A stretch of 44,585 nt of DNA from a virus (taxonomy: Duplodnaviria; Caudoviricetes), in the IMG/VR virus record IMGVR_UViG_3300012971_000011, positions 1 through 44,585 of that record; one strand, written 5' to 3'. A model generated the notes under the pieces. That model was given only the letters and a program-made list of their open reading frames with translations, searched no databases and was not told the origin of the DNA. Each line of letters begins with the position of its first letter. Within the stretch, counting starts at the first letter, position 1. This document shows positions 1-44,585 of this stretch, piece after piece. A program made the translations under genes and the position numbers.

Positions 1-123
1 GATCTGGATGCGCGCCCAGTCGGTTGGGTCGTCGGTCGTCTTCTGGCACATGGTACAAGTGTACATTTAACCTACCTCAAAGATATTCATATTGCTGACG
101 TCGCTCGCAGCTTGTACGGACGC
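1..123. repeat. Terminal overlap identical to 44463-44585 (circular contig junction)
   Basis: The first 123 nt match the last 123 nt; the gene at 44328-44528 continues across the junction directly after the tail-fibre stop. Confidence 0.95.
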
Positions 124-2862
124 GCTCGTCCCAGACCGCACGACGCAGCGGATGTCATAGGTGTAGGTGCCCGCAGGCGGGTTATCGACGAAGACCGCCC
201 ACGGGTAGGGCATGACAACCGTGCCGCCGCAGCGTGCCGCGTACTGCCGGACTTGGTTAGTGTTGCGGTAGAGCCCAAGGAGAATTTGCGCGTTGCCTGA
301 CGAGCCCAGTTGGATGTAGGCGAGATTCATGGGGGCGAAGATGAGGACGAGACCGCCGCGCGTCGTGATAGCGGGGAATGTCGTGATAGCTCCACTCCAC
401 ACATCATAGGATGAGAAGTTGAACGTCGTATTGCTGGTTGTCGAGGTGGACGTGCCAACCGCCGCGCCGCCGTTCAGCTTGCCGGGGATGTTCAGGTTGC
501 CCGCGCTGTCGATGTTGAACATCCGCACCCACACTGGCGCGCCCGCCGTCGCGGGGGCACGGTAGGCGGCGAACTGGTCGTTGCTATCGACTTGGACTGA
601 CCAGCCGGGTCGCGTGCTGTCATCGAGGAGCGGATTTCCTGGTCCGGCGGCGACGTTCGACCGCACCAGGAAGCCGTAGGGGCTGAGCAGGCCGAAATGC
701 GCCTTCGCGGGCTGCGCCGCTCCCGAGAGCACGACGCCGTCCTGCGCCGGCGTCAACGCCGGGAGGGAGAGCGTGCCCGTCGCTCCATCGAGGACGAGCA
801 GGTTCGAGAAGGCGGGAGCGCCCGAGGTGGCGGGGGCGCGGACGATGCGGCAGGCGTCGATGGCACCGCCCCAGAGCTGGAATGTCCAGCACGGCTCCGC
901 CGTCGAGTCCTGGAGCGCCGAGGCTCCGGCATAGGAGTAGTTGAAGGCGAGCGAGGCGAAGGCGTTCGTGTCGGCGGCCTTGGCGCCGAGAAGGCGTCCC
1001 CTGGTGGTCCGCGCCGGCCAGACGAAGGCGTCGCCGACGGAGCCGGCATTGATGACCTTGAAGGAGTCGGTTGGGATGATGACGTTCCCCGCCTGGCGGG
1101 TGACCCAGGCGGAGCGGCTGGTCGTGAACCAGCGGACGTTGTTGGTGGAGGAGTTTGCTGCAATGATAGATACGCACTCGCCGGGAGCGAGGGTGATGAA
1201 GGAGAGCGAGGCGTCGATCGTATCGGTGCCGCTCGCCTGGATGGTGACCTGGTTCGCGGGGGTCGAGTCGGTGCGGGTGAAGCGAAAGACGGTGCCCTGG
1301 GCGACGGCGGACCAGAGGGGAAGCGTCAGGGTGACCGCGTTTAACGTCGCGGAGACCTGGTTCTCGTACTGGGTGGTGGAGAGGGTGCCGGTCGCGGCGG
1401 TCCAGGTGACGGGGGCGGTCCAGAAGGGACCGGAGGGGAGGTTGTCGAGCTGCGTCCAGGTGCTACCGACGCGACCCATGAAGTGGCCGGCGGTGTACTG
1501 GATGGCGCCCGCGAGGGGCGACGCGCGGACGTCGGCGCCGACCTGGAGGGAGTTCAGGAGGGTGGCGCCCTGGGCGTCGAGCGTGAGCTGGGTCGTCGCG
1601 GCGGGGGCGAACGCGATCGTCGTCCCGGCGGCGGAGGCGAGGGCGAGCGCGCCGTTGGTGCCGGTGATCGTCGGGGAGGAGGGGCCGGTGCCCTGGAGCC
1701 AGGAAAGGGCCTTCGCGTTGTCGAGCGAGAGGACGCCGGTCTGGTCCAAGCGGAGGAGCTGGGTCCCGGCGTCGGCGGTGTTCCACTCGAAGCCCTGCTG
1801 GCCGGCGTAGAACATCAGGAGGGCGTCATTGCCGATCAGGCCGGTGCGCTGGGTGATCGTCGATTGGGAGTTCGGGAAGACGATGCCGTCGCCGCCGCCG
1901 GAGAGCTGGATCCCGTAGTTGGTCCCTTTGGGAGTAAGATAGTTGTTGGCGACGTTCTCCAGCCAGAGGGAGTCGCCGGCGCCGCCCTGGGAGGGGAGCC
2001 AGGAGGCGTCGTAGTCGGCGTTCGAGTTCTTGGTGAGGACCTGGGTCGCGAGTCCGCCGGCGGGAATGCCGGGGAGCGGGAACTCGACCCAGCCGCCGTT
2101 CTTCCGCGCCTGGAGGACGCCGCCGACCGACTGGATGGTGCCGTTCAGCGGGGAGGCGTTCGTCGAGGCGCCGAGGGTGATGGCGCCGTTCACCTGGAGC
2201 ATCTCCGGCGTGGGGATCGTCGAGCCGCCGATCTCCAGGCCCTTCGTGTTCGGGAAGACCGTGTAGCCCGAGCCGTCGATCAGCAGGCGGAACTGGGGGG
2301 CGAGCTGGCCCGTGGGAGCAGTGGAGATCGACCAGGTGACTCCGCCCGTGCTGCCCGTCCAGGACTCCGAGGCGGTACAGAGTTCGGTGAAGGCTGGCTG
2401 GCTGCTGAGGGTCTGGATCAAGTCGTGGCGATAGACCGGCATCCCCGGGTTGATCGTCTCCATCGGGAGCACGGACTTCAGCCAGGAGGGATCGCCGGTC
2501 GGCGGGGCGGCGATCGTGAGCGCGCCGGTCTCGACCGGGTAGGCGCCGGCGGAGGGCTGGAGGTTCGCGCCGGTGTCGATCCAGAGCTGGCCGACGGTGG
2601 AGGCGGGAGCCCAGACCGGCGTCCCGTTCGCGTTGAGCATCAGGAGGTCGGAGGGGCTGCCGAAGGGTGTGGGGAGGAGCCGATCGACGATCTCCGGCGC
2701 GAGCATGTCGAGCGTAATCATGCCCGGGCCAATGATGTCACCGATCAGCTTAGCTACTACTCTATAAAGGCGGTCGTCGATGATGGCCCAGTTCCGGTTC
2801 TCGGCCTGGTTCGGGCCGAGGTCGAGATGGAGGTAGGGGGTCTGGTTCGGGGCGGCGCTCAT
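67..2862 (-). CDS. Long tail fibre / receptor-binding protein (about 931 aa)
   Basis: Start taken at MSAAPNQTPYLHL, overlapping the upstream stop. The protein is G/S/T/A-rich with internal repeats (DSTAEPCW..RAPATSGAP / DSTRPGW..RAPATAGAP). It has an N-terminal TPxLxL..NxNW motif and a C-terminal ITTRGG beta domain. Confidence 0.8.
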   Translation of the reverse strand: MSAAPNQTPYLHLDLGPNQAENRNWAIIDDRLYRVVAKLIGDIIGPGMITLDMLAPEIVDRLLPTPFGSPSDLLMLNANGTPVWAPASTVGQLWIDTGANLQPSAGAYPVETGALTIAAPPTGDPSWLKSVLPMETINPGMPVYRHDLIQTLSSQPAFTELCTASESWTGSTGGVTWSISTAPTGQLAPQFRLLIDGSGYTVFPNTKGLEIGGSTIPTPEMLQVNGAITLGASTNASPLNGTIQSVGGVLQARKNGGWVEFPLPGIPAGGLATQVLTKNSNADYDASWLPSQGGAGDSLWLENVANNYLTPKGTNYGIQLSGGGDGIVFPNSQSTITQRTGLIGNDALLMFYAGQQGFEWNTADAGTQLLRLDQTGVLSLDNAKALSWLQGTGPSSPTITGTNGALALASAAGTTIAFAPAATTQLTLDAQGATLLNSLQVGADVRASPLAGAIQYTAGHFMGRVGSTWTQLDNLPSGPFWTAPVTWTAATGTLSTTQYENQVSATLNAVTLTLPLWSAVAQGTVFRFTRTDSTPANQVTIQASGTDTIDASLSFITLAPGECVSIIAANSSTNNVRWFTTSRSAWVTRQAGNVIIPTDSFKVINAGSVGDAFVWPARTTRGRLLGAKAADTNAFASLAFNYSYAGASALQDSTAEPCWTFQLWGGAIDACRIVRAPATSGAPAFSNLLVLDGATGTLSLPALTPAQDGVVLSGAAQPAKAHFGLLSPYGFLVRSNVAAGPGNPLLDDSTRPGWSVQVDSNDQFAAYRAPATAGAPVWVRMFNIDSAGNLNIPGKLNGGAAVGTSTSTTSNTTFNFSSYDVWSGAITTFPAITTRGGLVLIFAPMNLAYIQLGSSGNAQILLGLYRNTNQVRQYAARCGGTVVMPYPWAVFVDNPPAGTYTYDIRCVVRSGTSASVQAASDVSNMNIFEVG

Positions 2863-3554
2863 GCGAGTTCGTAGCCCCAGGCGGCGCCGCCGTTCGAGAC
2901 GACGGAGACGGCGGTCGAGGAGGTCGCGACCATCAGATGGTAGGTGACGGTCTGCGCGGCGCGCTGGTCGAACGCGAGGAGGGTCGGCATCGGGACCGTC
3001 ACGATGGTGCCACCCGTCCCGCCGACGAGGGCGACGGCGGGCTGCTGCACCCAGACGTCGGGGGGATTCAAGGTCGCGACGCCCCAGCCGAGGCCCGCCC
3101 AGACGCTGGTGCCGGCTGGCTGGGCGGTGAACTGGATCTGGGCACCGAGGGAGGCGGCGAGGAGAATCGGGCCACCTCGGGTGGTGATCGCGGGGAGGGC
3201 GAGGACCTCCTGCCAGGTGGTGCCGGGGTTGTAGGTGTGGGAGCCGGAGAGGATCTGCTGGGCGAGGGTGCGGGTCTTCAAGGCCGAGACGGTGAGCGAG
3301 CCGGCAGGGAGGGTGACCGGGCCGTTCGGGACGACGAGCCACCCCTCGACGTCGAGCCCCTGGACGTGCGTCGCGCCGGCGACGGAGAGATCGCCCGGGA
3401 TCGGGAGCGGGGACGGGAGCTGGAGGGGTGAGCCGGGAAGGAAGGCGCGTCCGATCGTGTCGTCCAGCTTCCACCAGTTCTGGTTGGTCCCGTCGTCGGC
3501 GTTGAAGCGGAGCCGCAGCGTGGGGGTCCGCTGATCGAGCGTGGGATCGGGCAT
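2859..3554 (-). CDS. Short fibre/spike-like virion protein, paralogue of the long fibre termini
   Basis: Begins MPDPTLDQRTPTLRLRFNADDGTNQNWWKLDD; shares PAITTRGG with the C-terminus of 67-2862. Confidence 0.65.
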   Translation of the reverse strand: MPDPTLDQRTPTLRLRFNADDGTNQNWWKLDDTIGRAFLPGSPLQLPSPLPIPGDLSVAGATHVQGLDVEGWLVVPNGPVTLPAGSLTVSALKTRTLAQQILSGSHTYNPGTTWQEVLALPAITTRGGPILLAASLGAQIQFTAQPAGTSVWAGLGWGVATLNPPDVWVQQPAVALVGGTGGTIVTVPMPTLLAFDQRAAQTVTYHLMVATSSTAVSVVSNGGAAWGYELA

Positions 3555-3709
3555 CACGGGCTCGCGGCAGGCGCGTTCAGCGGGATGTGGCAGACCTCGC
3601 ACTCGGCTTGCTCGCCGGGATCCATCTCGTACTTGGCGGGGCAGCGCGGGCAGTAGACGAGGAGTTTCACGGGGTCGCCCGAGCCCGGGTAGACCCAGTG
3701 GCTAGCCAT
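3554..3709 (-). CDS. Small zinc-ribbon protein (51 aa)
   Basis: MASHWVYPG..CPRC..CEVC; overlaps both neighbours. Confidence 0.55.
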   Translation of the reverse strand: MASHWVYPGSGDPVKLLVYCPRCPAKYEMDPGEQAECEVCHIPLNAPAASP

Positions 3710-4049
3710 CGAGGAGCCCCACGGGGACGGTGATCGCGAGGCCGGCGAGGGTGGTGATCGCGCGCCGGATGTTGTGGTTCTGCGCCTGGTCCGGGGTGAA
3801 GCGGACGGTCTTCGCGGCGGAGACGGTGCCCCCGCCGAGGAGCGTGTCGAAGACGATCCAGTTCTGGTTCATCACCTCCTGGCTCGTGTAGGTGAGGCCG
3901 ACGACCGGGGTGAGCGGCGGGGTGCCGGGTGTCCAGGTGTGGGGGGTGATCGGGAGGGACGCGGCCTTCGCCTGGAGTGCCAGGTCGAGGCGCGTCCAGT
4001 TCGCGTTGGTCGCCTCGTCGTCGGCGGACATGAAATTGGCGCTCGGCAT
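3702..4049 (-). CDS. Virion protein made of three copies of the fibre N-terminal NxN(W/I) motif
   Basis: Contains TNANWTRLD, MNQNWIVFD and QNHNIRRAI; GGAGG RBS upstream. Confidence 0.55.
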   Translation of the reverse strand: MPSANFMSADDEATNANWTRLDLALQAKAASLPITPHTWTPGTPPLTPVVGLTYTSQEVMNQNWIVFDTLLGGGTVSAAKTVRFTPDQAQNHNIRRAITTLAGLAITVPVGLLDG

Positions 4050-4060
4050 GGGGGCCTCCT

Positions 4061-4930
4061 CTACCAGAGTCGATCGGCGCTAGCCAGTTTGGAAAGTTGC
4101 TGGACGCGATCCTGGCCGGCGGCGTCGAGATTGTCGAAGCCGTAGCGGAGCGCATCGACCAGGTCCTTCATCGGGTGCGTCTTCACGGGGCGGTAGGGAG
4201 GAAGGGCGGAGAGGTGGAAGCCGCCGGAGAGGGCTTCGATCAGGTTCGGGCACTTCGGGGAGATCAAGATGGCGGGCTCGTGCCCGAGACGCGGGACCAG
4301 GACCGAGCGGAGGAAGCGCTCGCGGAGCGCGGCGTAGGAGACCTCCGAGCCGGGGCGGTTGGTGTGCATGTGGATGCCCGCGCGCTCCAGGAGTTCGGCG
4401 ATCGTTCCGAGCGAGCCGACGGAGTTGGCTTCGGGGTCGCCGGCGTCGAAGAAGTCGGAGCGCGTCACCAGATCGAGGGAGATCGCCTTCACCATCGGGA
4501 GGAGCTGATCCAGGGGGGAGTTGAAGGGACAGAGTTCGCGGTGGACGACCACCTGGGAGTAGGGGGTGAGCTGGCAGAAGAGGACGACCGGGGAGACGGC
4601 GCCGAAGTCCCAGAAGCGCAGCAGTCTACTGTCTCTCTGGATAGGGAGGTCTCGGACGTGCTTGTTGGCGTCGAACTCGGGGACGACCGGCTCGCCCTCG
4701 GGGGTGGTCCAGGAGATCTCGTACTCGCGCTGCCAGGCACGCAGCGAGAGGCCTTCGGAGGTCTTCTGCTTCCAGGCCTCCGCCCGCTTCGTCGGATCGG
4801 CGGTGTAGTGTAAACGCAGAACGAAGAAGCCGTTGCGCGGGTTGCGCCACTCGGTGACGCCCCGGCGCGGGGTACCCGCATGCTCGGGGGGGCGGTCGAT
4901 CAGGCGCTCGGTCTGCTGGCTCTCACTCAC
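4061..4930 (-). CDS. terL: Terminase large subunit, C-terminal half (ATPase lid segment + RNase H-like nuclease)
   Basis: LHYTADP..WQREYEISW lid/linker, WDFG (first catalytic Asp), GDPEA and KDLVDALRY nuclease motifs. Own GAGGAG RBS and GTG start (alternative start 4948). Confidence 0.85.
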   Translation of the reverse strand: MSESQQTERLIDRPPEHAGTPRRGVTEWRNPRNGFFVLRLHYTADPTKRAEAWKQKTSEGLSLRAWQREYEISWTTPEGEPVVPEFDANKHVRDLPIQRDSRLLRFWDFGAVSPVVLFCQLTPYSQVVVHRELCPFNSPLDQLLPMVKAISLDLVTRSDFFDAGDPEANSVGSLGTIAELLERAGIHMHTNRPGSEVSYAALRERFLRSVLVPRLGHEPAILISPKCPNLIEALSGGFHLSALPPYRPVKTHPMKDLVDALRYGFDNLDAAGQDRVQQLSKLASADRLW

Positions 4931-5204
4931 TCGGGGGCTCCTCGTCACCGAGGGGAGGGGGCGTCGGCTGCCAGGGCGGGGGTGCTTCGGCGGCGCGCTC
5001 TCCCAGGCGGTAGCCAGCGAGGAAGAACTGGAGGGCCTGGGCGTCGGGGATGGTGAGGCGGTCGCCGAAGTCGGAGAGGATCTCGGCGCCCTGGCCGGAG
5101 AGCGCGGGCAAGACGAGGGCCGGGACCTGGAGCTGCCAGAACTCGGCGCGCACCTGGTCGGCGAAGCTGGGCTGGGGGGGGATGCCGGCGAGGGGGATCT
5201 GCAT
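4923..5204 (-). CDS. Hypothetical protein (93 aa)
   Basis: ORF packed between neighbours in the - strand operon. Confidence 0.55.
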   Translation of the reverse strand: MQIPLAGIPPQPSFADQVRAEFWQLQVPALVLPALSGQGAEILSDFGDRLTIPDAQALQFFLAGYRLGERAAEAPPPWQPTPPPLGDEEPPSE

Positions 5205-5205
5205 G

Positions 5206-5319
5206 TCAGGGCTCCCTATCGTGACGACGATTCAGCCAGGACCAGATGATGTCGAGTCCGACCAGCGCGAAGACGATCAGGACGAGGGCGCCGACGACGC
5301 CGAAGATCGTCTGCCACAC
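5206..5319 (-). CDS. Small single-TM membrane protein (37 aa), possible lysis accessory
   Basis: MWQTIFGVVGALVLIVFALVGLDIIWSWLNRRHDREP; GTG start abuts the upstream stop. Confidence 0.5.
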   Translation of the reverse strand: MWQTIFGVVGALVLIVFALVGLDIIWSWLNRRHDREP

Positions 5320-5523
5320 CTACTTCCGCCGCATCTTGGCGAAGGTCTTCGCCAGGTTCGCTTGGCGCTTCGTCTGCGTCGAGGCACCGGAGCCTTTCTT
5401 CGTCACCTTGCTCGCGTAGGCGGCGGTGCTCATGCCAGCCGCCTGGGCTTTCTTCTTGAACGCTCCAGGGTGCTTGATGACGCTGCCTCGGGGTTTCCCG
5501 AAGAGTGTCCCTTTCTTTGCCAT
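5320..5523 (-). CDS. Small Lys/Ala-rich basic protein (67 aa)
   Basis: MAKKGTLFG..IKHPGAFKKKA..RQANLAKTFAKMRRK. Confidence 0.7.
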   Translation of the reverse strand: MAKKGTLFGKPRGSVIKHPGAFKKKAQAAGMSTAAYASKVTKKGSGASTQTKRQANLAKTFAKMRRK

Positions 5524-6104
5524 TAGAATGGAGCCCCTTGCCCATGGGTGAGGGCGTTGGTGAAGCGGACGGCGTAGTTCGCGATCGTCTGGGCCTGATC
5601 CAGGCCGTTCACGATCTTCCTGGCATTGTAGTAGTCGGTCTGGGAGTCGTTGATGTACTTCGGGAGGCCGACGCCGGTGAAGTCGCCGTCCTGCATGCCG
5701 CCGAAGATGATCTCGGTCGCCACCTGGAGGTCGAGGGCGGTGTCGGCGACCTGGACGAGCTGGCCATTCAACTTGAGTTTCTTATCTTGCTTGTCGTAGT
5801 TGGTGTACCAGGTGAGCTGGACGAAGCCTCTCCCGTAGTAGACCTGGTTGTAGGGACCGTCCGGTTGTCCGTAGGGTTTGCCCTTGCCCTTCCCGTACTC
5901 GCTGATTGGTTGCATGGTGAGGGCGGTTTCATGGTAGGTGGTTGCCAGGAGATAGGCTAACCATCTATCATCCCATGCGAGCTGCTCGGCCCAGTCGAGG
6001 AGCGCGGTCTGGCCATCGACCTGACTCTGGTTCATGGAGCCGGAGAAGAGGGAGCCCCGGACGGAGTCGAAGTAGTATTTGCGGTTGATCGCGCCTGCGC
6101 TCAT
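5523..6104 (-). CDS. Endolysin, glycoside hydrolase family 19 (lysozyme-like fold)
   Basis: YLLATTYHET, YYGRGFVQLTWYTNY and ARKIVNG motifs typical of phage GH19 lysins. Confidence 0.88.
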   Translation of the reverse strand: MSAGAINRKYYFDSVRGSLFSGSMNQSQVDGQTALLDWAEQLAWDDRWLAYLLATTYHETALTMQPISEYGKGKGKPYGQPDGPYNQVYYGRGFVQLTWYTNYDKQDKKLKLNGQLVQVADTALDLQVATEIIFGGMQDGDFTGVGLPKYINDSQTDYYNARKIVNGLDQAQTIANYAVRFTNALTHGQGAPF

Positions 6105-6499
6105 CAGTGCTTCTCCCCTGTCGCGCGCTTGATCGTCTCCAGCTCGTCCCGGCGGACCTTGACGAGGAGGGAGGCGTCGTCCTCGATCTTCCGCAGCAGG
6201 GCGAGCTGCGCGTTCATGTTCTCGGCGTGCTGGGCCATGTACTGGGACTGGGCCTTCAGCTCCTGGGTCTGCGCTTTCAGCTCACCGACGAACATCTCGA
6301 CGGCGGCGGCGTTCTGGCCCATGCGGGTGGTGATGGCGTTCATATTGTCCTGGAATCTAGTAAGTAAGAACCACAACAATACACCAGCCACCACGACGGG
6401 GAAGCCGACCTGGACGATGACGCGGCTGGCGACATCGACCCAGCCTTGGCCGGGGATGATGACCTGGGTTTGCGGACCCCCGCCAGGGCCGTTCGCCAT
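6104..6499 (-). CDS. Putative holin (one TM segment + coiled coil)
   Basis: VGFPVVVAGVLLWFLL TM segment followed by a heptad-rich tail; directly upstream of the endolysin. Confidence 0.6.
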   Translation of the reverse strand: MANGPGGGPQTQVIIPGQGWVDVASRVIVQVGFPVVVAGVLLWFLLTRFQDNMNAITTRMGQNAAAVEMFVGELKAQTQELKAQSQYMAQHAENMNAQLALLRKIEDDASLLVKVRRDELETIKRATGEKH

Positions 6500-6505
6500 G
6501 GGATG

Positions 6506-6652
6506 TCAATGGATGGTGGCAACGTGCCCGAGGAGTTCGGAGAGGATCCAGAGCCCGAGCCCGAGCGCGGTCAGGTTGGCGCGCGGGATGGGAGCCTGGG
6601 CCGCTGCCAGGATGAAGCAGATGAAGGCGAGGACCAGGAGGACGAGGCTCAT
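6506..6652 (-). CDS. Small two-TM membrane protein (48 aa), possible holin/antiholin
   Basis: MSLVLLVLAFICFILAAAQAPIPRANLTALGLGLWILSELLGHVATIH. Confidence 0.6.
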   Translation of the reverse strand: MSLVLLVLAFICFILAAAQAPIPRANLTALGLGLWILSELLGHVATIH

Positions 6653-6942
6653 GGCGCGTAGACGCGCTCGCCCATGGCGGGGTTGCGGCGGAGGTCCGAG
6701 AGCATGAAGTAGAGCTGGTCGATGACGACGTCGCCCGGGACCGACCAGGCGGCGGAGATGGCGGAGATGAACTGGTTCAGCTCGTCGAAGAGGTTGGCGC
6801 CGCGCTGGGAGCTGCCCCGGGAGTCGAAGGAGAGATTCTGGGTGCCGGTCTGGCCCCGGATCTCGACGCCCGAGCCGCCGACGTAGCGTCCGATGATCTG
6901 CGGGGTGGTGACGGTCCCGGTCACTGTGACTTGTGCTGCCAT
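6649..6942 (-). CDS. Hypothetical protein (97 aa)
   Basis: Strong AGGAGG RBS; typical codon usage. Confidence 0.65.
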   Translation of the reverse strand: MAAQVTVTGTVTTPQIIGRYVGGSGVEIRGQTGTQNLSFDSRGSSQRGANLFDELNQFISAISAAWSVPGDVVIDQLYFMLSDLRRNPAMGERVYAP

Positions 6943-6968
6943 GGTTACCTCCTATCTTACTAGCTCGA

Positions 6969-7139
6969 CTAGCTCGATGCGGGCCAGTTGCTGCCGTTGA
7001 CGTAGCCGTAGTCGGTCGTCCACCCGCCCCCCGGGATGGAGACGGCGGGAGGCGGAGCGACCGGCAGGGCGGCGGGCGTGGGCTCCTCGGTCGGGTGATC
7101 CGAGAGGAAGCGGGCGTCGATGGCGGAGCGCTGGGACAT
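6969..7139 (-). CDS. Hypothetical Pro-rich protein (56 aa)
   Basis: MSQRSAIDARFLSDHPTEEP..; fills the gap in the operon; weak RBS. Confidence 0.4.
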   Translation of the reverse strand: MSQRSAIDARFLSDHPTEEPTPAALPVAPPPAVSIPGGGWTTDYGYVNGSNWPASS

Positions 7140-7156
7140 GGGGAGGGTGGCGACGG

Positions 7157-7456
7157 CTAGCTCCCAGCCGGCGGGTCGTCGCCAGAGGATTTTCCCGTGG
7201 CGGGATCCACGGCGTCTCCCTCCCCGGTGGAGGCGGGGGGCGTCTCCCGGAGGTAGGGGTTGTCGGTGATGAGGCCCGAGCGGGGGGTCTCGTCGTCCGG
7301 GGCGAGCTGGGCTTCGGCCTGGGCGAGGAGATCGAGATACTCGGCTTCCTCGGCGGAGGCCTGGGCGGCGGCTTGGCGACAGGACCGGACGGCGTCGGCG
7401 AGCGCCGGGACCCGCTGGGCGAGCGGCATCTGGCCGATGTTCTGGAGGAGCGGCAT
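7157..7456 (-). CDS. Hypothetical protein (99 aa)
   Basis: AGGAGG RBS; helical N-terminus. Confidence 0.65.
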   Translation of the reverse strand: MPLLQNIGQMPLAQRVPALADAVRSCRQAAAQASAEEAEYLDLLAQAEAQLAPDDETPRSGLITDNPYLRETPPASTGEGDAVDPATGKSSGDDPPAGS

Positions 7457-7481
7457 GGGAGCCTCCTAGAAAGTTACGGCG

Positions 7482-7754
7482 TTAGGGCTGGTAGAGCCGG
7501 GAGACGGCGGGGGTCTCGCGATTCATCATCGCGGTGACGACGATCATCAGGAGGGCCTTGGCGGGGTTGAAGCCGATCCCGTAGCCGTCCGCCATCGCCT
7601 GGACGAAGGCGACGAGTTCGGGGAGATCGCCGGACTTGAGCAGTTCGGGCTGGATGCGATCGACATGGGGGACGTTCGGGTCCGTCTTGTCCATGTTGGT
7701 CGCGTCGAAGGAGATCGGGGTCCAGGTCCCGGACCACACGGCGGTTGCACTCAT
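7482..7754 (-). CDS. Hypothetical protein (90 aa)
   Basis: AAGGAGG RBS; typical codon usage. Confidence 0.65.
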   Translation of the reverse strand: MSATAVWSGTWTPISFDATNMDKTDPNVPHVDRIQPELLKSGDLPELVAFVQAMADGYGIGFNPAKALLMIVVTAMMNRETPAVSRLYQP

Positions 7755-7778
7755 AGATAGCCTCCTTACTTCTTAGGG

Positions 7779-8516
7779 CTAGTAGATTCCACGGTTCATG
7801 AACGGATTGACGTAGCGCCCCCCACCGAGGAGCTGGAGGAGGGAGAGCGGCGGGTTGTTCTGGTTCGCCGGCTGCGACGGGGGTGCGGGAAGCTGGCTCC
7901 CTCCTCCGCCGCCCTGGGGATTTAAGTAGGGGGCGAGCTGCTGGGTGAGGCGGCGCTCGACCAACTGGCGGACGGTGTTGCCGAAGCCCTGGGTGGTGTC
8001 GAGGCCGTAGGTCTTCATGAGGTATTGCTGGAAGGGGGAAGCCTGGGCCGCGTTGGCGACCGCGTCGGTTGCTGCACCCGAGCCGGAGGACATGGGGGCG
8101 GCGTTGGCGTAGGGCGTCCCACCCGGGGGACCGCCCGCAGCGGTGGGAGAGCCGACACCCGGGACGGAGGTGATCCCGGTGAGGGACGGGGTGCCGGAGG
8201 TGGGGGCGTAGGGACCGACGCCGAGGCCGGGACCGTTCGGCTGGAAAAGGCCCGCGCCGGCGGAGGAGGCACCCGAGCTGACGGAGGCGGGGATGGCGCC
8301 AGCGCCTCCCGAGGCGGCGCCAGCGGCGGCGGGAGCGGCGCCGGAGGAGGCGCCCATGCCGGCCCCCATGCCGAGCCCGTGCATCATCGAGCCGAGCGCC
8401 CCGCCCATCGAGCTGAGGGCGCCAGCGCCCATCGAGCCGAGGGCGGAGCCAGCGGCGCCGGCAGCACCCGCCGCACCCGAGGCGGCGGCGGCGAGGAGGG
8501 GAGCGAGAAAGGCCAT
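7779..8516 (-). CDS. Gly/Ala-rich protein resembling DNA-ejection (pilot) proteins
   Basis: Hydrophobic MAFLAPLLAAAASG start and G/A/S/M low-complexity helix, as in podoviral ejection proteins. Confidence 0.5.
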   Translation of the reverse strand: MAFLAPLLAAAASGAAGAAGAAGSALGSMGAGALSSMGGALGSMMHGLGMGAGMGASSGAAPAAAGAASGGAGAIPASVSSGASSAGAGLFQPNGPGLGVGPYAPTSGTPSLTGITSVPGVGSPTAAGGPPGGTPYANAAPMSSGSGAATDAVANAAQASPFQQYLMKTYGLDTTQGFGNTVRQLVERRLTQQLAPYLNPQGGGGGSQLPAPPSQPANQNNPPLSLLQLLGGGRYVNPFMNRGIY

Positions 8517-8527
8517 TTTCTACCTCT

Positions 8528-9019
8528 TTAGGTCTGTCCCCGGACGGGCCAGGAGAGGAAGGTGACCTCGCCCGCCGCGTTGGTCAGATCGAAGTCGTGG
8601 CCGAAGGGGTTGTAGCGGACCTCGTAGTTCTGGAGGCCCGAGGCCTGGGGGAACTCCAGGTAGGACGTGGTCACCTGGACGAGGTCGCCGCCGAGCGTGT
8701 AGGCGCAGTTGGTGTTCGAGCGTTGCTGGCCGAGCCCGTCGTAGACGCGGATCCGTCCGTTGCCGAGTCCGGAGCCGGCGGCGAGGGCGCCCCGGATCGC
8801 GATCAGGAAGAGGACGACGCCCCCCTGGACGACGGCGATCTGGGAGAGGTCGAAGATCTTGGTCTCGACGCCGGTGGGGCAGAGGACCTGGGAGACGAGG
8901 GCGCTGCGTTGCATCAGGGGAGCGCTCGACCCCGCTTGCGCCTGGAGCGCCACGATGGCGGCATTCAAGCGCGAGAAGTTGATGTTCAGGCCAGCATCGG
9001 CGGTGGTCTCAAGGAACAT
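8528..9019 (-). CDS. Short fibre/spike-like paralogue (163 aa)
   Basis: Start MFLETTADAGLNINFSRL after GGAGG; IAVVQGGVVLFL aligns with the ITTRGGxxL domain. Confidence 0.55.
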   Translation of the reverse strand: MFLETTADAGLNINFSRLNAAIVALQAQAGSSAPLMQRSALVSQVLCPTGVETKIFDLSQIAVVQGGVVLFLIAIRGALAAGSGLGNGRIRVYDGLGQQRSNTNCAYTLGGDLVQVTTSYLEFPQASGLQNYEVRYNPFGHDFDLTNAAGEVTFLSWPVRGQT

Positions 9020-9032
9020 GGGGACCTCCGGC

Positions 9033-9180
9033 GGGGGAAGGAGGTGCCTCCCACGTCCACTCCCGTCGCTCCCTTGGGATGGACGACCCGAGGAACGTGC
9101 GATCGTGAAGAGGCGGGAGCCCGGAGACCCTCTCCGGGATGTGGGAGGCACCGTCCCCCAGGCCACCCAGACGTGGGTGG
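9033..9180. other. Structured intergenic element (nested inverted repeats), candidate ncRNA
   Basis: GGTGCCTCCCAC (9043-9054) pairs with GTGGGAGGCACC (9141-9152); inner stems and a CCACCCA/TGGGTGG hairpin. Confidence 0.5.
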
Positions 9181-9195
9181 GACACGGGTGGGTGG

Positions 9196-9255
9196 TCAGT
9201 CGGAGGCATTGTCAGTGGTCTTCTTCTTGGCTTTCTTTTTCTTGACCTTGGCCAT
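9196..9255 (-). CDS. Lys-rich micro-peptide MAKVKKKKAKKKTTDNASD
   Basis: ATG a few nt after the TerL-N stop with a GAGAGGGA RBS. Confidence 0.4.
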   Translation of the reverse strand: MAKVKKKKAKKKTTDNASD

Positions 9256-9263
9256 GGTCCCTC

Positions 9264-10052
9264 TCAGAGCGCGTCAAAGACTGCCTGCTTGAAGAAGCCG
9301 GGGTTGGCGGAGCTGACCCCGGTGAACCTGCCCCCTCCTTCCAGGGTGGGGAGGGAGGCGGAATAGGTGTCGTGGGCGAGTTCCCAGTAGGCCATCTCGT
9401 CGGCGAAGATGGCGGTCAAGGTGTACTGGCGGAGTTGATCCGCCCCCTGCGCGACGCCAATGATCTCACTCCCGATGGTGGGGTATTTGAGGCGGGCGAA
9501 GTTGTACTGGAAGGGGAGCGGCTCGATGTCGGCGGGGAGATGCTCCTCGATGAACTTGACCCGCCGAACCAGCTCCGCAGCACCCTCGCTGTCATTGAGA
9601 CCTTGCTTGCGGGAGACAAAGGCAATGGTCGATCCGGGGAAAAACCTGGCAAGCCAGCTATGGAGAGCCACCATCGTCCATGAAACCAGAACACGTCGGC
9701 TCTTGGGGACGAGGAGGCGCTTTTCATGGAGCCACCTGTTGGTGACGTGCGCGACGTAGTTCTTGCAGTGGAACTCGCACGCGCACTGGACGTCGGTCTG
9801 ATCGGGGAAGCGCCGGACCTGCTGGGAGGCCTGGTCGAGCGTCCAGCAGCACTCGATCAGGAACTTGTAGGGATCGGTGCGGTAGCGCTCGGAGCTGGAC
9901 TTCTGGAGTGCCCGGAGGCGAGCGCGGGCACGGTAGGCCATCTCGTCCGCATCGGGGAGATCGAGGTGAAAGGGATCCCCTCCCGCATCGCCGTCTGCCA
10001 CCCCAACGCTCGGCTCACCTGGGATGGGAGGCTGCACCCGAGACCTGGCCAT
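9264..10052 (-). CDS. terL: Terminase large subunit, N-terminal ATPase half
   Basis: Terminase-type Walker A region VPKSRRVLVSW, Walker B AIFADE and coupling motif GVSSANPG; ends FFKQAVFDAL-stop with no nuclease domain. Confidence 0.85.
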   Translation of the reverse strand: MARSRVQPPIPGEPSVGVADGDAGGDPFHLDLPDADEMAYRARARLRALQKSSSERYRTDPYKFLIECCWTLDQASQQVRRFPDQTDVQCACEFHCKNYVAHVTNRWLHEKRLLVPKSRRVLVSWTMVALHSWLARFFPGSTIAFVSRKQGLNDSEGAAELVRRVKFIEEHLPADIEPLPFQYNFARLKYPTIGSEIIGVAQGADQLRQYTLTAIFADEMAYWELAHDTYSASLPTLEGGGRFTGVSSANPGFFKQAVFDAL

Positions 10053-10083
10053 CCTAGGGAGCGCGTTTACACGCAAAGGGGGG

Positions 10084-10441
10084 TGCCAAGCAAGTATGGC
10101 AGGAAGGCGGGACGGGAGCCCTGACGTAAGCGGTCCCTCACAGGCCTCTCAATCGAGAGCCCCCGTCCCGCGACTCTGGTAGCACGAAGCTGCGACGGAG
10201 CGAAGCGAGGGAGCAGGGGGTGGGAGGGGTCGGCCAGCCAGGAGGGGAAGGAGGGACTAGCCCCTAAGCCTCCGACCGACCGACCCACCCCGGGGTGTGG
10301 AATGGTCTCCTTTGCCTTGGGAAGCAAGGGAGCCCTCCGGCTGTGTGGGCTGGAGGGGTGCGGTGCCACCAGTGATGGCCCCCCCTCTCTACGGGGGAGA
10401 GTGGGGAGCTGTCAAGCCCGGGAAAAAGTCAGCTCTTGGCA
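10084..10441. other. Structured intergenic element between TerS and TerL-N, candidate ncRNA or ssDNA signal
   Basis: Several hairpins (GCGGGACGGG/CCCGTCCCGC, GGGGTGGG/CCCACCCC, CCCTCCGGCT/GGCTGGAGGG), bracketed by TGCCAAG/CTTGGCA. Confidence 0.45.
10386..10415 (-). promoter_or_regulatory. Putative sigma70-type promoter upstream of TerL-N
   Basis: TTGACA-18 nt-TAGAGA on the - strand. Confidence 0.4.
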
Positions 10442-10450
10442 TGCGTGCTT

Positions 10451-11134
10451 CTACTCATCGGAGGAGGGAAAGACGGTCGGCTCGGCGAGGGGACCGGTGA
10501 CGGGGGTGACGTCGAGGACCGCCTCGCTCGGCTTGGGGACCCGGGGAGCAGGCAGGAAGGCTCTCAAGACTTCTCTGAATCTTGCGGGCCAGACCCGGTG
10601 CTCCGCCAGGTCCTCAAGTTCCTTGGCCGTCATCTGCTCGATCACGCGGTCTGGGGTGGTGATCTCGATCCGCTTCGGAGGCTCGACCCCAGCCAACTGC
10701 AGCACGGTCTTGTTGGCGTGCAAGCGAGTGCGCGGATCTCGCTCGGTCTCCGACTGGCGGATGATCCGCCGCATGGCCTCGGGCGCCGCCGCCTTCGCGA
10801 GCGTGACGGGCTCGTACTCCCCCTGCATGGTGATGCGATGGAGGAGCCCCTTCTCGATCTCGGCCTGCACCTGGAGGAACCTGGGTCGTCGGATGCGCTC
10901 CCTGACCTCGACGATCGGCCTTCCCACATCTTCCGCGATGGCCTGATCCGAGAGCCCGGCGAAGCGCAGATGCAGCAGCCGATAATCGACGGGCTCCAGG
11001 ACCTCCGCGACGGGTCCCGCTTTGCCGAAGAGGACATGGGCTCGCTTCGCCGACATCCCCGGCCCGGTCTCCGCCGCCATCGGCCCCAAGTACGGCTCCC
11101 CCGGACGTGCCGCCAACCAGAGCGGTGCTCTCAT
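10451..11134 (-). CDS. Putative terminase small subunit
   Basis: HTH-like GLSDQAIAEDVGRP followed by a helical oligomerisation-like region; immediately upstream of TerL-N. Confidence 0.6.
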   Translation of the reverse strand: MRAPLWLAARPGEPYLGPMAAETGPGMSAKRAHVLFGKAGPVAEVLEPVDYRLLHLRFAGLSDQAIAEDVGRPIVEVRERIRRPRFLQVQAEIEKGLLHRITMQGEYEPVTLAKAAAPEAMRRIIRQSETERDPRTRLHANKTVLQLAGVEPPKRIEITTPDRVIEQMTAKELEDLAEHRVWPARFREVLRAFLPAPRVPKPSEAVLDVTPVTGPLAEPTVFPSSDE

Positions 11135-11304
11135 CCCTCAGCCTCCACGGGAACTTTGAGATCGAGTTCGGCGAGCCCCGCGTAGGCGCAGCGTGAGCAG
11201 AGCACGGTCCCGTCGACGACCTCGCCGTTGCGGAGCCGGTAGACGACGACCTTGGTCGTCCCCTTCTCCCGCTCGCACCGATCACACGTTCCGTTGTGGC
11301 TCAT
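11131..11304 (-). CDS. Small zinc-finger protein (57 aa)
   Basis: MSHNGTCDRC..LCSRC; GAGG RBS; overlaps the next start. Confidence 0.55.
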   Translation of the reverse strand: MSHNGTCDRCEREKGTTKVVVYRLRNGEVVDGTVLCSRCAYAGLAELDLKVPVEAEG

Positions 11305-11321
11305 GCCTCACCTCTCGCAGA

Positions 11322-11549
11322 TCACCTGTACCTGACGTGCCGCTTCTCGCCTAGCTTGGTGAGGGTCCGCGTGTACACGCGGTTGATCCTCCACCAGCGC
11401 TCGATCGGCATGGGCTCCCCTCCCTCCAGGGATCGAAGGTGGTCCTCGAACATCCCGAGGCGGGCAGCGGCGTAGCGCAGGGACCAGCCGAGGCGGGCGC
11501 GGAGGGCGCGGAGCTGGGACCCCATCTGGACGATGCGGCGATCAGGCAT
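11322..11549 (-). CDS. XRE/Cro-like helix-turn-helix protein (75 aa)
   Basis: GSQLRALRARLGWSLRYAAARLGMFEDHLRSLEGG fits the HTH_XRE pattern. Confidence 0.7.
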   Translation of the reverse strand: MPDRRIVQMGSQLRALRARLGWSLRYAAARLGMFEDHLRSLEGGEPMPIERWWRINRVYTRTLTKLGEKRHVRYR

Positions 11550-11679
11550 CGTCCTCACGCTCCTCCTCGGTGAGGCACTCCCAGTGCGCTGGACTGCCAG
11601 TTGCGGTGTCGAAGATGTCGCCGTGGATGGGGAGCCCACAGCGCCAGCAGGTGAGGGTGTCGGTGGCGCGCTGCGTCAC
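11542..11679 (-). CDS. Small Cys/His protein (45 aa)
   Basis: MTQRATDTLTCWRCGLPI..HWEC; first gene after the 11686-11715 promoter. Confidence 0.45.
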   Translation of the reverse strand: MTQRATDTLTCWRCGLPIHGDIFDTATGSPAHWECLTEEEREDDA

Positions 11680-11685
11680 GGGCCG

Positions 11686-11715
11686 GAGCTAGCATGGTAG
11701 GGAGGACCCTGTCAA
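11686..11715 (-). promoter_or_regulatory. Promoter for the packaging/structural arm, containing the conserved CTACCATG box
   Basis: TTGACA-gggtcctccCTACCATGC-TAGCTC. Confidence 0.55.
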
Positions 11716-11938
11716 CTGGACTGTATGAGAGCTGGTTTGGGGGAGGGACTCAGCGCGGCAGAGGAGATACCCGCGCCGAGGACGGCGCGGGGGCGCGGAG
11801 CCAGCAAGCTATCATGTTAGACGTTCACTGTATGCTTTCTAGCGGGCTAGCTGCTGCTAGAAATCTTGCGGGCTGGCTGGGGATTGATCGCATTCTGAGG
11901 GAGGGTGATTCCCGCTAGCTTGCTAGGGCCAGCTAGAC

Positions 11939-11968
11939 AAAAAAGGGGGCGACCCGAAGGCCGCCCCC
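11939..11968 (-). terminator. Rho-independent terminator
   Basis: GGGGGCGGCC-TTCG-GGTCGCCCCC-TTTTTT on the - strand, just after the 11982 stop. Confidence 0.9.
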
Positions 11969-11981
11969 GCGTACTAGCTGG

Positions 11982-12098
11982 CTAGCCAGCCATCAAGCCG
12001 AGCGGAATGTGCATGGCGTTGGTGAGGTGGAGTACCGTCCAAAGGACGACGACCAGAACGATCGCAGCCTGAAACCCGAAGCGGATCTTTGCTAGCAT
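11982..12098 (-). CDS. Small membrane peptide (38 aa)
   Basis: MLAKIRFGFQAAIVLVVVLWTVLHLTNAMHIPLGLMAG; GGGGAG RBS. Confidence 0.5.
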   Translation of the reverse strand: MLAKIRFGFQAAIVLVVVLWTVLHLTNAMHIPLGLMAG

Positions 12099-12099
12099 G

Positions 12100-12327
12100 T
12101 TAGTTGCTCCCCTTGATCGCTGCCAGGCAGCGTGCCTCGGTGGTGATCTCCTCGCGCTTGACGCCGGCCAGGATGACGCGAATCACGCAACCGTCGCCCG
12201 GGTAGCCCGCGACATATCCCCACCGTCCGATGTGCTCGCCTTCGACGATGGCGACCCGTTGCCCCGTCCAGAATCCCCCGGCTTCCTGCTCCAGACCCTT
12301 GATGAACTTGTGAGTTAGCTTTTGCAT
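12100..12327 (-). CDS. Stand-alone KOW/SH3-like domain protein
   Basis: GQRVAIVEGEHIGRWGYV KOW pattern; AGGAGG RBS; paralogue of 13820-14023. Confidence 0.65.
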   Translation of the reverse strand: MQKLTHKFIKGLEQEAGGFWTGQRVAIVEGEHIGRWGYVAGYPGDGCVIRVILAGVKREEITTEARCLAAIKGSN

Positions 12328-12339
12328 TTTCCTAGCCTC

Positions 12340-12417
12340 CTAGATGTCCGACCCAAAGCCGGAGAAAGCGGACGACAGAATGAGCATGGCGACCAGCGCG
12401 AGGTGCAGGTAAGCCAT
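12340..12417 (-). CDS. Hydrophobic micro-peptide (25 aa)
   Basis: MAYLHLALVAMLILSSAFSGFGSDI; TAATG coupling with the upstream gene. Confidence 0.4.
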   Translation of the reverse strand: MAYLHLALVAMLILSSAFSGFGSDI

Positions 12418-12689
12418 TACCCGTCACCTAGCTCTGAGCCGTAGCGAGAGCAGAGAATGCATCCCAACGCGAAGTAGAGAACGAAGACGCCGAGACATGC
12501 GAGGTTCGCGCCGGTGAAACCATTCCCTGTCGCAACCAGCATGAGGCCAAAGGCCAGAGGGATGGCGCACGGGATGAGATTCCCCAGGGAGCGCCGAATT
12601 GCCGCGCCATGCTCGTAGACTGCCGTTCCCCAGAACGGAAACGAAGCCCACGCGACAACGAAGATTAAACCTAGGAAGTTAGCCATCAT
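12417..12689 (-). CDS. Multi-TM membrane protein (90 aa)
   Basis: Three hydrophobic segments; AAGGAG RBS. Confidence 0.6.
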   Translation of the reverse strand: MMANFLGLIFVVAWASFPFWGTAVYEHGAAIRRSLGNLIPCAIPLAFGLMLVATGNGFTGANLACLGVFVLYFALGCILCSRYGSELGDG

Positions 12690-12696
12690 TCTCTCC

Positions 12697-12828
12697 TTAG
12701 CGGGAAACGATCCAGTAACCGAACCAGTGTCCGAGAACGACCATCGCGATGGGGAATCCGTGTTCCGCTGCGATCAGCACTACGAACTCCCGCCCCCAAT
12801 GTGCCCACGCCTTCTTGAGATGCCTCAT
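12697..12828 (-). CDS. Small hydrophobic protein (43 aa)
   Basis: MRHLKKAWAHWGREFVVLI..; GGAAGGAAGGGACTAGAG leader nearly identical to that of 14106. Confidence 0.5.
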   Translation of the reverse strand: MRHLKKAWAHWGREFVVLIAAEHGFPIAMVVLGHWFGYWIVSR

Positions 12829-12904
12829 CTCTAGTCCCTTCCTTCCGGCATTGATCGGCGGTAGCGCCGTGCCCCGTCGCAATGCCTGTCTGATTCACAC
12901 GCCG

Positions 12905-12934
12905 AAGCTACCACGGTTGCGAGGGTAGCTGCAA
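12905..12934 (-). promoter_or_regulatory. Putative promoter/operator of the leftward mini-operon
   Basis: TTGCAG..GCAACCGTGG-TAGCTT; contains a variant of the GCTACCAYGGT box. Confidence 0.4.
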
Positions 12935-13043
12935 GGGGAAGGTGGAACGCGCGCGAAGCACAAACCGTGCCATCGGCAACCTGGCCAGCAGCATTTCTAG
13001 CTGGTTTTGCTCTCTAGCTTGCGATTTCGGTCATGTTTTCTTG

Positions 13044-13092
13044 CTAGCTGGCTAAGAATTGCTTAATTTCTAGCTGGCTGGCTAAGAATTGC
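13044..13092. repeat. Direct repeat CTAGCTGG(CTGG)CTAAGAATTGC x2
   Basis: Copies start at 13044 and 13070. Confidence 0.75.
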
Positions 13093-13147
13093 AAGATTTC
13101 TAGCGCCTGCGCTCGCGCGGCGGCCCGCTCGGCGCCTGGGCTCTCCC

Positions 13148-13215
13148 GGACAGTACTGCTCGGACAGTACTGGCTCGGACAGTACCGCGTGGACAGTACT
13201 GCGCCGGACAGTACC
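13148..13215. repeat. Five tandem GGACAGTAC(T/C) iteron-like repeats
   Basis: Starts at 13148, 13162, 13177, 13191 and 13206. Confidence 0.9.
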
Positions 13216-13545
13216 GGGCTGCTAGAAAGAATGCGGGCGATTTCCCGCAAGCCAGACAGCGGGCTGGAAGTAGCGGACGCCGCACGGCGCGCGGAGAGCT
13301 GCTACCACGGTAGCGCTCACCACAGAAGCCCCGGACGTTCGCACAACACGTACCACGCCGGGAAATCGTGATTCTTCTGCGAGCCTCAGCACTTGGGGCC
13401 GGTTGTCTTGTTCCTGCCCCCGGAGCCCGTATTCGACCGCACGCTTTTTGTTACCCGTTTTGTTGTACGCGCCGAGGGTAACAACCTAAGCCCCTGGAAA
13501 GATTCGCCCTGTGCAAAAACTTTCGCCTTTTCTTCTCCTCCCCTT

Positions 13546-13601
13546 CCACACCCACACACACACACACCACACACACACACACACCAACACCCACCAAACC
13601 C
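13546..13601. repeat. C/A-only low-complexity tract
   Basis: CCACACCCACACACACACACCACACACACACACACACCAACACCCACCAAACC, preceded by a pyrimidine tract. Confidence 0.9.
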
Positions 13602-13768
13602 TTGCGAGAGTTGGTGTTACCCGTGTTGGCACAACGTTACCCGCCAACAGATTGCGCGGTCGAACATAGAGGCTTCCCCGGAGCGCGGACAGCAACGGCC
13701 TAACTCCCGAGATTCCCTGCTGAATCATGCAAAAACACGCCCGGCAACGTTGGCAACGTTCCCCAGCC

Positions 13769-13797
13769 TTGACTTTTGATGCTACCATGGTTAAACG
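13769..13797 (+). promoter_or_regulatory. Early promoter P1 with GCTACCATGGT box
   Basis: TTGACT-tttgatGCTACCATGGT-TAAACG, followed by an AGGAGG RBS. Confidence 0.65.
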
Positions 13798-13819
13798 AGA
13801 GATCAGGAGGGACTAGCGA

Positions 13820-14023
13820 ATGGCTGAGACGACAACGGTGGCGCGCGAGGCGACTGGGTGGTGGGCTGGGGATCGCGTCGCGGTGCTCGGGGGGCCTCAT
13901 CTGGGGCGCTGGGGCATCGTGGATGGGGTGCGCCCGGATGGCCAGGTCGTGGTGCGCCTGGTCGGTCGCAAGCGCCCGGTCAGGGTGACCGACTGGCACC
14001 TGGCCCGCATGCGGCTGCAGTAG
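13820..14023 (+). CDS. Stand-alone KOW (NusG-CTD-like) protein
   Basis: GDRVAVLGGPHLGRWGIVDGV..VVVRLVGRKRPVRV resembles the NusG KOW pattern. Confidence 0.7.
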   Translation: MAETTTVAREATGWWAGDRVAVLGGPHLGRWGIVDGVRPDGQVVVRLVGRKRPVRVTDWHLARMRLQ

Positions 14024-14044
14024 GGCTATGGCACAGGCCTGGGC

Positions 14045-14072
14045 TTGACTTACGCGCTACCATGGTTAGGTT
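14045..14072 (+). promoter_or_regulatory. Early promoter P2
   Basis: TTGACT-tacgcGCTACCATGGT-TAGGTT. Confidence 0.7.
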
Positions 14073-14105
14073 GTTTACACGACAACGGAAGGAAGGGACT
14101 AGAGA

Positions 14106-14771
14106 ATGTTGACACATGAACAGTTCGTCCATCGCGTGCGGGACCTGGCCGTGGCCAGGCTGCCGGAGGGCGAGGACAAGACACGCCTGGAGACCGCGAA
14201 GCTGGTCTACGGGCTCGGGGCGCCGGGGCTGCGCGGAGTCACCGTGTTCGGCACCTGGCAGAACGGGACCAAGCACACCGACGGCACGCCGAAGCCGGAG
14301 GACTTCATCGAGGTCTGCGCGGCTGGCGAGGAGAACAGGGTGCAGCTCGCGGGCACGACCGTGCATGAGCTGGCGCACTGCCTGGCGGGGCACAAGGCTG
14401 GGCATTCCAAGGAGTGGAAGGACGCGTGCGCGCGGCTCGGGCTCCGGAACGCCATGGCGGCGGGGCATCGCTACCACATGGCGGGGTTTGAGCCGAAGCT
14501 GCGGGAGCAGATCGCCGGGCTCGACATCGTCGATGGCAAGCCGGCGTTCGGGCTGCTCGGGACGGGAGGGATCCTGATCCCCGTCAAGCCGCGTCCGTGC
14601 TCGCTCGGGTACGGGACCAGGGGGGGACGGAGCCGGGGGCGTGGCTCGGGCTCCAGGCAGCGGAAGTGGGTGTGCCAGTGCGCACCCCGTCCGCAGATCG
14701 TGCGAGCTGCAACGAACGATCTCCGGGCGCACTGCGACGTCTGTCACTGTGCGTTTACACGCGCGGACTGA
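14106..14771 (+). CDS. SprT-like zinc metalloprotease domain protein with C-terminal Zn ribbon
   Basis: VHELAH..GHSKEWK motif; C-terminal CQC and CDVC. Confidence 0.75.
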   Translation: MLTHEQFVHRVRDLAVARLPEGEDKTRLETAKLVYGLGAPGLRGVTVFGTWQNGTKHTDGTPKPEDFIEVCAAGEENRVQLAGTTVHELAHCLAGHKAGHSKEWKDACARLGLRNAMAAGHRYHMAGFEPKLREQIAGLDIVDGKPAFGLLGTGGILIPVKPRPCSLGYGTRGGRSRGRGSGSRQRKWVCQCAPRPQIVRAATNDLRAHCDVCHCAFTRAD

Positions 14772-14805
14772 CCACCAGGCACCAGGGGGGCGTGCGATGC
14801 CCCCC

Positions 14806-14833
14806 TTGACTTCTGAGATACCATGGTTAAGAT
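14806..14833 (+). promoter_or_regulatory. Early promoter P3
   Basis: TTGACT-tctgagaTACCATGGT-TAAGAT, preceded by a GGGGGGC/GCCCCCC hairpin. Confidence 0.7.
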
Positions 14834-14861
14834 GATAGCAACGAAGGAGGGACTGACCGAG

Positions 14862-15098
14862 ATGAAGGCAACTGAGTACACGACGACACCGCAGCGGATC
14901 CAGACGAGCATCGCAGAGCGTGCAAACGCGCTGGGGCTCCAGGTGATCATGTTGACCACCGTCCAGCATCGCGTGCCGACGTACTTGTTCTATCGCGACG
15001 GCGCGCCGCTGGGGTACGTGCAGTCGAACGCGTTGGCGTGGCTGGCTGGGTACGCGGCGGGTGAGCTGCATGAGCTGCGCCGGGGGAGGGTCGGATGA
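14862..15098 (+). CDS. Hypothetical early protein
   Basis: MKATEYTTT start after AAGGAGG. Confidence 0.65.
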   Translation: MKATEYTTTPQRIQTSIAERANALGLQVIMLTTVQHRVPTYLFYRDGAPLGYVQSNALAWLAGYAAGELHELRRGRVG

Positions 15099-15274
15099 CC
15101 GGGGACACCAGGTGCGCGTGCGGCTCGGGCAACGAGAGACACGCGCTCTACGATGGCTACGGGATCTTCCTCTGCTACGCCTGCGCGGCGTGCGAGGAGC
15201 GACGGCTCCGGGGCTACCGCTCGGACATCATGGAGCGCTACGACTGTGATGAGCCGATCGAGGAGGATGAGTGA
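15095..15274 (+). CDS. Small Cys-rich protein (SEC-C-like CxCGSG motif)
   Basis: MTGDTRCACGSG..LCYACAACEE; ATGA overlap with the upstream gene. Confidence 0.6.
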   Translation: MTGDTRCACGSGNERHALYDGYGIFLCYACAACEERRLRGYRSDIMERYDCDEPIEEDE

Positions 15275-15276
15275 CC

Positions 15277-15453
15277 ATGCGACGAAAGACGATGCGGGCC
15301 TTCATCCGGGAGCACCGCGCCGAGCTGGACCAGGCCATTTACCGCGTGCTCGCGCCGCACCGCCCACGCTTGAACGACAAGGAGCGGGCGGAGTGGGTCG
15401 CGAACGACGAGAGTCTCTATCTCTGGGCACGCGAGGAAGGGGTGCGGGTATGA
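15277..15453 (+). CDS. Hypothetical early protein
   Basis: MRRKTMRAFIREHRAELD..NDESLYLWAR; GAGGA RBS. Confidence 0.6.
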   Translation: MRRKTMRAFIREHRAELDQAIYRVLAPHRPRLNDKERAEWVANDESLYLWAREEGVRV

Positions 15454-15716
15454 TCTTCCTGCGTTTCAACGCGGACGACGGCTCCGTGTACGTCTTCGCC
15501 GGTGAGCGGGGCGCGATCCTGGAGGACACCAAGGACGGGACGGAGTTCGGCTTCGTCCGCTTCACCGGCCATCGCCTCGCCACCGACCAGGAGGTGCGGG
15601 AGATCGGCTTCAAGTACTACGACGACGCTGTCAAGATGGCACGCGCCTATGGTGGGAGCTATCTTGTTGGCATTCTGAATCCGGACGGGAAGCCGTCCGA
15701 GTGGAGGGGAGCATGA
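15450..15716 (+). CDS. Hypothetical early protein
   Basis: MIFLRFNADDG start overlapping the previous stop. Confidence 0.6.
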   Translation: MIFLRFNADDGSVYVFAGERGAILEDTKDGTEFGFVRFTGHRLATDQEVREIGFKYYDDAVKMARAYGGSYLVGILNPDGKPSEWRGA

Positions 15717-16093
15717 CGACGAAGCGAGAGCAGGAGCTGGCGGACGAGCGCGGATACCTCGCGCACTGGGAGGGTGGCTTCGCGGGGACGCGGCGCCTCC
15801 GGACGGTCAGGGAGCGGACGGAGCGCGCGAGCGAGCAGGCCTACGTGGTCAACCCCGGGGGCAGCGTCGTCGAGCTACCGCGTTCACACGCGTTTCCGAC
15901 AGTACAGGAGCTGGAGGAGGCGATCCACGGGGAGCCGGCGTTCCTGGAGCTGGAGGGGCATCAGGGGCTCACCTTGGTCTACGCCGAGGAGAGCTGGGAC
16001 CAGCGACCGAGGCGCAACGTCAGGGCGAGCGAGATGGCCGGGAAGGACATCTACGGGCCGGTCGTCGTGCTCTCGCGCCGCGTGCGGCCTTGA
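15713..16093 (+). CDS. Hypothetical protein, C-terminus resembling DUF3846
   Basis: TVQELEEAIHG..YAEE..NVRAS..DIYGPVVV pattern. Confidence 0.55.
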   Translation: MTTKREQELADERGYLAHWEGGFAGTRRLRTVRERTERASEQAYVVNPGGSVVELPRSHAFPTVQELEEAIHGEPAFLELEGHQGLTLVYAEESWDQRPRRNVRASEMAGKDIYGPVVVLSRRVRP

Positions 16094-16117
16094 CAGTACT
16101 GCTACCATGGTTAGGTT
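16090..16117 (+). promoter_or_regulatory. Early promoter P4
   Basis: TTGACA-gtactGCTACCATGGT-TAGGTT. Confidence 0.7.
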
Positions 16118-16123
16118 ACTGCC

Positions 16124-16327
16124 ATGACGATGTACGCATGGAGGGACGCGATGGGGGCATCCGGGGAGCTGGAGGACGACGACTGCGGCTACTGCGGGGC
16201 GCCGGCCTTCTACCAGGATCCGAAGTGGGAGCCGATCGCGGAGGACCCGGAGTGGACCCGGGAGACCGGGCTCTGCTCCTGGTGTGGGGCGCGCGTCAAC
16301 AACACAACGAAAGAAGGAGAGGACTAG
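16124..16327 (+). CDS. Small zinc-finger protein (67 aa)
   Basis: CGYC and CSWC; ATG 6 nt after the -10 box. Confidence 0.55.
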   Translation: MTMYAWRDAMGASGELEDDDCGYCGAPAFYQDPKWEPIAEDPEWTRETGLCSWCGARVNNTTKEGED

Positions 16328-16331
16328 AGAG

Positions 16332-16943
16332 ATGGCACAGTTCACGAAGTTTCGGACGATCGAGGTGCAGCAGAAGGAGTTCGCCCTCGCGGTGGACGGC
16401 TCGGGCTTGTTCTCGGCGCATGCGCCGGGGGCAGACGGCGAGCTGACCCACCAGACGATGGTGACGAGCTACCACCAGACCGTGGCGAAGGCGATCGAGG
16501 CGCTCAAGGACCGCGTGCGGGAGACGCGCTCGCGGGTCGCGGTGCCGTTCTGCCACGTCGAGAAGGACCACATCCGCCGGGGCGTGGCGCGGGGGATCCA
16601 TCTGCGCTCCGAGGACATCCTGGTGACCTGGGAGGACGGGGAGAAGGGGACGCTCCAGCGCTACGATCGGGAGACCTATCAGCCGATCCCGGCGGAGCTG
16701 GAGTCGCGTGTGAACGAGAAGCTGCGGCTCCGCGATGAGCTGCACGCCAAGGTGGCGGCGCTCCGCGTGGAGGTCGAGGAGGAGCTGGCGCCCTACCGCA
16801 ACTCGCCGAACTACGACGCGAAGCCGGGCACGCCGGGGCGCACCAAGCAGACCCTGGAGGGACTCGTCAAGCAGGCGATGGCGCAGGCGGCGGCCAGGAA
16901 GAATGGGGCAGAGGAGAAGGCCAATGCCAGCAACGATGCATAG
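16332..16943 (+). CDS. Hypothetical protein with coiled coil
   Basis: MAQFTKFRT start after GGAGAGG. Confidence 0.65.
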   Translation: MAQFTKFRTIEVQQKEFALAVDGSGLFSAHAPGADGELTHQTMVTSYHQTVAKAIEALKDRVRETRSRVAVPFCHVEKDHIRRGVARGIHLRSEDILVTWEDGEKGTLQRYDRETYQPIPAELESRVNEKLRLRDELHAKVAALRVEVEEELAPYRNSPNYDAKPGTPGRTKQTLEGLVKQAMAQAAARKNGAEEKANASNDA

Positions 16944-17166
16944 CTTTCTGACAGGCGTGGAGAGCGTCTCCCTGCGCGACGTCCAGGCGGGGCAGATCGA
17001 GCTGGCGATCAAGACGCGTGGCGGGGAGGTCGTTATCAGGCTGATCGGGAAGAAGGAGGGCATCCGCGTCACCGATCTCCGGGCCAGGGACAAGAAGAAG
17101 CGGCGGAAGACCGCCTTCGTGTCGGTCCCGTTCGAGGAGATCATCAAGCAGAAGGAGCAGGCATGA
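16924..17166 (+). CDS. Hypothetical basic protein
   Basis: MPATMHSFL..; overlaps both neighbours. Confidence 0.55.
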   Translation: MPATMHSFLTGVESVSLRDVQAGQIELAIKTRGGEVVIRLIGKKEGIRVTDLRARDKKKRRKTAFVSVPFEEIIKQKEQA

Positions 17167-17579
17167 CAAGAAAGCGTGTAAACGAGCAAGTGGCGACCTA
17201 CGAGCCGAACCTGCTCACCTGGCGCACCAGGACCGTGGAGGGCGTCAAGTTGCGGAGACATCCGGTCGAGGGCTGGCTGGGTGAGGTCGATGGCGAGGAG
17301 TGGCACTTCTACAGCTCCGCGTCCCGGAAGAACTGGAAGGCCTACACCACCGACCACCTGACCGGGGGAGGGAATCACGTCAGCCTGCGGGCGATCATCC
17401 GCTGGGTGCTGCGCCATCGCGGGGAGTGGAAGGCGAAGCTGAAGGTGCGGCGCGCGGCGGAGACCCGGATGGTCGATCCGGTCATCAAGGGGAAGCGGCG
17501 CTGCCCGGTCTGCGGCGGGTTTCGCGACGTCGGCACCCATGTGCGGTGCGACAGTACCGGATACGAGGGACTGGGTTGA
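17163..17579 (+). CDS. Hypothetical protein with C-terminal CPVC..HxxC
   Basis: AGGAG RBS; ATGA overlap. Confidence 0.6.
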   Translation: MTRKRVNEQVATYEPNLLTWRTRTVEGVKLRRHPVEGWLGEVDGEEWHFYSSASRKNWKAYTTDHLTGGGNHVSLRAIIRWVLRHRGEWKAKLKVRRAAETRMVDPVIKGKRRCPVCGGFRDVGTHVRCDSTGYEGLG

Positions 17580-17603
17580 CAACGGTGCTAGCATGGTTAG
17601 AGA
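17576..17603 (+). promoter_or_regulatory. Early promoter P5
   Basis: TTGACA-acggtGCTAGCATGGT-TAGAGA. Confidence 0.6.
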
Positions 17604-17629
17604 ATCGGAAGTGAAGGAGGGACCGAGCG

Positions 17630-18040
17630 ATGAGTGAGTTCGTGCATGTCAACATACCGACCGCCGAGCCGCCCAAGTGTGACTTCTGCTCCAGCCGACC
17701 CGTCGTCACCTGTTTCAAGTCGGTGGACGCGGGGATCGCGCTGGCGGGGGACAAGCCGATCGAGATCGAGCCGGGGCAGCCGAAGGTGAAGAACGTGATC
17801 CTCTCCAGCGATGCGCACTGGGGAGCGTGTGCGGACTGCGCGCCGCTGGTCAGGAAGGAGAAGCGCGAGGCGATCTACCAGCGCTCGCTCGCGATGGCGC
17901 CGGCGGAGATCAAGAACAGTCCGTTCGGGGCGACCGGCCTGCGATTGATCCAGGACACCATGTTCTGGGCTGGCTTCGAGGGGAAGGAGCATCCCGCGAG
18001 TGAGCATCCGCTGCCGAGCGTGGAGGAGTCCGGGCGATGA
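17630..18040 (+). CDS. Zinc-binding hypothetical protein
   Basis: CDFC..WGACADC; AAGGAGG RBS. Confidence 0.65.
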   Translation: MSEFVHVNIPTAEPPKCDFCSSRPVVTCFKSVDAGIALAGDKPIEIEPGQPKVKNVILSSDAHWGACADCAPLVRKEKREAIYQRSLAMAPAEIKNSPFGATGLRLIQDTMFWAGFEGKEHPASEHPLPSVEESGR

Positions 18041-18198
18041 GCCGGGCGACGATCATCCGGCGAATCCAGAAGGCGCGCGAGGCGATCGAGGACGGCCAGC
18101 AGTTCCGAGCGCGGGACGCCGATCCCGGAGTCGTCGCTGGCTTCTTCCTCGAAGCCATCGCGCACGCGCTCCTGGCACTGATCGGGGACCAGGAATGA
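18037..18198 (+). CDS. Hypothetical protein (53 aa)
   Basis: MSRATIIRRIQKAREAIE..; ATGA overlaps at both ends. Confidence 0.55.
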   Translation: MSRATIIRRIQKAREAIEDGQQFRARDADPGVVAGFFLEAIAHALLALIGDQE

Positions 18199-18572
18199 GC
18201 CGTTGGACGCCAGCGGACGAGGCGCGGCTCTGCCGGGCGTTTGGCACGCACGCCTGGCGGGTCGCGGGTCCCGTCGTTGTCCTCTCTGCGAGTAAACGCA
18301 GAGTGGCGCTCCAGTGCGCTCGGTGTGCGTCCTGGCGGTATGACATCTGGTCCACCAGCGGCGCCATCGAGGGCAGGGGCTACGACCTCCAGGCGACCTA
18401 CAAGGATTACCTGAAAGACCACAAGAGGGACGGAGCAAGGACAGACATTCTATCGAGTAGTAAGGAGGTACAACATGAAGCTGACCACCCTCGCCTGCGA
18501 CTACTGCAAGGGGGTCGTCGCGGCGGTCGGCAGCGCAAGACTGATGCTCGGGCCAAAGCCAAGCGAGCGTGA
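18195..18572 (+). CDS. Zinc-binding hypothetical protein
   Basis: LCRAFGTHAW..LQCARC. Confidence 0.55.
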   Translation: MSRWTPADEARLCRAFGTHAWRVAGPVVVLSASKRRVALQCARCASWRYDIWSTSGAIEGRGYDLQATYKDYLKDHKRDGARTDILSSSKEVQHEADHPRLRLLQGGRRGGRQRKTDARAKAKRA

Positions 18573-19065
18573 TCCGCAGCTCGATCTCTGTCGCGCGCAC
18601 TTAAATGCGCTCCTGGAGCAGTGGCTCCCGGCGCGGCGGACGAAGAACAAGGTCATCATGAAGCCGACCATGACCTGGGAGAAGCGCCTGGCGTCGATCA
18701 CGCGCAAGCGCGAGCGGGATCGGGAGACCAAGCGGGCGACGCCCCCGGCGCCGAAGGGGCGTCCCAGGCGGGGAGGACAGTACTGGAAGGAGCTGGAGCA
18801 GAAGGTGCTGGAGGTGCTGACCGTCGCGCCGGGGCCGCTCGATCGGCCTGTGATCCAGAAGCGCGCGGGGCTGACCCAGTCCACGGCGGCGAACGTCGTG
18901 CGCCGCCTGGTGGGGCGCGGGCTGGTCGTGAAAACGAGCCACGGGAGGTGGGCGAGATATGAGCGACGGACTGGAGCGGGTGTTCACCCCGGGGATGAAG
19001 CGCCGCAGCGTGGTCAGGGTGTTGAAGAACGCGCTCCACGACGCGCAGCGGGAGCTGGGGACTGA
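18475..19065 (+). CDS. Zn-finger + winged-helix DNA-binding protein
   Basis: CDYC..LCRAH at the N-terminus; IQKRAGLTQSTAANVVRRLVGRGLV wHTH; TAAGGAGG RBS. Confidence 0.65.
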   Translation: MKLTTLACDYCKGVVAAVGSARLMLGPKPSERDPQLDLCRAHLNALLEQWLPARRTKNKVIMKPTMTWEKRLASITRKRERDRETKRATPPAPKGRPRRGGQYWKELEQKVLEVLTVAPGPLDRPVIQKRAGLTQSTAANVVRRLVGRGLVVKTSHGRWARYERRTGAGVHPGDEAPQRGQGVEERAPRRAAGAGD

Positions 19066-19231
19066 TCGCGTGGTCGGCATCTTCGGCATCGTCGTCAAGG
19101 AGGACGGGAGCGCAGCGCTCCTCTCCGCCGTGACGATCGACGAGCTGAAGATCGTGATGAAGGCGATCCCGGAGGCGCTCCACAAGACCGCGCTGGAGCT
19201 GCGGACGGGGAAGCCGGAGCCCACCAACTAG
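18959..19231 (+). CDS. Hypothetical protein (90 aa)
   Basis: Protein-like composition; ends just before the next promoter. Confidence 0.55.
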   Translation: MSDGLERVFTPGMKRRSVVRVLKNALHDAQRELGTDRVVGIFGIVVKEDGSAALLSAVTIDELKIVMKAIPEALHKTALELRTGKPEPTN

Positions 19232-19233
19232 GC

Positions 19234-19262
19234 TTGACAAGCTAGGGTGGTAGCATTAGGTA
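19234..19262 (+). promoter_or_regulatory. Promoter P6
   Basis: TTGACA-17 nt-TAGGTA, then AAGGAGG. Confidence 0.55.
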
Positions 19263-19283
19263 CAGGACATGAAGGAGGGACTG

Positions 19284-19445
19284 ATGGCAAAGAAGGACAA
19301 GCAGCTCCGCGAGACGGAGCGGCAGCTCGACGAGGCCTGGGCGCACTTCGGCCCGAAGATCGAGACCCTGGTGAAGCAGGCTTGGCTCGCGGGGATGCAA
19401 TTCGGGTTAAACGCGATCAAGCTGGGGGTGAGCGATGACCAGTGA
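19284..19445 (+). CDS. Hypothetical protein (53 aa)
   Basis: MAKKDKQLRETERQLDEAW.. after AAGGAGG. Confidence 0.6.
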   Translation: MAKKDKQLRETERQLDEAWAHFGPKIETLVKQAWLAGMQFGLNAIKLGVSDDQ

Positions 19446-19941
19446 GACGCTGGCGAAGATCCACCCCTTTCTCGACGGCATGCGGACGACGGCGGAGGGC
19501 CACATCCAGGCCGGGCATGAGCATGCGCCGATGGTCTTTCTCCTCTCCGAGCGGGAGAAGACCTTTCACCTGGACCAGATCGCCCTGGTGCCGACCGGGG
19601 AGGACGACGACGAACGGGACCTGATGGCCCACGCGATCGGGAAGCTGGTCGCGGATCACGACGCCTACATCTACCTCTGCGAGGGCTGGCAGATCATTCT
19701 GCCGATGGGGACCGATCTCTCCGGGCCGCTGCCGCGTCCCTCGAAGCATCCGGATCGCGAGGAGGTGCTCTCGATTCACTTTGTGAGCAAGCTAGGCGAG
19801 GAGCTGTCCCGGCTCTACAAGATCGACCGGACGGGGGAGAAGCCGGTCCTGGTTCACATCCGGGACTCCGAGGAGCCGGCGGAGGGCCGGTGCGCGAACT
19901 TCTACCGCTACGGCGTGCCGGAGCCGGCGGGGGTGGCATGA
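19435..19941 (+). CDS. Hypothetical protein (168 aa)
   Basis: EGW..PSKHPDREEVL motif; typical codon usage. Confidence 0.65.
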   Translation: MTSETLAKIHPFLDGMRTTAEGHIQAGHEHAPMVFLLSEREKTFHLDQIALVPTGEDDDERDLMAHAIGKLVADHDAYIYLCEGWQIILPMGTDLSGPLPRPSKHPDREEVLSIHFVSKLGEELSRLYKIDRTGEKPVLVHIRDSEEPAEGRCANFYRYGVPEPAGVA

Positions 19942-20156
19942 TGGCGCAGCCGAGGACGAAGGGCGGCTCGGTCTTCATCCGGGAGAAGCTGGGTGGGGCC
20001 ACCGAGCGCCACGCGGCGGTCACCATCTACCGGGACGGGAGCGGCCAGATCGCGCTCTACCAGAACGGGAAGCTGCGCTCGGAGATCGGGGTCGAACGAG
20101 AGGAGTGGGTCGAGATCGGGAAGCTGATCGAGAGCGTGATCGGAGCGGCGGCATGA
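19938..20156 (+). CDS. Hypothetical protein
   Basis: MMAQPRTKGG; ATGA overlaps. Confidence 0.6.
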   Translation: MMAQPRTKGGSVFIREKLGGATERHAAVTIYRDGSGQIALYQNGKLRSEIGVEREEWVEIGKLIESVIGAAA

Positions 20157-20380
20157 CGCCGGAGGACGCCGTCGAGCTGGGGCGGGAGATCGCCGACGCG
20201 GTGAACGAGATCGGCGAGCGCCGTCCGCTCTCGGACGCGTCGCGCAACGTGGCGATCACCAGCCTCTACGTCTTCGCCTGGATGGCGAGCTACGTCCCGG
20301 AGGTGCTCGGGTATGCGCTCAAGGCCGTGGAGGAGGAGTTCGTCCGCAAGCCTGTTTCCCGGGAAACGCCGGCGCAGTGA
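20153..20380 (+). CDS. Hypothetical protein
   Basis: MTPEDAVELG..VSRETPAQ. Confidence 0.6.
   Translation: MTPEDAVELGREIADAVNEIGERRPLSDASRNVAITSLYVFAWMASYVPEVLGYALKAVEEEFVRKPVSRETPAQ
20353..20368. promoter_or_regulatory. parS-like palindrome TGTTTCCCGGGAAACG
   Basis: 14-bp perfect palindrome; 13 of 16 positions match parS TGTTTCACGTGAAACA. Confidence 0.5.
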
Positions 20381-20691
20381 CCGCGTTTAAACGCACGAAG
20401 GCGGGGGTCACCGAGGCCATCCGCAAGGTCGAGCTGGCGCTGTCAGAAGTGAAGGTGGTCGAGCGTCGCCACAAGGGGGTGGTCCTGGACCGGGCGGTGG
20501 TGAATCGGGATGCCCTCGTCCGGGCCAGGCGGCGCTACCTCCACGCCTGCCAGACCGTGGCGGCGCTCCGCTTGAAGGGCGGGTACGCAACCGGGGAGAC
20601 GCCGCTCGCGCTGGAGCCGCACTACCTCCTCTCCGCCTGCCGCGCCCTCGCCACGCTGGAGCGCCAGCTCACCGCGCTCGAAGCGCTCTAA
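20377..20691 (+). CDS. Hypothetical helical protein (104 aa)
   Basis: GTGA overlap with the upstream gene. Confidence 0.55.
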   Translation: MTAFKRTKAGVTEAIRKVELALSEVKVVERRHKGVVLDRAVVNRDALVRARRRYLHACQTVAALRLKGGYATGETPLALEPHYLLSACRALATLERQLTALEAL

Positions 20692-20754
20692 GCCCTTTCT
20701 TCGCCCCCAACTAATGGGGGTCCCGGGCCAGGACCTCCACAAGATATAGCTGCC

Positions 20755-20783
20755 TTGCATGTCTAATCCGATGGGCGTATAGC
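20755..20783 (+). promoter_or_regulatory. Putative promoter for the recombination/replication genes
   Basis: TTGCAT-17 nt-TATAGC in an intergenic gap. Confidence 0.45.
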
Positions 20784-20823
20784 ACCTGCGTCCTGGAGTG
20801 TGGGCCAGGGCAGGAGGGGTGCG

Positions 20824-21801
20824 ATGGGGCGAGCGGGGCGGCTCGTCGTGGACAACTCGATCCTGTCCGCGACCGCCAAGTGTTCGACGTATGCGTTTAC
20901 ACGCTACGCACTCGGGCTGGCGACCCGGCAGGAGGCCCTCGCCCTGGGGGCGGGATCCTCCATTCACCTCGGGCTCGCGGCGTGGCTGGATGGGGCGTCG
21001 CCCGGGGACGCGGTACGCAGGATGGCGGAGGACTACGAGGAGCGGGTCGAGCGCCACCTCCGCCTGACCGAGCGCCGCCAGCTCGGCGCCGATGACAAGC
21101 GCTTCGAGCCGGCCTGGGTCGAGGCCGTCTTCAGCCAGTGGCTCGACCGCAACGCCGAGAGCTGGCCCTTCAAGGTCCTGGAGCACACCGCCGAGACCCC
21201 GGTCTCCGCGCCCTTCCCCGCCGCCGTCCCGTCCGGGCGGGACGTGATCTACGTCGCGCGTTTAGACGCGATCGTCCGCAAGTGGGACTCCGCCGGCAAG
21301 TGGAGCATGGACCACAAGTCTACCAAGAAAGTGACGGACTGGTGGAAGGACAAGCAGAAGACCAGCTCCCAATTTTCGGGGCACCTCTGGCTCTCCCGCG
21401 CCAAGAAGGGGGAGATGGAGCTGGAGGGGGTGGTGGCGAACGTGATCGAGCTGCCCGATCCCCACCGCTCCGAGCGCATCTGTCCAGACCATCACCTCTC
21501 GTTCCAGGAGTGCTCCGTCCGGCACGCCGGCGGGACCTACCTCTACATCACCCGCTCCGAGCCGGAGATGGACGGGTGGTTCCTCACCGCCAAGCAGCTC
21601 ACCCGGCGCTACGACGGGCTGACCATCCGGGCCGAGCAGGAGGGGATTGAGGGGGTCCGCCATGTTCGGATGGACGGCAGGTTCAACGACTCCTGCGCCT
21701 TCTGTGAGTTGAAGGAGTGGTGCCGGCTCGGGCGCAACACAAGTAAGAATGCTATTCGGAGCATGTTCGTGGAGGATCCCTGGGATCCGCTCGCGCCATG
21801 A
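20824..21801 (+). CDS. Cas4/RecB-like PD-(D/E)XK exonuclease
   Basis: GSSIH, RLDAIV..DHKST..Q motifs; N-terminal Cys plus CAFCELKEWC (Fe-S-type Cys arrangement). Confidence 0.8.
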   Translation: MGRAGRLVVDNSILSATAKCSTYAFTRYALGLATRQEALALGAGSSIHLGLAAWLDGASPGDAVRRMAEDYEERVERHLRLTERRQLGADDKRFEPAWVEAVFSQWLDRNAESWPFKVLEHTAETPVSAPFPAAVPSGRDVIYVARLDAIVRKWDSAGKWSMDHKSTKKVTDWWKDKQKTSSQFSGHLWLSRAKKGEMELEGVVANVIELPDPHRSERICPDHHLSFQECSVRHAGGTYLYITRSEPEMDGWFLTAKQLTRRYDGLTIRAEQEGIEGVRHVRMDGRFNDSCAFCELKEWCRLGRNTSKNAIRSMFVEDPWDPLAP

Positions 21802-22313
21802 GGGAGTGGACGCTCGCAGAGCTGCGTCGCCAGGTGACGAGCTGGCTTGTCCCGGGCGGGGGCGGCCATCGCTGCCGGGTGTGCCGGCGCCCCGTCCAGC
21901 TCTACAAGCGCAAGCTGCACCAGGGCATGGCGATCGCGCTCGTCGAATTCTACAAGTGGGACCGCTATCATCATCGCGAGTTCATGGACTACCGGCGGAA
22001 GCTACACCGGGGAGCGAGCCGGGATCACGGCTTCCTGCGGTACTGGAGCCTGGTCGAGCGCAACCCCGAGGAGAAGGGCTTCTACCGCATCACGGAGCGT
22101 GGGCGGCGCGCGATCGAGAACGTCGGTGAGGAGGACGAGCGCGTCCCCTGGGCGATCTGGGAGTACAACAAGGAGTTCTACGGCTTCGTCGAGGACGAGC
22201 AGACCGGCGAGGTCATCATGACGACCATTCGAGAAGCGCTCGGAGACGCATTCGACCTGGACGAGCTGCTCGCGAGCCTGCCGGGTCGGGGAGGGATGAA
22301 TGGCAGACCCTGA
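21798..22313 (+). CDS. Zn-ribbon + winged-helix-like hypothetical protein
   Basis: CRVC; LRYWSLVE..GFYRITERG. Confidence 0.55.
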   Translation: MREWTLAELRRQVTSWLVPGGGGHRCRVCRRPVQLYKRKLHQGMAIALVEFYKWDRYHHREFMDYRRKLHRGASRDHGFLRYWSLVERNPEEKGFYRITERGRRAIENVGEEDERVPWAIWEYNKEFYGFVEDEQTGEVIMTTIREALGDAFDLDELLASLPGRGGMNGRP

Positions 22314-23106
22314 GAAAGTGACCCGGCTCCAGCCGAAGCGGCCCGATCTCCACCTCGCCTGCTACGGCGCCCCCGGGTCCCGCAAGAGCACCTTCTTCGC
22401 CACCTTCCCGCAGCCGATCGTGGTGGCGCACTTCGATGCGATCGGGAAGGACATGCCTTACTGGAGACTAGGTAAGGTACATGATCTGAAGAAGGATAAG
22501 TTTGACACGAACTACCGGGAGGTGAGCAACAAGGACGGGAGCCTGGCGTGTCGGATCGAGTACTACCAGGACCCGATCGTCGATGAGCCCCAGTCGGCGA
22601 CGGCATTTCTTGAGCGTGTAAACAGGCTCGGGAAGGAGATCGAGCGCGGGGACTGCCGCACGTTCTGCTTCGAGACCGTCACCTCCAGCTCGTTGAAGGC
22701 GCGGAAGATGTACCAGTACGACTTGAAGCCGAACGCCAAGGATCCGAGGAAGTGGTACGGCGGAGCGGTCGATGTGCTTGAGGAGATCCTCCTGATCCAG
22801 CTCCCCGGGCTGCACTGCAACGTGTGTGTGGGACTGCACGTCTCGAAGACCAAGGTGGAGGCGGAGGGGACCATGGTCCGGGCGCCGCTCCTCCCGGGCC
22901 GGCTGATGGAGTCCTTCGCCAGCCAGTGGCCGGAGGTGTTCCGCGCCTATGTCGATCGCGACAAGAAGACGGGGGACAAGACCTGGCTCCTCCAGACGCA
23001 ATCGGATGAATTCTGGGAAGCTACAACACAGATAGATGCGCCAGACCCATGCTCCCAGAACTACAAGTCGCTGTGGAAGAACTGGGACAGGCAGCCGCAT
23101 GATTGA
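22300..23106 (+). CDS. AAA_24/Sak4-like P-loop ATPase
   Basis: YGAPGSRKSTF Walker A; located between the Cas4-like nuclease and the SSB. Confidence 0.75.
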   Translation: MADPEKVTRLQPKRPDLHLACYGAPGSRKSTFFATFPQPIVVAHFDAIGKDMPYWRLGKVHDLKKDKFDTNYREVSNKDGSLACRIEYYQDPIVDEPQSATAFLERVNRLGKEIERGDCRTFCFETVTSSSLKARKMYQYDLKPNAKDPRKWYGGAVDVLEEILLIQLPGLHCNVCVGLHVSKTKVEAEGTMVRAPLLPGRLMESFASQWPEVFRAYVDRDKKTGDKTWLLQTQSDEFWEATTQIDAPDPCSQNYKSLWKNWDRQPHD

Positions 23107-23428
23107 TGGCCACTACGGGGACGAGGACCTCTACCCCCAGGTCTTCTTCCTGCGCTTCGAGCGACGGGTGGATCGCAGCGGTGGCCCAGATGCATGCTGG
23201 CCATGGACGGGGCCGCTCGATGCCAAGGGGCGGGGGAAGACGAACTGGCACAGCATGGCACTGCGTCCCCACCAGGTGGCGTGGTGGCAAGCGACGGGGG
23301 ATCGCGTGATCGGCTACGAGACCTGTCTGCACCACACCTGTGAACTCGCCTGCTGCTGCAACCCGGCGCACCTGGAGGTACTGACGCGGAGCGAGCACAT
23401 GGCGCTACACAACGCCAAGAGGTACTAG
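23099..23428 (+). CDS. HNH endonuclease
   Basis: CWPWTG..HQVAW..LHHTC..CCNPAHLEVLTRSEH. Confidence 0.85.
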   Translation: MIDGHYGDEDLYPQVFFLRFERRVDRSGGPDACWPWTGPLDAKGRGKTNWHSMALRPHQVAWWQATGDRVIGYETCLHHTCELACCCNPAHLEVLTRSEHMALHNAKRY

Positions 23429-23490
23429 CGAAGCCAGGGACAAGCATGCTAGGGAGGAGTGAGTTTACACGCAGAGAGGGGGTGAGTAGC

Positions 23491-23733
23491 ATGGCGAAGC
23501 AGAAGCGGACGGCGATCCGGCCCGGCACCGGCGTGGGGACGCAGGCGAAGAACGGCGACGTCGTTGTCCAGTTGGCGACGCGCATCCCGAAGGACCTCTA
23601 CCGCGAGATCAAGCTGTACGCGGTCACGGACAACGTCTCGATCTCCGAGCTGGTGACCGAGGCGATGCAGGACCTCCTGGTGAAGCGGGGGGCGCGGAAG
23701 AAGCAGAAGCAGAAGGAAGCAGTCAACGAGTAA
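23491..23733 (+). CDS. Ribbon-helix-helix DNA-binding protein
   Basis: VQLATRIPKDLYREIKLYAVTDNVSISELVTEAMQDLL. Confidence 0.75.
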   Translation: MAKQKRTAIRPGTGVGTQAKNGDVVVQLATRIPKDLYREIKLYAVTDNVSISELVTEAMQDLLVKRGARKKQKQKEAVNE

Positions 23734-23755
23734 GCAAGAAAGGAGACAGTAGAGT

Positions 23756-24478
23756 ATGAAGACCCCGGGGTTGTGGAAAGGCAAAGCGGCACAGGGGGTG
23801 ATGCCCGCGATGGGCGTCAAGTTGGAGATCGAGGAGATCGAGCGCTCGGAGACGGGGGAGAACTCGCAGACGCCCGGCTGCCTGATGTACGTCGGTCACT
23901 TCCGCGTCGTCGAGCCTGAGAGCTACAAGGGTCGGCGGCTGATGGAGTGGTTCCCGATCGGCACCAAGGATGACAAGCGGGCGAAGCGCGACGAGACCTG
24001 GAATCGGCCCGAGCAGGGACCCGGTCGCCTCATTCGGCTGATGGAGAAGGCGGGGGTCCCGAACTCGGACGACGACGAGGAGTGGATGGAGGCGGCGGTC
24101 GGCGCCACCGTCTTCGCGCACGTCCAGACCCGCACCGACGAGAACGGCGAGAAGCGCAACCGCATGGGCATGTACTACGCCGAGAAGGACGAGGAGTTCG
24201 TCGGCGTGGGGGAGGAGCTGGAGGCGCCGCGCTCGGGTGCGGGACGCGGGGGGCGGAAGGCGAAGCCAGCACGGCGGGAGGACGACGACGAGTCCCCGCG
24301 CGCCCGGAAGGCGAAGCGCCAGGAGGACGACGAGGAGCCGAAGAAGCGGGGGGATGACGACGACGAGGAGGGGGAAGACGAGGAGGACGAGCCCCGCTCC
24401 GCCCGGCGCGGGAAGAACGGCGAGAAGCGCGCCGCCAAGCGCCGGGGTGGGGACGACGACGACGAGGACGAAGACTGA
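23756..24478 (+). CDS. Single-stranded DNA-binding protein (DUF669-like) with long charged tail
   Basis: Beta-rich N-terminal domain (YKGRRLMEWF); D/E/K/R-rich C-terminus ending DDDDEDED; gene context. Confidence 0.65.
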   Translation: MKTPGLWKGKAAQGVMPAMGVKLEIEEIERSETGENSQTPGCLMYVGHFRVVEPESYKGRRLMEWFPIGTKDDKRAKRDETWNRPEQGPGRLIRLMEKAGVPNSDDDEEWMEAAVGATVFAHVQTRTDENGEKRNRMGMYYAEKDEEFVGVGEELEAPRSGAGRGGRKAKPARREDDDESPRARKAKRQEDDEEPKKRGDDDDEEGEDEEDEPRSARRGKNGEKRAAKRRGGDDDDEDED

Positions 24479-24564
24479 CCGCCGAGGAGATAGAGATAGA
24501 AAGTTGGATTGACGACTGGTGGTAGGCCCGGAGTGTGGGCCGGGCCTGCCGAGACGAGGGGACG

Positions 24565-27168
24565 GTGCGGACGCCGTTTAAACGCACGCGCAAGGTGGTG
24601 CGCGGGGTGGGACCACTCGACGCGCGACTCCTGCTCCTCGGAGAGGCGCCGGGACGGGATGAGGCATGGTTCGGAGAGCCGTTCGTCGGCCAGGCCGGGC
24701 AGCTCCAGGAGCGTGAGGGCTGGGGGCCGGTCGGCATCACCCGCGACGAGGTGCGCATCGAGAACGTCTGTGAGGAGCGCCCTGATGGGAACCGACTTGA
24801 GACCTTCGGACCGGATCGGGTGGCGTGGTGGCAGCGGCAGTGCCGGCGTCGGCTCGATCAGTTCGTTTCGGCGGCGGCGGCGGCGGGTCGCCGTCCTTGC
24901 CTGGTGCCTGTTGGCAATCTGGCTCTTGCTACGTGCCTCGGGGATCCACTGCCGCTTCTGACCCACGGCCCGCGAGCCGGGCAGTGGCGGATCCAGAAGC
25001 CCACCGGGATCAAGTGGCTACACAAGATTACCCAATATAGAGGTAGTTTATTAGAGTATAGGACGGCGGAGGGGGTGTGGTGTCGGATGATCCCCACGCT
25101 CCACCCGGCGTCCTTTCTCTACCGGGAGGCGGGGTTTGAGGCCTGGCGGGGGGACTGGCGGCGGATCGCGCGGGAGGTGGCGATGGGGTGTCCGCCGGTC
25201 GTCGAGGGGAACGACGTCATTGCCTCCTCGGGGCGCCAGTGTGCGGTCTGGCTCAAGGGGGCGGAGCGCCACGGGAGTCCGATCGCGGTCGATCTGGAGA
25301 CGGCAGGACCACAGCTCCTCTGTGCTGGGCTCGCCCAGGATGGAGCCGGCTCCCTGGTCCTGCCGCTCGTCGATCCCGCGACCGGCACGGGGGTCAAGTG
25401 GGCCTGGTTCTGGCTCGCCCGCGTGCTGGCCTCGGAGCTGGTCAAGGTGTTTCACAACGGGCTGTTCGACACCTTTCTGCTCCGCTGGCACCACCTCCCC
25501 GTCCACCGCTGGAGGTGGGACACGCTCGCCATGCATCACCTCCTCGATCCCTCCGATCGCCACACGCTTGCCTACTGCGCGTCCCGGGACCTCCGCACCG
25601 TGTTCTGGAAGGAGGAGTCGAAGGAGACCGAGGTGGGTCCGAGGGGAGGGCTCAAGCGGAAGACGGCGAACTGGGAGCAGTTCCTCCGCTACTGCGGGAA
25701 GGACGCCCGGCACACGATCGAGCTGCAGGAGAAGTACGCCGAGCGCCTCGTCCAGCGCGGGCTCCAGGACATCTACGCCGCGCACTACCGGCGCGTGATG
25801 TGGGCGAGTCTCGACCTCTCCCTGGAGGGCTTCACGGTCGATCAGGAGGAGCAAGCGCGGTTACACGCGGAGGCCATGTCCCAGTTGGAGGAGATCCGCC
25901 ACCAGCTCGCCGAGCGCGCCGGGGTCCCGCTCACCACGGGTCCGAGGATCCTCAAGTCCGGGAAGCCGAGCACGGCCAAGTCGCAGCCGAAAGGGGGCCT
26001 CTCCAATCCTGCCATCTTGAAATACTTCTATGAGACCTTGAAGATCAAGCCGTATCGGAGAGGCGGGAAGGCGACGGCGGACGAGGTGGCGATCCGGCGG
26101 ATCCAGGTCCGGTATCCGAAGAAGGCCGGCGCGGTCTGCGAACTCATCTTGCGCTTCCGCTACCAGGAGAAGGTGGCGCAGTTCACGGCGCCGACCCGGC
26201 TCGACCGCGATGGCAGGATCCGCTCGCTGTTCCGTCCCCTGACGACGACGGGACGGTGCCGGGCGCAGACCCCGCCGACCGGGGTGGGGACCAACTTGCA
26301 GAACCAGCTCCGCTCCGTGCGCTCGATGTTCGTCGCCTCCCGGCCCGGGCATCTCCTCCTGGAGCTGGACGAGAGCCAGGCGGAGAGCCGGATCGTGGAC
26401 GGGGCGAGTGGGGACCGCCGGGCGCTGGAGCTGGCACGCACGGCTCCCTTGGACCTGGACCAGCATCGCCTGATGGCGGCGGAGGTCCTCGGGAAGGGGA
26501 TGGAGGGGGTCACCAGCTCGGAGCGGGAGAACGTCGGGAAGCGGGGCCGGCATGCCACCAACTACGGGATGGAGGGGGCGAGGTTCTCGGAGGTGCTCGT
26601 CAAGGAGACCGAGGGCGAGGTGGTGCTCACCCCGGACGAGTGCCAGTCGATCATCGACCGCGTCATGCGAGCGCGCCCGTACATCGCCACCTGGCAGGCC
26701 TGGGTGCGGGAGCAGATCATCGAGAGACGTAGACTAGTTAACTCCTATGGTAGACACCTCCTGTTCTCCGGGAGGATCCTCACCAAGGAGGACTACAAGG
26801 AGGGCTACGCGTTTGGGCCGCAGAGTGACGTCGGGTGTCTCCTGACGCAGGAGGGGTGGGTGCCAGTATGGGCGACGATCAAGAAGCGGAAGATGGCGAG
26901 CCGGGTGGTGCTGAACGGCCACGACAGCTTCATTTTGGATGGGCCACCGGAGGAGCTGTGGGAGCTGGGCCAGGGAGCGATCGAGCGGATGCGGGCGGAG
27001 CGCGAGTACCAGGGGGTGAAGGGACCCTGGACGCTCCGGATGCCGGTGGGGCTCAAGGTGGGGAGACGATGGGGGAGCGGGATGACGGAGTTCAAGCAGG
27101 CGGAGCTGGTCACCTACGAGGCCTGGCGGGTGGTCGTGGACGATCTCCTCACCCGGGCCGCGTCGTGA
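24565..27168 (+). CDS. Family A DNA polymerase with N-terminal uracil-DNA glycosylase-like and 3'-5' exonuclease domains
   Basis: UDG: GEAPGRDE..FVGQAG, HPA. Exonuclease: DLET, FHNGLFD, YCGKD. Polymerase: TTTGR, NLQN, DESQAESR, KRGRHATNYG, HDS. Confidence 0.9.
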   Translation: MRTPFKRTRKVVRGVGPLDARLLLLGEAPGRDEAWFGEPFVGQAGQLQEREGWGPVGITRDEVRIENVCEERPDGNRLETFGPDRVAWWQRQCRRRLDQFVSAAAAAGRRPCLVPVGNLALATCLGDPLPLLTHGPRAGQWRIQKPTGIKWLHKITQYRGSLLEYRTAEGVWCRMIPTLHPASFLYREAGFEAWRGDWRRIAREVAMGCPPVVEGNDVIASSGRQCAVWLKGAERHGSPIAVDLETAGPQLLCAGLAQDGAGSLVLPLVDPATGTGVKWAWFWLARVLASELVKVFHNGLFDTFLLRWHHLPVHRWRWDTLAMHHLLDPSDRHTLAYCASRDLRTVFWKEESKETEVGPRGGLKRKTANWEQFLRYCGKDARHTIELQEKYAERLVQRGLQDIYAAHYRRVMWASLDLSLEGFTVDQEEQARLHAEAMSQLEEIRHQLAERAGVPLTTGPRILKSGKPSTAKSQPKGGLSNPAILKYFYETLKIKPYRRGGKATADEVAIRRIQVRYPKKAGAVCELILRFRYQEKVAQFTAPTRLDRDGRIRSLFRPLTTTGRCRAQTPPTGVGTNLQNQLRSVRSMFVASRPGHLLLELDESQAESRIVDGASGDRRALELARTAPLDLDQHRLMAAEVLGKGMEGVTSSERENVGKRGRHATNYGMEGARFSEVLVKETEGEVVLTPDECQSIIDRVMRARPYIATWQAWVREQIIERRRLVNSYGRHLLFSGRILTKEDYKEGYAFGPQSDVGCLLTQEGWVPVWATIKKRKMASRVVLNGHDSFILDGPPEELWELGQGAIERMRAEREYQGVKGPWTLRMPVGLKVGRRWGSGMTEFKQAELVTYEAWRVVVDDLLTRAAS

Positions 27169-27389
27169 TCCGGCAGATCTTCCGGCGCCGCGAGCGCTGC
27201 CTCGTCTGCACCGACGGGGCGCTCCTCGTCCAGGACGACCCGCTCCCGCATGCGATCGAGGAGGTCTGGATCCAAAGAGGAAAGGATGAGGTGTGCTTCG
27301 TCTACGACATCACCACGATCGAGGCGGATGAGCACGGGCGGGAGACCGAGGTGGCGTGGTATCGCGAGAAGGAGGGGTTAGTCGAATGA
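27165..27389 (+). CDS. Hypothetical protein (74 aa)
   Basis: GTGA overlap with the polymerase stop and ATGA overlap with the helicase start. Confidence 0.5.
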   Translation: MIRQIFRRRERCLVCTDGALLVQDDPLPHAIEEVWIQRGKDEVCFVYDITTIEADEHGRETEVAWYREKEGLVE

Positions 27390-28780
27390 GTCTCTTGACG
27401 GAGTATTTGAAGTGGACGGCGGACGAAGAGGCGCCGGAGCGCTTCCACCTCTTCGCGGCGCTCACCGGCGCGGCGCATTGTCTGGGACGGCGGGTGTGGG
27501 TGCCACACGGGAAGCGGGTGATCTATCCCGGGCAGACGCTCACCTTGCTCCTGGGGCCGTCCGGGCTCCGCAAGACCTCGGCGGCCTCGCTCGTCGAGGG
27601 GCTCCTCCAGGAGACCCGCCGGGCGCTCCCGAAGAAGGACCGCTGGCGGATCAACGTGATGGCGGAGCGTGGCTCGACGCAGGGGCTGATCGACGACCTG
27701 GTGCCGAAGGGGCTCGATGGGGAGGCCTTGCCGAAGGAGGAGTTCGACTGCGCCGGCTTTCTCTACGCGCCGGAGATGGCGGTGACGTTCGGCTCAGCGA
27801 GCTACGTCGAGGAGCTGACCCATTTCATTACCCGGGCCGCTGATGGCGCCTCGGGATTCTACAACGCAGCGCAGCAGACCGTCTCCGACGGCTGGCTCAC
27901 GACATCCTTCAAGAAAGATAAGGGACAAGCCAGGTTCAAGAATCCGACCCTGACGATGCTGGCGTGCGCGACGCCGACGCATCTCCGCCAGGGGGGAGGC
28001 CTGCCACCCCAGGTGAAAGAGACCGGCTTTCTCGCGCGGCTCCTCACCATCTACGAGGAACGCTCCTCGCGCCCACCCCAGTCCCATCTCCGCCGGGTCG
28101 AGGAGGACCGTGATCCCGCAGAGCTGGTGCGAGGGTTTGCGCTCCTCGCATTGCTCGCCGGGAAGGCGACGCTCACGGCGGAGGGGGAGCGCGCGATGGA
28201 TCTCTGGTACGCGGGACTCCATGAGCGGCTCCAGCAAGAGAAGAACACGCTGGTCCAAGCCTTCCTCGGACGAGCGCAGACGCATGTGATCCGCCTCGCG
28301 CTGACGCTGGCGGCGATCGAGGCCATCGCGCACCCGAAGCACATCATCCTGGACGAGCGCCACTTTGGGCAGGCGATCACGCTCGTCGAGCGCATCGAGC
28401 GGGATCTTCCGCGTGCTTTTACCGAAATGGTGGCGGGCGGGAAGCAGCAAGCGACCGTCGATCGCGTGCGGCACTGCCTCTCCAATCGCTGGGTCGTCTG
28501 GCGTCGACTCTGCCAGAAGGTGATGCATGCGCGAGCGGGGCAGTACCGGGTGGACCAGATCGAGCCCGCGCTCGATGCGCTCATCATGGCGGGAGAGGTG
28601 GTGCGGCGCGGGGAGATGCGGGGGCGGACGAAGACGGAGTACCGGCTCGCGCCGAGACGGGCGAATCCCTGGCTCTGCAAGACCCCGGCGCAGGCGATCC
28701 CCGATGAGGCCTACCTGGATGAGCAGGATGCGATCGAGGAGTGGGCGGAGGCCAAGGAGGCAGGGCTCAAGGCCCATTAG
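27386..28780 (+). CDS. DUF3987/YfjI-like P-loop ATPase, putative replicative helicase
   Basis: EAPERFHLFAAL, LLGPSGLRKTSA Walker A, NPTLTMLACATP, GFLAR arginine finger and C-terminal wHTH. Confidence 0.75.
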   Translation: MSLLTEYLKWTADEEAPERFHLFAALTGAAHCLGRRVWVPHGKRVIYPGQTLTLLLGPSGLRKTSAASLVEGLLQETRRALPKKDRWRINVMAERGSTQGLIDDLVPKGLDGEALPKEEFDCAGFLYAPEMAVTFGSASYVEELTHFITRAADGASGFYNAAQQTVSDGWLTTSFKKDKGQARFKNPTLTMLACATPTHLRQGGGLPPQVKETGFLARLLTIYEERSSRPPQSHLRRVEEDRDPAELVRGFALLALLAGKATLTAEGERAMDLWYAGLHERLQQEKNTLVQAFLGRAQTHVIRLALTLAAIEAIAHPKHIILDERHFGQAITLVERIERDLPRAFTEMVAGGKQQATVDRVRHCLSNRWVVWRRLCQKVMHARAGQYRVDQIEPALDALIMAGEVVRRGEMRGRTKTEYRLAPRRANPWLCKTPAQAIPDEAYLDEQDAIEEWAEAKEAGLKAH

Positions 28781-28783
28781 CGG

Positions 28784-28812
28784 TTGACGCGAGCATGCTG
28801 GAGAGTTAGGTG
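28784..28812 (+). promoter_or_regulatory. Putative promoter
   Basis: TTGACG-17 nt-TAGGTG. Confidence 0.4.
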
Positions 28813-28818
28813 ACGGGC

Positions 28819-29022
28819 ATGCTCCTCCTCGACGTGATCGCGCTCTGGCTGGTCCTCTCCGGGATCCGGAGCTGGAGCCGCCGCGTGCTGCGAGCGGTCG
28901 AGCAACCGCCTCACCAGTGTGTGTGTTTACACGCGCCCGTCGTCCCCGTGCCCGAGCCGGCGCCGACTCCCCTCGACGCCGAGACCTGGGTGCGGGGACG
29001 CGGGGCGATGGGCGTCCGCTAG
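28819..29022 (+). CDS. Small membrane-anchored protein
   Basis: MLLLDVIALWLVLSGI hydrophobic N-terminus; last gene of the + arm. Confidence 0.5.
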   Translation: MLLLDVIALWLVLSGIRSWSRRVLRAVEQPPHQCVCLHAPVVPVPEPAPTPLDAETWVRGRGAMGVR

Positions 29023-29023
29023 C

Positions 29024-30382
29024 TCACTCGGCGCCCGGCGTCTGCGGGCTTCCCGGCGGCGGCTTCAAGTTCTCCAGACCCTGGAGGAGGCGGACGGCGA
29101 GCCAGAGTTTCCCGAGTTCGCGGGCGTAGGGATGCGCCACCCGGGCGGCGGTGCCGACCCCGCCGAGGGTGCGGGGGATCGCGGTCTGGGCGAGCCACTC
29201 GGCGAAGGAGGGGTGGCCTGGCGGTGGGGGCTCGGACGCGAGGAGGCGCATCTCGAAGGGCGGCTTCTGGGCAGTGAGGGGGGTGACCTCGGGGACGGGG
29301 ACGTCGGGTCCCATGGGGCGCTGGAAGCGTCCCGTCTGGCGGTAGTAGTCGGCATAGGCCGCGTTGCGCGCGGAGTTTGCCTGCTGGGCCTCCCGGGCGG
29401 CCTGCATCTGCGCCTGCTGGGTGGCGCGAGCGGCACGCCAGTCCTCGACCGCGTTGGTGGCGTTCTCCCAGTTGAAGGTGGCCTCCGACGGGGCGCGGGT
29501 GAGGACGTTGTAGACCCCCTTGGCGCCGACGAGCGCGGGGAGGACCGTGTTCGTGCCGTACTGGGCAGCGGTCCCCCAGTTCGGGTGGCCGGCGGCATCG
29601 AGCGCGGCGCCGGCGGCGTAGCCGGGGAGGCCGAGCGCGCGGTTGGTGTCTGGGAGTGAGCCGATCATCCGGGTCGTGTCGAGGGGGAGCCCGAAGCGAT
29701 CGGTTGCTTCGGGGGCCTCCGGAGCGGGGACGCCGGCCCGGGTGCGTAGCGCCTCCATGAAGGTGGGGGGACCGGACGGCGCGGCGGTGGGGCCTGCCTC
29801 GATGCGCGCCCAGTCGATCGGGGCGTTCGAGGGTGGGGCTTCGAGGACGAGCATGCCACCGCCAGGAGCTGCGGCGGCAGGAGCTGCGGCGGGAGCTGCG
29901 GGAGCGGCAGCAGTGCCTTCGCCCGGCGTGAAGGTCCAGTCGCTCGCCATGGTGCCTCCAGGATTCCCTCGGTCGGCGCGGATCGCCGAGACGACCGCCA
30001 TCCCCTCGTCGGGTTGCTTGTGACCGGGGTTGACCTCGCCGTGCCCGTAGACCGGGACATTCGGGTAGTTGGCTGAGATGAAGTTCCGGGCCGACGCGAT
30101 CTGCGCCGGGGTGACGTCGGCGTTGTTCCGCGCGACCAGCTCCATCCCCACCGCGTTCGCGTTCGTCAGGCCCGGCGCCATCCCGCCCCAGGCGTCGTTC
30201 GGCTGCATGTGGGGGGAGCCTGCCCCTCCATATGGATAGATAGTACCATCCCTATCCATGAGGTACTCGGAGCCGAGACCGCGTTGCTGGAGGGTGGAGA
30301 CGAGCCCGGAGAGGGTCGAGCCCCCCGAGTGGTGAAAGACGAAGCCCTGGGCGGGGTAGATCGGGAGGTCTTCCGTCGCCAT
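29024..30382 (-). CDS. Ejection-type virion protein with N-terminal N-acetylmuramoyl-L-alanine amidase domain
   Basis: FVFHHSG, YLMDRDGTIY, GMELV, VTPAQ and VYGHGEV amidase_2-like motifs; follows other ejection genes. Confidence 0.7.
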   Translation of the reverse strand: MATEDLPIYPAQGFVFHHSGGSTLSGLVSTLQQRGLGSEYLMDRDGTIYPYGGAGSPHMQPNDAWGGMAPGLTNANAVGMELVARNNADVTPAQIASARNFISANYPNVPVYGHGEVNPGHKQPDEGMAVVSAIRADRGNPGGTMASDWTFTPGEGTAAAPAAPAAAPAAAAPGGGMLVLEAPPSNAPIDWARIEAGPTAAPSGPPTFMEALRTRAGVPAPEAPEATDRFGLPLDTTRMIGSLPDTNRALGLPGYAAGAALDAAGHPNWGTAAQYGTNTVLPALVGAKGVYNVLTRAPSEATFNWENATNAVEDWRAARATQQAQMQAAREAQQANSARNAAYADYYRQTGRFQRPMGPDVPVPEVTPLTAQKPPFEMRLLASEPPPPGHPSFAEWLAQTAIPRTLGGVGTAARVAHPYARELGKLWLAVRLLQGLENLKPPPGSPQTPGAE

Positions 30383-32409
30383 CACTCACCGCCGACGACG
30401 CGGACGGTGGTCTCGGGGGAGACCGGGCCGGGCTGTGCCCAGGGATTCAGATGGGAGGAGACGTCCAAGGTGGTCATCTGGTTGTTCACCAGCGCCTGGC
30501 GGATCGTGTGCAGGGTCTGGAGGGTCTGCTTCACCTTCTCGACGGCGGAGGCGCGGGTGTCCATTCCAGGGGAAGGAATGTAGGCGTCTCGCATGTTTGC
30601 TTGCTCGTAGTTGGTGAGGCGTCCGGAGACGGACGTGGCGCGGGCGAGTTCGGCGAGGAGCCCCTTCTCGTTCATCATGATGGTGGTGGCGAGTCCGTGG
30701 TCCGGGTGCTCCGGGCGGCGCGCGATCCCGGGGATGGTCTCGAAGATCTGCTCCCCGGTCTGGGAGAAGGGATTCGGGAGCCCCTGGCCACCCGGGGAGA
30801 TGACGCTCCCGAGGGGGCTGTTTCGGCCACCGAGAAAGAGGCTGTACTCCGTCCGCTGTGGGTCGGTGGGGAAGACGTCCAGGGGGATGCGACCCCGGGC
30901 GTCCGGGGTGATGTAGGCCTGCTCGCGGGCGATCATGCCGTCGATCGCGGAGAGCTGGGTCCGCATGGGGGTGGACATGCGGGCCTGGGTCATCGCCTGG
31001 GCTTCCTCGACGCGGTTGCGCTCCTTCCAGGCGCGCACGTACTCGGCGGTCCCGAGGATCTTCTGCTCGATCGTCTTGTACTCGGGGTGGGCGGCGAGCC
31101 ATTCCCGGAGGTCCGGGTTGGCTTGCGCGGCGGCGTAGAAGTCGGCCTTCGCCTGCCAGGAGGGGGCGGCGGGAGCCGGGGTCTCGACGGCTTTCGCGGG
31201 CTCGCCCTGGGCGACAGGAGCTGGGGGCGCCGCCGGGGCTGGTCCGCGTGGCGGGATGAAGGCGGCGGAGGGGGAGCCGACCGCCTCGGGAGGAGCGCCG
31301 GGTGGGATCGGAGCTGGGGAGAGCGCGACGGGAGCGCGGGGCGCAAGGGCCGTGCCGACCTGGGCTCCGGCGGCGGCGCCGGGCTCCTGGAAGGCAGGGG
31401 ACGGGTACTGGGGTCCCTGGGTGGGAGGGCCGAGCGCGCCGGTCTTCGGGTCGTAGGTCCGCACGGTGCCGTCGGAGGACATGAAGGTGTTGTCGGCGCC
31501 GAAGGTCCCCTGGACGGTCTCGCCGGTCTTCCGATTGGTGAAGGTGCCGGTCTGGCCCGGCGCAAACGTGGGCGCGGCTGGAGCTGCGGTGGGCGCTGGC
31601 GGCCCTGTGGCGGCTCCCGGAGCCGGCGGCCCTACCAGAGGCGCTGGCGGGGCTGTAGCGGCGGCTCTCGGTGGCACGGGTCGTGCAGGGGGAGCGGCTG
31701 GACGGCCAGCAGGCCGGGGCGTCACCAGACCGGGACCGGGGGGCTCGACGGCGCCGGGGTAGGTTGGCTGGACGCCGTAGTTCTGGGTGATGGTTGGGCC
31801 GTGGGGACCCATGGTGACGGTGGCGGTCTGGGGATGGAGGCCTGACTGGGTGAACTCGGGGGGCATGCCGCCGCGCTTGATGTACTCGGTGAGCTGGCGC
31901 TCGTACTCGGTCTGGGCGGTGGTCAGCTCCTCCTTCGGGGTGATGACGCGGGGAGGGAGGCCGGCGGGGAGCGCGTGGATCATGCCGAAGCCACCCGGGG
32001 TCTGGCCGAAGAACTGGATGTCCTCGGGGGAGAGCCCGTACTGGGCGGCGTTCTCGGCGGTGATGCCACCGGGCGGGAGGGGCTGCATCGGGATGCCAGC
32101 CATCTGGGCGATGCGGGGATCTCCCATCATGGCGTAGCGTCCGATCGGCTGGGTCTCCAGGTTCGCCAACTGGGAGGCCATCGCCATGTTGCGCGTCTGG
32201 TTGGCGACCGAGGGCTCCATGAAGCGTCCGAGGCCGTAGGAGAGGACGGCGTGCGGGGCCTGGATCAGGTCGCGGAGGATGTTCCCGGGCTGGGCTTTCG
32301 CGAGGTCCCAGATCGAGGTCCCGGAGCCCCCCGTGTAGTAGCCGGGTCCGCCGGCGGGCTGGCTGTACTGGTTCGCGATCCCGTTCAAGAAGTCGCCGAC
32401 GCCACCCAT
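30382..32409 (-). CDS. Putative internal virion / DNA ejection protein (Pro/Ala-rich, 675 aa)
   Basis: Position after the tail genes; low-complexity and helical composition. Confidence 0.6.
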   Translation of the reverse strand: MGGVGDFLNGIANQYSQPAGGPGYYTGGSGTSIWDLAKAQPGNILRDLIQAPHAVLSYGLGRFMEPSVANQTRNMAMASQLANLETQPIGRYAMMGDPRIAQMAGIPMQPLPPGGITAENAAQYGLSPEDIQFFGQTPGGFGMIHALPAGLPPRVITPKEELTTAQTEYERQLTEYIKRGGMPPEFTQSGLHPQTATVTMGPHGPTITQNYGVQPTYPGAVEPPGPGLVTPRPAGRPAAPPARPVPPRAAATAPPAPLVGPPAPGAATGPPAPTAAPAAPTFAPGQTGTFTNRKTGETVQGTFGADNTFMSSDGTVRTYDPKTGALGPPTQGPQYPSPAFQEPGAAAGAQVGTALAPRAPVALSPAPIPPGAPPEAVGSPSAAFIPPRGPAPAAPPAPVAQGEPAKAVETPAPAAPSWQAKADFYAAAQANPDLREWLAAHPEYKTIEQKILGTAEYVRAWKERNRVEEAQAMTQARMSTPMRTQLSAIDGMIAREQAYITPDARGRIPLDVFPTDPQRTEYSLFLGGRNSPLGSVISPGGQGLPNPFSQTGEQIFETIPGIARRPEHPDHGLATTIMMNEKGLLAELARATSVSGRLTNYEQANMRDAYIPSPGMDTRASAVEKVKQTLQTLHTIRQALVNNQMTTLDVSSHLNPWAQPGPVSPETTVRVVGGE

Positions 32410-32411
32410 GG

Positions 32412-33308
32412 TCAGTGCCCCGAGAGGAGGCCCCAGCTCTTACCCCGGGATGCCTCACCCATCTGTGGACGGATCATATTGAAGAGAGACATGAGAGGAT
32501 TCTGGGCAGATTGGAAGTAACTCATCAAGTCCTGGGCTCCCTGCATGGGGAGCTGCGTCGCCCCGGTCAAGAGGGAGGCGAGCTGGGGATAGGCGGCGAA
32601 GAGTTGGGCCTTGGCATCGGGTCCCATCGACGCGAGCTGGGCACCGAGGGCTCCCAACTGCCCGCGTGCTCCGGCGGCGCCGGTCACTCCCTGGATCGCT
32701 GCTTGCTGGGCGTCGCGGTCTGACTGGAGGGCCTTGAAGGCGAGGTCCGAGGTGAGGGCCTGCTCGCCGGCCTGGGACTGGCCGCCCTCGACCATGCCGC
32801 GTGCGGCGGCGGCTTCGCGGGTGGGGGCGAGGGCGCGGCGCTCCGCCTCCTGGAAGGTGGCGCGCGACTGGAGCGGGGACATGACGTCGGAGAGCGCGGT
32901 CTCGGCGGCGCCCTGGGCCTTCGTGGCGCCGCTGGTCGCTCCCGCGACGGTGGACTGGAAGCCGGGGAGCTGGGACATGAAGTTATCGACCGCGTTCTGG
33001 TAGCCGCCGAAGGTCGAGGTCGCGCCGGTCGTCAGGCGGGAGGAGAGATCCTGGAGCTGGGGGATGTAGGAGCCAGCTACTTGTGTACCTTGATTGATGT
33101 AGTTGGCGAGGGGACCGGTGCCGCCCTGGTAGCCGAAGCCGCGTGCGAGGGGGGAGGCGAACTGGGTGTTGATCTCCTTCTCCATCGAGAAGGGGAGGCC
33201 GTGGAAGGGGTCGAACATCTGGGGGTGGGACGACTGCATCTGCTGCCCGTAGGCGCGGACGCGCGGCCCACGCGGGCGTGCGTGTAAACGACGCGTGTCG
33301 TCGATCAT
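32412..33308 (-). CDS. Putative internal virion / DNA ejection protein
   Basis: Q/A/G-rich helical protein (AAARGMVEGG); position; start uncertain. Confidence 0.6.
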   Translation of the reverse strand: MIDDTRRLHARPRGPRVRAYGQQMQSSHPQMFDPFHGLPFSMEKEINTQFASPLARGFGYQGGTGPLANYINQGTQVAGSYIPQLQDLSSRLTTGATSTFGGYQNAVDNFMSQLPGFQSTVAGATSGATKAQGAAETALSDVMSPLQSRATFQEAERRALAPTREAAAARGMVEGGQSQAGEQALTSDLAFKALQSDRDAQQAAIQGVTGAAGARGQLGALGAQLASMGPDAKAQLFAAYPQLASLLTGATQLPMQGAQDLMSYFQSAQNPLMSLFNMIRPQMGEASRGKSWGLLSGH

Positions 33309-33871
33309 CGCTCCTCCTTCTCGGGGACCGGGACGGGGAGAAGGGCGTCGTGGTCGAGCCCGTTCGCCTGATCGGCGGCGCGCTTGGCGCGACGGCGGTC
33401 CAAGCGGGCGAGCATCACGGCGATCGGGGCGTGGGCGCGCACCTCGTAGTCGTGGAAGCCGTAGCGCTCCCAGATCTGCTGGCCGGGCTGGTGGGTGATC
33501 TCGCCGTGGGTGAGGCCCTGGGCGAGGCCGTGCTCGCAGGCCATCTCCGTCAGCGCTTCGGCGACCCCCTCGGTGCGGCCCTCGGGGGTGACGTAGAGGT
33601 AGTGGACGAAGCCGTAGCGCTGCGGGGTCCCGAAGGCGCGAGCCTGGATCTCGTAGAGGAGGAAGCCGATCGGGTCTCCCTCCAGCTCGGCGAGGAAGGC
33701 GAAGGCCTCCGCCGGTTGGCGGGCGAGGGCGACGGCGAGCTGGCGGGTGAAGGTGTCCACCCCGGAGGCGACGTTCTCGGGGTAGGGTGGGGCCAGCTCG
33801 GTGACGAAGGCCTTCCAGAGTGTCCGCAGGACGGGGAGATCCGAGAGGGTAGCTATTCTAATAGAGTACAT
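33305..33871 (-). CDS. GNAT-family acetyltransferase-like protein
   Basis: IRIATLSDL, LYVTPEGRTEGVAEAL and WERYGF motifs; podoviral position between tail and ejection genes. Confidence 0.8.
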   Translation of the reverse strand: MYSIRIATLSDLPVLRTLWKAFVTELAPPYPENVASGVDTFTRQLAVALARQPAEAFAFLAELEGDPIGFLLYEIQARAFGTPQRYGFVHYLYVTPEGRTEGVAEALTEMACEHGLAQGLTHGEITHQPGQQIWERYGFHDYEVRAHAPIAVMLARLDRRRAKRAADQANGLDHDALLPVPVPEKEER

Positions 33872-33881
33872 GGTAGACCTA

Positions 33882-34631
33882 CTAGGCGAGTTCCCAGACC
33901 CGGAGCGCGCGGGTGTGGATGGTGCAGCCGAAGCCCACGGCCTGGGGCGTGGTGGTCTGGCCCGTCAGCTTCATCCGGCTGGTCGTGCTGAGGACGTGGA
34001 CGGCGATCAGCGTGACGCTCCACGGGACCGACCAGGAGAAGCCGGGCGAGACGGTGAAGGAGACGTTCTGGATCGTCTGGTCGAGCAGGTTCCCGGTGAC
34101 GTCGCCCGGGTTGCCGTCCGATTTGAGATTGATCGTGACCGTGACGTTCTCGTTGGCGTTGCCGTCCATCTGGCCCGAGAGCCGACCGACCGCGAGATGG
34201 TAGCCGCCGCGACTGGCCGGCGTCCAGACCAGCTCGCCGAGGAGTTGCTCGGCGGTCCCGATGCTGATCCCGGGCGCGTCGCTCAACTGGGCGAGGGCGA
34301 AGGTCGTCTGGCCGATGCCGATCTTCGCGGTCGTCACCGCGCCGTCCTTGAGCGAGGTCGTGTCCACGGTCCCGGAGGGGAGCGTCGTCCCGGGCGCGAG
34401 GTCGGAGCCCAGGATCTTCCCGGCGAGATCGAGTTTCCTGTACTGGATCTTGACCCCGGTCCCGAGGACGTTGATGTTGGCGTCGTCTATGTTACCGTTT
34501 ACCAAGTTGTAGAGGGTGTTGAAGTCGAGATCGACGTCGGCGTCGATGATGTCCGGGAAGCCAGCGGCCACCTCATCGACGTAGTTGGCGCTGCCACCAG
34601 CGGGCTTCGGCGGTCGCGGGGTGGTTCCCAT
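33882..34631 (-). CDS. Tail needle/short fibre-like protein
   Basis: DVDLDFNTLYNLVNG, DGAVTTAKI repeat and SRGGYHL C-terminal domain ending WELA, like 2859-3554 (YELA). Confidence 0.6.
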   Translation of the reverse strand: MGTTPRPPKPAGGSANYVDEVAAGFPDIIDADVDLDFNTLYNLVNGNIDDANINVLGTGVKIQYRKLDLAGKILGSDLAPGTTLPSGTVDTTSLKDGAVTTAKIGIGQTTFALAQLSDAPGISIGTAEQLLGELVWTPASRGGYHLAVGRLSGQMDGNANENVTVTINLKSDGNPGDVTGNLLDQTIQNVSFTVSPGFSWSVPWSVTLIAVHVLSTTSRMKLTGQTTTPQAVGFGCTIHTRALRVWELA

Positions 34632-34640
34632 GGAGGCTCC

Positions 34641-36767
34641 TTAGCTGACGCGCTCGCCGAGGAAGCGCACCTTGCGCTCCGAGAAGATGAACAGCAGCTC
34701 GAAGTCGCGGAGTTCGACGTTCGCCATCGACTTGAGCGTCGTCGGGTCGTTGTCGGAGGCGTCCTGGGCGGGGTCGTGGGTGACGTTGACGACGACCGAG
34801 AGGGCGCGGGGACGGGTATAGGGCGCGATCGTCTGCACCTCGACCGGGGTGATCGAGCCGAAGTGGGCCGTGTTCCAGCACTTGTTCGGGGGTGGGGGCT
34901 CGCCGTCGGCGCCGGCATGGAGATGGACGAAGCGTCCCGGGTCCTCCATCCCCTCGCCGATGATGACCGGGTCGAAGACGGTCGCCTTCCCGGCGTCGGC
35001 GAAGAGGGTGACGTGGAGGGCGGACTTGGCGGTTGCCTGACAGATCAGGCGGAGCCGCGTGAACACCTTCGGAATGAAGGGCTGGTCGGCGTCGAAGCGT
35101 CCCGAGCGGAGGAAGGAGCGGATCGGGATCGGCGTCGTCTGTCCGGGGATCGTCTCCTGGTAGATGCCGAGCTGGTGGCAGGCGAAGATCTCGGTGGTGG
35201 TGGGACCGGTGGGGGCGACGGCGGCGACGTAGCCGCGATCCACCTCGCGCGTCGAGTCCGGATCCGAGGCCATCGCCGAGACGGTGACGCCGGTGTGCGG
35301 ACCCCACCAGGAGGGCGCGTCCGTCACGCCCTGGCGGAGATCGAGCCACCACTGCGTCGTCAGCGTGCTGCCGGCAGCCGCCGGCATGGCGATCTTGTAG
35401 AACTGCTTGTGGAAGGTGGCGCACACCTGGCTCCGGACGCCGACCGGGATCTGGCGGATCTGGTCCGCGATCGGCCAGCCGACGTCCTGGGGGTAGCCAC
35501 CTCCGGGGGGAACAAGGTAGATAGAATCTATGCCACACCAGATGGTCCCGTAGGGGGTGTTGACGATCGAGCAGTGCGAGATGCAGCCGACGCGGGAGGA
35601 GAGTTCCACCAGCGTGGCGGGGACGTCGGGATTCGGGTCGAAGGGATCACCTTGCACCATGAAGGTGCGCGAGCTGGTGAAGAAGAGGAGCGGGGAGGTG
35701 GCGTCGTAGTCGGAGGTGACGCCGGCGATCCCGAGGCCGGTCACCGTCTGGGGGAGCGGGACCTGGGCGAAGTCCGGGAAGAGGGTCCCTTGGTTAAACG
35801 CGGCCTGCTCCAGGCCCGGGAGGATCACGTCGGTCGCGTACACGCGGTAGGGGGCGTCCGGGACCGTGGCGGTCGCCTGCATGCCGGCGAAGACCACGCG
35901 GTTCCGCCAGACGAGGAACATATTTCCTGTACGAAATACGTTGATACCTCCCGCCATGGGGACGCGGGTGTCCGAGACGTCGAAGGAGGAGAAGGTGTTC
36001 GTCACGGCGGAGGCGGCGAGGCTGTCCGCCTGCATCGTCGCATACTCGATCGGGAAGTTCCGGGGCGAGACGAAGAGGCGATAGACGCTGTTCGTCGGCA
36101 GCGCGACCGAGGGCGCGGTGAAGGCGACGACCTTCCCGGAGGCGACCGCGATCGTCGCGGGGTCGGTGCGCCCCGTGTAAATCAGCTTCACGGTGTCATA
36201 CGCGCCCCAGGCGAAGCTGTAGGTGCCGGTGGGGACCTGGCGGTCGGCGGCGCTGCCGGCGGTGGCGTCGGTCACCGTGGGCGCCGCTGGGGCGCCGAGA
36301 TTGGTGATCGGGGCGAAGGTGAGCGTATTCGCGCCGGCGTCGCCGATCTTCCAGGACATGAGCGGGTCCTTCCCGTTGCCGGCGTAGATCCGGTCGCGGA
36401 AGCAGACCATGCCGCCGCGTGCGGTGTGATCGGGGAAGGTGGCGTTCGGGGGATTGGTCGTGGGGGCGCCCTCGTCCTGGAGCTGGCGGACCTGGGCGGC
36501 GGCGCTCGGCGTCAGGCAGTAGGCGTAGAGGTAGGGGACGCCGTTCGGGTCGTGGGCGGCGAGCAGCGCGGTGACGGTGGCGTTCCCGAGCGACTGGAGC
36601 GAGCGGTGCCCGGGGCGGACGCCGATCCGGTAGGACTGGGTCGGGATCCAGTTCTCCGAGCGCGCGACGAAGGAGGGACCGAGAAAGGTCGAGTCGATCT
36701 GGGTGTTCGTCCCCTGGAACTTCCGGAGGCGGAACGCCTGCTCAGGCGAGTCCTTCGGCGCGGCCAT
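34641..36767 (-). CDS. Tail tube/nozzle (stabilisation) protein, P22 gp10 / T7 gp12 analogue
   Basis: 708 aa, beta-rich, VGCISHCSIV motif; follows the adaptor. Confidence 0.65.
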   Translation of the reverse strand: MAAPKDSPEQAFRLRKFQGTNTQIDSTFLGPSFVARSENWIPTQSYRIGVRPGHRSLQSLGNATVTALLAAHDPNGVPYLYAYCLTPSAAAQVRQLQDEGAPTTNPPNATFPDHTARGGMVCFRDRIYAGNGKDPLMSWKIGDAGANTLTFAPITNLGAPAAPTVTDATAGSAADRQVPTGTYSFAWGAYDTVKLIYTGRTDPATIAVASGKVVAFTAPSVALPTNSVYRLFVSPRNFPIEYATMQADSLAASAVTNTFSSFDVSDTRVPMAGGINVFRTGNMFLVWRNRVVFAGMQATATVPDAPYRVYATDVILPGLEQAAFNQGTLFPDFAQVPLPQTVTGLGIAGVTSDYDATSPLLFFTSSRTFMVQGDPFDPNPDVPATLVELSSRVGCISHCSIVNTPYGTIWCGIDSIYLVPPGGGYPQDVGWPIADQIRQIPVGVRSQVCATFHKQFYKIAMPAAAGSTLTTQWWLDLRQGVTDAPSWWGPHTGVTVSAMASDPDSTREVDRGYVAAVAPTGPTTTEIFACHQLGIYQETIPGQTTPIPIRSFLRSGRFDADQPFIPKVFTRLRLICQATAKSALHVTLFADAGKATVFDPVIIGEGMEDPGRFVHLHAGADGEPPPPNKCWNTAHFGSITPVEVQTIAPYTRPRALSVVVNVTHDPAQDASDNDPTTLKSMANVELRDFELLFIFSERKVRFLGERVS

Positions 36768-36774
36768 CCATCAC

Positions 36775-37464
36775 TCAGACGTTGCCTCGCCACGGGCGCG
36801 AGAAGATGGTCGGATCGAGCGGCACGAAGGCCGGATAGCTGCGCTCCGGGAAGGCGCCACCCCGGGCGCGATTCACCGACTCCGCGTTGACACCATATTG
36901 GTCGCCCCGGCGGGGATCCACCTCGTAGGACATCGCCCACTCGAACATCAAGTCGATCAGAAGAAAGTCCCATTGAAAGAGTGGGACGTCCTGGTCGTAG
37001 GCGTTGGCGTCGGACGTCGGCATGTCCGGGGGCAGGATCTTGTAGCGGAAGGTCCCGGCACAGGTGTCCTGGGGAAGGGGCCAGCACCGTCCGATCGGGA
37101 CGGAGTAGTCGATCGTCCAGATGCGGGGGCGGGTGGCGTAGACGTTCGCGTCCGACGTGCTGCGTTGCTGGAAGTCCCGGTGATCGACCTCCGTGACGAC
37201 GCCGCGATTCGGGGAGCCGCCGACGGTCTCGATCAGGAGGGATTGGTCGTCCTCGGGTTTGACGAACATGTCCGGGAGCGTGATGAAGCCGTTCATCGGG
37301 ATGGTGATCGGCCCGAGGCGCCAGAGCCACGGCCAGTCCCAGCCTTGCTGGAGTTCCTGGAGGATCCTGTTTAACCGCGAACGGGCCGCGTTCTTGAGCG
37401 AGACCGAGGTATTGCCGACCCGCTGGAGGGCCTGGTCGAGAATGTCACCCCGCGTCGCGCGCAC
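36775..37464 (-). CDS. Head-tail adaptor protein
   Basis: LNRILQELQQGWDWPWL..ITLPDMF..WPLP pattern; position. Confidence 0.65.
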   Translation of the reverse strand: MRATRGDILDQALQRVGNTSVSLKNAARSRLNRILQELQQGWDWPWLWRLGPITIPMNGFITLPDMFVKPEDDQSLLIETVGGSPNRGVVTEVDHRDFQQRSTSDANVYATRPRIWTIDYSVPIGRCWPLPQDTCAGTFRYKILPPDMPTSDANAYDQDVPLFQWDFLLIDLMFEWAMSYEVDPRRGDQYGVNAESVNRARGGAFPERSYPAFVPLDPTIFSRPWRGNV

Positions 37465-37780
37465 CGTTCAGCTCCTGCTTCTTCATCTCGATCGCCAGCT
37501 CCAGCTCCTGGAGTTCCTCGGCGCGGTGCTCGATCTGACGCTGGAGCGCGGTGATCTGCTGCTGATGGATCATCACGACCTTCTCGTTGTGGGCGATCAT
37601 CGCTTCGCGCATCGAGGCCATCACCATACCATATGTCTCTATAGCTCTCTCTCTCGTTGTTTCGTAACATTCGAGGGAGATCTGCTCCTCCTCGGTGACG
37701 CGGCGGGTGACGACCAGGCGGTAGGGGCCGTACTTCCATGGTTTGGCTTGCCCATCGCGGATGAGTTCGCCGTAGTTCAT
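37445..37780 (-). CDS. Hypothetical coiled-coil protein (111 aa)
   Basis: GGAGG RBS; heptad C-terminus. Confidence 0.6.
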   Translation of the reverse strand: MNYGELIRDGQAKPWKYGPYRLVVTRRVTEEEQISLECYETTRERAIETYGMVMASMREAMIAHNEKVVMIHQQQITALQRQIEHRAEELQELELAIEMKKQELNGARDAG

Positions 37781-38247
37781 GGCGCCTCCGTCCCGTCGTC
37801 GCGGGCGATGCGCGCCATGCGGGCTCTGCTCCCGATCGTACCGAGGTCGATAGTCCTCCCATTAGACTTTAACCTATTCAGTTCTACTCTCTGATTCTCA
37901 TGGATCATCCAGAGGAGGTACTGGGCGACCGAGGAGCGCACGGTGTAGGTGCCGGGCGGGAAGGTCTTCGGGCCGATGACGAAGGGCTCGCCGGTGACGG
38001 AGGCAGGGACCGTCACCTCGACGAGGGGCTCGCGCGCATCGAGGACGTCCTGGGTGGCGCGCAAGAGGCGCGTGAGTTCGACCCGCCGATTCATCGCGGC
38101 CTGCGACTGATCGGGGGCCAGGATCTGGTACTCTTCGGAGTAGAGGCGGAGTTTCTTTCGGAGCTGGCGATCGGGGAGATCGGAGAGCGCCGGCTCGGCG
38201 GGCTCCTCCACCACCTCGGGCTCCGGGTCGGACTTCTTTTTCGTCAT
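37777..38247 (-). CDS. Hypothetical protein downstream of the capsid gene (156 aa)
   Basis: Start MTKKKSDPEP after GAAGGCAGG. Confidence 0.6.
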   Translation of the reverse strand: MTKKKSDPEPEVVEEPAEPALSDLPDRQLRKKLRLYSEEYQILAPDQSQAAMNRRVELTRLLRATQDVLDAREPLVEVTVPASVTGEPFVIGPKTFPPGTYTVRSSVAQYLLWMIHENQRVELNRLKSNGRTIDLGTIGSRARMARIARDDGTEAP

Positions 38248-38282
38248 GGCTAGCCTGCCTTCTAGGTAGGTTTGGGAACGGA

Positions 38283-39599
38283 TCAGCCGAAGGCGCTCGC
38301 GGACTCGATGCGGACGCCGAAGTCGGGATTCAGGACGAGGGCCTTGAAGAGTTGCTTCCAGCCGGCCTTGGTGCGCTGGGCGAGGGGATCGGACTCGCTG
38401 GCGGTCGCCGGGACGACGTAGGTCTTGAGTGCGTCGAGCTGGGTCGCGCCGAGGTAGCCGCGTCCCATGATGTAGGAGATGTGGATCGTGATCGTGCCCG
38501 GCGGGATCGGCGGAGCGACCGGGCCGGAGCCGGTGGCGACGAAGGCGTTGCCGGAGGTGGGAGCGCCTCCCGCGACGATGTAGGCGACGTCGTTGTTGGC
38601 GACGTTGTGGCGGACGCGGAGCTGGAGGGTCGCGGTGCCGGTCGCCCCGGACTGGAGCGTCGTGTAGATGCGGTAGGTGCCACTCGGCGCCACGGTCTGG
38701 TTGATCTGCACCTTGACGGCGAAGGAGGCGGCGTTCGAGATCAGCGACTCGGCGGAGATCAGGTCCTCGAAGCCGGTCTGCGGATTCAGCTTGGTGACGA
38801 CGACGCGGACGCCCGGGGCCGCGAAGCCGGTGCCGCCGGGCCAGTTGGTGGTGGTCGTGTCGGCGGTGATCGTGACCCACGCCGCGTTCATCAACTGGAT
38901 GATCGGGATGTAGTTCGAGCGCATCCAGTCCACACCCATCCAGCGCCCGATGTCGGCGTCTCGCAAGGTTTCTACCTGGGAGAAGACGCCGGCGAGCTGG
39001 AAGGTGGAGTCCTTGGAGATGTCCATCTCGACGAAGGGATCGACGACGCCCCGGAGGCGTCCGCCGCCGTAGGGGGGAGCGCCGTTCTGGCGCAGCCGGG
39101 CGACCGAGCGGCGGACGTCGTCGGTGGTGACGACGTCGGCCTGGGTGAGCGCGGAGCGGGAGGTACGCTGGGCGGCGAAGTAGATGTTGGTCGAGCCCAT
39201 CGCGACGACCTGGACTTCGCGATCGACCAGCTCGTTGTGCTGCAAGGTCAGCAGCTCTCTCGCCTGCTGGACGAGAGGATGTTTGATGACGAGGATGACG
39301 ACGTCGGACATGGAGACGACGGCACCCCACTGGTCGAGGACCGCGTCCACGGTGGAGAGGGTGATCGGGGTCGCGACCGGGGTGACCGACTCCTCCAGGG
39401 GCGCCTCGGGGAGCGGGAGGCGCTCGTAGCGGGTGAACTGACAGGTTTTCCCGGAGCCCTTCGGGATGGTGGATTTCTCGGCGAGATTCCAGAAGACGGT
39501 GTCCCGCTCCGCCCGTTCCAGCAGCTCGTCCATGATGTAGACGGCCAGGATGTCCGGGCTCATGCTTGCAGCGGTTGCGAGGTTTGGATCAGTTGCCAT
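38283..39599 (-). CDS. Major capsid protein, N4-gp56-like (HK97 fold) with inserted domain
   Basis: IPKGSGKTCQFTRY, PLEESVTP, LDQWG, DIGRWMGV and DPLAQRTKAGWK motifs; AAAGGAG RBS. Confidence 0.88.
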   Translation of the reverse strand: MATDPNLATAASMSPDILAVYIMDELLERAERDTVFWNLAEKSTIPKGSGKTCQFTRYERLPLPEAPLEESVTPVATPITLSTVDAVLDQWGAVVSMSDVVILVIKHPLVQQARELLTLQHNELVDREVQVVAMGSTNIYFAAQRTSRSALTQADVVTTDDVRRSVARLRQNGAPPYGGGRLRGVVDPFVEMDISKDSTFQLAGVFSQVETLRDADIGRWMGVDWMRSNYIPIIQLMNAAWVTITADTTTTNWPGGTGFAAPGVRVVVTKLNPQTGFEDLISAESLISNAASFAVKVQINQTVAPSGTYRIYTTLQSGATGTATLQLRVRHNVANNDVAYIVAGGAPTSGNAFVATGSGPVAPPIPPGTITIHISYIMGRGYLGATQLDALKTYVVPATASESDPLAQRTKAGWKQLFKALVLNPDFGVRIESASAFG

Positions 39600-39635
39600 G
39601 CTTTCTCCTTTCTTGCTAGCCGTCTATGCTCTGGT

Positions 39636-40382
39636 CTAGCGGATCGGGGTCTCGGAATGCTGCGCGAAGAACTGCTTGCGCTCCTCGCGGCTCATGCCCA
39701 TCAGATCGTCGGCACCCTTGACGGGGCGCTCGACCTCCATCGCGGCGGCGCGGACGGGGCGGAGCCCGCCGGCCTGAGAGACGTCCCGCGACCGGACGGC
39801 GGCGGGGGAAGGCGTGGACGGACGGGGCGTCGTGGCAGTCTGGCCGAACTGGCCACCCGCCGCGCCGCCCACGGTGTCACTCCCCTGGCCGGAGATCTTG
39901 TCGATGTTGTTCGCGACCGCGATCCGGTAGGCGACGTCCAGGGGGACGTAGCGCCCGGCTTGCTGCTCGGATTTCCGGATCTTGGTGATGTCCTGGAAGA
40001 GGGTGTCGGCGTGCGGGTAGGTCTCGATGTCACGCAACATGGTGAGTTGCGCGATGTCGTCGGCCTGCTGCTGGATGATGGCGAGGACCTCGCCGGCAGC
40101 CTGCCCGAGGTAGGCCTGGAGGAAGGGGACGATCAGGTCGCCGTTCTTCTCGATCTCCTGGTCGGAGAGCCCGAGGCCGGCGATCTGCTGGCGGAGGTTC
40201 TGGGGAATCTGGAAGCGCTTGCCGGGTGGGAGGGGCGGCGCACCGGGGGGAGCGGGCGGCGGAGGCCGGAGCGCGTTCAGCGTCTCTTCCATCCGGGAGA
40301 GGCGCTCGTTCGAGGTGCGAATCTGCTCGTCACGCTCGGCGAGGGCCTGCTGGAGCTGATCGACGGTCGGTTCGTCTGCCAT
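39636..40382 (-). CDS. Putative capsid scaffolding protein
   Basis: Helical protein directly upstream of the MCP; C-terminal MSREERKQF. Confidence 0.6.
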   Translation of the reverse strand: MADEPTVDQLQQALAERDEQIRTSNERLSRMEETLNALRPPPPAPPGAPPLPPGKRFQIPQNLRQQIAGLGLSDQEIEKNGDLIVPFLQAYLGQAAGEVLAIIQQQADDIAQLTMLRDIETYPHADTLFQDITKIRKSEQQAGRYVPLDVAYRIAVANNIDKISGQGSDTVGGAAGGQFGQTATTPRPSTPSPAAVRSRDVSQAGGLRPVRAAAMEVERPVKGADDLMGMSREERKQFFAQHSETPIR

Positions 40383-40384
40383 GG

Positions 40385-40723
40385 CTATCTACCCTCAAAG
40401 CTATGGACTTGGGGATTGTACTCCCGCTCCGCCTCTCCGTCTGGCTGGGTGGAGGCAGCGAGCTGGGAATACTGGAGAATCATCTGGGGTCCGCCGTGTA
40501 GCAGAAGGGAGAGTTGCTGGATAGCGCCCCAGCGCTCGTACAGGTTTTCTCCCTCCTTGAGTGGGGAGGCGAGGAGGGCTTCGCGTTGCGCGTTGATGCC
40601 GTCCCGGAGGCCCTGCCAGACGTCGGAGACCTCGATCGCGCGGAGCATGTCGCGCGCCTTCGCCGAGAAGAGGGGGTGCTCCTCGGGCTTCACTTCGGGA
40701 AGATCGAGGCCGTGGCGGAGCAT
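40385..40723 (-). CDS. Hypothetical helical protein (112 aa)
   Basis: Lies between the portal and scaffold genes. Confidence 0.6.
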   Translation of the reverse strand: MLRHGLDLPEVKPEEHPLFSAKARDMLRAIEVSDVWQGLRDGINAQREALLASPLKEGENLYERWGAIQQLSLLLHGGPQMILQYSQLAASTQPDGEAEREYNPQVHSFEGR

Positions 40724-40727
40724 CGCG

Positions 40728-41000
40728 TCAGATCCTGGGCGGGGCTTGCAGCTTCATCTGCTTCGGCGGCTTCGCCATCGCGGCCTTGGTCCGTTTGCCG
40801 AGCCCGGGGCGCTGGCCGATCGCGAGGGGGGGCTTGCGCTTCGGGGCGGCGGCGCTTCCCCCACCTCCGGCGATGGCGCCGAAGAGGCCCTTCTGCGCCT
40901 GGGAGAGGGGATTTCCCCGCACCGTGCCGTCGGTCAAGATCTGCTTCGCCTTCCCGGGGGACATGTTCACCTTGGCGGAGGGCTTCGGAGGTTTGGCCAT
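40728..41000 (-). CDS. Small Lys/Pro-rich basic protein (90 aa)
   Basis: KAKQILTDGTVRGNPLSQAQKGLFGAIAGG. Confidence 0.6.
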   Translation of the reverse strand: MAKPPKPSAKVNMSPGKAKQILTDGTVRGNPLSQAQKGLFGAIAGGGGSAAAPKRKPPLAIGQRPGLGKRTKAAMAKPPKQMKLQAPPRI

Positions 41001-41124
41001 CTCAGGTCCAATCCGGGTGGCCGGTCAGCATCCGATTCCACTCCGCGTCCCACACGGCGGTCTGCGGCAGGTTCGCCGCATGGGTCGTGTTGTAGAGGTA
41101 TGTGTTTACACCCATGATAGACTC

Positions 41125-43401
41125 CTATTGCATTGTTCCCCTAGGCAACCTTCTCTGAAGATCGCCTTCATTGGTGGTCTGGGGCGGACGCCCGGGATTC
41201 TCGGGCATCCCCCCACCCGGCCCACCTGGAGGGGAGCCACCGGGGGCGGCGCTCGCGTTCGGTGGACCGGGCGGGGAGCCCGCAGCCCCTCCTCCCATCA
41301 GTTGGGCCATGGCAGCCTGCTGAGCCTGTTCTTGCTGGATCTGCTGCTTCATGGCGAAGGAGGCGGCGTGACGCTGGATGTGCTGGATCACTTCCTGCTT
41401 GGTCGGCATGGGGAGGGCCTGGCCCTCGGGGGACTGGAGGAACTGGTTGTGGATCTGGGCGTGCTTCATGTCGTCGTCGATCGGGGAGACCGTCACCTCG
41501 TCGCCGCGTCCGACCTGGAAGAGCTGGTTCTCGATGACGGCGTCCACCGCCCGGGTGGGGGTGATGTCCTTCACGATCATCTCGGCCTCGCGGTCCCCGA
41601 AGCCGGTCGCCCAGACCTCGCGCAGGAGATACTTCCAGTCCACGCGGGCGTTGTCCTGGGCGAGGAACTGCGGCGGGACGCGGGCCAGGATCTGGATGAA
41701 GTTGAGCATCTGCTGGACGCGCACGTTCTGGTTGAAGGAGAAGGTCGAGCCGAGCCACTCGAAGAGGTAGCCTCCCACGAGTGTATCTCTAGTTACCTGA
41801 GTCTCTAGAACGACCGCGCCGTCGGCGCCATCGACGCGCAGCGCGAGGTCGCGGTCGAGGCACTGCTGGAGGAGCGAGAACATCCACTCCAGCATGTCGT
41901 TCATGACGCCCTGTTCGAGGTTCTCGACGACGTCGCGCACCTGGAGGAGGGCCTCGCCGGAGACGATCGACATCCCGGTCGCGGTCTCGACCGCTCGGCC
42001 ACGCGCACGACCGGAGGTCTGCAGGCCGGCGCCGCCGAAGGGCGCCACGTTCGAGACGTCGTTCATCATGGCGATCAGGAAGTTGACCACCTGGATCCCC
42101 GCCATGGCGGAGTCCTTCGGGGGCTCGATGAAGTTGATCGAGTCCCTCGGGCTCCGGACCAGCCAGCGCGCGGCGGGGGCCAAGCGGATCGAGTCCGGGA
42201 ACTGGACGGCGTTCGCGTCCATCGCGACGATCGGATTCAGGGCGAAGACCAGGCCGTCGCCGGTCTGGTTCATGGTATCATTCATGAAGTATTGGAAGTA
42301 GTCGAGGAGGAACATGACGCCGTAGCCCCAGAACTCGTTCTGCATCTCGCAGAACTTGGCAGCGAGATAGGGTGGCTCCTGCTTCCAGTAGGGACACTGG
42401 CGAGCCTGGACGAGGCACTCGTCGCCGACGATCCAGAGCTGCCACCACTGCGGGATGTCCGGGGGCGGGTAGCCGTCGGCTTCGGTGCCGTCCGCGCCGG
42501 AGGCGTCGATGGTGCCGTACCAGTAGGCCTTGGTGAAATCCATCGGACGCTTCGGGTCCTCGCGCGGTTTCTCCGACTTCGAGCGCAGCCCCTTCGTCAG
42601 GAGGCGGATCTGCTCGGCCTGGAACTTGTCGGAGTCGCGCGAGGACACCCCGGTGCGGAGTTTCTTCACCTCGGCCCAGTTCTCCACCTGGGTCCCCAGC
42701 TCCGGGCGGTCCTGGTCGATCGGGGTGTCGGACATCCGCTCCAGGGTGTCCCAGTTCACCATCATGTCCTCGAACACCAGCTCCGCGTTACGGACATATT
42801 GACAGGTATATGGGTAGACGTAGAAGAGGAAGGGATCGACGACGCGGAAGGTGGGACCGAGGTAGCGGGTGACGGTCTTCGTGCCCTCGACGATCTGGGA
42901 GACGCCGGTGGTGGGATCGGCTTCGGCGAGGAGGGAGGGGACCTCCTGCTCGTCGAGATTCCAGCCCATCTCGGCGATCCCGGTGCCGTAGATGCACAGC
43001 GTGCGGAGCAGGCCGGGGAAGGTGCCAGTGATCCGCATCTGCTGGCGCAGGAGTTTCATCATCAGTTCGTGGACGACGGTGCCGCGCTCCTGGTTCGCGG
43101 TCGAGTCGGGGGTGTTCTTGAACCACTTCCCCGAGTCCGGGAAGAGATCGGCGCGCAACTTCTGGACCCAGTTCTCGACGATCCGGTGAGCAATAGGAAG
43201 ATACATCCGGAGTCTACCATGATAGCTCTGTTCAGTGCCCCGGAGCGTCCAGAGATTGTAGTAGCGGAGCCACTGCGGGCGGATGACCTGGTTCTTCTCC
43301 TGGCGGACCTGGATGAACTGCGGGGCGAGGGTCTTCTTCCACCAGTTCCGCACCGACGCCTTCTTGGCGAGGTTCGGGGAGAGGACGAGTTGGTCGCTCA
43401 T
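41125..43401 (-). CDS. Portal protein (podoviral type)
   Basis: 758 aa; IYGTGI, VDPFLFYVYP, EFWGYG and ETATG motifs; Q/P/G-rich tail; position upstream of scaffold and MCP. Confidence 0.85.
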   Translation of the reverse strand: MSDQLVLSPNLAKKASVRNWWKKTLAPQFIQVRQEKNQVIRPQWLRYYNLWTLRGTEQSYHGRLRMYLPIAHRIVENWVQKLRADLFPDSGKWFKNTPDSTANQERGTVVHELMMKLLRQQMRITGTFPGLLRTLCIYGTGIAEMGWNLDEQEVPSLLAEADPTTGVSQIVEGTKTVTRYLGPTFRVVDPFLFYVYPYTCQYVRNAELVFEDMMVNWDTLERMSDTPIDQDRPELGTQVENWAEVKKLRTGVSSRDSDKFQAEQIRLLTKGLRSKSEKPREDPKRPMDFTKAYWYGTIDASGADGTEADGYPPPDIPQWWQLWIVGDECLVQARQCPYWKQEPPYLAAKFCEMQNEFWGYGVMFLLDYFQYFMNDTMNQTGDGLVFALNPIVAMDANAVQFPDSIRLAPAARWLVRSPRDSINFIEPPKDSAMAGIQVVNFLIAMMNDVSNVAPFGGAGLQTSGRARGRAVETATGMSIVSGEALLQVRDVVENLEQGVMNDMLEWMFSLLQQCLDRDLALRVDGADGAVVLETQVTRDTLVGGYLFEWLGSTFSFNQNVRVQQMLNFIQILARVPPQFLAQDNARVDWKYLLREVWATGFGDREAEMIVKDITPTRAVDAVIENQLFQVGRGDEVTVSPIDDDMKHAQIHNQFLQSPEGQALPMPTKQEVIQHIQRHAASFAMKQQIQQEQAQQAAMAQLMGGGAAGSPPGPPNASAAPGGSPPGGPGGGMPENPGRPPQTTNEGDLQRRLPRGTMQ

Positions 43402-44132
43402 GTGAGTTGAATCACCTGGAGCTGGGCGAAGGCCCAGGTGAGCTGGACGGTCGCGTTGGTGGTCGTCATGGTGGCTGCGAGGTCCCAGCGGTAGGCGCCG
43501 ACCGGCGCGGGGGGCTTCGCGACCCGCAGGATGGTGATCGGGACGTAGAAGAAGCCAGACTTGGTCAAGGTATAGGCGAGGTTTCTAGACTGCTGCAATT
43601 GACCAGGAGGGTCGCCCCGGAAGAGGCCGACGTTCCAGGCGACCGGCTGGCTGGTCCCCGGGTCCGCGTTTAACCCCACTTGGAAGGAGATGTTCCCGAT
43701 GATGAGGGACCAGCGCGCGGGGTCCTCGGTCGAGTCGGTGGCGACCGTGCAGAGCTGCTGCTGCGTCGTGACGGTCGCGTTCACGGTCCCGTTGGCGACC
43801 GTGCCGATCCAGGCGCCCTCGACGGCTGCCGCCTGGGCGAGCATGCCCTGGGGGATCAGGTGCGGGGGCGCGATCAGCGAGCTGCCGATGGTCAGGTTGG
43901 CGATCGTGGCGGCGCCGAGATTCGCGCCCGGGGCGGTGATGTTGCCGGAGGAGAGCGTGCCGGCGACGGACGCGTTGCCGGTGACGTCGAGATTGCCTTG
44001 GACCTGGAGGTCGCCCGGGATGATCGTCGCGGTGGCCAGCACGCCCGCGAGCGCGTCGATCTTCGCCCAGTTGGCGTTGACACGCGCGTCGTCGGTGAGC
44101 GTGAGATGGAGGTTAGGCGTCTCGTCCGGCAC
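43398..44132 (-). CDS. Short fibre/spike-like paralogue (244 aa)
   Basis: MPDETPNLHLTLTDDARVNANWAKID; IPGDLQVQG also seen as IPGDLSVAG in 2859-3554. Confidence 0.65.
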   Translation of the reverse strand: MPDETPNLHLTLTDDARVNANWAKIDALAGVLATATIIPGDLQVQGNLDVTGNASVAGTLSSGNITAPGANLGAATIANLTIGSSLIAPPHLIPQGMLAQAAAVEGAWIGTVANGTVNATVTTQQQLCTVATDSTEDPARWSLIIGNISFQVGLNADPGTSQPVAWNVGLFRGDPPGQLQQSRNLAYTLTKSGFFYVPITILRVAKPPAPVGAYRWDLAATMTTTNATVQLTWAFAQLQVIQLT

Positions 44133-44328
44133 TCGCGTCTCCGTTCGTCACCGGGGGGGGCTCGGCGGCGGGCTCCTCGCGGAGGAGGTCTTCCAGGGCG
44201 AGGATGGCGCCTTCCAGTTGGGACGTGCCCATCTTCGCGAGGTCGAGGGCGCGCTCCAGCTCGGCGACCCGGCCCTTCTGGGTCTGGAGCTGGGTGCGGT
44301 AGGTTTCGAGTTTCGTCTGGATGTCCAT
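44113..44328 (-). CDS. Small coiled-coil protein (possible fibre chaperone)
   Basis: MDIQTKLETYRTQLQ..QLEGAILALEDL. Confidence 0.55.
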   Translation of the reverse strand: MDIQTKLETYRTQLQTQKGRVAELERALDLAKMGTSQLEGAILALEDLLREEPAAEPPPVTNGDASAGRDA

Positions 44329-44528
44329 CAAGCGGTCTTCGCTTTCCACGCGTCGCGGCACGCGTCCGAGCAGCATTCGAGGACAACCATCTCATCGTCC
44401 TGCGTGACGACGGGGAGATTGCCCGTCTGCGGAGAAGGGCCAGCGATGTATCGGGCGTGCGTGATCTGGATGCGCGCCCAGTCGGTTGGGTCGTCGGTCG
44501 TCTTCTGGCACATGGTACAAGTGTACAT
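44328..44528 (-). CDS. Small Cys-rich protein (66 aa)
   Basis: CTMC..CCSDAC; start abuts the long-fibre stop across the circular junction. Confidence 0.6.
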   Translation of the reverse strand: MYTCTMCQKTTDDPTDWARIQITHARYIAGPSPQTGNLPVVTQDDEMVVLECCSDACRDAWKAKTA

Positions 44529-44585
44529 TTAACCTACCTCAAAGATATTCATATTGCTGACGTCGCTCGCAGCTTGTACGGACGC

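What the first reader, a model, noticed from the sequence alone, without database searches (positions are those of the whole stretch)
4061..10052. Terminase large subunit split into two genes 4.3 kb apart, with lysis and virion genes between
Seen: 9264-10052 has Walker A/B and coupling motifs and stops at FFKQAVFDAL. 4061-4930 starts with its own RBS and encodes the lid/linker (LHYTADP..WQREYE) plus an intact nuclease (WDFG..DLVDALRY). About 13 co-oriented ORFs intervene, so this is not a frameshift or sequencing error. No intein termini or homing-endonuclease-bearing intron are evident. Established: phage TerL is normally one ATPase-nuclease polypeptide, and herpesvirus UL15 is split into two exons around other genes. 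Inference: a three-component packaging motor (TerS + ATPase + lid-nuclease) assembled in trans, with the break inside the ATPase domain; long-range splicing is less likely.
Basis: partly seen in the sequence, partly recalled or inferred. Interest (0 to 1): 0.85.

Follow-up and report, generated by a model that had tools for sequence, protein, structure and literature searches.

The report
Phage terminase encoded as two genes
This uncultured soil phage, like a large clade of its relatives, encodes its DNA-packaging enzyme (large terminase) as two separate conserved genes cut inside the ATPase engine, with lysis and other cargo genes between them, so the motor is most likely assembled from two protein chains instead of the usual one.

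Summary
Confirmed. The window is a complete circular 44.5-kb phage genome. Its only large terminase is encoded in two minus-strand genes. 9264-10052 is the ATPase core (deviant Walker A, Walker B, C-motif). 4061-4930 carries a strand hairpin, lid helices and an intact RNase H-like nuclease. Both AlphaFold models match solved large terminases.

The 4.3 kb between them holds 11 ORFs of 48 aa or more, all co-oriented, including an endolysin and holin/spanin-like genes.

It is not a misassembly. Independent soil assemblies bridge both junctions, and every related contig with enough DNA shows the same split. No intron or intein was found. The second gene has its own Shine-Dalgarno site and GTG start.

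The family runs through a series of layouts, all cut at one loop:
- one-chain proteins (about 45% identical);
- adjacent, translationally coupled halves;
- halves 1.3-7.4 kb apart around variable cargo;
- halves on opposite strands, 5-9 kb apart.

The opposite-strand layout excludes cis read-through or cis splicing. Both halves are under purifying selection and diverge in step.

Best reading, inferred: a two-chain terminase in which the nuclease chain supplies the last ATPase strand and the lid.

I found no printed description in eight literature searches. Earlier notes of this scan report two-gene terminases on other DNA.

The parts
10451..11134 (-). Candidate small terminase subunit (TerS), directly upstream of the ATPase half
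   Evidence: PHROG 2538 'terminase small subunit', E 8.3e-4 (weak). Relatives of it (45-74% identical) lie upstream of the N-half in 10 of the 13 non-identical related loci (L004-L016). A TerS-like ORF also precedes the N-half in L032.
9264..10052 (-). TerL-N: ATPase core of the large terminase (262 aa). It ends ...PGFFKQAVFDAL*, 11 residues after the C-motif SSANP.
   Evidence: All 8 related loci tested end FFKQAVFDxL*. 111 of 120 short relatives stop 1-18 aa (median 2) after this helix.
4949..9263 (-). Cargo slot between the halves: 11 co-oriented ORFs of 48 aa or more. Content and length vary among relatives.
   Evidence: The gap is 3.6-7.4 kb in close relatives. Only some ORFs are shared (7482-7754, 7157-7456, 6649-6942, 4923-5204 and the endolysin). 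The DNA diverges immediately after the N-half stop. No terminator-like site lies on the minus strand between 11945 and 3500.
8528..9019 (-). Cargo ORF (163 aa from Met50), beta-sandwich-like, function unknown. Found only in the identical contig L003.
   Evidence: ESM Atlas: phage hypothetical clusters; weak structural likeness to tail-tip and carbohydrate-binding sandwiches..
6104..6499 (-). Membrane-anchored coiled-coil protein, likely a holin or spanin-like lysis component
   Evidence: Weak PHROG hits: Rz-like spanin E 0.005, holin E 0.0096. The hydrophobic segment followed by a long helix is read from the sequence.
5523..6104 (-). Endolysin
   Evidence: PHROG 181 endolysin E 3.2e-17; PHROG 29753 E 2.8e-21. 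Conserved in relatives.
4923..5204 (-). Conserved 93-aa ORF translationally coupled to TerL-C (its stop overlaps the TerL-C start). Function unknown.
   Evidence: No family or Atlas hit.
4061..4930 (-). TerL-C (289 aa): N-terminal strand hairpin and lid-like helices of the ATPase domain, a linker, then the RNase H-like nuclease domain
41125..43401 (-). Portal protein, the docking site of the terminase. On the circular map it lies downstream of TerL-C, after the tail-fibre-like genes.
   Evidence: PHROG 1216 portal E 5e-9 and PHROG 332 E 2e-19. Pfam SU10_portal E 3.9e-7. 123-nt terminal repeat.

Best explanation
The phage's large terminase is encoded by two separate genes, and the two proteins most likely assemble non-covalently into one working ATPase-nuclease subunit of the packaging motor.

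Shown:
- Gene 1 (9264-10052) makes the ATPase core up to the helix after the C-motif.
- Gene 2 (4061-4930), 4.3 kb downstream with its own start, makes a strand hairpin, lid-like helices, a linker and an intact nuclease.
- One-chain relatives carry the same two parts joined by a loop of about 22 residues.

Inferred:
- The hairpin of gene 2 would supply the last core strand of the ATPase sheet, the one next to the P-loop strand, together with the lid. ATP hydrolysis and DNA translocation would then need both chains in 1:1 complexes.
- These complexes would ring the portal, with the small terminase as third component.
- The loop where the chain is cut has become a slot that collects lysis and other accessory genes.
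For: (1) Both parts are terminase domains with conserved catalytic residues.

(2) The cut falls in a loop of one-chain orthologues. In P0229 (515 aa), the N-half aligns to residues 11-208 (47% identity) and the C-half to 231-470 (29%).

(3) The split is old and kept.
- 104 of 107 C-half relatives are stand-alone proteins of 247-335 aa.
- The 120 listed of 197 N-half relatives are 183-308 aa.
- The window lies in a purely split clade of 118 rows, support 91.

(4) Purifying selection acts on both halves: dN/dS 0.06-0.19 for the N-half (8 pairs) and 0.17-0.29 for the C-half (4 pairs). dS is near saturation, so the values are rough.

(5) The halves diverge in step across 31 genomes: Mantel r 0.91, 0 of 2000 permutations as high.

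(6) Re-joining in cis is excluded. Eight loci of a sister clade have the halves on opposite strands, 5.3-9.3 kb apart. No Rfam intron was found and no intein or endonuclease domain. The C-half has its own SD and GTG start, and its N-terminal extension is conserved as protein.

(7) Topology. The N-half model ends strand(245-255)-C-motif-helix(261-266). The C-half model begins with strands 31-35 and 42-46, then helices 52-75, ahead of the nuclease domain that starts at 85.

(8) No second terminase is present in a complete genome.
Against: - No direct evidence that the two proteins bind. No experiment exists for this uncultured phage.
- The assignment of C-half strands 31-46 to the missing core strand rests on sequence alignment with one-chain relatives and on recalled ASCE topology, not on a modelled complex.
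- Walker A is deviant (no GKT), so ATPase activity itself is inferred from conservation.
- Recalled, not checked here: separately expressed ATPase and nuclease domains of T4 gp17 did not restore packaging when mixed. A two-chain motor is therefore not trivially expected to work.
- dS values of about 1-2 make the dN/dS figures approximate.
Confidence: 0.8

Rival explanations
1. Functional uncoupling. The N chain alone forms the translocating ATPase ring, as in phi29-type motors that lack a nuclease. The C chain is a free-standing headful or cos nuclease that visits the motor only at initiation and termination, without forming a stable 1:1 subunit.
For: The halves can be moved far apart and onto opposite strands, so they may be under separate transcriptional control. 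The nuclease domain folds confidently on its own.
Against: The C chain always keeps about 60 residues of ATPase-domain sequence (hairpin plus lid helices), with invariant or near-invariant positions G30, W34, N36, N39, V43, H47 and Y48. This is hard to explain if it never completes the ATPase. The divergence of the halves is tightly correlated. In every one of the 32 loci where both halves were found there is exactly one of each.
Confidence: 0.12
2. The halves are re-joined after transcription or translation, by trans-splicing of RNA, by a split intein, or by herpesvirus-UL15-like exon joining, so that a normal one-chain terminase is made.
For: Introns and inteins do interrupt terminase genes elsewhere. 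Jug phage terL is cut by group I introns and spliced reads were seen (PMC12880540, passages read). Four of the 120 listed one-chain relatives of this family carry a LAGLIDADG_3 domain, which suggests an intein.
Against: No Rfam family above noise in 3500-10500 on either strand. No Hint, intein or endonuclease domain in either half or in the cargo. The N-half stops 11 residues after the C-motif, leaving no room for an N-intein of about 100 aa. The C-half has no conserved Asn followed by Cys/Ser/Thr: N39 is followed by G, A, S, K or R. The cargo is a set of ordinary genes whose content varies. Adjacent forms use overlapping stop/start codons typical of coupled genes.
Confidence: 0.03
3. Artefact or decay: a chimeric assembly, or a dead terminase whose function is supplied by a helper.
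For: The genome is a metagenome assembly. Neither half reaches any Pfam or NCBIfam threshold.
Against: Logan contigs from four soil runs tile 3900-10200. One 9478-nt contig covers 3900-9401 without a difference. In run X7, a variant strain from another study, separate contigs bridge 9264 and 4930. Of the 13 non-identical related IMG/VR loci of the first scan (L004-L016, 68-89% identity), the five in which a C-half was found show the same layout; the contig with identical sequence, L003, does too. Catalytic residues are invariant and dN/dS is well below 1. The genome is rated complete and holds portal, capsid, polymerase and lysis genes.
Confidence: 0.02

Closest known systems
Canonical one-chain large terminase (T4 gp17; D6E, P22, Sf6, P74-26 and HK97 TerL)
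   Same: Same two folds in the same order: an ASCE ATPase with Walker A/B and C-motif, a lid, then an RNase H-like nuclease with three acidic residues. It sits next to a small-terminase gene. Best structural matches: T4 gp17 ATPase (E 1.4e-11) and the D6E TerL nuclease (Z 20.1).
   Different: Two genes and two polypeptides. The cut lies before the last ATPase strand and the lid, corresponding to about residue 300 of gp17 by the alignment (gp17 numbering partly recalled). It is not at the domain linker. Walker A lacks GKT. No Pfam terminase model is matched.
Intron- or intein-interrupted terminase genes (Jug phages PMC12880540; Twort, PMC13729910; LAGLIDADG-bearing relatives)
   Same: The terminase reading frame is interrupted and appears as several ORFs.
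   Different: In those cases the pieces are re-joined by RNA or protein splicing, and the insert is a ribozyme, an intein or a homing endonuclease. Here there is no ribozyme or intein. The insert is 4.3 kb of ordinary genes, and sister clades have the halves on opposite strands.
   Same: An essential enzyme is encoded as two polypeptides that are expected to reassemble without splicing. The split is conserved within a lineage.
   Different: No endonuclease gene lies between the halves in this window. An HNH gene does sit beside the N-half in L032. The enzyme split here is the packaging motor. The gap holds up to 7.4 kb of changing cargo, and the same loop has been cut or re-joined several times.
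Herpesvirus UL15 terminase (two exons around other genes)
   Same: Terminase coding sequence lies in two blocks with unrelated genes between them. The nuclease fold matches pUL15 and HCMV UL89 at Z about 11.
   Different: UL15 exons are spliced by the host nuclear machinery into one mRNA and one protein (established knowledge). A bacterial virus has no such machinery, and the halves here have their own stop and start codons.

Membership tests
Large terminase (TerL) of tailed phages | N-terminal ASCE ATPase with Walker A, Walker B and C (coupling) motif | tested here: met
   The fold matches the T4 gp17 ATPase (E 1.4e-11). The family profile matches gp17 136-289 (E 1.9e-9). Invariant KSRR, DE and SSANP-type motifs. 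Walker A is a deviant form without GKT.
Large terminase (TerL) of tailed phages | C-terminal RNase H-like nuclease with conserved acidic triad | tested here: met
   Z 20.1 to the D6E TerL nuclease and 16.8 to the P22 nuclease domain. D114 and D171 invariant, D265 at least 90% conserved.
Large terminase (TerL) of tailed phages | Both activities on one polypeptide | tested here: not met
   Separate ORFs 4.3 kb apart, each with its own stop and start. The split is conserved in relatives.
Large terminase (TerL) of tailed phages | Match to a curated terminase model (Pfam Terminase_1/3/6, NCBIfam) | tested here: not met
   No Pfam or NCBIfam hit at E up to 0.01 for either half. The only hit is PHROG 5989, E 0.0067, for the N-half. 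Distant fused relatives of the C-half carry PF04466 and PF03237.
Group I/II intron-split gene | Ribozyme structure at the interruption | tested here: not met
   Rfam at permissive E-value over 3500-10500, both strands: a single chance-level snoRNA hit, E 0.8.
Split-intein (fractured) gene | N-intein after the first extein and C-intein ending in Asn followed by Cys/Ser/Thr before the second | tested here: not met
   No intein or Hint domain. The N-half ends 11 aa after the C-motif. There is no conserved nucleophile after N39 of the C-half.
Genes-in-pieces by homing-endonuclease insertion | Free-standing homing-endonuclease gene between the two pieces | tested here: not met
   None of the 11 cargo ORFs of 48 aa or more hits an endonuclease family. 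The mode of working, two chains that reassemble, is still the closest analogy.
Two-chain terminase heterodimer (the claim made here) | Physical association of the two chains | not testable with these tools
There is no experimental data for this uncultured phage.

The most novel reading that the evidence does not exclude
The catalytic core of a viral DNA-packaging ATPase is completed in trans. The nuclease chain donates the last core strand and the lid, so the motor can burn ATP only when a nuclease chain is docked. The loop where the chain is cut is a reusable fission point. It has been opened or closed at least three and perhaps seven times in one family. It serves as a protected landing pad for cargo such as the lysis cassette, and it may also blunt host sensors that recognise whole large terminases (Avs-type).
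Probability: 0.35. Interest if true: 0.8.

Novelty: new variant of a known kind. Interest (0 to 1): 0.68.

Why it matters
Large terminases are treated as obligate one-chain enzymes. Their covalent ATPase-nuclease link features in models of how packaging and cutting are coordinated.

This family is a natural experiment. A large, old phage lineage runs the motor from two genes cut inside the ATPase fold, and it offers one-chain, adjacent, far-apart and opposite-strand versions for direct comparison.

There are practical consequences as well.
- Annotation pipelines miss these genes: no Pfam or NCBIfam hit, and sources call them 'hypothetical protein'.
- TerL-based phylogenies and completeness estimates may therefore mishandle such phages.

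The gap between the halves behaves as a hotspot for accessory genes, here the lysis cassette. That bears on how phage genomes acquire cargo.

Tried and rejected
Heterodimer and structure searches:
- Heterodimer prediction never ran because the queue was full. No verdict exists either way.
- The VIA-align second look for the N-half model was never accepted. The end of the N-half on solved structures is therefore mapped only through HMMER alignments and secondary structure.
- Profile A3 against PDB sequences found nothing at E up to 1. Only fold comparison links the C-half to solved terminases.
- hhalign of the N-half family against fused protein P0105 gave nothing, and BLASTP of the N-half against the MW202637 terminase gave nothing. 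The informative fused relatives came from the 'longer' search.

Host and expression:
- The reference-genome scan with the C-half profile found one distant hit, a Melainabacteria MAG at 28% identity. It gives no host clue and no prophage relatives.
- No RNA holder was listed among the sequencing runs, so expression could not be examined.

Cargo:
- ESM Atlas gave nothing for the coupled ORF 4923-5204 and only a weak beta-sandwich lead for 8528-9019.
- The 19-aa Lys-rich ORF after the N-half stop looked like a possible coupled peptide. It is absent from 16 relatives, so I dropped it.

Literature. Eight searches found no description of a two-gene terminase with cargo. Papers opened as passages were about other things. 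From memory only, phage annotators sometimes label separate 'ATPase domain' and 'nuclease domain' terminase genes. I could not verify this.


Full report
WHAT THE WINDOW IS

The 44,585-base window is a whole virus record. Its first 123 bases repeat at its end. The source classes it as having direct terminal repeats and rates it 100% complete, so it is a circular assembly of about 44.46 kb.

Scans of 41 ORFs give this gene content:
- Plus strand: a family A DNA polymerase with an N-terminal UDG-like domain, a primase/helicase, an exonuclease and a Sak4-like protein.
- Minus strand: portal (41125-43401), major capsid protein (38283-39599), a virion-associated amidase and large unassigned structural-size genes.

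On the circular map the minus-strand order is:
1. small-terminase candidate (10451-11134);
2. ATPase half (9264-10052);
3. eleven cargo ORFs;
4. nuclease half (4061-4930);
5. tail-fibre-like genes (3702-4049, 2859-3602, 67-3474);
6. then, after the wrap, 43398-44132 and the portal.

No other terminase gene was found. The genome holds one match to the N-half.

N-half.
- It ends 11 residues after an SSANP motif.
- It is recognisable as a terminase ATPase by tblastn (39 phage records, all under 30% identity).
- phmmer against solved structures gives T4 gp17, E 0.0034. The family profile gives gp17 136-289, E 1.9e-9.
- By fold, the AF2 model (pLDDT 85.7) matches the gp17 ATPase at E 1.4e-11. The top 20 listed rows are all large terminases.
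- In 36 relatives, K125-S126-R127-R128, D226-E227 and P259 are invariant.
- The gp17 alignments place the family's hydrophobic residue where gp17 has Lys166, and a Lys one position before gp17 Ser161. This is a deviant P-loop. From memory, it is of the kind described for lambda-type terminases.

C-half.
- It starts at GTG 4930, 7 nt after GAGGAG, and overlaps the stop of the upstream ORF.
- It is 33% identical to residues 266-464 of an annotated 486-aa terminase.
- Its AF2 model (pLDDT 85.3) aligns over residues 85-277 with the nuclease domain of D6E TerL (Z 20.1, rmsd 2.5, 172 residues). P22 gives Z 16.8. SPP1, G20c and P74-26 give Z 14-15. T4 gp17 361-561 gives Z 13.9.
- D114 and D171 are invariant and D265 is nearly so.

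WHERE THE CUT LIES

The nuclease fold begins only at residue 85 of the 295-aa frame. Before it the model has strands 31-35 and 42-46 and helices 52-55, 57-63 and 69-75. This stretch is conserved as protein: G30, W34, N36, N39, V43, H47, Y48, D51 and P52.

The N-half model ends with strand 245-255, the C-motif and helix 261-266.

One-chain relatives exist. The 'longer' search found 160 proteins, and the best 120 are mostly 498-570 aa and 38-48% identical. In P0229 (515 aa):
- the N-half aligns to residues 11-208, ending ...FFKSLVFDQL;
- the C-half aligns from residue 231, starting PTDGVEVWINPKNKFLIFQLHYSANP.

The cut therefore falls in a loop of about 22 residues inside the ATPase domain, after the helix that follows the C-motif. 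By recalled ASCE topology (sheet order 5-1-4-3-2), the strand that follows is strand 5, which pairs with the P-loop strand. That assignment is an inference.

NOT AN ARTEFACT

A first scan of IMG/VR gave 14 loci with N-halves 68-100% identical. In all six where a C-half was found in the DNA held, it lies 3.6-7.4 kb downstream on the same strand.

Logan contigs of four soil runs tile 3900-10200:
- one 9478-nt contig covers 3900-9401 with no difference;
- in run X7, a variant strain from another study, contig pieces 8125-9711 and 4290-5012 bridge the N-half stop and the C-half start.

THE FAMILY-WIDE PICTURE

Protein searches:
- 104 of 107 relatives of the C-half are stand-alone proteins of 247-335 aa. 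Three distant ones are fused, 483-494 aa.
- The 120 listed of 197 N-half relatives are 183-308 aa.
- 111 of those 120 stop 1-18 residues (median 2) after the terminal helix. 117 of 120 'longer' relatives continue for 248-632 residues.

A profile scan of IMG/VR gave 172 relatives, of which 80 were kept. Together with the first scan, 82 loci were examined:

| Layout | Loci |
|---|---|
| Fused | 2 |
| Adjacent halves, 29-455 nt apart | 7 |
| Same strand, 1.3-7.4 kb apart | 17 |
| Opposite strands, 5.3-9.3 kb apart | 8 |
| No C-half in the DNA held (mostly short contigs) | 48 |

The six adjacent junctions read all show a separate start for the second gene. Four of them use overlapping stop and start codons (ATGA, TAATG, GTGA, or an ATG 16 nt before the stop, behind GGGAGG).

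Locus L032 was read in full.
- Plus strand: a TerS-like gene, the N-half and an HNH gene.
- Minus strand, transcribed divergently: holin-like genes, an endolysin, a collagen-like gene, the C-half and the portal.

The N-half thus travels with TerS, and the C-half travels with the lysis genes and the portal.

Trees of the ATPase part:
- A FastTree of 112 split and 112 fused rows needs 4 changes of state, at least 3 forced by well-supported branches. Rows without the motif and rows over 700 aa were dropped.
- With 32 locus-derived rows added, it needs 7 changes. The window sits in a purely split clade of 118 rows, support 91.
- One small clade mixes adjacent and cargo-bearing forms (L076 and L084 with L077, L078 and L080). 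This fits fission first and cargo later.
- These are FastTree trees with midpoint rooting. The direction of change (fission or re-fusion) is not settled.

SELECTION AND CO-INHERITANCE

- dN/dS against the window is 0.06-0.19 for eight N-halves and 0.17-0.29 for four C-halves. dS is about 0.8-2.2, so the values are rough.
- Pairwise identities of the two halves across 31 genomes correlate: Mantel r 0.91, 0 of 2000 permutations as high. This shows that they are inherited as a pair. It does not prove contact.

RE-JOINING MECHANISMS

- Rfam at permissive threshold finds no intron.
- No intein or homing-endonuclease domain is present.
- The termini lack intein hallmarks.
- The opposite-strand clade rules out read-through, bypassing and cis splicing for the family.
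- RNA trans-splicing cannot be formally excluded without RNA data. No RNA run was listed.

THE CARGO

- Endolysin, 5523-6104 (PHROG 181, E 3e-17).
- A membrane-anchored coiled-coil protein, 6104-6499 (weak spanin and holin hits).
- A 48-aa two-segment hydrophobic peptide, 6506-6652.
- Six ORFs of unknown function.
- A conserved 93-aa ORF coupled to the C-half.

Content varies between relatives, and the DNA diverges immediately after the N-half stop. No terminator-like site lies on the minus strand between 11945 and 3500. This fits one long late transcript, but the scan is only a consensus match.

MOST LIKELY MECHANISM (confidence 0.8)

Two polypeptides associate. The C chain would supply the last ATPase strand and the lid. 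The heterodimer would be the functional equivalent of one TerL subunit on the portal, with TerS as third component.

Shown: the domain content, the cut site, conservation, selection and the absence of re-joining signals.

Inferred: binding, strand complementation and stoichiometry.

The heterodimer prediction could not be run. From memory, mixing the separately made ATPase and nuclease domains of T4 gp17 does not restore packaging. That would make a natural two-chain motor cut at a different place informative.

COMPARISON WITH WHAT IS KNOWN

Eight full-text searches found split terminase genes only as intron or intein cases:
- Jug phages (PMC12880540, passages read);
- Twort (PMC13729910, passage read).

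The closest analogies in how it works are genes-in-pieces such as Aeh1 nrdA (recalled) and the two-part RNA polymerase of some pelagiphages (10.1101/672428, passage read). Supplementary files were not consulted.

Earlier notes of this scan report two-gene terminases with cargo slots in other, unrelated genomes. None shares sequence with this one. The scan has therefore met this kind of thing before on other DNA. I did not test those claims.

VERDICT

The finding is real. I class it as a new variant of a known kind: a terminase that works as genes-in-pieces, cut inside the ATPase core, with a recurrent fission loop that doubles as a cargo slot. Interest 0.68.

Noticed in passing
window 67-3474, 2859-3602, 3702-4049 (minus strand): Three consecutive tail-fibre-like genes downstream of the nuclease half share an N-terminal motif of the type D..(T)NQNW..LD. 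The first ~200 codons of the 1135-aa frame are Arg/Pro-rich and overlap the 247-aa ORF, so the real start is probably near Met205.
   Followed up: no
window 11832-11937, 13037-13096, 39609-39638: A family of six 30-nt direct repeats (TTTCTTGCTAGCTGGCTAAGAATTGC-like, 63-100% alike). Five lie in the lower-GC intergenic stretch between the divergent gene blocks and one lies before the capsid gene. They may be promoter or operator elements.
   Followed up: no
window 9194-9253 (minus strand): A 19-aa Lys-rich ORF with its own GAGGGA ribosome-binding site lies right after the ATPase-half stop. It is not present in 16 relatives.
   Followed up: yes
window 24535-27168 (plus strand): The family A DNA polymerase carries an N-terminal uracil-DNA-glycosylase-like domain and a 3'-5' exonuclease domain in one 877-aa protein.
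   Followed up: no
window 9264-10052, residues 86-98 of the 270-aa frame: A Cys-rich insert (C..C.C....C) sits in the N-terminal part of the ATPase half. It is present in many relatives and cleanly absent in others. It may be a small metal-binding knuckle.
   Followed up: no
L032 10530-11105 and 5341-5847: In the sister clade with opposite-strand halves, an HNH endonuclease gene follows the ATPase half, and a collagen-like Gly-X-Y repeat gene sits just before the nuclease half.
   Followed up: no
proteins P0237, P0242, P0257, P0341: Some one-chain relatives of this terminase family are about 840 aa and carry a LAGLIDADG_3 domain, which suggests an intein. The family is thus hit by selfish elements as well as by fission.
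   Followed up: no
window 7779-8516 (minus strand): A cargo ORF of 245 aa is almost entirely Gly/Ala/Ser/Pro low-complexity sequence with a hydrophobic N-terminus. It was found only in the identical contig L003.
   Followed up: no
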